This document shows, one piece after another, positions 1 to 34,168 of a stretch of 34,168 nt of DNA (within the stretch, counting starts at the first letter, position 1; each line of letters starts with the position of its first letter). Origin of the DNA: a virus (Duplodnaviria; Heunggongvirae; Uroviricota; Caudoviricetes); the IMG/VR virus record IMGVR_UViG_3300045996_000667, positions 91,546-125,713 of that record. One strand, written 5' to 3'. The notes under the pieces were generated by a model. The model searched no databases. It was given only the letters and a program-made list of their open reading frames with translations, and was not told the DNA's origin. Made by a program: the position numbers and the translations under genes.

Positions 1-473
1 ATATTCCAGGCCAGCGAGGCCTTACCGCAGTGGTGATGGTATTCCTTGCCGTCCACCTTGTTCGTGCCGGTAAACAGAAGGGCCTTCTCAACGATGTCGT
101 CCGAACCGATTTCGACGCGTCCACCGCCCGTGTATGAGCTGATCGACAGACCGCCGATGATGGCCATCGTGTCGAGGTCATACTGCTCAAGCGTGAACGA
201 GCACTTGCACGAACGGGCCATCGTGTATGAACCACGGCGCACCTGTTCGATACCGGTCATAACCGGCTTGACTTCCTTGGTGTATGTCAGGGTAACACGC
301 GAGCCACCGACGATGCCAAGGTCTGACCAGCCTGCCGGGTCAGCGCCGTCCAGCTTAGCAGCTGGGTTTGAGTAGGCGGTGTTGGAAGCCGCGTAGTAAA
401 CGCGCTCAGCGAGCACCGCTCGTGTCGTCGCACCAGACAGCGGTGTGCCCTGAGTCCATTTATTTGAAGGCAT
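1..473 (-). CDS. Putative major tail (tube) protein, partial, runs off the left edge
   Basis: Not in the ORF track. Hand translation from ATG at 473 (MPSNKWTQGTPLSGATTRAVLAERVYYAAS...GWSDLGIVGGSRVTLTYTKEVKPV...) stays open to the window edge. AAAGGA SD upstream. Lies directly after the tail-terminator slot. Confidence 0.6.
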   Translation of the reverse strand, partial: MPSNKWTQGTPLSGATTRAVLAERVYYAASNTAYSNPAAKLDGADPAGWSDLGIVGGSRVTLTYTKEVKPVMTGIEQVRRGSYTMARSCKCSFTLEQYDLDTMAIIGGLSISSYTGGGRVEIGSDDIVEKALLFTGTNKVDGKEYHHHCGKASLAWN

Positions 474-531
474 TGCTAGAATCCTTTCGATGCGCTTATA
501 GCGCTATCAGGAATGTGATAAGTCCAGAGGG

Positions 532-954
532 TTACATCCGGACGTGACAGATATTGAACGTTGCGTTCAACTGGATCTGGTTCTCGTGAACTGGAACCAT
601 CTCGAATGTGATGTCGTCCCGGTCCCAGGATACGTAGCGTCCTGTCGCCACTGGAGAGTCTGGGTCAGCCTCGTAATCCAGTTCCGGCGTATACTGACGC
701 TCGATCAACTTGTCTCTTACTGCCTTGGCCCATCCCCAGGCGGTTCGTTCGTCGTCTGCAAGGATGTCCAAGCTGACTAGAATCTCCTCTGAGCTGCCAT
801 TCTCGGCAGCCTGGAAGATTGAGACGTTAAGGGCATTGCTCTGAAACAGGTGCGCGGTTGCGTCCGTGGCACTCTTGCGGAGCCAGTGGACTGACAGCGT
901 CCCAGATAGCTCCCCACTCAGGTAAGCAATGAATGAGTCTGTAGCAGAAATCAT
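532..954 (-). CDS. Putative tail terminator/tail completion protein
   Basis: 140 aa; synteny between head closure and tail tube; start overlaps the upstream stop. Confidence 0.5.
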   Translation of the reverse strand: MISATDSFIAYLSGELSGTLSVHWLRKSATDATAHLFQSNALNVSIFQAAENGSSEEILVSLDILADDERTAWGWAKAVRDKLIERQYTPELDYEADPDSPVATGRYVSWDRDDITFEMVPVHENQIQLNATFNICHVRM

Positions 955-1343
955 TAGGTGCCTTTAACGGCTCGAGCGACTACTTCCCAAGCGACCACCG
1001 TGCCGTCCAGCACCGAGGGCTTGTAGCTGATCATCTTGAGCACGTCTTCTCCGTAGACAATCAGTGATCCGCGCAGTGTCGCCTCTTCGACCGTTCCTGC
1101 CAGAGTGAGCTTGTAGTCACCCAACAGAAGTAGGCCGCCGCTATTAGCAATGTCCCACGCGTCAACCAAGGTTACGGCTGGCTGTGGGTCCAACTCCGTA
1201 TCGCTGTTAGACTTCGTCTGGCCAAGACCGAGAACTGTGTTCCCGCCTGACACTGACACGGTTCGGAGGTAAACCGTCTTATGAGTTGCTCCCAGTTTCT
1301 TGAGAGTCTTGGCAATCTTCGCCTGAAGAGCTGTTCCGTCCAT
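954..1343 (-). CDS. Putative head closure / head-tail joining protein
   Basis: 129 aa, beta-rich with 'LLLGDYKL' segment; synteny after the adaptor. Confidence 0.5.
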   Translation of the reverse strand: MDGTALQAKIAKTLKKLGATHKTVYLRTVSVSGGNTVLGLGQTKSNSDTELDPQPAVTLVDAWDIANSGGLLLLGDYKLTLAGTVEEATLRGSLIVYGEDVLKMISYKPSVLDGTVVAWEVVARAVKGT

Positions 1344-1897
1344 TAGGCACGCTGCATTCTGCGCGTCGGCCTAAGATACTCACGCATAAGTTCCAGCGCC
1401 AACGGAGCGATCATGCTGCCCTGACCTCTGAACTCTTGACGGACCCTAGCCTGTCCTGCCGCTGCTGACTCTTCCTTGACGCCTGTTAGCTGTGTTGCGA
1501 TAGTCGCTTCATCAACTGACAGAAGGTAAATAGCCTGCTCGCACTGCGCGTCCTTGACATTCTGTGGAATGAACGCTTCGTCATCCACGTCGATGTCAAT
1601 GTTCCTAGGGAACTGAAGACGCTGACCCACCATCTGCCGATGGATGGTGATGTCATGTCCTGCATACGAAACCAGCGCGTTTGGCATTGCGCCACTGCCG
1701 TATTCCGTATCTAGGACTCGCAGCGTGTCGAGGATCTGCGTAGCACGTTTCAGCGCCATCTCCTTCTGGGCAGATGACAGGCCGGACCAGGCCTCCTGTT
1801 TTGCCGTCAGGTAATGGCTATTAAAGAACGTGTTAGCCTCTGTTAGAGAGACATAACTGTCCGATGTGCTTCCACCGATCGTATCGATCAGAGCCAT
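1343..1897 (-). CDS. Head-tail adaptor (DnaT-like phage family)
   Basis: N-terminal 'SDSYVSLTEANTFF', 'QRLQFPR' and 'IPQNVKDAQCEQAIYLL' are typical of this adaptor family; synteny. Confidence 0.75.
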   Translation of the reverse strand: MALIDTIGGSTSDSYVSLTEANTFFNSHYLTAKQEAWSGLSSAQKEMALKRATQILDTLRVLDTEYGSGAMPNALVSYAGHDITIHRQMVGQRLQFPRNIDIDVDDEAFIPQNVKDAQCEQAIYLLSVDEATIATQLTGVKEESAAAGQARVRQEFRGQGSMIAPLALELMREYLRPTRRMQRA

Positions 1898-1919
1898 GTG
1901 TATGCTGCCACTGCGGGTG

Positions 1920-2198
1920 TTAGATCAGTTCGGCTTCGACTAGGATGTTGTAGACCGTTTCAGGAACTTCAACCGACTTGCCGCGCTCGATCTGATAGTT
2001 GTAGCCGTTGACTCCGACAATCTCGTACTTCGGCTCGTTCTTCTTCGCCGGCGAGAGACGGATGGTGAACTTCTGTTGCGCTGCCAGCAAATCCTTCGTT
2101 GACTGGCGAACCTGCTGCATGAACCCCTCAGTGATCATCTGTGGAGTAACTGTCGACGGCTGCGCCGCTGTGTTTACGATCTGTTCAGACTTTGCCAT
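1920..2198 (-). CDS. Hypothetical protein following the major capsid gene
   Basis: 92 aa; 'VGVNGYNYQIERGKSVEVPETV' type small protein often seen after N4-gp56-like capsid genes. Confidence 0.6.
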   Translation of the reverse strand: MAKSEQIVNTAAQPSTVTPQMITEGFMQQVRQSTKDLLAAQQKFTIRLSPAKKNEPKYEIVGVNGYNYQIERGKSVEVPETVYNILVEAELI

Positions 2199-2207
2199 TG
2201 CTCTTTC

Positions 2208-2242
2208 AAGGAGAGAGGGGCTAGCCGTTGCCGACTAGCCCC
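2208..2242 (-). terminator. Intrinsic terminator-like hairpin after the major capsid gene
   Basis: Minus strand GGGGCTAGTCG-GCAA-CGGCTAGCCCC (11-bp stem, GNRA loop) followed by TCTCTCCTT. Confidence 0.6.
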
Positions 2243-2252
2243 GTGTCAGTTA

Positions 2253-3218
2253 TTACGCCGACACCGCGTGCTCGATGCGAAGGATCGCTAGCTGCTGCAG
2301 GATCACTGCAGAGTAGTAGGCCTTCCAACCAGACGTTGCGCGCTGGTTGAGCGGGTCGTTCCCGTTCACGCCGAAGCCCTTGATGATGTTCTCGATTCCC
2401 ATCGGAGAAATCATTCCGTAGGCATCCGCGCCGAGGATGATTGACGCATGCACGTCGATGCCAGCCGCACCAGCACCAGTGAACACGTGTGAGTTGTTGC
2501 TCAGAACGAAGCGAACGTCGTCAAGAGCGCCGACTTCGAACGGTAGGGTTCCGCCCGCTGATGTGCCGTAGGCCTCAACCGGAACAAATCCAGAAGCCGC
2601 CTTCAGGTCATACAGCGCGCTCGGACCAACGATGCCCACGTAGGCCGCGTTGACCGGCTTGGTGCCAACACCAGTCGAAGCGTTCAGAATCGACGTGATC
2701 TTGTTCACCTTGTTCGCCTGCATTGTGCGAACGGCCTTGCGGATTTCCACCGCTGTCAGCACGTCGCCAGCCGCCACGGTGATACGTGACACGCGGCTGT
2801 TCGCATACATGACGTTGGTGCCGGCAACCAGCACGTTCTTCGTGATCTGGTCGAGTGAGTTCGCAGCCTGCTCGGCAAGCACCTGCGTGAACTCGGTCAG
2901 AACCGGGTCCGGAGCAGTGAAGTCCAGGATGTCTGAGATCTCAACCCACGCACCGTACTGAGCCGGTGTCGAGGTGAGCTGGCTCACCGTCATCGCTGAG
3001 TCGCTCGGTGTCACGCCTTCGGTAAGAGCCGAAGTAGTGGCCGCCAGCGAGTCGAAGCGACGGAAGTTGACGCCCTGACCCTCGTGAGAAGGCATCGGAC
3101 GAACCTGTCCGAAGTTCATCCACACCAGACGCGGAAGAAGCCGCGCTAGCAGATTTCGGTCGTACCATGTGCGAAGCTCAGGAGACAGTGTTCCTGTAGC
3201 TGTAGTCTGAGTAGCCAA
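2253..3218 (-). CDS. Major capsid protein, N4-gp56 family
   Basis: 'TWYDRNLLARLLPRL', 'VNFRRFDSL', 'QYGAWVEISD', 'DPLNQRATSGWKA'; 321 aa; AAGGAG SD; downstream of scaffold. Confidence 0.9.
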   Translation of the reverse strand: MATQTTATGTLSPELRTWYDRNLLARLLPRLVWMNFGQVRPMPSHEGQGVNFRRFDSLAATTSALTEGVTPSDSAMTVSQLTSTPAQYGAWVEISDILDFTAPDPVLTEFTQVLAEQAANSLDQITKNVLVAGTNVMYANSRVSRITVAAGDVLTAVEIRKAVRTMQANKVNKITSILNASTGVGTKPVNAAYVGIVGPSALYDLKAASGFVPVEAYGTSAGGTLPFEVGALDDVRFVLSNNSHVFTGAGAAGIDVHASIILGADAYGMISPMGIENIIKGFGVNGNDPLNQRATSGWKAYYSAVILQQLAILRIEHAVSA

Positions 3219-3231
3219 TGCTGTAACTCCT

Positions 3232-3250
3232 TACACAAATGACTTGTGTA
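3232..3250. promoter_or_regulatory. Operator-like palindrome TACACAA-N5-TTGTGTA abutting the capsid SD
   Basis: Perfect 7-5-7 inverted repeat in the 45-bp scaffold/capsid gap; member of the YACAC-N9-GTGTA family. Confidence 0.65.
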
Positions 3251-3263
3251 TAATGTGTGTGCT

Positions 3264-4049
3264 TTACCGCTGGCGTTCGTACTGCTTAGCGATAACTCTT
3301 TCCGACTCTGCCTTGATCTCGTCAAGGGTCATCTTGGTGTAATCCTTCGAATCAGTTCGGCCCGTATCGAGCTTTCTCTGCTCCGAAGCTCCAGATCCCC
3401 CTGCGACCTCAGTTGTCGGTGCCTTAACCGTCCACGGCTTCTGCTTGGCATATTCCGCGACGTATTCCTCGAGCGTCATGGGTTCAAGATTCGTGTTGAG
3501 CCTTGGGTGACCAGTCTCTGGATTCATGACCACGATGCGGTCGCCGTCAGCCTTTAGAAAAGGCTCCATCTGCGAGAACTCGGACATACGATCAAAGAAA
3601 TTGAACTTGTCCGAAACCGCGATGTACTTTTCCTTCAGCTTGGCCTTGCGGTTCTGCTCAGCGGTCTGAGCCTCACGCTTCTCGGCCTCGGCCTTGTCCC
3701 TCTTCAGTTGCTCAGCGATGTTCTTGAACTCTTCAAGCTGCGCCTTGATCTGGAGGACGTCGTTATTGACTTCCGCAACCGTCGTCTTCTTCTCTGGCTT
3801 GACTTCCGGCTGTGGAGGCGTTTCAGTGGTCTTTCCCGCTGACTCCTTCACAGCTTTCAACTCTGCTTCCAGAGCCTTCAGCTTCTCGGCCGCTTCCGCC
3901 GCCGCTTCCTTCTTTGCCTTATCGAAGGCCTTTGCGAAGGTGCCGTTGATTAGTTCGTCAAGCTTCTTCTGCTGTTCCGCCGTGAACTCAACTTTCGTTT
4001 CTTTCTTACCCTCGACCGCGCCGTTGTCGGTCTGCTCGTTTTCCGGCAT
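3264..4049 (-). CDS. Capsid scaffolding protein
   Basis: Highly charged E/K/A coiled-coil, 'FTAEQQKKLDELI', C-terminal 'GGSGAS'; between portal and capsid. Confidence 0.8.
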   Translation of the reverse strand: MPENEQTDNGAVEGKKETKVEFTAEQQKKLDELINGTFAKAFDKAKKEAAAEAAEKLKALEAELKAVKESAGKTTETPPQPEVKPEKKTTVAEVNNDVLQIKAQLEEFKNIAEQLKRDKAEAEKREAQTAEQNRKAKLKEKYIAVSDKFNFFDRMSEFSQMEPFLKADGDRIVVMNPETGHPRLNTNLEPMTLEEYVAEYAKQKPWTVKAPTTEVAGGSGASEQRKLDTGRTDSKDYTKMTLDEIKAESERVIAKQYERQR

Positions 4050-4109
4050 TTGATTCAGTTCCTATCTAGTTCCACTTGCGTGGGCCGCGCTAACCGGCGC
4101 GTACGGGTT

Positions 4110-5840
4110 TTACTTATTTGACCTGCCACCCTTGGCGCGTCTGTTGGCGTCAGGTGCAGATTCTTTGGTAGCGGCCTTACTGCCTGAGGCAGCGCCGATC
4201 CGCTTGTCTGTGCCGAGTTGCTTCTGAGATTTGCCCTGTTGTAGGTTGGATGTGGATGGCACACCCATTTCAGCCTTGATATCGGCTGGCGTCTTGAACA
4301 GGTCCTTGATGTCCTGGTCAGTCAGCTTGTCAATCTCTGCGAAGATCTTCTCGACTGTCTGGTGAGGAATCTTGCTGTCAAACTCTCGAATGACTCGCTT
4401 CCATTCCTCTCGCACGAAGGTCGGTGTCGTCAGCTTCACAGAGTTAAAAATCTGTGACAGCTGGAGCAGTAGGTCTAGGAGATTAGTAATGGAGTAGTCG
4501 TCCTTGTAGGACACCTTTCCATCCTCCCATTCCTTGCCCTGCATCTTCGCCCAGAGCACCATCACATTCTTCTCAACCTGTTCCAGCATGTCTGCTGTCT
4601 TGTTGATGACAGGGATGGTTCTGGAGAACGACTGCTTCTGTGCGTCACCGCTGCCGGCGTTCTTCCCCTTGAAGAGGTCGGACATGATGTCCTGCGCGGC
4701 CTGCCGATACATTTCGGCTACTGTCTTCTCACGCTCAGACTGGAGGAACTCAGCGGGATCGACAGGTGGTGAGAGATAGTCCGGCTTAACCTTGGCGTCG
4801 TCCGGCACTTCCAGCACTGAGCCGGTGCCGATGTCGCCTTCTACCTGGTCCTTCGTAGGGACGATCGAGCGTCCAGGGAGGACGAGGATATTGAAGCACT
4901 GCCGATACAAGAACTCCCCAACCAGGCTTGTCAGGTTGAAGGCGTGATTGTTCTGGTAGGCAATATCCTGTAGGAAGGACTGTCCGATATCCTTGTTCGA
5001 CTTCAGCCTCTTAAAGTAGGCCGGAATGAACGGTACAACCTTCCACGGATGGTTAGAGGGCCTTTTACTGATAATGCGCGGGTCGCGAGGGTCGGTGACA
5101 TCAATCTCCGACACCACAAACTGCGACGGTGTCCACTCGGTATAGCGCTCAATCAGACGGGTTGACTGTCCATCGAAACGCGAGAATGTCTGGCAACGCT
5201 TCAGGTATAGGAAGTTTCCGCAGGTATCTGTCGTCCAGTCGTAAACCTCAAGAGGCCTTACGTTGATCAGATACGGCAGGTCTAGACCGATTTCAGTTGC
5301 TCTCTGGACCGAGACTTCCTCCGGTGCCAGATTCTCCGGTAGAGGCAGTTTGTCGACATGAACATACGTCATGCCAAAGATGCGAGCATCTTCGCCAACT
5401 GCCTGCATGAAGGCATTCAGTGAGGTCCCTGATCGGTCGCAGTTCGCTAGAAACTGCTCGAAGGCGTTCTTCAGAGCGCCTGGGGCCTCGCGCTCGACTC
5501 CTTGGCTGAAGATGTATTCAGGCACGAAGTCAACGAGCGGCTGACAGTAGTTCTGGTAGTGCGCCCTGTCTAGGCGGGCCTGATAGTCAGACGCATGCTC
5601 CCTGCGATGCTTATGAAGCGTATCAGTCCCAATATACTTAGGACCGCCCTCATAGCTTTTTAGTAGGAAGCGCCAGTGGTCAGCATTGTCAAGGTAGTCT
5701 TCGCACTGGGACTGGAGGCGAATAATCTCCTCGAGTTCCTTCTGGCGCCTAGCCTCTTCTGCCGTCTGCTGCTGCTGCGTCGGCACGCTTGGTGCCACAG
5801 TCTGGACAGTGTTGACGGTTGGAAGTGACTGCATAGACAA
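4110..5840 (-). CDS. Portal protein (start codon uncertain: TTG 5840 or ATG 5834)
   Basis: 576 aa immediately downstream of the terminase; 'YQARLDRAHYQNYCQPLVD', 'VVPFIPAYF', 'DIAYQN'. Confidence 0.85.
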   Translation of the reverse strand: MSMQSLPTVNTVQTVAPSVPTQQQQTAEEARRQKELEEIIRLQSQCEDYLDNADHWRFLLKSYEGGPKYIGTDTLHKHRREHASDYQARLDRAHYQNYCQPLVDFVPEYIFSQGVEREAPGALKNAFEQFLANCDRSGTSLNAFMQAVGEDARIFGMTYVHVDKLPLPENLAPEEVSVQRATEIGLDLPYLINVRPLEVYDWTTDTCGNFLYLKRCQTFSRFDGQSTRLIERYTEWTPSQFVVSEIDVTDPRDPRIISKRPSNHPWKVVPFIPAYFKRLKSNKDIGQSFLQDIAYQNNHAFNLTSLVGEFLYRQCFNILVLPGRSIVPTKDQVEGDIGTGSVLEVPDDAKVKPDYLSPPVDPAEFLQSEREKTVAEMYRQAAQDIMSDLFKGKNAGSGDAQKQSFSRTIPVINKTADMLEQVEKNVMVLWAKMQGKEWEDGKVSYKDDYSITNLLDLLLQLSQIFNSVKLTTPTFVREEWKRVIREFDSKIPHQTVEKIFAEIDKLTDQDIKDLFKTPADIKAEMGVPSTSNLQQGKSQKQLGTDKRIGAASGSKAATKESAPDANRRAKGGRSNK

Positions 5841-5940
5841 TATCGCCTATAGTCATAGTGACAGCACCTCCTCGTAACTGGCAGGGGTGTGAGAGCTATG
5901 TCCTATTCTGTCAACCTATTAGATTGATAGTTCGTGAAAA

Positions 5941-7293
5941 CTAGACGCCGGCGACCTGCCTGGACTTATACACGAACGGCGCTTCGTGGCAGATCCAGTT
6001 AGCTAGCGCTAGCGAAATAACGCAGTCGTCGTGGTAGCCTTCCGGCGCACTAAACTGGAAACGACCCTGCGAGGTCATGGTGTAGCCGTACATCTGGAGC
6101 TCGTGGATGAGCGTCTCGGCTATCGCCCTGAACTGCGCCCTCGACTGGTTATCTGGCTTGGGGATAGAGATTTCCCCTCGTTCAAACGCGAACTGCAGTC
6201 TCTGGACGAGAGCGACCTTCTCGGCGTTGTTGCAGATGTTGTAGCCGACTATGTGCGGGTAGACACCCTTGATCAGGTCGAACGGCACGTCACCTACGCC
6301 AGTGCTATCAACGCATAGCAGGGCGTTATTCCACAATCGAGCGGCGATGATGGCCCTGTTGGTCATCACGTTCCAGTCGTCGCCGTTATAGCGCTCGATG
6401 TGGACAACAGCTTTGCTAGCCACGTCCATAACTGTCAGGACGGTGTAGTCTTCCTGCTTGGCCCAGTCTACGCCGATGACATAGTTGCGGCCGATGATAG
6501 GCTTTGGCAGGATCTCTGACCGCTGACAGGTCTTGAGATTTCTGAACACGAGTGCAGAGTCATCTAGGAACTCTGCCAGGTATTCCTGACGGAACTGCAG
6601 GTCTGTCAGGTTGCGCTGGGCCTCCTCGATAGCCTCTCTCGGGATATGAGGATTGCTACCTGTCGGGAGCTGGTAGCTCTTGTATTCTGGGTGTTTCTTG
6701 CGCAGGCCCTCGATCGCACCCTTGCCGTCCCAGCCCTTCATGAACTCATCGAAGAACCAGTTGCGGCCCTTGGGCGTCGAGATGATGCGGAGCTTGCCTC
6801 GAGTTCGGGTCAGCGTGGTCCAGACCGACACAAAGGAGTCGCGGCTCCAGTAGCCGGCTTCGTCAATAACGGCGGCGTGGACGGCTTCGCCTCGCAGGCT
6901 GTCAGGGTTGTCAGCCGAACGAAACTCGATCATCGAGTAGGGCGTGCCGTCTGACCGCAGGAGGGTGTAGACCATCTCGTTGCGGTTGACACGCACTCGG
7001 CCGGACGACATCGGCGGCAGCCAACGGCCCATGATGTTGAAAGCGATTCGCGCCTGACGGAGTGTCGGCGCTGCCCACCAGTTGAGGCTCTGGTAGTGGT
7101 TCCAGGCGTGTCTGAGCAGCCAGATACACAGGCCGAATGTCTTGCCTGTCTTGGTGCCGCAAGCTGCTACGACGATACGCGTCTGGTCGTCAACGAACTC
7201 CCGCTGCCTCGGGTGAAGCGGCGGGAGTGTTAGTTGGATGAGCTTCTGGCGCTTCTTGATAGCGTCTGAAGTCTTGTCAGGTAGGAAATACAA
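5941..7293 (-). CDS. terL: Terminase large subunit
   Basis: Walker A 'ACGTKTGKT', Walker B 'AVIDEAG', 'ISTPKG' coupling motif, 'FRQEYLAEF', nuclease 'IGVDWA' and 'HDDCVISLAL'. Confidence 0.95.
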   Translation of the reverse strand: MYFLPDKTSDAIKKRQKLIQLTLPPLHPRQREFVDDQTRIVVAACGTKTGKTFGLCIWLLRHAWNHYQSLNWWAAPTLRQARIAFNIMGRWLPPMSSGRVRVNRNEMVYTLLRSDGTPYSMIEFRSADNPDSLRGEAVHAAVIDEAGYWSRDSFVSVWTTLTRTRGKLRIISTPKGRNWFFDEFMKGWDGKGAIEGLRKKHPEYKSYQLPTGSNPHIPREAIEEAQRNLTDLQFRQEYLAEFLDDSALVFRNLKTCQRSEILPKPIIGRNYVIGVDWAKQEDYTVLTVMDVASKAVVHIERYNGDDWNVMTNRAIIAARLWNNALLCVDSTGVGDVPFDLIKGVYPHIVGYNICNNAEKVALVQRLQFAFERGEISIPKPDNQSRAQFRAIAETLIHELQMYGYTMTSQGRFQFSAPEGYHDDCVISLALANWICHEAPFVYKSRQVAGV

Positions 7294-7303
7294 TGAGTCT
7301 TAA

Positions 7304-7322
7304 CACACGTGTATCGTGTGTA
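7304..7322. promoter_or_regulatory. Operator-like site CACAC-N9-GTGTA upstream of terL
   Basis: Same geometry as the other sites; in a 39-bp intergenic gap. Confidence 0.5.
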
Positions 7323-7332
7323 TCCGGCGGGA

Positions 7333-7683
7333 TTACGCCTTGAGCGCGGCGACCTTGATCGTGGCTCCAGTGACTGAGAACGTCACCGTCACGTTGCCTG
7401 TCGTAACGTCGTTGAAACGATCCGTCGAGAACGGACCGATGATACGCTCCTGGCCAGCTGGAACAGACACCGTCAGGTCGTGAGCCGAGTTGGCCACGCC
7501 GAAGCTGCACGGGTTGTTGCTGGTCGGACCTGACTTCACCGTCACGGTGCATGAGCCCGCGTCAGTGCTGCGAACGTGCAGGAAGGTCTTGCCATCGTTC
7601 GGGAATGTGTCCGACGCGCTCGCGTTGGCGTAGGTCGGAGCCGCGCCTGTGGTTGACGGGCGCTGGAGAGTTAGAAGTGCCAT
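7333..7683 (-). CDS. Conserved phage protein, probable virion structural/decoration protein
   Basis: 'APTYANASASDTFPNDGKTFLHV...TVTV...DLTVSVPAGQERIIGPF' beta-rich family; AGGA SD. Confidence 0.6.
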   Translation of the reverse strand: MALLTLQRPSTTGAAPTYANASASDTFPNDGKTFLHVRSTDAGSCTVTVKSGPTSNNPCSFGVANSAHDLTVSVPAGQERIIGPFSTDRFNDVTTGNVTVTFSVTGATIKVAALKA

Positions 7684-7686
7684 GTG

Positions 7687-7902
7687 TTAGTTCCTATGCT
7701 TGTAAGTTAGTAGGTCAATGGCGGGCACCGTTGAAGGCAGTGAGTATCCCACAGCCTCGGCGGCCACCTGTATCTCATCAACAGTCAGTGCTACCGATCG
7801 CAAGACTGCGGCAAGCGTGATCTCCGCTGCTACCTTGGTATCGAACCCGGCGTCCTTTAGGTAGTCGAACACACACACTAGCCCCTCGTCTTCTTCCATC
7901 AT
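7687..7902 (-). CDS. Hypothetical protein (71 aa)
   Basis: ATG at 7902 overlaps the upstream TGA (ATGA coupling), so it is preferred over the longer GTG ORF from 8013. Confidence 0.55.
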   Translation of the reverse strand: MMEEDEGLVCVFDYLKDAGFDTKVAAEITLAAVLRSVALTVDEIQVAAEAVGYSLPSTVPAIDLLTYKHRN

Positions 7903-8465
7903 CTCGAGGCTTCCAGAAGTGTCTCGACTGCTGCGTCGATCTGGGTTTGGTATTGCAGGATCGTCTGGGCAGGATCTGGCCACCACGACAGGTAGTAGTA
8001 GGCCGAACGCCAAGACACGAGTCCGATGCGAGCGCAGTAGCCTTCTCCTACTGCCTCTGCGAAGACCTGGTTCTTGCTGAAGTCTTCGTCTATTTCTGTG
8101 GGCTGAAAGTAGTGACCCAGCTCATGGGCGAACGTGTTCACCAGCGCGTTGGGTGACAGCCCAGAACGAAGCTCTATCAGGGCTGGCTTGCCTTTCCAGA
8201 ATCTTCCGTATATCGGCGCGTCTTTCTCATTCACCAATCCGTCAACAATGACGACTTTGATGTTGCGAGACTCTGCAAATTCTAGGAGTGCGTCGTAATA
8301 CGACTCGTGCGAGTCTCCGTCGATCTGGCCGCGCTGGAACGCCACAATGCCGTTGGCCTCTTGCATGACTCGAAAGCCACCAGCCAGCGTGAATGCACCG
8401 TGCGAGCCGCATCCGACCGCCAGGAGGAGGACCGGCAGGAGAAGCAACCTTTGCACAATGTGCAT
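7899..8465 (-). CDS. Putative lipoprotein Zn-metallopeptidase (ImmA/IrrE-like HExxH)
   Basis: 'NTFAHELGHYF' plus downstream 'EVFAE'; N-terminus 'QRLLLLPVLLLAVGC' resembles a lipoprotein signal/lipobox. Confidence 0.65.
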   Translation of the reverse strand: MHIVQRLLLLPVLLLAVGCGSHGAFTLAGGFRVMQEANGIVAFQRGQIDGDSHESYYDALLEFAESRNIKVVIVDGLVNEKDAPIYGRFWKGKPALIELRSGLSPNALVNTFAHELGHYFQPTEIDEDFSKNQVFAEAVGEGYCARIGLVSWRSAYYYLSWWPDPAQTILQYQTQIDAAVETLLEASR

Positions 8466-8965
8466 TACTCAGATTTACTTTCGTCCTTATGGACTCCGCA
8501 TTCGCCAGCCTCAGAGACTGTGGCTACCCACTTCTCCTCGTCGGCGTTCATGTCGGCCAGCTCCTTACGGACCAAGCCAACTTCCTGTAGAGCGTTCCAC
8601 TTGTGCTGAAGGAGCTTCAGCATCACTTCCGTGAACTTTGCCTCGTTCGTTCCGCCTGATTCAGTCTCGTCCAGCCCCCGTTTGGTAATGGACATCAGAT
8701 CGTCTAGGTCCTTGAAGTGCTTGGCAACGAAGAGCATTGCGTATTTGGGTGTCAGCCCTCCTACGTATGTCTCGATCACTCTGCGCTTGTCAGACCTGAC
8801 CTGCTGCTCACTGACCCTGAAAATTCTGGCAAGGTCTGGAACGCTGATCTTCTTCTCACCAATCTCATCGAGATACTTGAGCACACGCCGGCGCTCTGGC
8901 GCTTTGAGCTTGCGCTCGCCAGACTTCGCTACTTCCCAGAGATCTTCTGCTGTGATGCGTGCCAT
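8465..8965 (-). CDS. Putative terminase small subunit (HTH protein)
   Basis: 166 aa with HTH-like 'SVPDLARIFRVSEQQVRSD' and a helical C-terminus; first gene of the packaging run. Confidence 0.5.
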   Translation of the reverse strand: MARITAEDLWEVAKSGERKLKAPERRRVLKYLDEIGEKKISVPDLARIFRVSEQQVRSDKRRVIETYVGGLTPKYAMLFVAKHFKDLDDLMSITKRGLDETESGGTNEAKFTEVMLKLLQHKWNALQEVGLVRKELADMNADEEKWVATVSEAGECGVHKDESKSE

Positions 8966-8972
8966 TTAAGAT

Positions 8973-9047
8973 TGGGAACAGGGGCGGGATTCGAACCCGC
9001 GACCTTCTGGTTATGAGCCAGACGAGCTACCGCTGCTCCACCCTGCT
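8973..9047 (-). tRNA. tRNA-Met(CAT), initiator-like body
   Basis: Full cloverleaf: D-arm GAGC/GCTC, anticodon arm TCTGG-CTCATAA-CCAGA, T-arm GCGGG-TTCGAAT-CCCGC, encoded CCA. Confidence 0.92.
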
Positions 9048-9085
9048 ACGAAGGCCGAGTTGTTTAAGGGATGCTCGGCGTCACC

Positions 9086-9441
9086 CTATGACAGTCCCGC
9101 AGGCTGTCGAATTGAGCGAATGAAACACTCGACTTCTCTGTGGCAGTTGGCGCACAGAACTACGCATTTGAGTGCTTCTGATTTGGTTGCCTCCCATGAC
9201 CTAGTGAGGCCCTTGTAGGACAACCCAAACCCTTTTGACGATGAGTCCATGTGATGGAGGTCCAAAGCGTCTTCACACCTTGAATATCCGCACATGCTGC
9301 AAGAACGCCCCAGAAGGTCTAGGCACATCTGTCTCAGCTTGCGACGTCTCTTAGAGACTGCCTCGCTGACACATTTGGACAGCGATAGGAACCTTGTTTC
9401 TTGTATTCCTGCTCGCCGTGCTTCTTGCAAAACCTTCTCAT
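9086..9441 (-). pseudogene. HNH homing endonuclease with a single-base frameshift near 9375
   Basis: Frame 1 from ATG 9441 gives MRRFCKKHGEQEYKKQGSYRCP; the second frame gives KCVSEAVSKRRRK...CSMCGY...ALDLHH...CVVLCANCHRE. Span 356 nt, one base short of a whole number of codons. Confidence 0.75.
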
Positions 9442-9445
9442 CGTC

Positions 9446-9520
9446 TGGCTGGGGCGGGAGGATTCGAACCTCCGGTAGGCAGGGTAACAACCTGCTGCAT
9501 TACCGCTTTGCTACACCCCA
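9446..9520 (-). tRNA. tRNA-Asn(GTT) by anticodon; body resembles tRNA-Gln
   Basis: TGGGGTG/CGCCCCA acceptor, G73, CCA; anticodon arm GCAGG-TTGTTAC-CCTGC; T-arm GGAGG-TTCGAAT-CCTCC. Confidence 0.88.
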
Positions 9521-9527
9521 TCTGTTC

Positions 9528-9605
9528 TGGAGCGGCTGTCGGGATTCGAACCCGAACTCGCTGGGTGGAAGCCAGCTGTGCTTGGCCGTTAAACACTACG
9601 GCCGC
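9528..9605 (-). tRNA. tRNA-Gly(TCC)
   Basis: GCGGCCG/CAGCCGC acceptor, U73, CCA; anticodon arm GCTGG-CTTCCAC-CCAGC; T-arm TCGGG-TTCGAAT-CCCGA. Confidence 0.92.
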
Positions 9606-9612
9606 TCTGGCG

Positions 9613-9732
9613 CAACCTGGGAGAAGTTGTTAGGTGGCTAAACTGGCGTCTCACCACCTAACTGGCAGGATGAGATGCAGAATGGACCCAGGTTGGGCTA
9701 TCTTCAGGATAGCAACCTAAGCTAGGAAGGTT
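9613..9732. ncRNA. Candidate structured RNA (nested stems, pseudoknot), family unknown
   Basis: 9-bp outer stem 9613-9621/9687-9695, 9-bp inner stem 9629-9637/9654-9662, loop pairing 9646-9653 with 9671-9678, hairpin 9697-9713. Confidence 0.5.
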
Positions 9733-9780
9733 AGAGCTGGTAGGACTAAGTGCTTGGCGGGTAGTGGCTTACTTTGGTAC

Positions 9781-9808
9781 AAAACAAAAAGGGAGGCCGA
9801 AGCCTCCC
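9781..9808 (-). terminator. Rho-independent terminator of the XRE gene
   Basis: Minus strand GGGAGGC-TTCG-GCCTCCC (cUUCGg loop) followed by TTTTTGTTTT. Confidence 0.85.
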
Positions 9809-9835
9809 TCTTGTTGCCGCCGACGTGAGTCGGAT

Positions 9836-10240
9836 TTACCTAACGTTGACCTGTTGCGGTACCGGTGGTGTTGAGCCAGCGAGGGCGTCGTTCTGGGCCT
9901 TGAACCCCAACGCGATCGCTGTGATCTGCTTCTTCTGCACATCTGTGAGGTCCGGCCAGATCCGACGAAGCTCGGTATCCGGTGGGGCGAGGACCTTCTT
10001 GAAGGCCGCGCCATACTTGCTCGACACCTTCTCAGAAACGAGTAGCTGTCCCATTTCGACAGGGTCCAAGTCGAGTGCTCGACAGAGGCGCTCGTGAAAG
10101 TCTTCGCCAATGTTCGTCTCGCCCTTGAGGACCTTGCGGACGTGCTCGTAGGAATAATCGGTAGCCGACGCCAGGTCGCGGGGCATCAGGCCTTTCTCGT
10201 CAAGCCGTTTGCGAACCATTCCAGCGTATGTCTGCTGCAC
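9836..10240 (-). CDS. XRE-family HTH transcriptional regulator (candidate repressor)
   Basis: 'VRKRLDEKGLMPRDLASATDYSYEHVRKVLKGET...LCRALDLD'; GGGAG SD; divergent orientation. Confidence 0.8.
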   Translation of the reverse strand: MQQTYAGMVRKRLDEKGLMPRDLASATDYSYEHVRKVLKGETNIGEDFHERLCRALDLDPVEMGQLLVSEKVSSKYGAAFKKVLAPPDTELRRIWPDLTDVQKKQITAIALGFKAQNDALAGSTPPVPQQVNVR

Positions 10241-10259
10241 TATCGTTCTCCCTGCCGGT

Positions 10260-10289
10260 ATACTATGGGCTGTTGACCTGCCCTGTCAA
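10260..10289 (-). promoter_or_regulatory. Sigma70-like promoter for the XRE gene
   Basis: TTGACA-N18-TAGTAT with an upstream T-tract; TTGAC-N7-GTCAA palindrome covers the -35 and spacer. Confidence 0.55.
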
Positions 10290-10500
10290 TAAAAAAATGT
10301 ATTCTGTGTATTTCGTCTGCGAACACAGAATGCACTACGCGTGCCAAACCACTGAATGCTCACAAAACAGGTGTTTTTGGCCATTTTTGGCTGGTAGCAA
10401 AATGACAGTGTTGGCGTTCCATTCACAGATTTTGGCAACTTGATACACCTAACGCGTTAGGGCAAGTTTTCGTAGACCCTCTGTTAACCTGCTTCTACGA

Positions 10501-11268
10501 ATGCCCAGACGTTTTTTTGGCCGTAAAAACAGGGGGAAAATCCCCGCCCGGAAGCGGAAATCGACACGAGGAAAGTTCAGATCCAAGGCACCAGCCTCAA
10601 TGCTCGTCTCCAAGGGCCGCATCGTTATGATGCTGCCTCGGCGCCTCAGGTCCCCGAACCAGCGTGGCAACTGGCGTTCCGACCACGGAGAGCGGCAGGC
10701 CTGGGCGCTCCTGATAGCTAAAGCCGAATCGACCGTCGATTTCAATGAGACGAAGGTCCTATACGGAGGCTCGATCAAGCCTGTCAACACTCGGATGAAG
10801 CTCGAGATTATGCGCCTCGCGCCCAATCAGCGCTACATGATGGACGAGGACAATCTGGCCGCATCGACCAAACGCCTGCAGGACTCCCTGAAGGAGGCCG
10901 GCTACATCGTTGACGACAACCGACGCTGGCTGGAAGGCCCAGTCGTCACTCAGGGTGTCAGCGATGACAAGTGCTATTGGGTGATCGTCACCCTGTCGGA
11001 AGCTGCTGAGCTTGCCGTCTACGACTTCCCCGTCATCTCGCCTCGCGTTGAGGCTGCCAGAAAACTGAAAGCTGCTACCAAACGATGGACGACAATACCA
11101 AGCGTGTCATGTGGTCAACCGGAGACAACGAACAGGAAACTCCGCTTGATTTCTTCGAAAGCCTCAAAGCTCGATTCAGCTTCTACATCGACGTCGCCGC
11201 CGTCAAAGCGAATGCGAAATGCTACTACTACTACGGCCCTGACAGCGAAGAAGCGAAAGACTGCCTGA
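10501..11268 (+). CDS. rusA: RusA-like Holliday junction resolvase (start uncertain; C-terminal 60 aa overlap the dam gene)
   Basis: 'LPRRLRSPNQ', 'MDEDNLAASTKRLQDSLKEAGYIVDD' catalytic Asp pattern. Confidence 0.7.
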   Translation: MPRRFFGRKNRGKIPARKRKSTRGKFRSKAPASMLVSKGRIVMMLPRRLRSPNQRGNWRSDHGERQAWALLIAKAESTVDFNETKVLYGGSIKPVNTRMKLEIMRLAPNQRYMMDEDNLAASTKRLQDSLKEAGYIVDDNRRWLEGPVVTQGVSDDKCYWVIVTLSEAAELAVYDFPVISPRVEAARKLKAATKRWTTIPSVSCGQPETTNRKLRLISSKASKLDSASTSTSPPSKRMRNATTTTALTAKKRKTA

Positions 11269-11651
11269 CCGTCGACTGGCCGCGCCTAGCAAAGACTGGC
11301 ACGTGCTGGATGAATCCGCCCTACTCGGATGCTGAGCATCCGTGCAAGGCCGACCGCTCGAAGTGCAAGAAGAAGCGCTGCCAGAAGCGCGGCTATCACA
11401 TTGATCAGTACGTACCAGGCTGCTACGACTTCGTCAAGAAGGCTGCCGAGGAAGCTAGGAAGGGATCAGAGGTGGTATGCTTGCTAGCCGCCAGAACTGA
11501 CAATTCCTGGTGGCACGAGTTCGTCTACGACGCTGAGGCTCGGCGGTATCGGCCAGGAGTCTCCGTGGAGTTCATCCCGGGACGCCTGAAATTCAACGGT
11601 GCGAAGAACAGCGCGCCATTCCCCAGCGTCTTGGTCATTTTCCGGCCTTGA
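11085..11651 (+). CDS. dam: Phage DNA N-6-adenine methyltransferase (Dam-like)
   Basis: 'QETPLDFF', 'IDVAA', catalytic 'WMNPPYS', 'LLAARTDNSWWH', 'GRLKF', 'SAPFPSVLVIF'. Confidence 0.9.
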   Translation: MDDNTKRVMWSTGDNEQETPLDFFESLKARFSFYIDVAAVKANAKCYYYYGPDSEEAKDCLTVDWPRLAKTGTCWMNPPYSDAEHPCKADRSKCKKKRCQKRGYHIDQYVPGCYDFVKKAAEEARKGSEVVCLLAARTDNSWWHEFVYDAEARRYRPGVSVEFIPGRLKFNGAKNSAPFPSVLVIFRP

Positions 11652-11676
11652 CACACACAGTTAGCTTGTGTATTAT
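11648..11676 (+). promoter_or_regulatory. Sigma70 promoter with an embedded operator
   Basis: TTGACA-17-TATTAT; spacer carries CACAC-N9-GTGTA (11654-11672). Confidence 0.8.
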
Positions 11677-11681
11677 TTGCA

Positions 11682-11915
11682 ATGAGTCACGACTACGACA
11701 CTGGCGAGTATTTCGTCCGTCAGTTTGAAACACAGAAGGTCACGGTGGAATTCGCCTCCTGCCACACCGAAGAGGGCTTCGAGCTGTCCATTCAGGACAA
11801 CGACGAGGAATCTTCATTCGGAGAGAGCTATATCAACCTGCGCAATCTCGTCAAGAGCGACATCGAGTCGCTGCACAACATCCTCGGTGACATCCTCAGC
11901 GGGCTGAATCGCTAA
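11682..11915 (+). CDS. Hypothetical acidic protein (77 aa)
   Basis: First ORF after the promoter; TAATG-coupled to the next gene. Confidence 0.65.
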   Translation: MSHDYDTGEYFVRQFETQKVTVEFASCHTEEGFELSIQDNDEESSFGESYINLRNLVKSDIESLHNILGDILSGLNR

Positions 11916-13009
11916 TGGATCTGGTGGTCAATACCAAGGGGCTTGTCACAGAGCTGTCGTTCATCACGTCTGCGTTCAGGTCCAAGGACATCGGCCACCG
12001 GCCAGAAGTACTACTCACTGGCGGCGTCGGTCGTCTCGAGATGACGTTCGATGATGGCCGAACGCTCCTCAAGTCCAGCATCCCAGCTGAAGCCAACTTT
12101 GAAAGCTTGCACACTGTGCAACTGTTCTCGGACGTCCTGCTCGACTACCTGAAGCTGGTCAAGGACAAAGAGATTCGCCTAATGGCTGGTGATCGCAACA
12201 CGTCGGTCTGGCACGACGAGGGTTCGGTGGTTGTGCCGAACAAGCTCTACATCCAGCACCCGCGCGATATTCTCGACCAGGAAGTGGCCAGCGTCAGCGT
12301 GCCACGTGAGGCCATGTCAGCGCTGCTCTCCGCTGGAGCCTTCGCTGCCGTCAAGAGTACTCAGCCTCGCCTCGGCGGAACGCTCCTACAGACTCGGCCA
12401 GACCTTGTCAGAATGGTCGCCACCACGGGCTACGTCATCGCGGAAGTCAGTCAGACCCATCCCGTCGTCGCCACCCAAGACATCGTCATCCCGCCGATGG
12501 CTTTCGAGCAGCTCCGGAAGCTGGTAAAGGACGCGGACGGTGAGGCCGTCACCCTCCAGCGCCGGGAGAAGAACTTCGTCGCCTCGTGCGGTAGTCGCTA
12601 CTTTGCCATGGGCGTGGCCAATGGGCCATTCCCTATGAGCTATGAGAAGTTCTTTCCGGTTGACCCCGCTCACAAGATTGTCTTCGATGCGCCCATGCTG
12701 TCAGAGGCCATCAGTCGAGCGCTCGCCGTCTCCACCTCGAAGGAGCCGACTGTCGACCTGACCTTCGCAGGCACGGACATCACTGTGACGTCTGGCAACG
12801 GCTCTGAGACGCTGGCAGGAATCGCAGGCAATGCCAACCTGGCCTTCACGGTCAACGGGCAGTACCTGAAGGGCGTGCTGGACAACTCGCCGGCGCCGCA
12901 GATCGAAATGAAGGCCAATGACCCGCTGATGCCTCTGGAGTTCACGCCAGAATGGCCAGACGGACAGGCCCGCTACATCGTCACCACTATAAGGAAGACC
13001 AATGCTTAA
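11915..13009 (+). CDS. dnaN: DNA polymerase III beta sliding clamp-like protein
   Basis: 364 aa (three-domain clamp size); 'LGGTLL...RMVATTGY', 'GPFPMSYEKFFP', 'FTVNGQYLKGVL', 'YIVTTIR'. Confidence 0.8.
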   Translation: MDLVVNTKGLVTELSFITSAFRSKDIGHRPEVLLTGGVGRLEMTFDDGRTLLKSSIPAEANFESLHTVQLFSDVLLDYLKLVKDKEIRLMAGDRNTSVWHDEGSVVVPNKLYIQHPRDILDQEVASVSVPREAMSALLSAGAFAAVKSTQPRLGGTLLQTRPDLVRMVATTGYVIAEVSQTHPVVATQDIVIPPMAFEQLRKLVKDADGEAVTLQRREKNFVASCGSRYFAMGVANGPFPMSYEKFFPVDPAHKIVFDAPMLSEAISRALAVSTSKEPTVDLTFAGTDITVTSGNGSETLAGIAGNANLAFTVNGQYLKGVLDNSPAPQIEMKANDPLMPLEFTPEWPDGQARYIVTTIRKTNA

Positions 13010-13253
13010 AGAGGCAGAGTACCTGCAGCACATCAGGGATGCTCACGCGGCGCTGTCGCGGGCTGTCTTGATTGTTCAGGAGGAGCAGACGGACGAACAG
13101 TCTGTTGCAGAGGAACTGGGATATCGGTCAGCTCGGCTCGAGATTGCGCTGGACATCATCGAGATGGAGATCCCAGAGGTTCAGCAGGCCGAGGAACTGG
13201 CAGTTGTCGAGGCGTTGGCTGGGCACTGGCGCGGAGAGGTGAAGTCTGTATGA
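13002..13253 (+). CDS. Hypothetical helical protein (83 aa)
   Basis: Coupled overlaps at both ends; AGGAAG SD. Confidence 0.6.
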   Translation: MLKEAEYLQHIRDAHAALSRAVLIVQEEQTDEQSVAEELGYRSARLEIALDIIEMEIPEVQQAEELAVVEALAGHWRGEVKSV

Positions 13254-13801
13254 GCACTGGCGACCTCATGCCGCCTACGTACTGGACGTACTGCATGACT
13301 TGCGGACACCATCATCAGATTGGTTCTGTGTGTCCAACGCTAACGCTAGCGTTCAAGAACGTACTAAAGCCTCGTCAGGCTGAGATTACTGTCCTACCTG
13401 GCGGAACGCTGCCAGAGAGAGGCACGAAGAACAGCATCGGCTTCGACCTGTCAGCCTCGCAGGACATGATCATCGAGAACAGGCAGCATAAGCTTGTCCC
13501 TACTGGCCTGATTATCAAGCCGCCGCAGGGCTACTGGCTAATGCTCGCCGCTCGCAGCAGCCTGATCAAGCGAGGCCTGATCCTTGCCAACGGCATCGGC
13601 GTGGTCGACCCTGACTACTGCGGCCCCGAGGACGAGGTTCGAATCTCCCTCTACAACGTGACAGACGCCTGGTCTTACATCAAGAAGGGTGACAGGCTGG
13701 CACAGGGGATGTTCCTGCCAATTCCTGACAGCTTTGAGTGGCTGCAGAAGGAGCTGCCAGAAGGTGACAGCCGGGGCGGGTTTGGGAGCACTGGCCAGTG
13801 A
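13250..13801 (+). CDS. dut: Trimeric dUTPase with an N-terminal Cys/His extension
   Basis: Motifs 'GFDL', 'ARSSL', 'NGIGVVDPDYCG', 'DRLAQG', 'RGGFGSTG'. Confidence 0.95.
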   Translation: MSTGDLMPPTYWTYCMTCGHHHQIGSVCPTLTLAFKNVLKPRQAEITVLPGGTLPERGTKNSIGFDLSASQDMIIENRQHKLVPTGLIIKPPQGYWLMLAARSSLIKRGLILANGIGVVDPDYCGPEDEVRISLYNVTDAWSYIKKGDRLAQGMFLPIPDSFEWLQKELPEGDSRGGFGSTGQ

Positions 13802-13929
13802 AGATCTTGCTCTGGCAGTTGTTCCACATTCACAGGTGGGAGGGTTGGCTGGACGCCGACACTGACAGATCTATCAATCAGTACCGTCGTTGCACAAAGT
13901 GCAATGTCCGGCAGTGGAGGGTTGGATGA
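13798..13929 (+). CDS. Small Cys/His protein (43 aa)
   Basis: Hand translation MKILLWQLFHIHRWEGW...QYRRCTKCNVRQWRVG; GTGA and ATGA coupling at both ends. Confidence 0.55.
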   Translation: MKILLWQLFHIHRWEGWLDADTDRSINQYRRCTKCNVRQWRVG

Positions 13930-14123
13930 GATACCGCATTCGCACCAACGGCTCGACGTTCGAACCGCAGTGGTCCCGTTTCGGCATTGTCTGGACGCCG
14001 TTCAGTGTCCAGACTGGGGCCGAGACGATGGGCGTATGGCAATCCAGAAGCCAAGCCGAGGCGCAGGCCTACATCGACAGAGAGAAGGAAAATGATCGCC
14101 GCAGACAGTGGAGAACCATCTAA
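13926..14123 (+). CDS. Hypothetical protein (65 aa)
   Basis: ATG 13926 overlaps the preceding TGA; MRYRIRTNGSTFEPQW... Confidence 0.55.
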   Translation: MRYRIRTNGSTFEPQWSRFGIVWTPFSVQTGAETMGVWQSRSQAEAQAYIDREKENDRRRQWRTI

Positions 14124-14376
14124 CACGGCCAGGTTAATTAACGCGGCCAAGATAGCAGGCATGATGATGACGCAGTTCCTACTCATCACTGTCAACTATC
14201 GGATGGTGGCTCAGGGGTCGTACCTAGGGACGGCGGTCAGCGAGGTGGGTATCCTGCTTCTAGGCTGGACGCTGATTCGAAAGGTGTCGCAGTCTGACCG
14301 CTGGCAGGATCGGGTAGGGTACGTAACAGGTGGGCTGGCAGGCTCGATGCTGGGCCTGCTCTTAACAGGTGCCTAA
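14092..14376 (+). CDS. Small membrane protein
   Basis: AAGGA SD before ATG 14092; about three hydrophobic segments ending 'YVTGGLAGSMLGLLLT'. Confidence 0.55.
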   Translation: MIAADSGEPSNTARLINAAKIAGMMMTQFLLITVNYRMVAQGSYLGTAVSEVGILLLGWTLIRKVSQSDRWQDRVGYVTGGLAGSMLGLLLTGA

Positions 14377-14612
14377 TGAAGTGCAAGAAGCATCCGCGCT
14401 ATCAGGGTAAACGCCATCCCAAGGTCATCTGTGTACCTTGCTGGGCGTTCTTCTTTGCGGAGGAGACTAGGCGGGGCTGGGTGACGATGGCCAAGCAGGA
14501 GCTTGAGCGCATCAAAGCCAGCAATGGAGGCAAGGACCGTCCGACCTATAAGTGTACTAAGCCTCACCACAACTCTGATGTTTGCTACGGCTGCGATCCT
14601 TGGTATTGCTGA
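14376..14612 (+). CDS. Cys/His-rich hypothetical protein
   Basis: 'CKKHP...CVPC' and 'CTKPH...CYGC'; TAATG-coupled. Confidence 0.6.
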   Translation: MKCKKHPRYQGKRHPKVICVPCWAFFFAEETRRGWVTMAKQELERIKASNGGKDRPTYKCTKPHHNSDVCYGCDPWYC

Positions 14613-14614
14613 TA

Positions 14615-14674
14615 GTTCTGATAGATCCTAATAGACCTATCAGAACCAAACGCGATTTTTAAAACGCTTCGGCC
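14615..14674. terminator. Hairpin cluster between convergent transcription units
   Basis: GTTCTGATAG/CTATCAGAAC 10-bp inverted repeat (14615-14646) and GGCCC-CGAG-GGGCC (14661-14674) flanking an A/T tract. Confidence 0.5.
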
Positions 14675-14689
14675 CCGAGGGGCCTACGC

Positions 14690-14968
14690 TTACAGCTGAG
14701 TAACGTTAAGCGTAAATGAGCGCTCGATAATCTTGTCGCCAACAGTGGTAATCCTATTGGTAATCTCATAGGACTGACCGGCTGTCCCGCCTGACAGCAT
14801 GACCGACGTAGCGTTCTCGCTGAAGACAGAGTTCACCGCAACAATTCCAGTCGGCACATCCCACGTGCTTGTCACAATAGTGTCCCCAGACAGGAGACGA
14901 CTCCAGTTGATCGTGTAGTCGAGCCTGTCTGAGGGATCCTGATTCTTGGTTCCTAGGCTAGCTGCCAT
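14690..14968 (-). CDS. Phage fibre-tail adaptor-like protein
   Basis: 'QDPSDRLDYTINWSRLLSGDTIVTSTW...SGGTAGQSYEITNRITT...ERSF' family signature. Confidence 0.75.
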   Translation of the reverse strand: MAASLGTKNQDPSDRLDYTINWSRLLSGDTIVTSTWDVPTGIVAVNSVFSENATSVMLSGGTAGQSYEITNRITTVGDKIIERSFTLNVTQL

Positions 14969-14970
14969 CT

Positions 14971-17865
14971 TTACACCGTAAACTTGCGGCTGTTACCGGC
15001 CGCCTTGATAGTCCTGGTCTGTCCCTGAGCCGCAAATGTGCGATGCTTTGGCGCACTATAGAACTCGGTGATTGGGGTAATCAGATCCGCCGTGACCGTC
15101 GCCCTCACTGTGGCGTTGCCGGTGACGAGAATCTCGGTTGTCAGGCTGGCAGTAGCCGAAGCCGAAGCCGTTGCGAGGGACGCTGGCGCAATCCGCGTGG
15201 TAATTGCTACGCTGACTGTCGCCGTTCCACCACACGCCGATGCGATCGGCTTGGCCGTTGTCAGGTCAACGCTGCAGGCTGTCGAGCCTAGGCATGCCGC
15301 CTCGAGCGACGAACCAGCCGACAACTGGGCTGCAACCGTGCAGTTACCACTCGCCGTCGAGTTCAGCGTTATCTGAGTTGTCAGGGCGCAGTTAACTGCC
15401 GCCGCTGTCGGGACCGTGGCCGCTGGCGTAACCTGAGTGGTCAGCGTGGCGTTCAGCGTTCCCGTCGCCGTAGCCGATGCTCCCGCTACTATCTGCGTGC
15501 TCAGGACAGCGTTAACAGTCGCTGTCATCTCCGACTGAGACGTCAGAGCGCCTGGGACAAGCAGAGTGGCACCGACCGTCGCCGTTCCAACTGGCGAGGC
15601 GGCCATCTGAATCTGAGTGGCCAGCGCTGCATTGAGAGTCGCTGTCGCAGAGGCTGTCGCCGCTGACGTAATCTGGGTGGACAGAGCCGCATTGACAGCC
15701 GCTGTTCCAGAGATGCCAGACGCGAGGCTAATCTGCGTGTTGAGCGTGGTCGGGTTGACCGTGCCAGTCAGGCTAACCGCGCTGGCAACTGGAATAGCCG
15801 TTGTCAGGCTGGCAGTGGCCGTAGCCGTGCCAGTAAATACCACCTCGCCAAGGTTGGTGATTGCCGGCGCTACCCTGATGGTAAAGAACTGACGACGCGA
15901 GGCGTGGATGCCAACCCTGTTACGATCCGTGATGAAAGTCGGATACAGGGTGTTGCCGGTCCACGACTCGACCGGGACATCGACCTCGACCCCGAACATC
16001 TGCTGTCCAGGAATCTGGTGAGCGTTGGTCCGACGACGGCTGATCGTGTCTGGGAAGACAGCGTCGAAGAACGTCGGCGCAGCTGGAGGCGTATCTGAGG
16101 GAAGATAAGCAACAACCGTCGACTGCTGACGCCTTGAAGTTGGATTACGCCTGTCCAGTATGAACTGCGGATAGAGCGTATTGCCTGTCCACGACTCGAC
16201 AGGAACCTCAATCTCCACCCCGAACATCTGCTGTCCAGGCTGTGGTGCCGTCACCCTGCGGCGAGGAACCATGTCTGGGTAAGTCGCATCCCAGCCCGTG
16301 ATTACCGCAGGAGCCGCTGGCGGAACCCTAACAGGTCCGACCAGGCTGACATACTGAATCCTTTTCTCAGGCATGATAATGCTCGCCTGAGACTGAGAGA
16401 CAACGCCAGTGATATACAGGCTAGCCTCTACCGAGGCCGTGAGGCTTGGGGCTGAGACTAGCGTGATTGACGTGTTCAGAGCCGCCGCTGCCGTGGCTGT
16501 GAGGCTCGGAGATGTGGCTAGCTCGATACCCGTGCTGAGAGCACCAGACACCGTGGCCGTGAGGCTTGGCGTGGTTGCTAGCGTGATCGCCGTGCTCAGA
16601 TTGCTAGACGCCGTGGCGGTTAGGCTTGGCGTTGCGACTAGCGGGATCGACGTGCTGAGAGAGGCCGAGACGCTGGCCGTGGCAGATGTCGATGCAACGA
16701 GCTCAGCAACAGACGTCTGCAGTCTGCCAACGTAGCCGCTTGTGACAGACGGATGCCTGCTATCGCGCCTACGAATGATGTCAGGGTATTCCGGCTGCCA
16801 GTTCGTTGTCAGCGTGCTTGCTGATGGGACGACGACAGGTCCGACTACCGACTGATACTGAACGACCTTGGCAGCACTGATAACGCCACTATTGCTCGGC
16901 GCGTCAGCATCTGCAGGCGTCGGAGGTGCTGGCTGTGGGAACGGAGCGACAGTGAAGCCGACAGGAATGTTAACCCTGCCTGGAATCCTGTCAACGTATG
17001 TCGGTTTCCACTTGTCAACACTATTCGTATCGACAGGCGGAACAACCACCGGAGCCGTAATCGACTGGTACTGAAGCTGTGTATATCTTAGGGTTGACGT
17101 GCCCTCACCGCGCGCAGCAGCGTCTGCAGGAGGAGCTGACGCCAGCATCGGCGTGAACGCCAGAGCGCCGGCCATAATAGCCGTTGACAGCGTTCGCTTC
17201 GCCAGAGGCTGATAGTCGACGCCCTCTGGCGGAGCTGTTGGCCCTAGGAACTGGATATCGTTAGCAAACTCGAGCCACGGGTTCAGCGTGGTTCCAGTGT
17301 CCGTATTGTTCTCGCCAAGGTCGCCACCAGCGCCGTCACCTCCCCATCGGATCGAGGCGTTGTGGCCCTGTGTGCCGCCAGCGGCTGCAGGCGTGCCAGT
17401 GACGCTGATCTCGACCACCAGGCGGTCCCCATCTGAGCAGGACACCGTATTGCTAAGGGTGCTGCTAAGGAACCTGTTAGTGAGAGCAGTAGCAATCTCA
17501 GTGGCATGGGTCGTCTTAGACCGAATAGTGCCAACAGCACTGCTTCCGGCCTCGTTGACGATGCCCATCCAGATCTGGACGTTTAGGTTGTTGCTGTTAT
17601 TCGACTCTAGGCACTGGAGAGCGAACTTAAAGACGTCCCCAGATGTGAAGGTCTGAGCCTTGAGAGGGTCCGAAATAAACTGGACGTGTAGCGCATCGCC
17701 GGCGACAAGGTGGTCGGCGGCGTCAGGGGTTACGGCTTCGGTGGTAAGAGTCGTTCCAGTGGCCAGCAGCAGCTGCCGCCTCGTCGTTGAGGCGTGCGAA
17801 TACGACTGCGTAGCCGGGGAAACGGTTGCCGCGCCGGACGATGGGAAGCGAAAACGAGTCGCCAC
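14971..17865 (-). CDS. Large Thr/Ala-rich repeat protein, probable virion fibre
   Basis: 964 aa; two arrays of about 20-aa L-x-T-x-I...TAT repeats, Pro-rich spacers; flanked by adaptor and fibre genes. Confidence 0.6.
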   Translation of the reverse strand: MATRFRFPSSGAATVSPATQSYSHASTTRRQLLLATGTTLTTEAVTPDAADHLVAGDALHVQFISDPLKAQTFTSGDVFKFALQCLESNNSNNLNVQIWMGIVNEAGSSAVGTIRSKTTHATEIATALTNRFLSSTLSNTVSCSDGDRLVVEISVTGTPAAAGGTQGHNASIRWGGDGAGGDLGENNTDTGTTLNPWLEFANDIQFLGPTAPPEGVDYQPLAKRTLSTAIMAGALAFTPMLASAPPADAAARGEGTSTLRYTQLQYQSITAPVVVPPVDTNSVDKWKPTYVDRIPGRVNIPVGFTVAPFPQPAPPTPADADAPSNSGVISAAKVVQYQSVVGPVVVPSASTLTTNWQPEYPDIIRRRDSRHPSVTSGYVGRLQTSVAELVASTSATASVSASLSTSIPLVATPSLTATASSNLSTAITLATTPSLTATVSGALSTGIELATSPSLTATAAAALNTSITLVSAPSLTASVEASLYITGVVSQSQASIIMPEKRIQYVSLVGPVRVPPAAPAVITGWDATYPDMVPRRRVTAPQPGQQMFGVEIEVPVESWTGNTLYPQFILDRRNPTSRRQQSTVVAYLPSDTPPAAPTFFDAVFPDTISRRRTNAHQIPGQQMFGVEVDVPVESWTGNTLYPTFITDRNRVGIHASRRQFFTIRVAPAITNLGEVVFTGTATATASLTTAIPVASAVSLTGTVNPTTLNTQISLASGISGTAAVNAALSTQITSAATASATATLNAALATQIQMAASPVGTATVGATLLVPGALTSQSEMTATVNAVLSTQIVAGASATATGTLNATLTTQVTPAATVPTAAAVNCALTTQITLNSTASGNCTVAAQLSAGSSLEAACLGSTACSVDLTTAKPIASACGGTATVSVAITTRIAPASLATASASATASLTTEILVTGNATVRATVTADLITPITEFYSAPKHRTFAAQGQTRTIKAAGNSRKFTV
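15959..16239. repeat. Internal 228-bp (76-aa) duplication in the large fibre gene
   Basis: Identical 23-mer at 15989-16011 and 16217-16239, identical 14-mer at 15959-15972 and 16187-16200; both offset by 228 bp (GQQMFGVE..VPVESWTGNTLYP twice). Confidence 0.85.
16420..16700. repeat. 60-bp period tandem repeat (20-aa units)
   Basis: GT(G/T)AGGCT(T/C)GG recurs at about 16439, 16499, 16559 and 16619. Confidence 0.85.
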
Positions 17866-17866
17866 C

Positions 17867-18658
17867 TTATCCTACCGATGAACCTGGATCAAAACCTGAA
17901 GGGATGATTACTACCTGCGGGCCGCGAACGACCTGAACTCGTGGAAGCCACGCCAATGACGGGCCAGCGCCGCCGCCTGATCCTGTGTCTTCGTTGAGCG
18001 CGAATGCGAACTCTATGGCGATGGTTGTGCCGCTCCAAGCTGCGCCTGAACCGTTACCCCAGTTCGTGTTGACCGTTCCGCCTGTGCCAGCCCATGAGGC
18101 GATACCCATGTAGAACCCACCCAATCCACTGTCCTCGTCGTGGGCAGTGGTCGGAGAGTTGGCACCGACGTTGGCCATGGTCTTGTTGTCAACGACGGCA
18201 ATCGACATGACAATGTCTGTCAAGTCGGTAGGCACGCCTGTCGACAGACTGGTTAATGCCGCATTTTCAGTGGCTAGAATGGTGTCGTTCGGAGTCGTCT
18301 GGTTGTTATCGTTAACAACAATGAATCCGACAGCCCAGTGACGGTTGTTGAACGCTGGCGCAGACGAGATCGTGAAGGAGGCCAAGCCTCCAGTGCCGGT
18401 AGGATTAGTAACCCTAAAGAGTCCTACATACGGGCCAGTGATCGTGTTGCGCTTAACTTCCTGGGCCGAGATATCAACGCCGTTCCAAGTGGCAGTGATA
18501 ACCCTAGCGGACGAGTCGCCCTGGTCATCGAACGCGGCCACAATGTATAGCGTCTGACGGTCAGCGTCAGTAATGTTAGCCTGAGCAAGCGTGCCAGTGA
18601 TTGCTGTGGCAGTAACTGCAGAAACGACGATATCTGCGAGCGCAATAGTCTGAGCCAT
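17867..18658 (-). CDS. Putative virion/tail-associated beta-rich protein
   Basis: 263 aa, T/G/A/N-rich, in the fibre module; AAAGGGA SD. Confidence 0.5.
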   Translation of the reverse strand: MAQTIALADIVVSAVTATAITGTLAQANITDADRQTLYIVAAFDDQGDSSARVITATWNGVDISAQEVKRNTITGPYVGLFRVTNPTGTGGLASFTISSAPAFNNRHWAVGFIVVNDNNQTTPNDTILATENAALTSLSTGVPTDLTDIVMSIAVVDNKTMANVGANSPTTAHDEDSGLGGFYMGIASWAGTGGTVNTNWGNGSGAAWSGTTIAIEFAFALNEDTGSGGGAGPSLAWLPRVQVVRGPQVVIIPSGFDPGSSVG

Positions 18659-18667
18659 TTATCCCTT

Positions 18668-18686
18668 TACACGCAATCCTAGTGTA
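18668..18686. promoter_or_regulatory. Operator-like site TACAC-N9-GTGTA abutting the SD of gene 18658
   Basis: Fills the 31-bp intergenic gap; same geometry as the capsid-gene site. Confidence 0.55.
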
Positions 18687-18689
18687 TTG

Positions 18690-20351
18690 TTACTGACGCG
18701 CGTGACCGCGTGGGTCAGCACTGGAAGGACCATAATTCGTCAGGTTTGAACCCTGCAATAGTCCAGTCGATGTGCTGACGATAGAGCCATCCGCTAGGCC
18801 CTGTAGAACAGTGGCAGCGATGGATATTGTCGAGAAGTTGACAACTCCTGAGCAGGTTATGCGCTGTGGACAGGACCCGCCAGACCCGCCAGTGTTGGCA
18901 ATGACGTCTCTGACGAACGAGTAGAGGTCGCCAGTGTCAGCACCGTTAACCTGAACTCGGCCTTGGTAGGTATTCCTGTAGGAGTAGAACGGTCCTACCG
19001 TGGCGTTGCTGGCTCCGAAGTCGTTGTAGATTGCAGCGTAACCTCCAGCGGCCAAGGCATTATTGAAGAGCACCTCGCCGCGAACCTGCACGTTTACCTC
19101 GTGCTGACTGCCGCCGATACACGGCACCTGAACAGGCAGTCCTGAACAGTTGTTGTTGATGATCGAGAAGTCCTGAATGTCGGCCTTCATCGAGAACATC
19201 GCGTCCGCTTCTCCAGTGTAGGAGTGAACGTTCGTTACATCGTTATTGATGTAGACAGGCTCGATTTGCGCGTATGCCTTGACAAAGTTAAAAGACGACC
19301 CGTACTGAATGTCTGTGGCAACGTTGTTGGCTACGATGTCGTGATACGACTCTGATCCTACCTGCGAGACATACATGATGTAGGCAGTGTTGGAGCTGTC
19401 CACGCCTGGTCCACCGCCGGTCAGCAGGTTGCGCCAGATCACAGAGCCATAGCGGCTGGTGCGCTCTGTCTCGCCCATGCACTTGCCGCCGCAGTCCTGA
19501 TGCCTAATGCCTTCGACCCAGATGTTCTGACCTCGCAGATACATCAAGTTAGGAGGATTGCCAGGATTGTGGTCGTCGTAGTCGAGCGTTGGCATCGTGT
19601 CGCCTGGGTAGGCAATCAGGATGACTGGCTCACCACGATCTTCGCGAAGCTGTGCTTCCGTCCCGTCCTGTAGAGGAAACGACGTCCAGTTGTAGGTGTT
19701 GCCACCACCAGGCGTCTGGTCGCGCAGGTAGACGACCGCACGAGCGCAAGGATCCAATGGATCTTCCTTAAGCTTGGCCATCGTGCGATAGGGACTCAAC
19801 AGTGAGCCTGTGCCGCTATCGCTGCCGGTGTCAGCGTCTAGGAAGCAGAATCCGTCTGGTCCGATCGTTGTGGAGACGGTAATGCTCCACGTCTGCTGGT
19901 CGGTATCGCCGTCAGCGTCAGTGCATGTCGCGGTAATATTGCTGGCACTGGCTGTAGGATTTGGCCAGTTAATGAAGCCAGCCTCGTTAGCAGACCCGTT
20001 TACCGTGCTAGATGCAGTAATTGTCATCCCTGACGGGGCGTTAGTCAGGGAGAAGGTATACGGGTACTGTCCTCCTCGGCATACAACAGGAATCCTGTAC
20101 TGCAGGCCGTTATAGGCTCTATAGATCCTGTTACTGGCTTGATGGCGTGGCGTGGTTCCGGCGGTGCCAGTAGGCGTAGGGAGGACCATCTTGAGGGTAG
20201 TGTGGTCCCCGTAATCCTGCGGGTCAGTACCGCCACCGCCTCCCTGCTGCTGGGAGCCAGTACCGGTAAGACGGCCGCCTGAGATGAACTGACCTGCAGC
20301 TAGCAAATTCGCTGCGCAGGCTATTGCTAGGACTGAGATCAGTAGCTTCAT
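18690..20351 (-). CDS. Signal-peptide protein with an Ig-like domain and a right-handed beta-helix (depolymerase-like)
   Basis: ATG 20351 overlaps the upstream TGA and gives MKLLISVLAIACAANLLAAG; 'GGQYPYTFSLTNAPSGMTI' Ig-like; 'DTGSDSGTGSLLSPYRT' then N/G/V-rich beta-helix repeats. Confidence 0.65.
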   Translation of the reverse strand: MKLLISVLAIACAANLLAAGQFISGGRLTGTGSQQQGGGGGTDPQDYGDHTTLKMVLPTPTGTAGTTPRHQASNRIYRAYNGLQYRIPVVCRGGQYPYTFSLTNAPSGMTITASSTVNGSANEAGFINWPNPTASASNITATCTDADGDTDQQTWSITVSTTIGPDGFCFLDADTGSDSGTGSLLSPYRTMAKLKEDPLDPCARAVVYLRDQTPGGGNTYNWTSFPLQDGTEAQLREDRGEPVILIAYPGDTMPTLDYDDHNPGNPPNLMYLRGQNIWVEGIRHQDCGGKCMGETERTSRYGSVIWRNLLTGGGPGVDSSNTAYIMYVSQVGSESYHDIVANNVATDIQYGSSFNFVKAYAQIEPVYINNDVTNVHSYTGEADAMFSMKADIQDFSIINNNCSGLPVQVPCIGGSQHEVNVQVRGEVLFNNALAAGGYAAIYNDFGASNATVGPFYSYRNTYQGRVQVNGADTGDLYSFVRDVIANTGGSGGSCPQRITCSGVVNFSTISIAATVLQGLADGSIVSTSTGLLQGSNLTNYGPSSADPRGHARQ

Positions 20352-20650
20352 GCTATTCCTATTCGATCCAGCAGTCGCCGGCGCGACTCTTGGGCTTCGA
20401 TTCTCTTCTCGAGGGGCGTGCAGCGGCCGTCTTCGTAGCAGTGAAGACAGATGGCTCGCATACAGCATCGGCAGGCCGCGCCCATTTCCTCTTTGTCTGG
20501 AAGGTTGACGCCTTGAGGAACTAGATAGACTGTTTGGGCTGACCCAGGCTTGACAAAAACTATCGCGTTACAGTGACCACAAGTGATGGTGTCGCGTTCG
20601 ATTGTGTGCGCCTGACTTGTGATGATTAGATACCCTTGCGGACGAAGCAT
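20348..20650 (-). CDS. Cys-rich Zn-finger-like protein
   Basis: 'TCGHCN', 'CRCCMRAICLHC...C'; coupled at both ends. Confidence 0.65.
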   Translation of the reverse strand: MLRPQGYLIITSQAHTIERDTITCGHCNAIVFVKPGSAQTVYLVPQGVNLPDKEEMGAACRCCMRAICLHCYEDGRCTPLEKRIEAQESRRRLLDRIGIA

Positions 20651-20838
20651 TACTCACCAATTTCGACGGCATCGACTGGTAGGCAATAGGCAGGAGTGAG
20701 CTCCATCCCACGCCGCGCGAGGATCGCAAAGCGTGTGTTTTCCACTTCTGTAGCGTGGCGCTTCGCGTCCTCGGCAGTGCCGTCTGTTGAAACCAGGACG
20801 TGACGCCCATCGCTGAGCGTCACCCGGTAGAGGGGCAT
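20650..20838 (-). CDS. Hypothetical protein (62 aa)
   Basis: TAATG coupling at both ends. Confidence 0.6.
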   Translation of the reverse strand: MPLYRVTLSDGRHVLVSTDGTAEDAKRHATEVENTRFAILARRGMELTPAYCLPVDAVEIGE

Positions 20839-21299
20839 TACTGCTCCTCGAAGTGAACCGTCATCGTCGCAAGCGGGGTGCCTGTGTTGATGGTCGGTGT
20901 GCGGAACCCGATCGAGTGGTTAGCCGTGGCCGGAATCACTAGCTCGCCACCAGGTGCAGCAACCCATCGGAAGCTCGCGCGCTGGTTAAGAGCCACTGAC
21001 AGAAGCGGAACGGTCGCGTAGTTCGTTGGCTCGGCGGTGTAATTCTCGAGCGCCGCTGTCAGCGCAGCCGCATCAGCAGGATCGAGTGGGGCAGGAGTCA
21101 CTGACGTCGCTGTGCCCTGGCCTGTGGCGTCAACGCGGGTAGCTGTGAACAGAATCGCAGCGTCAGCAGGCGTAGCCTCTGAGCCGAAGATAAGGTCGTA
21201 CAGCTTCGCGCGGCGCACAGTTGTGGCGTTGCAACGAATGGCTCCTAGCGTAGTCGCTGAGCCGAGAGTGTCCTGCAGTTCAACTGCATACTTTGCCAT
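20838..21299 (-). CDS. Putative virion structural protein
   Basis: 153 aa, A/T-rich beta protein; AGGAG SD; in the fibre module. Confidence 0.55.
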   Translation of the reverse strand: MAKYAVELQDTLGSATTLGAIRCNATTVRRAKLYDLIFGSEATPADAAILFTATRVDATGQGTATSVTPAPLDPADAAALTAALENYTAEPTNYATVPLLSVALNQRASFRWVAAPGGELVIPATANHSIGFRTPTINTGTPLATMTVHFEEQ

Positions 21300-21391
21300 G
21301 TGTACTGTCTCCTAAAAGGTGGGACCGAAATTTGATGCGCAGTGTGAGGCCCGTCCACCACGCAATTGGAGTGGAAGTAAGAAGACGAGCC

Positions 21392-21997
21392 TTATGCGAA
21401 GGTGATGTCCAGTGCTCCGATGGAGATGGACGGCCCAGGATCGCCGTTGTTGACTGTCTTGTTCTGGGCGAGTGCTCCCCAGACCATGAGGTTGCCGCCG
21501 GTGGCGCGGTCGAATACTCCGACGCCGGTAATAGTTCCCCAGTTGGCCGAAGGGGTTGGGAAGTTGATGGCTGCCGCGTTGTCGGTCAAGCCGTCGGTGC
21601 CGCTAGTACCAGTCCAGTTCGAATCCGAAGGATCCACCTGAACGCGGGCATAGCTGCCACCAGACACTTCCGTGCCTGCACCAGCCGCTTCAGAGCCGGT
21701 CGAAGGGTTAGTGGTGAAAAGGCCGATGTAGACTGGACGCTTCGGTAGCCCCTGCTTCAGCGTTAGCCACGTCACGGCGCCATCTGTGGTGGTCTGGCCG
21801 AGAGACGTGTTGAACGCTGGCGGCGCACCGGCCGTGGTGCCACCTGTAATGCATTCGTAAACTGAGAGGTCGGACGTTCCCAGCATGACTCTGTCGCCCG
21901 CGCTATAAGCTGTCGAGTTCGCTCGCACGGTAACAGTTGAGGTGCGGAAGAGCGCTTTGCGAACCTCTACCTCCAAGTAGTCGGACATATTTGACAT
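21392..21997 (-). CDS. Phage tail-fibre-associated protein with an inserted carbohydrate-binding-like segment
   Basis: 'MSDYLE...VYIGLFTTNP...EVSGGSYARV...INFPTPSANWGTITGVGVFD...GGNL' family core; insert 'RANSTAYSAGDRV...VYECITGGTT...TDGAVTW'. Confidence 0.75.
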   Translation of the reverse strand: MSNMSDYLEVEVRKALFRTSTVTVRANSTAYSAGDRVMLGTSDLSVYECITGGTTAGAPPAFNTSLGQTTTDGAVTWLTLKQGLPKRPVYIGLFTTNPSTGSEAAGAGTEVSGGSYARVQVDPSDSNWTGTSGTDGLTDNAAAINFPTPSANWGTITGVGVFDRATGGNLMVWGALAQNKTVNNGDPGPSISIGALDITFA

Positions 21998-22044
21998 GTG
22001 TGCTTGTTCCTTTTTTCTGACGAAATCTAGCGGCGGGAAAAGCC

Positions 22045-22073
22045 TTGACAGGCGAGCCGATCCCTGATACTCT
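22045..22073 (+). promoter_or_regulatory. Sigma70-like promoter of the right arm
   Basis: TTGACA-17-TACTCT; a near-match operator TACAC-N9-GTGCA (22113-22131) lies just before the AAGGAG SD. Confidence 0.65.
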
Positions 22074-22143
22074 TAGTATGGAGTGGCGCGGTTTTACGAA
22101 GGGCACACGTGATACACAAGCACTACGTGCAGAAGGAGTTGCG

Positions 22144-22983
22144 ATGCCAGAAACTGAAAAGTCTCGTCAGATAGCCGAACCGAACATTATCCTAAGAGTC
22201 GAGGTTGGTTCGACTGTCCACGGCGTCAGCCTCGAGGGAACCGACGACCGTGACGAGATGGGTGTGTGCCTTGAACCGCCGCACTACGTGGTCGGCCTCG
22301 GCTCCTTCGACCACTGGCAGTACCGGACAGCGCTGGAAAGGATGAAGGCAGCCCGAGAGGCCGGACAGGTCTTCCCACCTGACTACACACCTCGGTCAGA
22401 GCCTGGCGACCTTGACCTGATTGTCTATAGCCTGCGCAAGTGGGTCAGGATGGCTCTTAAGGGCAACCCGTCTGCCATGATGCTCCTCTTCTCACCAAAG
22501 TGCATCCACATCGATAAGTTCGGTGAGGAGCTGAGAAAGCTGGCACCCGCGTTCGCCTCTAAGAAGGTTGGCAAGGCGTATCTAGGGTATATGACCCAAC
22601 AGAAGGAGCGCCTGCTCGGCAAGCGTGGTCAGAGGGATGTCACGCGCAGGGAGCTGATCGACAAGTATGGCTTCGACACGAAGTACGCCTACCATGTCCT
22701 GCGCCTCGGCTATCAGGGCACTGAGTACATGGTGACAGGCTCTCTCGACCTGCCATTGGCTGACCATATCCGTCAGCACCTTCTCGATGTCAGGACTGGC
22801 AAGGTTACGCTGGTGAAGGTCGTGCAGGAGGCTGACGCCATCGAGAATCAATTGGAACTGCTGCTCGATGCCAGCCCGCTGCCAGACGAGCCACACACTG
22901 CCATCGTTGACCAGTTTGTCCAGGATGCCTACGCTGAGCACTGGGGCTGGTACCCTGATGCCGCTGTCAGGAACATGCGATGA
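22144..22983 (+). CDS. Pol-beta superfamily nucleotidyltransferase (RlaP/YcgL-like)
   Basis: AAGGAG SD before ATG 22144; 'VGSTVHG...DDRDEMGV', 'YSLRKWVRMALKGNP', 'DTKYAYHVLRL'. Confidence 0.85.
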   Translation: MPETEKSRQIAEPNIILRVEVGSTVHGVSLEGTDDRDEMGVCLEPPHYVVGLGSFDHWQYRTALERMKAAREAGQVFPPDYTPRSEPGDLDLIVYSLRKWVRMALKGNPSAMMLLFSPKCIHIDKFGEELRKLAPAFASKKVGKAYLGYMTQQKERLLGKRGQRDVTRRELIDKYGFDTKYAYHVLRLGYQGTEYMVTGSLDLPLADHIRQHLLDVRTGKVTLVKVVQEADAIENQLELLLDASPLPDEPHTAIVDQFVQDAYAEHWGWYPDAAVRNMR

Positions 22984-23165
22984 CTGACAAGAACCTAGAG
23001 TTCTTCGCTGCTCTTGAATGCTACTACCCTCTCCAACAGCCGTGCAAGTCCTGCTATAAGCCAGGCTATGGCCACTACAGCATAAGCAGGATATGCGTCT
23101 CGTGTTATCACGCTAACGTGATACATCGCGTAGAAGAATGCGATATCTGCGGATGGAAACTCTAG
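22980..23165 (+). CDS. Small Zn-finger protein, EF[FW] family member 1
   Basis: MTDKNLEFFAAL...CKSC...H...CVSCYH...CDIC; ATGA-coupled. Confidence 0.65.
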   Translation: MTDKNLEFFAALECYYPLQQPCKSCYKPGYGHYSISRICVSCYHANVIHRVEECDICGWKL

Positions 23166-23347
23166 ACAAGAACGCAGAGTTCTTTATAGCGCTGCACGAC
23201 TTCCCGCGCCTAAAATTTCCGTGCTACAACTGCCACCAGCACGGGAATACTCATTGGGTCTGGGATGCCCAATGCGTCTCGTGTTATCACGACATAATGC
23301 GATCAGTCGGGGCTACGCAATGTCTAATATGCCTAGTGAGCCTGTAG
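23153..23347 (+). CDS. Small Zn-finger protein, EF[FW] family member 2 (paralog of the previous gene)
   Basis: METLDKNAEFFIAL...CYNC...H...CVSCYH...CLIC. Confidence 0.65.
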   Translation: METLDKNAEFFIALHDFPRLKFPCYNCHQHGNTHWVWDAQCVSCYHDIMRSVGATQCLICLVSL

Positions 23348-23577
23348 ACGAGTTCTGGGACGCGGTCGGGGCCACGTGGGCGAAGCTGCAATGCGGCCGA
23401 TGCGCTGGCGTGACGCCGTGGCGAATCACTGGAAATCCTTCTGGCTACGCCTTCGACTGCGCCTGTACCGTCTGCGGCCAATTTGGAATCTGGCCAAAAG
23501 AGCTATGGAAGATCATGGTAGAGAACGACTTGGACGATGTCGGTGTTGCGAGGCTTATGCTTAAAGATAGACTGTAG
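23329..23577 (+). CDS. Small Zn-finger protein, EF[FW] family member 3
   Basis: MPSEPVDEFWDAV...CGRC...CACTVC; alternative start ATG 23320. Confidence 0.6.
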   Translation: MPSEPVDEFWDAVGATWAKLQCGRCAGVTPWRITGNPSGYAFDCACTVCGQFGIWPKELWKIMVENDLDDVGVARLMLKDRL

Positions 23578-23584
23578 AAAGGCC

Positions 23585-23613
23585 TTGACATACACAGTTT
23601 CCTTGTGTATAGT
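23585..23613 (+). promoter_or_regulatory. Sigma70 promoter with an embedded operator, upstream of RNR
   Basis: TTGACA-17-TATAGT; spacer carries TACAC-N9-GTGTA (23591-23609). Confidence 0.85.
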
Positions 23614-23672
23614 GTGTGCATCCTGATTTTCATGTGGTCAGGACGAGTGGTTAATGCTGCCACTGCACGCTT

Positions 23673-23710
23673 GGGCGGTAGGAAGGCCGAATCCTGCCGC
23701 CCTTCTTTAT
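23673..23710 (+). terminator. Intrinsic terminator/attenuator in the RNR leader
   Basis: GGGCGGTAGGA-N8-TCCTGCCGCCC (11 bp, one G-U) followed by TTCTTTAT. Confidence 0.7.
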
Positions 23711-23741
23711 CTTTGCACATTGTGCAACCGGACTCGTATTC

Positions 23742-25721
23742 GTGATCATAGACCTGAAGCCTGAACAGCGGTTCTCGCTTTCTGCCAATTTCCTAGAAGA
23801 ATTCAAAACCAAGCAGCCGGACTGGGGTCCGGTCGGACTTATTACCTACAAGCGCACCTACGCCCGCCCTCTGCCAGATGGCCGATCTGAAGATTGGTGG
23901 CAGACCTGTAAGCGAGTGGTCGAAGGTGTCTACACTATCCAGCACTGGCACTGTGACCGCCTGAATCTCGAGTGGAAGCCTCGCAAGGCTCAAGCCTCGG
24001 CTCAGGAGATGTACCGCCTGATGTTCGACATGAAGTTCCTCCCGCCTGGCCGTGGCCTATGGATGATGGGAACTGACTACGTCTACCAGAATGGCGGGGC
24101 TGCCCTCAATAACTGCGCCTTCACCACCACTGAGCACATCGCTCAGGACTTCGCAGAACCGTTCTGCTTCCTGATGGACATGTCCATGCTCGGCGTCGGC
24201 GTCGGCGGCGACACGATGGGCAGCGGAACGTTCGTCGTAGCTAAGCCTCGTGAGAGTCAGGACACGCTCACCTACGTCATCGCAGACACGCGCGAGGGCT
24301 GGGTGGACTCCGTCCGAATGCTCCTGAAGGCCTTTGACGGCGATCGGATGCCGATCTTCGACTACAGCCAGATTCGTCCGCTCGGAGCGCCAATCAAGGG
24401 CTTCGGTGGCACAGCTGCTGGCCCTGAGCCGCTGCGGCGTTGTCACGAGATGCTGACAGCGTTGCTCACCCGACGCATCGGTCACGCTATCACCACGGCT
24501 GACATCGTTGACATCTTCAACATCATTGGCGTCTGCGTCGTCGCCGGCAACGTTCGCCGGTCAGCCGAGGTCATGCTCGGTGAGCTGGACGATCAGGAGT
24601 TCCTGAACGTTAAGAACCCTGACAAGTTCCAGGCAGAACTGATGTCGCATCGCTGGATGTCGAACAACTCAGTCACTGTCAACGTTGGCAGCGACTACAG
24701 GACGGTGGCAGGCCTCACAGCCAAGAACGGCGAGCCTGGCTACCTCTGGATGGACACGTGCAAGGCCTACGGGCGCCTGCAGGACCCGCCAGATTGGAAG
24801 GACAAGCGCGCCGTTGGCTCCAATCCATGTCTCGAGCAGACGCTTGAGAACTACGAACTGTGCTGTCTTGTCGAGACGTTCCCGTCGCGTCACGACTCCT
24901 ACGAGGAATACCAGCGCACTCTGAAGTTCGCCTACCTCTACGCCAAGACGGTTACGCTGATCCCGACGCACAACAAGAAGACCAACCGCGTCATGATGCG
25001 CAACCGCCGCATCGGCTGTTCGCAGTCTGGAATCATCCAGTCCATGGCGAAGCACGGTCGACGCAAGCACCTCAACTGGTCGGACGATGGCTATCGCTAC
25101 ATCCAGCACATGGACGAGGTCTACTCGGACTGGCTGGCCATCCCTCGCAGCATCAAGACCACGTCTGTCAAGCCGTCAGGCACGGTCAGCCTCCTACCAG
25201 GAGTGACACCAGGTATTCACTACGAGCACGCTGAGTACTACTTCAGGACTATCAGGATTGCCAAGATCAGCCCGCTGATCGCCCCGCTCCAAGAAGCTGG
25301 CTACCCGATAGAGGACGACAAGTATGACAGCAGCTCTTACGTCGTCTACTTCCCTATCAAGGCTCAACACTTTGACAGGGCCAAGAGCGATGTCAGCATG
25401 TGGGAGCAGCTCGAGAACGCGGCCGCCATGCAGTACTACTGGGCTGATAATCAGGTCAGTATCACCGTTACGTTCAAGCCTGAAGAGGCCAAGGACATTC
25501 AGCGAGCGCTGGAGATGTATGAGTCGCGCCTCAAGAGCGTGTCCTTCCTACCAGCCGAGGATCATGGCTACGTGCAGGCTCCTTATCAGACGCTTTCCCA
25601 GGAAGTGTACGAATTCTGGTCAAGTCGACTGAAGCCGCTGGTTCTGACCGACAACGTCCACGAGACGGAAGACAAGTTCTGTGACGGCGACAAGTGCGTG
25701 TTGCCGGGAGGACAACAGTGA
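23742..25721 (+). CDS. nrdJ: Class II (adenosylcobalamin-dependent) ribonucleotide reductase, monomeric RTPR-like
   Basis: 'KFLPPGRGLW', 'NNCAF', 'GNVRRSAE', 'GSNPCLEQ', 'CCLVE', 'TSVKPSGT', C-terminal 'FCDGDKC'; no small subunit nearby. Confidence 0.95.
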   Translation: MIIDLKPEQRFSLSANFLEEFKTKQPDWGPVGLITYKRTYARPLPDGRSEDWWQTCKRVVEGVYTIQHWHCDRLNLEWKPRKAQASAQEMYRLMFDMKFLPPGRGLWMMGTDYVYQNGGAALNNCAFTTTEHIAQDFAEPFCFLMDMSMLGVGVGGDTMGSGTFVVAKPRESQDTLTYVIADTREGWVDSVRMLLKAFDGDRMPIFDYSQIRPLGAPIKGFGGTAAGPEPLRRCHEMLTALLTRRIGHAITTADIVDIFNIIGVCVVAGNVRRSAEVMLGELDDQEFLNVKNPDKFQAELMSHRWMSNNSVTVNVGSDYRTVAGLTAKNGEPGYLWMDTCKAYGRLQDPPDWKDKRAVGSNPCLEQTLENYELCCLVETFPSRHDSYEEYQRTLKFAYLYAKTVTLIPTHNKKTNRVMMRNRRIGCSQSGIIQSMAKHGRRKHLNWSDDGYRYIQHMDEVYSDWLAIPRSIKTTSVKPSGTVSLLPGVTPGIHYEHAEYYFRTIRIAKISPLIAPLQEAGYPIEDDKYDSSSYVVYFPIKAQHFDRAKSDVSMWEQLENAAAMQYYWADNQVSITVTFKPEEAKDIQRALEMYESRLKSVSFLPAEDHGYVQAPYQTLSQEVYEFWSSRLKPLVLTDNVHETEDKFCDGDKCVLPGGQQ

Positions 25722-25903
25722 CAACGGCTGACTGGGCTTCGCTTCTGTCAGGCCTGCTCTGCCTGATGTTTGCTGCCATCTTTACGTTTCAAGATCCTAG
25801 GCTCTCATGGCTCTGCTATTCGGCGGGCATGTGGTGCTGCCAGGTCGCCTTAGCCGAAGTTCAGATAGAACACGAGAAACACAACAGTGAAACAACATCC
25901 TGA
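25718..25903 (+). CDS. Small membrane protein (61 aa)
   Basis: GTGA overlap with the RNR stop; two hydrophobic segments. Confidence 0.55.
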   Translation: MTTADWASLLSGLLCLMFAAIFTFQDPRLSWLCYSAGMWCCQVALAEVQIEHEKHNSETTS

Positions 25904-26189
25904 CGAAGACCGTTGGCCTTGGCCGACTGATATTACATTCCAGATTCGCCAACATCCCGGCAGCAAGGACCACATCTATGTCGGATACGAGGCGGTCTGG
26001 TACGGCGAGCTGAGGACCAAGTGGGTCAAGCTTTACGCACCATGGCGGTCACGGCTCGACAACGAGCTTCTCGTCGGCGTGCTAATCAATCTAACAGAGG
26101 ATGCCAGGACTATGCACAAGTCGCTGACCCTCAACAACGAGGACGGAAATAGTGGAACAGCAAGCGCAGAACCAGACGCCGCAGTTTAG
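25887..26189 (+). CDS. Hypothetical protein (100 aa)
   Basis: ORF in the dense plus-strand run. Confidence 0.55.
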   Translation: MKQHPDEDRWPWPTDITFQIRQHPGSKDHIYVGYEAVWYGELRTKWVKLYAPWRSRLDNELLVGVLINLTEDARTMHKSLTLNNEDGNSGTASAEPDAAV

Positions 26190-26400
26190 CGTCGACATCG
26201 TGGCAACCGGCATCCTGATCACCATTCCAGAGGGAGTGCAGATCATGGCTGGCGACGTCAGGAACGTGCTGGAATCGGTCAGGGACATCATGGTGACCTA
26301 CGCCACCCTGCAGATCGAGGAAAAGGCTCTAGAAGCTGCGGATGCTGCGGAAGCTGCAGCGCACGCTGACGCGATCGCTCGAAACCCCAGCGCAGAGTGA
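26152..26400 (+). CDS. Hypothetical protein (82 aa)
   Basis: GAGGA SD; ORF in the dense run. Confidence 0.55.
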   Translation: MEQQAQNQTPQFSVDIVATGILITIPEGVQIMAGDVRNVLESVRDIMVTYATLQIEEKALEAADAAEAAAHADAIARNPSAE

Positions 26401-26401
26401 A

Positions 26402-26875
26402 GTGAAGAATCTGTACAGCCAACTGAGGCTGGTCCCGCTGACGCTCAGGGAAGCTAACGCTTTCGTTGAGCAATTTCACCGCCACCACAAGCCGTCTCGA
26501 GGGCACAAGTTCTCGATCGGCGCGGTGGTTGGTGATGATCAGCTCGTCGGCGCTGTTATTGTTGGCAGACCGGTAGCTCGTGCGGTAAACTGGAAGGAAG
26601 TCGCAGAAGTCAACAGGCTGGTAACCGATGGCACGCCGCATGTGTGCTCCATGCTCTATGCGGCAGCCGCTCGTGCGTGCAGAGCTATGGGCTACCACAA
26701 GATACACACGTATATTTTGCAATCTGAACCTGGCACTAGCCTGAAAGCTGCTGGGTGGCACAAAGAGGGCGATACAGTCGGCGGGGACTGGAATTGCCCA
26801 GGACGTAAGGGTCCTCGCAGAACTGATCAACCTATGGAGCCCAAGCAACGCTGGGCAAAGGTGCTTAACCCATGA
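26402..26875 (+). CDS. XF1762-family / Mom-like GNAT DNA-modification protein
   Basis: 'ANAFVEQFHRHHKP..GHKFSIG...VGAVIVGRPVAR...EVNRLVTDGTPHVCSMLY...GY..I.TYIL.SEPGTSLKAAGW'; GTG 26402 follows the upstream stop. Confidence 0.8.
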   Translation: MKNLYSQLRLVPLTLREANAFVEQFHRHHKPSRGHKFSIGAVVGDDQLVGAVIVGRPVARAVNWKEVAEVNRLVTDGTPHVCSMLYAAAARACRAMGYHKIHTYILQSEPGTSLKAAGWHKEGDTVGGDWNCPGRKGPRRTDQPMEPKQRWAKVLNP

Positions 26876-27027
26876 GCGAATGGCATAACTGCTACGTATG
26901 CGACGAAGACTGCACGTGCGGCGCACACTTCCAGAGTGATTGCGCGGGCTGCGGTGCCTGCAACGATAGCTTCGGGTACGACGACTACGACGACGACGAC
27001 TACGACGACTACGACGAGCGGTGGTAG
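26872..27027 (+). CDS. Cys-rich microprotein with a Tyr/Asp tail (51 aa)
   Basis: Not in the ORF track. Hand translation MSEWHNCYVCDEDCTCGAHFQSDCAGCGACNDSFGYDDYDDDDYDDYDERW; ATGA-coupled; next ATG follows its stop directly. Confidence 0.65.
   Translation: MSEWHNCYVCDEDCTCGAHFQSDCAGCGACNDSFGYDDYDDDDYDDYDERW
26977..27018. repeat. Trinucleotide-type repeat (TAC/GAC)
   Basis: TAC GAC GAC TAC GAC GAC GAC GAC TAC GAC GAC TAC GAC GAG. Confidence 0.9.
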
Positions 27028-27222
27028 ATGAAGTTCGAACTCAACGAGCGCGAACAGGAAACCGCCAAGAAGTGGCGTCATCCCTGCTGGCCCAAGAAAC
27101 AAGCCAAAGCGCACAATCCTGAGTACACCTTCGGCAACGGCAGCGGCATAGGCCGTCACGTATACATTCGCTGCATGCAGTGCGGCGTCACAAAAGACAT
27201 CACAGATTACGAGAGCTGGTAA
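27028..27222 (+). CDS. Small Zn-ribbon-like phage protein
   Basis: 'GSGIGRHVYIRCMQCGVTKDITDYESW' conserved phage-type C-terminus. Confidence 0.7.
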   Translation: MKFELNEREQETAKKWRHPCWPKKQAKAHNPEYTFGNGSGIGRHVYIRCMQCGVTKDITDYESW

Positions 27223-28025
27223 TGATCGTCCTCTATCACGGTTCGTGTCCAGACGGCTTCGGGGCCGCTTGGGCTGCACACATGTTCAATGAAGCTGCTG
27301 TGCTCATGCCTGTCATGCACGGTCAGGACCCACCCACCCTGCCCTACGGTGCTAAGGTGTACATGCTGGACTTCTCCTACAAGCGGCCAGTCATGGAGAA
27401 GCTGGCAGCGATGGTCGACCTGACCGTCATTGACCATCACAAGACAGCGCAAGCAGAACTGGCAGGTTTCCCGAACTGCACGTTCGACATGACCAAGTCC
27501 GGCGCTGTCCTCGCCTACGAGCACTTCTTCCCAGGCTGCCGCCTGCCAATCCTGCTCGAATACATTCAGGATCGAGACATCTGGCAGTGGAAGATGCCTG
27601 ATAGCACTGCCGTGTGCGCCTACATCGACTCATACGAGTGGACGATCGGCAACTTCAACTTCCTGCAGTATCAGATTGCCAGCCACTTCCGTGACGTCGT
27701 GACGGCGGGCAACGCTATCCTGCGCTATCAGGAACAGCAGACACGACAGGGCGCTAGGAATGCCATCTTTACCAACGTTGGCGGCCACCTAGTGCCTGTG
27801 GTCAACGCTGCCATGGGTTCTCAGGTCGCCATGAGGCTCTGTGAGCTCCATCCAGAGGCCAAGTTCGCCTGCTACTACTTCGACAGGCCGGACGGGAAGC
27901 GCCAGTGGGGCCTGCGCTCCAATAACGGCTTCGACGTGTCGGAGATTGCCAAGGCCTACGGAGGCGGCGGGCACGCAGCAGCTGCCGGCTTCGAAACCAG
28001 CACACCGAGTTTTCTAGATGTTTAG
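27222..28025 (+). CDS. DHH/DHHA1 family phosphoesterase
   Basis: 'YHGSCPDGFGAAW', 'LDFSY', 'IDHHK', 'DRDIW', 'GGGGHAAAAGF'; TAATG-coupled start at 27222. Confidence 0.9.
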   Translation: MIVLYHGSCPDGFGAAWAAHMFNEAAVLMPVMHGQDPPTLPYGAKVYMLDFSYKRPVMEKLAAMVDLTVIDHHKTAQAELAGFPNCTFDMTKSGAVLAYEHFFPGCRLPILLEYIQDRDIWQWKMPDSTAVCAYIDSYEWTIGNFNFLQYQIASHFRDVVTAGNAILRYQEQQTRQGARNAIFTNVGGHLVPVVNAAMGSQVAMRLCELHPEAKFACYYFDRPDGKRQWGLRSNNGFDVSEIAKAYGGGGHAAAAGFETSTPSFLDV

Positions 28026-28275
28026 ACGAGACAAATATTTTTTTCTCGGCGGGAACGAAAAACACCTCAGTATCACGATCTGGAGACTCGAGTGGACCTT
28101 CTTTGACTGGACTCTATCCTGGCGAACCAAGGAACAGGCATTCGAGTCATGGAAGGCTTTGTTCTCCCTGCGTTGCACAATGTGCAGAGCATGGACGCTC
28201 GGCTGCGGTGAGCACCGCTTCTGCGGGCTGTGCGAGCCGTGCAAGGTGAGCGTAGAGGGCGACATCAATGACTGA
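28018..28275 (+). CDS. Hypothetical Cys-rich protein (85 aa)
   Basis: 'CTMC...C..H..C..C..C'; overlapping coupling. Confidence 0.55.
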   Translation: MFRRDKYFFLGGNEKHLSITIWRLEWTFFDWTLSWRTKEQAFESWKALFSLRCTMCRAWTLGCGEHRFCGLCEPCKVSVEGDIND

Positions 28276-28669
28276 CCTGCCGAAGTTCAATCTCTGGCTG
28301 GACGACGTCCGCGATCCAAGCATGTTCGGCTGCATTGGCTGGTACTGGGTCAAGACTGTCGAAGAGGCCAAGGAACAGATCCTGTCAGGCCGAGTAGCGC
28401 ATGCCAGCCTTGACCATGACCTCGGAGCCTGCCCAACCTGCCTAGACGGCAAGACTGAAATCGAGTGGATGGAGGCCAACAACTGGCAGTCCATGCCAAA
28501 CTGCAACCACTTCGGGACCGGCTACGACTTTTGCCTGTGGATGGCAGAAACTGGCAACTGGCCAGAGCATAAACCAACTGTTCATTCTGCTAACCCTGTC
28601 GGCCGCGACAGGATGCGCGGAGTGATTGACAGGTATTTCCCAAAGGATAACAGCAATGATGACAACTGA
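28268..28669 (+). CDS. Cyclic-phosphate processing receiver-domain protein
   Basis: 'LWLDDVRDP', 'VKTVEEA', 'SLDHDLG', 'TGYDFCLWM', 'VHSANPVGRDRM'. Confidence 0.85.
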   Translation: MTDLPKFNLWLDDVRDPSMFGCIGWYWVKTVEEAKEQILSGRVAHASLDHDLGACPTCLDGKTEIEWMEANNWQSMPNCNHFGTGYDFCLWMAETGNWPEHKPTVHSANPVGRDRMRGVIDRYFPKDNSNDDN

Positions 28670-28769
28670 CGGCTGGGTGCCCAGCCCTGACAACGACTAC
28701 AAGACTGAACTGGTCAACAAACCGCCTGTTCCCAATCCGGACGAGCCTGAGACGCCTGAAGGCGAATGA
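28656..28769 (+). CDS. Small Pro/acidic protein (37 aa)
   Basis: AAAGGA SD; hand translation MMTTDGWVPSPDNDY...; ATGA-coupled to the next ORF. Confidence 0.4.
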   Translation: MMTTDGWVPSPDNDYKTELVNKPPVPNPDEPETPEGE

Positions 28770-28915
28770 GCTACCGGGTAGCCAACAGCACCATCGTCCA
28801 AGGATGGACCATTCGATGCGGCGTTTGCGGCTTCAGGGGGCCGTATAACGCCACTGAGTGGTGGCACCACCTTATGCGAAAGTGCCGAGAGGCCATGAAG
28901 GGCAGGATGTATTGA
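28766..28915 (+). CDS. Small Zn-finger-like protein (49 aa)
   Basis: MSYRVANSTIVQGWTIRCGVCGFRGPYNATEWWHHLMRKC... Confidence 0.5.
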   Translation: MSYRVANSTIVQGWTIRCGVCGFRGPYNATEWWHHLMRKCREAMKGRMY

Positions 28916-28961
28916 GGATAACCTCCAGATACCCTGCCCGTAGACAGCCAGAAAAAAGTTC

Positions 28962-28989
28962 TTGACCTCGTGCGTGGGCGCCCTATACT
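28962..28989 (+). promoter_or_regulatory. Sigma70-like promoter
   Basis: A-tract, then TTGACC-16-TATACT, 24 nt before ATG 29014. Confidence 0.65.
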
Positions 28990-29013
28990 CAGATCGCAAG
29001 GAGCTAACAGCAC

Positions 29014-29499
29014 ATGGCAAGAACCTACCGTCAGCGTGGAACCAATCAGCAGTATCCCAGCATCGGCGGCATCAACCTCATGAGCTACGCCAAGGCGCAG
29101 GTCATGGACCAGATCACCAGGCTGCAGGCCGAACTCGACGGCCCGCTGCGCAACGTGGAACTGCCGCCGCACTACTCGCCGGTCAACATTCCTGTCCTCA
29201 AGCCGATTCGCTCGGGAGCGGCTCCGGTCGAGCGTCCCGGTCGAGCGAAGCCCCAGATGAGCGCCGCTGCTCGCAAGCGCATCTCCGAGGCTCAGAAGAA
29301 GCGCTGGGCAGCCCGCAACGCTGCTCATGCCGCAGTGGTCAATCAGGCCGCTGGAGGCACGGATGAGGCACAAGCCGCCGAGACAGGCGGCACAGAGGCC
29401 GTAGCCGAGACTGCGGCCCCTGACGCCGCTCCGAAGCGCGGTCGCCAGCGTGGGGCAGCAAAGGGCGCAAAGCGCGGGCGCAAACCCGCTCAGGCCTAA
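29014..29499 (+). CDS. Histone-like/nucleoid-associated basic protein
   Basis: AAGGAG SD; coiled coil, then 'MSAAARKRISEAQKKRWAA' and a K/R/A-rich tail. Confidence 0.65.
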   Translation: MARTYRQRGTNQQYPSIGGINLMSYAKAQVMDQITRLQAELDGPLRNVELPPHYSPVNIPVLKPIRSGAAPVERPGRAKPQMSAAARKRISEAQKKRWAARNAAHAAVVNQAAGGTDEAQAAETGGTEAVAETAAPDAAPKRGRQRGAAKGAKRGRKPAQA

Positions 29500-29504
29500 C
29501 AAAC

Positions 29505-29541
29505 AAGGCCGATCATCGCGAGGTGGTCGGCCTTTACTTTT
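29505..29541 (+). terminator. Rho-independent terminator
   Basis: AAGGCCGATCATC-GCGA-GGTGGTCGGCCTT (GNRA loop, G-U pairs fit the + strand) followed by TACTTTT. Confidence 0.85.
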
Positions 29542-29544
29542 GCC

Positions 29545-29573
29545 TTGACACACACAGAAACCTTGTGTATCGT
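29545..29573 (+). promoter_or_regulatory. Sigma70 promoter with an embedded operator, driving the NAD operon
   Basis: TTGACA-17-TATCGT; spacer carries CACAC-N9-GTGTA (29551-29569). Confidence 0.8.
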
Positions 29574-29606
29574 GTTCGTAGTACCAATTCTGAAAGGATT
29601 CCTTTA

Positions 29607-29792
29607 ATGGAAGACGTCGAACTTGACGTAGTCGTCCGACTGCGTGCAAATCCCAACACCATGATCAGCCCTGACGCCATCGGACAGGTGATTGGAGAGT
29701 CCATCAACGATCTGTACAAGCGCCGCCACGTCGAAGCTGCCGTAATCTGCGAAGAGGTTGACATCGACGGTGAGGCAGTCTGGGTTAGGTAA
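29607..29792 (+). CDS. Hypothetical protein (61 aa)
   Basis: AAAGGA SD before ATG 29607. Confidence 0.6.
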   Translation: MEDVELDVVVRLRANPNTMISPDAIGQVIGESINDLYKRRHVEAAVICEEVDIDGEAVWVR

Positions 29793-29953
29793 TGAGCATC
29801 ATCCGCCCTGATCGCATCAGAAACGTCACAAAGCACGATCTGGCAAAAATTGCCAAGCTGCTCACGCTTGTCGAGCACAACGCCGCCGACATCGCCGTCC
29901 AGCTCGAGGCTCGCAAGTACATCGACATGCTGCGAGAGATGTTCGAAGAATGA
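29792..29953 (+). CDS. Hypothetical protein (53 aa)
   Basis: Hand translation MSIIRPDRIRNVTKHDLAKIAKLL...; TAATG and ATGA coupling. Confidence 0.6.
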   Translation: MSIIRPDRIRNVTKHDLAKIAKLLTLVEHNAADIAVQLEARKYIDMLREMFEE

Positions 29954-30312
29954 TAGGCCTCCTGTTTGTAATACTGCTTGCCCTAGTGTACCTGTCCATC
30001 GTTGCAGATAGGCACACATCGAAGCTTGGCGAGCGAGTCAAAGACGTCGAGGCCACTAACAAGCGCATATTAGAGGCTATCCAACTGCAAGTCGCTCTGA
30101 ACGCTGACACCGAAAAGCGATTCAAGAACGTCGAAGCCAAGGGTGATACGGCGCAGCGCTCCATCTCTAGACTGGCCACCAACGTCAATGATTCCCTGTC
30201 AGTGGCTCAGCACAATGACGCAGAACTGCTAGCAGCTATCAAGCAACTGGCAGAAAAGACAGCTGAGCACTCGCTCCTCCTCATTCCGGAGAAAAAGATT
30301 GGCCATGCTTAA
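29950..30312 (+). CDS. Membrane-anchored coiled-coil protein
   Basis: N-terminal hydrophobic helix, then heptad-like charged region. Confidence 0.6.
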   Translation: MIGLLFVILLALVYLSIVADRHTSKLGERVKDVEATNKRILEAIQLQVALNADTEKRFKNVEAKGDTAQRSISRLATNVNDSLSVAQHNDAELLAAIKQLAEKTAEHSLLLIPEKKIGHA

Positions 30313-31195
30313 CGGCGTAGGCGTGATTATCGCCAGGTTTCAAGTCCCAGAGCTGACGTCGAATCACAAGGCACTGATCAAGCACGTCTCAAGCCGACAC
30401 GACGACGTTCTGGTGCTTCTCGGATGCGGCGCTCCAAGCAAGCGAAACCCGTTGCCGTTCCGTCTCCGCGAACAGATGGTGAACGAGCAGGGTTTAGCCA
30501 TTACCGTGCTGCCCATTCAAGACGGGCCTAGCGACGAGGAGTGGTCCCAGCGTGTCGACGGCATCATCTCAACGATCTACCCGTTTCGGTCTGTCACCAT
30601 CTACGGTGGCCCAGGAAGCTTCATCCCTCACTACAAGGGGCACTTTACGACTGAGGAAGTTGCCAGCTTCGATGGCGAGAGCGGGAATGAACTGCGCCAC
30701 GAAGTCCTCGAAAGCCAAGGCTACGGACAGGACTTCCGCCGTGGCGTGATCTGGTCACAGATGGCGCGCTTTGACAGGGCCTATCCGGTCGTTGACATCG
30801 CTATCTACGACCGTGATGCTGACGCCTTTCTGATGGCGCGCAAGCCTGTCGAAGCCAATACAACAGGGTATCGATTCATAGGAGGGTTCGTTGACCCGCG
30901 TGACTCTAGCCTTGAAGATGCGGCGATCAGAGAGACGAAAGAAGAGACAGGAGCTACGATTTCTGCTCCTACATATATTGGCAGCGTCAGGATCGATGAC
31001 TGGCGCTATCGCGGCTCAGGCGACGGGATTATCTCGTCAGTCTTCCTAGCAGACTTCGTTCCGACGCTTGATCGTGTCAAACCCAACGACGACATCATCA
31101 CGTTGAGGTGGGTTCCTAGGTGCAACCTGACCTATGAGGTCCTGCCGGTGCATGAGGGCGTTGCCAACCTCGTTCTGGAGAAGTTCCGCCGATGA
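30299..31195 (+). CDS. nadM: Bifunctional NMN adenylyltransferase / Nudix hydrolase (NadM-Nudix type)
   Basis: 'ARFQV', 'SKRNPLPFRLREQM', 'FRRGVIW', Nudix box 'GGFVDPRDSSLEDAAIRETKEETG', 'DDWRYR'. Confidence 0.9.
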   Translation: MAMLNGVGVIIARFQVPELTSNHKALIKHVSSRHDDVLVLLGCGAPSKRNPLPFRLREQMVNEQGLAITVLPIQDGPSDEEWSQRVDGIISTIYPFRSVTIYGGPGSFIPHYKGHFTTEEVASFDGESGNELRHEVLESQGYGQDFRRGVIWSQMARFDRAYPVVDIAIYDRDADAFLMARKPVEANTTGYRFIGGFVDPRDSSLEDAAIRETKEETGATISAPTYIGSVRIDDWRYRGSGDGIISSVFLADFVPTLDRVKPNDDIITLRWVPRCNLTYEVLPVHEGVANLVLEKFRR

Positions 31196-32589
31196 TGTTC
31201 TCGTTTCCTGAGAAGACGGACAGCTACAAGGTATCGCACTACCGGCAGTACCCGCCTGGGACGACCTGCGTCTACTCGTACTTCGAGTCTCGCGGCGGCG
31301 TTTACCCTGACACGACCTTCTTTGGTCTGCAGGGAATGCTCAAGGACCACTTCGTCGGCCAGGTCCTTACACAGCCTGACATCGATGAGGCCGCTGACCT
31401 GTACGGTGAGCATTTCGGAGATCCTAACCTGTTTAACAGGGCTGGTTTCGAGCACATCGTGAACGACCACGGCGGCCATCTCCCGCTGTCCATCAGGGCC
31501 GTTCCTGAGGGCACGACAGTGCCTGTTAGCAATGTCCTGATGACAGTCGAGAACACCTGTCCGAAGTGCTACTGGCTGACCAACTTCGCAGAGACGCTGC
31601 TCGTCCAGAACTGGTACCCGACGACTGTCGCCACCCAGAGCCGACACCTGAAAAAGCTGATCCACAAGTGGCTGGTCCGCAATGGCACTCCTGAAGAGAT
31701 CGGCTTCAAGCTGCACGACTTCGGATTCCGAGGTGTCTCGAGCGTTGAGAGCGCGGCGATCGGCGGCGCTGCCCACCTTGTCAACTTCCTCGGAACCGAC
31801 ACCGTCGTAGCCCTCCGCTACCTGCGTCGGCGTTACGGCATCCGATGCGCTGGCTTCTCAGTGCCGGCGGCTGAGCACTCGACAATCACGTCTTGGGGCC
31901 GCGAGTTCGAAGCGCAGGCCTGCGACAACATGCTGGTGCAGTACCCGAAGGGCATCGTGGCTGTCGTCTCGGACTCCTATGACGTCTTTAACGCCTGCGA
32001 CAATATCTGGGGTGGCTCCCTCGTTAAGCGCGTCATGGCGAGGCCAGGAGTACTCGTCGTGAGGCCTGACAGCGGAACCCCAGAGGAAGTGGTCAGTCGA
32101 TGCGTCCACAGCTTCTACAACAACCCGCAAGTCGGCGGAACCGTGAATCAAAAGGGTTCCAAGGTGATATCGCCCAAGGTTCGGATCATTCAAGGCGACG
32201 GAGTCGACGGCGGTGCAATCGACGGGATCTACAGCCGCCTGCATTCAGAGGGCTTCTCGTCAGACAACGTCGGTTACGGGATGGGCGGCGCGCTGCTTCA
32301 GAAGCTGGACCGGGACACCCAGAAGTTCGCGTTCAAGTGCAGCCAGGTCGCCGGCCACTTCGGCTCCAGGGACGTCTACAAGGACCCCATCACCGACAGC
32401 GGCAAGCGCTCGAAGCGCGGGCGCCTAGCCCTGCGCAAGGGCATGTTGCATGAAGGCTTCTGGACGGACTCCCAGCAGAACAACCTGCTCAGAGATCGCG
32501 GTTCTGACCAGTTGGTAGAAGTGTTCAGGGATGGCCAGCTGCTAGTCGATGACAGCTTTGACAAGATCCGTGAACGCGCAGCCATCTGA
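31192..32589 (+). CDS. nadV: Nicotinamide phosphoribosyltransferase (NAMPT)
   Basis: 'TDSYKVSH', 'YFESRGG', 'LHDFGFRG', 'PAAEHS', 'VSDSYD', 'RPDSG', 'IQGDG', 'GMGGALLQ'. Confidence 0.95.
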   Translation: MMFSFPEKTDSYKVSHYRQYPPGTTCVYSYFESRGGVYPDTTFFGLQGMLKDHFVGQVLTQPDIDEAADLYGEHFGDPNLFNRAGFEHIVNDHGGHLPLSIRAVPEGTTVPVSNVLMTVENTCPKCYWLTNFAETLLVQNWYPTTVATQSRHLKKLIHKWLVRNGTPEEIGFKLHDFGFRGVSSVESAAIGGAAHLVNFLGTDTVVALRYLRRRYGIRCAGFSVPAAEHSTITSWGREFEAQACDNMLVQYPKGIVAVVSDSYDVFNACDNIWGGSLVKRVMARPGVLVVRPDSGTPEEVVSRCVHSFYNNPQVGGTVNQKGSKVISPKVRIIQGDGVDGGAIDGIYSRLHSEGFSSDNVGYGMGGALLQKLDRDTQKFAFKCSQVAGHFGSRDVYKDPITDSGKRSKRGRLALRKGMLHEGFWTDSQQNNLLRDRGSDQLVEVFRDGQLLVDDSFDKIRERAAI

Positions 32590-32800
32590 CGAGTTCTTTG
32601 CAGCCCTGATACCAGGCCTAGGCTGTTCATACTGCCGCGACACCAAAATCTGGCCATACGCCTCAACAATGACGTCATGGGGCCGCCGATGGGCCTGTTC
32701 AAGATGTCTCCGGACTGTCAGGAACACCAACAATTTTATCAGTCTGGACAACGCTGTCCTTAAGTTTAAAGACGATGCCAAAGCCGGACAATTCGAATAG
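32570..32800 (+). CDS. Small Zn-finger protein, EF[FW] family member 4
   Basis: (M)NAQPSDEFFAAL...CSYC...CSRC; GTG 32570 or ATG 32549. Confidence 0.55.
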   Translation: MNAQPSDEFFAALIPGLGCSYCRDTKIWPYASTMTSWGRRWACSRCLRTVRNTNNFISLDNAVLKFKDDAKAGQFE

Positions 32801-33014
32801 AACCTACCTCGAATGCCCATGCTGTGGGTGCGAGGGAGCTGAGTCAGACGCTGACGGCCTGTTCAACGACGGCCAGGAACTCATCTGCGGATGCCCTGGC
32901 TGGGTGACAGCCGATGGAGACGGCGATGAAAGCTGGGCGTGGATCAATACCGGCGACGAGCCGTGCCAGCAATGCGAGGGCGAGTGTCAGACGAATTCTG
33001 GGACGAACTCCTAA
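32775..33014 (+). CDS. Acidic Cys-rich protein (79 aa)
   Basis: 'CPCCGC', 'CGC', 'CQQC'. Confidence 0.55.
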   Translation: MPKPDNSNRTYLECPCCGCEGAESDADGLFNDGQELICGCPGWVTADGDGDESWAWINTGDEPCQQCEGECQTNSGTNS

Positions 33015-33226
33015 GTCTAAAGATCTGGTGCGCCAGATGTAATAGGCAGACCAAGCACCTTCCAAGCCAGTTACCAACACTCTCGCCATACAGGGATTAC
33101 GAACGGTACGACTGCTCTAACTGCAACTGCACGTGGGTACTGGTAAAAGGTGAAGAGGTTCTGCATCAGAACACGGGCTGGAGACACAGCATCGACTTCG
33201 GGCACGACATCAATTGGGGCGAGTAA
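32984..33226 (+). CDS. Small Zn-finger protein, EF[FW] family member 5
   Basis: GTG 32984 after GAGGG: MSDEFWDELL...CARC...CSNC. Confidence 0.6.
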   Translation: MSDEFWDELLSLKIWCARCNRQTKHLPSQLPTLSPYRDYERYDCSNCNCTWVLVKGEEVLHQNTGWRHSIDFGHDINWGE

Positions 33227-33519
33227 TGAACTGGGACTACCACAAGCAGCGCCTACTGGACGGCAAGACCACGTCATTTCGGCCTAAGGGCAACAGCATG
33301 GCTCCTCGCATCCTGTCCGGCCAGCTCGTCGTCCTCGAGCCTGCGCACGAGACGTACATCGAGGTTGGCGACGTAGTCTTCTGCAAGGTCGGTGGCAACT
33401 TCTATGTCCACCTTGTCAAGGCTATCCAGGATGGCAGGTTCCTCATAGCCAACAACAGAGGCCACATCAACGGCTGGACAAAGGCCGTCTATGGCAAGCT
33501 GAAACTCCTAATGCCATGA
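33226..33519 (+). CDS. S24/S26 peptidase-like small protein
   Basis: 'GNSMAPRILSGQLV', 'VGDVVFCKV'; TAATG-coupled. Confidence 0.7.
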   Translation: MNWDYHKQRLLDGKTTSFRPKGNSMAPRILSGQLVVLEPAHETYIEVGDVVFCKVGGNFYVHLVKAIQDGRFLIANNRGHINGWTKAVYGKLKLLMP

Positions 33520-33920
33520 AAGTGCTCTGTTGCGGTAGCAGAAACTGGAGCCTGAGGACGCCTATCCAAAGGGCCCTGTCAAACCTGAAGAACTATGATG
33601 GAGGCGATGATCGTGACCTGTTCTTCCAGTCGCTGGACATCACTCACATCGAGATAGTGCATGGCAACGCTCTCGGCGCTGATTCGCTCTGCGACTACTA
33701 CGCGCGAAAACTAGGCTACCTCGTTCACCGCCACTCGGCAGACTGGAAAAAGCACGGCAAGGCTGCCGGTCCTATCAGGAACCAGGAAATGCTTGATAAG
33801 CATCCTGACATCTGCCTTGTGCTGGCATTCTCTTGGAATCTGTCAGAAAGCAAAGGCACGGCTGACATGGTTCGCAGGGCCACGAAGAAAGGCATCCCTG
33901 TCAAGGTTATCAGTGGCTGA
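33516..33920 (+). CDS. SLOG superfamily (YspA/DUF2493-like) nucleotide-binding protein
   Basis: 'CGSRNW', 'IVHGNALGAD', 'ADWKKHGKAAGPIRNQEM', 'SKGTADM'. Confidence 0.85.
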   Translation: MKVLCCGSRNWSLRTPIQRALSNLKNYDGGDDRDLFFQSLDITHIEIVHGNALGADSLCDYYARKLGYLVHRHSADWKKHGKAAGPIRNQEMLDKHPDICLVLAFSWNLSESKGTADMVRRATKKGIPVKVISG

Positions 33921-34125
33921 CAACGACGAGTTCTTCTTCAGCCTCATAGAATCAATTGGTGGATGCCAGATAGTGGAAGCATATTGCCCGCGCTGCAAGG
34001 CCATGGGGGATCACGACAAGAAGCTCTACGGAGAGCCTCTTAGGTGTGCATACCTTTGCCGCCGCTGTGGGCTTCTAGAAGACTTGCCAAACTCGAAATT
34101 CCTAACATATGGACAGTTCTACTAG
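33913..34125 (+). CDS. Small Zn-finger protein, EF[FW] family member 6
   Basis: GTG 33913: MADNDEFFFSL...CPRC...CRRC. Confidence 0.6.
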   Translation: MADNDEFFFSLIESIGGCQIVEAYCPRCKAMGDHDKKLYGEPLRCAYLCRRCGLLEDLPNSKFLTYGQFY

Positions 34126-34168
34126 TTCCGAGGAATTCTTCGGCGCATTGGCGATTAGGCTGAACGTC
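34109..34168 (+). CDS. Partial ORF, EF[FW] family member 7, runs off the right edge
   Basis: ATG 34109: MDSSTSSEEFFGALAIRLNV..., overlapping the end of the previous member. Confidence 0.45.
   Translation, partial: MDSSTSSEEFFGALAIRLNV

What the first reader, a model, noticed from the sequence alone, without database searches (positions are those of the whole stretch)
22980..34168. Dispersed family of seven small ORFs sharing an N-terminal acidic E-F-[F/W]-x-x-hydrophobic motif
Seen: 22980 KNLEFFAAL, 23153 KNAEFFIAL, 23329 VDEFWDAV, 32570 SDEFFAAL, 32984 SDEFWDEL, 33913 NDEFFFSL and 34109 SEEFFGAL (truncated by the window edge). The motif lies within about 10 residues of the start, and in the six complete genes it is followed by otherwise divergent CxxC...CxxC domains. 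The DNA is also similar (GACGAGTTCT at three sites, GACGAATTCT, GAGTTCTT). The genes cluster beside the nucleotidyltransferase/RNR and the NAD/SLOG counter-defence genes. Inference: either (a) a common docking peptide that delivers variable Zn-finger effector heads to one hub protein (adaptor or anti-defence array), or (b) a short DNA homology used to shuffle gene cassettes. The GAG/GAA synonymous variation mildly favours (a). I know of no described system with this signature.
Basis: partly seen in the sequence, partly recalled or inferred. Interest (0 to 1): 0.75.

Follow-up and report, generated by a model that had tools for sequence, protein, structure and literature searches.

The report
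Tagged zinc-ribbon gene family in phage
The seven small genes are real and belong to a family of about 45 tiny zinc-ribbon proteins in one uncultured soil phage; all begin with the same short helix (S-E-E-F-F-x-A-L), which probably docks them to one shared partner that is still unidentified.

Summary
All seven motifs lie at the stated coordinates, 4-13 codons after a start codon on the + strand. The six complete genes carry CxxC...CxxC, and so does the full-length copy of the seventh. Shuffled sequence gives 0.05 such ORFs against 6 complete ones observed.

The window is the last 34 kb of a 125.7-kb viral contig. That contig holds about 43-46 tagged ORFs, and a family profile matches 44 places. 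The window's last four copies are probably the start of the large array at the contig's other end.

Synonymous codons vary freely in the tag: four Ala and five Leu codons. Paralogues share too little DNA for recombination, so selection acts on the peptide. The tag also heads bodies of other families (an L7/L12-like fragment, a phrog_11912 C-terminal part). Untagged Cys-rich ORFs exist too, so the tag is modular.

AlphaFold predicts a helix that is less confident than the ribbon. No reader was found.

The family is nearly private: 4 foreign homologues among 1.84 billion representatives, none in the closest cultured phage.

The scan had already described this family from other windows of this same genome (e1-5442073, e1-5442079, e1-1860776, e1-5442074). 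New here: a one-cassette indel between the contig ends, and faster divergence of tagged genes than of their neighbours.

The parts
22980..23165 (+). Tagged zinc-ribbon gene P_a, 61 aa. Tag K-N-L-E-F-F-A-A-L with Glu at 22998; three CxxC pairs.
   Evidence: The family profile matches here with E 8e-7.
23153..23347 (+). Tagged zinc-ribbon gene P_b, 64 aa (alternative start 23138). Tag K-N-A-E-F-F-I-A-L; three CxxC pairs. It overlaps the end of P_a and is its closest paralogue.
   Evidence: Profile E 8e-8.
23320..23577 (+). Tagged zinc-ribbon gene P_c, 85 aa (alternative start 23329). Tag V-D-E-F-W-D-A-V; CGRC...CTVC, followed by a C-terminal helical extension.
   Evidence: Profile E 1.5e-13. AlphaFold model: helix at residues 9-15 (pLDDT about 70), four-stranded ribbon at 20-59 (pLDDT about 90).
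32558..32800 (+). Tagged zinc-ribbon gene P_d, 80 aa (alternative starts 32549 and 32570). Tag S-D-E-F-F-A-A-L; CSYC...CSRC. It overlaps the end of the NAMPT gene.
   Evidence: Profile E 1e-11.
32972..33226 (+). Tagged zinc-ribbon gene P_e, 84 aa (alternative start 32984). Tag S-D-E-F-W-D-E-L; CARC...CSNC.
   Evidence: Profile E 1e-14. Its copy at the contig start is only 67% identical in protein, yet the tag is kept.
32978..32989 (.). Indel junction. These 12 nt stand where the copy at the contig start (genome 190-388) carries one extra complete tagged cassette of 65 aa that begins M-N-S-E-E-F-F-A-A-L.
   Evidence: blastn of the contig ends. Window 32789-32977 equals genome 1-189 at 97.9% identity; window 32990-34168 equals genome 389-1567 at 87.4%.
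33913..34125 (+). Tagged zinc-ribbon gene P_f, 70 aa. Its GTG start overlaps the SLOG gene's stop codon. Tag N-D-E-F-F-F-S-L; CPRC...CRRC.
   Evidence: Profile E 4e-10. Against its contig-start copy it is 83% identical in protein with dN/dS 0.29, and the changes cluster just after the tag.
34109..34168 (+). The first 20 codons of tagged gene P_g, cut by the contig end. Tag S-E-E-F-F-G-A-L. The identical copy at genome 1508-1735 is 75 aa with CPRC...CEKC.

Best explanation
The seven ORFs are real protein-coding genes. They belong to one lineage-specific, heavily amplified family (about 45 copies) of 43-101-residue proteins in an uncultured tailed phage that carries an integrase gene. Its closest cultured relative infects Acidobacteriota. 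Each protein has three parts: a 4-13-residue leader, an invariant amphipathic helix (consensus D/T-K-S-E-E-F-F/W-x-A-L), and, mostly after a 6-9-residue linker, a Cys4 zinc ribbon whose sequence has diverged almost to randomness.

Shown: the family exists; the tag is kept by selection on the peptide, not on the DNA; the tag is modular; and cassettes are gained and lost one gene at a time.

Inferred: the helix is a common handle whose F, F/W, A and L face inserts into a groove of a single shared partner, either a phage or a host hub. The diversified ribbons would then supply different binding specificities. On this view the family is an array of adaptors or inhibitors made from the + strand module that also carries the DNA-metabolism, NAD-salvage and RNA-repair genes. 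The partner was not identified.
For: Reality of the genes:
- Motif position beats chance: 6 complete ORFs against 0.05 expected.
- The profile matches 44 places in the genome.
- Purifying selection acts between the two copies of P_f (dN/dS 0.29).
- Four foreign homologues keep both D-K-S-E-E-F-F-x-A-L and the four Cys.
- AlphaFold gives a confident ribbon, pLDDT 87-94.

Peptide-level selection:
- Glu uses GAG 30 times and GAA 15 times.
- The second Phe position uses TTC 28, TTT 12 and TGG 7 times.
- Ala uses four codons and Leu five, close to background usage.
- The seven window tags share only GA(R)TTCT(K).

Invariance beyond what a fold core needs:
- The first Phe is kept in 47 of 47 copies, Glu in 45 of 47 and Leu in 43 of 47, with no Leu/Ile/Met/Tyr swaps, while every non-Cys position of the body is free.

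Modularity:
- The tag heads a protein whose body matches only the C-terminal third of phrog_11912 (E 1e-7).
- It heads a protein with a ribosomal L7/L12 C-terminal-domain fragment (35.5 bits, above Pfam's cut-off).
- It heads Cys-free proteins of 109 and 124 aa.
- Untagged Cys-rich mini-ORFs lie in the same window and do not match the profile.

Structure:
- In both models the tag helix is markedly less confident than the ribbon: 58-72 against 86-94.

Divergence:
- Tagged genes diverge faster than their neighbours. Between the two end copies P_e is 67% and P_f 83% identical in protein, against 96% for the S24-like gene and 92% for SLOG.
Against: No partner was found, so docking remains an inference.
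- The linker from tag to first Cys is mostly 6-9 residues (27 of 36 ribbons). That would also suit a helix packing on its own ribbon.
- In the smallest members (43-57 aa) the tag supplies most of the large hydrophobic residues, so it may be part of the mini-core.
- No coordinates were available to check helix-ribbon contacts in the models.
- Related 'address tag' readings elsewhere in this scan were later priced at only 10-13%.
- The family is almost confined to one genome, so co-occurrence with a candidate reader cannot be tested.
Confidence: 0.42

Rival explanations
1. The helix is simply an integral part of one small fold, packing on its own zinc ribbon. The family is an ordinary paralogous expansion with no common partner. 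Tags on other bodies arose by occasional recombination or decay.
For: The linker length is fairly constant, with a mode of 7 residues. The architecture is the same in most members. Very small members need the tag's hydrophobic residues for any core. No reader was found. A precedent exists: the Bacillus phage G zinc-ribbon expansion also keeps one terminal helix.
Against: The invariance is extreme and allows no conservative swaps, while the rest of the core drifts. The tag occurs on non-ribbon bodies with independent homology. The linker ranges from 4 to 13 residues. The helix has lower pLDDT than the ribbon in both models.
Confidence: 0.27
2. The tag is a capsid-targeting (T4 CTS-like) or ejection signal. 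Tagged proteins would be loaded into proheads through the scaffold and delivered with the DNA as first-line counter-defence proteins.
For: It follows the same logic as the T4 internal proteins: a roughly 10-residue N-terminal peptide conserved on otherwise diverse, fast-evolving small proteins (PMC3012670, PMC9026906). The phage has a portal - scaffold-like - major-capsid module.
Against: No prohead protease gene was seen between portal and capsid genes among the ORFs scanned. No conserved L/I-x-E cleavage motif follows the tag. Tagged genes lie on the strand opposite to the structural module, among DNA-metabolism genes. The proteins are mostly mildly acidic, with a median pI of 5.6. About 45 cargo species would be unprecedented.
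Confidence: 0.1
3. The conserved element acts at the nucleic-acid level, either as a recombination homology for cassette shuffling or as a translation-initiation or coupling signal in the first codons.
For: One cassette indel has its borders at a start codon and a tag. Genes overlap tightly and mostly lack Shine-Dalgarno sequences. The first Phe codon is TTC in 47 of 47 copies against 84% in background.
Against: All the other tag codons vary synonymously. Shared DNA is only about 8 nt in the window. Only four paralogue pairs share 30 nt or more. Foreign homologues keep the peptide.
Confidence: 0.06
4. The tag is a leader recognised by a modifying or processing enzyme, in the manner of a RiPP system: one leader and many Cys-rich cores. 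Alternatively it is a degron that sets a short half-life.
For: The logic of one conserved N-terminal peptide with hypervariable Cys-rich C-terminal parts resembles multi-precursor RiPP systems (my own knowledge of prochlorosins, not tested here). A MoxR-type AAA protein and a DUF2201 metallopeptidase/VWA pair lie among tagged genes at genome 30770-33250.
Against: The bodies are confidently predicted as folded zinc ribbons. No radical-SAM, LanM, YcaO or RRE protein turned up among the roughly 50 larger ORFs scanned. The tag also heads non-Cys proteins.
Confidence: 0.05

Closest known systems
Lineage-specific expansion of about 35 zinc-ribbon genes in Bacillus phage G (Iyer et al. 2021, PMC7824862)
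   Same: Tens of small zinc-ribbon paralogues sit in one phage genome. I saw that its members gp32, gp34, gp35, gp37 and gp46 also keep one terminal helix (Y-W-K-E-N-D-R-Y-L-A-K) next to a variable remainder.
   Different: The two families are not homologous: the family profile finds only two marginal places in phage G, with a best E of 0.005. The conserved helix is C-terminal there and N-terminal here. Here the tag also occurs on non-ribbon proteins. The function is unknown in both; the authors suggest transcription factors or DNA-binding proteins.
Capsid-targeting sequence (CTS) of phage T4 internal proteins IPI, IPII and IPIII (PMC3012670; PMC9026906)
   Same: A short N-terminal peptide of about 10 residues is conserved on otherwise diverse, fast-evolving small phage proteins, and it is transferable between bodies.
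   Different: The T4 CTS is a propeptide cut by the gp21 prohead protease after L/I-x-E, and it binds the scaffold core. Here no prohead protease and no cleavage motif were found, the genes sit outside the late module, and there are about 45 copies rather than 3-4.
FFAT motif (E-F-F-D-A-x-E) of eukaryotic VAP-binding proteins (PMC7610837)
   Same: The core letters E-F-F-(D/E/Q/A)-A are preceded by acidic residues.
   Different: This is a look-alike only. FFAT position 7 is acidic, whereas here it is A/T/G/I, and position 6 here is a fixed Leu. FFAT binds as an extended strand to the MSP domain of eukaryotic VAP. No MSP domain is encoded by the phage. From my own knowledge, bacteria, the presumed hosts, have no VAP.
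Generic Cys4 zinc-ribbon mini-proteins (Pfam zinc-ribbon clan; unnamed Atlas clusters)
   Same: There are two CxxC knuckles 15-35 residues apart, and a three- to four-stranded ribbon is predicted.
   Different: No curated family is matched (Pfam E 0.08 or worse, PHROG E 0.0015 or worse). Foldseek finds no PDB match below E 0.4. The N-terminal tag has no counterpart.

Membership tests
Cys4 zinc ribbon | Two CxxC (or CxC) knuckles separated by a beta-hairpin-forming spacer | tested here: met
   All six complete window genes and most family members have them. AlphaFold predicts paired strands with pLDDT 87-94.
Cys4 zinc ribbon | A match to a curated zinc-ribbon family model | tested here: not met
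   Pfam finds nothing better than E 0.08. The best PHROG hit is E 0.0015, to a family of unknown function.
T4-type capsid-targeting propeptide | A short conserved N-terminal peptide on otherwise unrelated proteins | tested here: met
T4-type capsid-targeting propeptide | A prohead protease gene, and its cleavage motif (L/I-x-E) at the end of the tag | tested here: not met
   The head module reads portal, scaffold-like, major capsid, with no protease among the ORFs scanned. The positions after the tag are variable. Not every small ORF was scanned.
T4-type capsid-targeting propeptide | The proteins are present in the virion and delivered into the cell | not testable with these tools
   This needs virion proteomics.
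Phage G zinc-ribbon expansion | Sequence homology to the phage G paralogues | tested here: not met
   Searching the whole phage G record with profile A1 gave two marginal places, E 0.005 and 0.024.
Phage G zinc-ribbon expansion | Tens of zinc-ribbon paralogues within one phage genome | tested here: met
   44 profile matches in 125.7 kb.
FFAT motif | The full E-F-F-D-A-x-E core with an acidic position 7, and a VAP/MSP-domain reader | tested here: not met
   Position 7 is Glu in about 4 of 47 copies. PF00635 has no match in the phage even at E 10.
Ribosomal L7/L12 N-terminal helix mimic (my own lead) | A match of the tags to the L12 N-terminal domain model | tested here: not met
   PF16320 finds nothing in the genome at E 10. 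In the one tagged L12-like protein the tag aligns to the L12 hinge, not to its N-terminal helix.
RiPP precursor with leader | A cognate modifying enzyme or RRE domain encoded in the genome | tested here: inconclusive
   None was found among about 50 larger ORFs scanned. The genome was not scanned exhaustively.

The most novel reading that the evidence does not exclude
A phage encodes a combinatorial adaptor library. One universal N-terminal handle plugs about 45 different, rapidly diversifying zinc-ribbon binding heads, plus a few other domains, into a single reader. Many host or defence proteins could then be captured through one machine. This would be a phage counterpart of substrate-receptor families such as F-box proteins.
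Probability: 0.2. Interest if true: 0.85.

Novelty: new variant of a known kind. Interest (0 to 1): 0.6.

Why it matters
If the helix is a docking handle, this phage offers a compact natural system: about 45 binders with one address. It could be used to find a new hub of phage-host conflict and to study how binding heads diversify on a fixed handle. Together with the phage G expansion, and with similar terminal tags that this scan noted in other large phages, it suggests that 'terminal tag plus zinc ribbon' arrays are a recurrent and so far unexplained strategy of phage genomes. These small overlapping genes largely lack Shine-Dalgarno sequences, and few of this contig's own copies turned up in the protein-database searches, so gene callers may miss many of them. 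If the helix is only structural, the finding is still a striking lineage-specific expansion, but of modest general interest.

Tried and rejected
- **Homodimer test.** I tested P_c residues 1-60 as a homodimer with zinc. It gave no verdict (score 0.00, under the mark). This is evidence neither for nor against binding.
- **Foreign homologues.** P0005 and P0017 have no encoding contig on record. P0013 and P0027 lie on contigs of 701 and 567 nt for which no DNA is held, so no context could be read.
- **Word-index protein search with the family profile.** It returned only two of the genome's own proteins.
- **DNA pattern scans for the tag.** IMG/VR gave 3 hits, JGI metagenomes 4, GTDB genomes 52, and a two-tag pattern in IMG/VR 7. 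All were internal to larger proteins or out of frame, so they are chance matches.
- **Related phages through TerL in IMG/VR.** One 4.5-kb fragment was found. The profile search of the closest cultured phage, Tunturi_4, found nothing.
- **Foldseek against the PDB.** Only weak matches to generic small beta folds. Atlas look-alikes are unnamed zinc-ribbon clusters.
- **FFAT/VAP idea.** Rejected.
- **L7/L12 N-terminal-helix mimicry idea.** Rejected.
- **Large + strand 'ORFs' inside the array (genome 2021-3208 and 7041-7772).** They are antisense artefacts of a - strand integrase and a - strand methyltransferase, not hub candidates.
- **Internal E-F-F-A-A-L at genome 20867.** It lies inside a conserved phrog_22676 domain and is not a tag.
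- **D-F-F-E-S-L at window about 11148.** It lies 13 codons into a 180-aa Cys-rich ORF that I excluded from the family on inspection only; it is probably not a tag either.


Full report
**Where the window lies**

The window is the last 34,168 bases of a 125,713-base IMG/VR viral contig. The contig is linear, and CheckV estimates it as 83% complete. It is a tailed phage. Large terminase, portal, a scaffold-like protein, an HK97-type major head protein and connector proteins lie on the - strand in window 500-7300. The + strand carries helicases, a primase-helicase, methyltransferases, Ku, ligases and other enzymes. The best cultured relative by TerL is Tunturiibacter phage Tunturi_4, at only 36% identity; it is a soil phage of Acidobacteriota (PMC11924767 is listed). 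A tyrosine integrase gene lies on the - strand at genome 1922-3037, which suggests a temperate lifestyle.

**Checking the observation**

- Every site lies 4-13 codons after an ATG or GTG.
- The six complete ORFs have two or three CxxC pairs.
- The seventh ORF is cut by the contig end. Its first 20 codons are identical to a 75-aa gene at genome 1508-1735, which has CPRC...CEKC.
- The quoted DNA strings are present as stated.
- In 200 codon-block shuffles of the window, the number of ORFs with the motif near a start averaged 0.05 with a maximum of 1, against 6 complete ones observed.

**The real size of the family**

The same scan over the whole contig gives about 46 tagged + strand ORFs. A profile built from 38 of them (alignment A1) matches 44 places in the genome, 41 of them with E below 0.001. 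About 28 copies form a tight tandem array at genome 186-8789; the rest are scattered through the + strand regions.

The contig's two ends overlap. Window 32789-32977 matches genome 1-189 at 97.9% identity, and window 32990-34168 matches genome 389-1567 at 87.4%. So the window's last four tagged genes are most likely the beginning of that large array. If the ends are one locus in two variants, three genes are counted twice and the family has about 43 members.

The consensus architecture is:
- Met;
- a leader of 3-12 residues;
- the tag D/T-K-S-E-E-F-F/W-x-A-L;
- a linker, mostly 6-9 residues (range 4-13);
- CxxC, then 15-35 residues, then CxxC, then a short tail.

Outside the tag and the four Cys, mean column identity is 14%.

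**Peptide or DNA?**

Across 47 tags the codons vary as follows:
- the central Glu uses GAG 30 times and GAA 15 times;
- the second aromatic position uses TTC 28, TTT 12 and TGG 7 times;
- Ala uses all four codons;
- Leu uses five codons.

These frequencies are near those of long genes in the same genome. The one oddity is that the first Phe is TTC in all 47 copies, against 84% in background.

In the window the seven tags share only GA(R)TTCT(K), and each uses a different codon pair at the Ala and Leu positions. A self-comparison of the genome finds only four paralogue pairs with 30-71 nt of similarity around the tag, three of them among the recent trio at genome 8208, 8374 and 8589. So the conservation is selected at the protein level. 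The shared DNA is too short to be a designed recombination site.

**Is the tag modular?**

Four results indicate that it is.
1. A tagged 87-aa ORF at genome 26020-26283 matches only the C-terminal third of phrog_11912. Its residues 15-87 align to profile positions 146-226 of 226, with E 1.3e-7.
2. A tagged 134-aa ORF at genome 15947-16351 contains a fragment of the ribosomal L7/L12 C-terminal domain. It scores 35.5 bits against Pfam's cut-off of 25.9, and phmmer against PDB L7/L12 chains gives E 8e-6.
3. Tagged ORFs of 124 and 109 aa have one Cys and none, respectively.
4. Conversely, several Cys-rich mini-ORFs in this window carry no tag and do not match the profile: 26872-27027, 27028-27222, 28766-28915 and 32775-33014.

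One apparent tag, at genome 20867, is internal to a conserved phrog_22676 domain, and I removed it from the family.

**Structure**

- AlphaFold on P_c with 40 aligned members gives a helix at residues 9-15 and a four-stranded ribbon at 20-59. The pLDDT is about 70 for the tag region and 87-92 for the ribbon.
- A consensus-like array member gives a helix at residues 3-11, with pLDDT 58 for the first ten residues and 86-94 for the ribbon.
- The lower confidence of the helix fits a loosely attached element, but this is weak evidence, and I could not inspect contacts.
- Foldseek finds no PDB match below E 0.4.

**A natural experiment at the contig ends**

The two diverged copies differ by exactly one tagged cassette. 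Genome 190-388 encodes a complete 65-aa member (M-N-S-E-E-F-F-A-A-L...), where the window has 12 nt. The left border of the indel is at the cassette's start codon and the right border is at the next gene's tag.

| Segment compared between the two copies | Result |
|---|---|
| Left flank | 98% DNA identity |
| P_e | 67% protein identity; dS saturated |
| S24-like gene | 96% protein identity; dS 0.13 |
| SLOG gene | 92% protein identity; dS 0.32 |
| P_f | 83% protein identity; dN/dS 0.29; changes bunched just after the tag |

Tagged genes therefore turn over and diverge faster than their neighbours while the tag stays fixed.

**Distribution**

- A full HMM search of 1.84 billion representative proteins gave 27 hits with E up to 0.001. 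Of the 18 short hits I retrieved, 11 are this genome's own proteins and three are untagged double-ribbon proteins; the nine longer multi-stretch hits (279-1215 aa) were not examined. Only four are foreign tagged homologues, and all four keep D-K/L-S-[ED]-E-F-F-x-A-L and the Cys pairs. Two have no encoding contig on record, and the other two lie on tiny ENA contigs held without DNA.
- Degenerate DNA patterns for the tag found only chance matches in IMG/VR, JGI metagenomes and 185,579 GTDB species genomes.
- Tunturi_4 has none.

**The search for a reader**

Nothing convincing emerged.
- The head module shows no prohead protease, and the tag has no L/I-x-E cleavage site. This argues against a strict T4-CTS mechanism.
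- The tag's likeness to the eukaryotic FFAT core is superficial, and the phage has no MSP domain.
- My lead that the tag mimics the L7/L12 N-terminal helix failed.
- A MoxR-type AAA protein and a DUF2201 metallopeptidase/VWA pair (genome 30770-33250) sit among tagged genes. Tagged genes are so frequent, however, that this adjacency means little.
- A homodimer prediction gave no verdict.

- an RlaP-type nucleotidyltransferase (22045-22983);
- a class II ribonucleotide reductase (23742-25721);
- a DHHA1 phosphoesterase;
- a cREC_REC domain protein;
- a NUDIX fusion protein;
- NAMPT (31192-32589);
- a stand-alone S24-like peptidase domain (33214-33519);
- a YspA-type SLOG protein (33516-33920).

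Tagged genes are spread over the whole + strand part of the genome, so the association with these genes is not specific.

**Comparison with what is known**

The nearest described case is the roughly 35-copy zinc-ribbon expansion of Bacillus phage G (PMC7824862). I found that its members share a C-terminal helix, Y-W-K-E-N-D-R-Y-L-A-K. It is not homologous to the present family.

The nearest functional analogy is the T4 capsid-targeting sequence.

Earlier notes of this scan had already described this same family from other windows of this genome, and they reached the same reading. Similar terminal tags in other phages were noted too, and later checks priced the 'address tag' reading at about 10-13%. 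That made me keep the docking claim below even odds.

**Verdict**

The peptide-level, modular nature of the tag is well supported. Docking to one shared partner is the best explanation but is unproven (0.42). The main rival is a purely structural helix (0.27).

Noticed in passing
window 32789-34168 against genome 1-1567 (L003): The two contig ends are diverged copies of one another (98% identity, then 87%) and differ by one whole tagged cassette. They are either two strain variants joined by the assembler or a segmental duplication. dS varies from 0.13 to saturation along 1.2 kb, which suggests a mosaic history.
   Followed up: partly
window 32775-33014 (+): A 79-aa acidic, Cys-rich ORF (CPCCGC...CGCPGW...CQQCEGEC) without the tag lies between two tagged genes. 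It is 98% conserved in the contig-start copy, where it ends earlier, exactly at the start codon of the extra cassette.
   Followed up: partly
window 33214-33519 (+): A stand-alone S24 peptidase domain of 101 aa carries a G-N-S-M-A-P active-site motif and no DNA-binding domain. It resembles a pre-processed UmuD' or phage HumD (my own knowledge). It sits directly before the YspA-type SLOG gene, and both are duplicated at the contig start.
   Followed up: partly
L003:15947-16351 (+): A tagged 134-aa protein contains the factor-binding helix region of the ribosomal protein L7/L12 C-terminal domain, followed by Cys pairs. It may be a phage decoy for translation GTPases.
   Followed up: partly
L006:12740-12898 (-), genome 72740-72898: This is the only - strand copy. 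A tag (D-K-N-D-E-F-F-G-A-L-E) is fused in frame to the end of a 98-aa ORF. It is followed at once by TAA and then by W-E-V-R-C-G-C. It looks like a decayed tagged gene captured as a C-terminal extension.
   Followed up: partly
L003:8374-8463 (+): A 29-aa truncated family member lies between two close paralogues (genome 8208 and 8589). It is probably a recent pseudogene in the array.
   Followed up: no
all tags genome-wide (for example window 23001, 23180, 23353): The first Phe codon of the tag is TTC in 47 of 47 copies (background 84%). The second Phe uses TTT more often than background, Ala favours GCG and Leu favours CTA. These are small nucleotide-level biases that I could not explain.
   Followed up: partly
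window 26872-27027 (+): A 51-aa ORF has a Cys-rich head and a tail made almost only of Asp and Tyr (D-D-Y-D-D-D-D-Y-D-D-Y-D-E). It carries no tag, and no family matches it.
   Followed up: no
L072:11154-13127 (Bacillus phage G gp32-gp37): Members of the published phage G zinc-ribbon expansion share a conserved C-terminal helix, Y-W-K-E-N-D-R-Y-L-A-K. The passages of the paper that I read do not mention it. It mirrors the N-terminal tag seen here.
   Followed up: partly
L003:1922-3037 (-) and L003:6999-7727 (-): A tyrosine integrase and a class I SAM methyltransferase lie on the opposite strand inside the tagged-gene array. The long + strand ORFs over them are antisense artefacts.
   Followed up: partly
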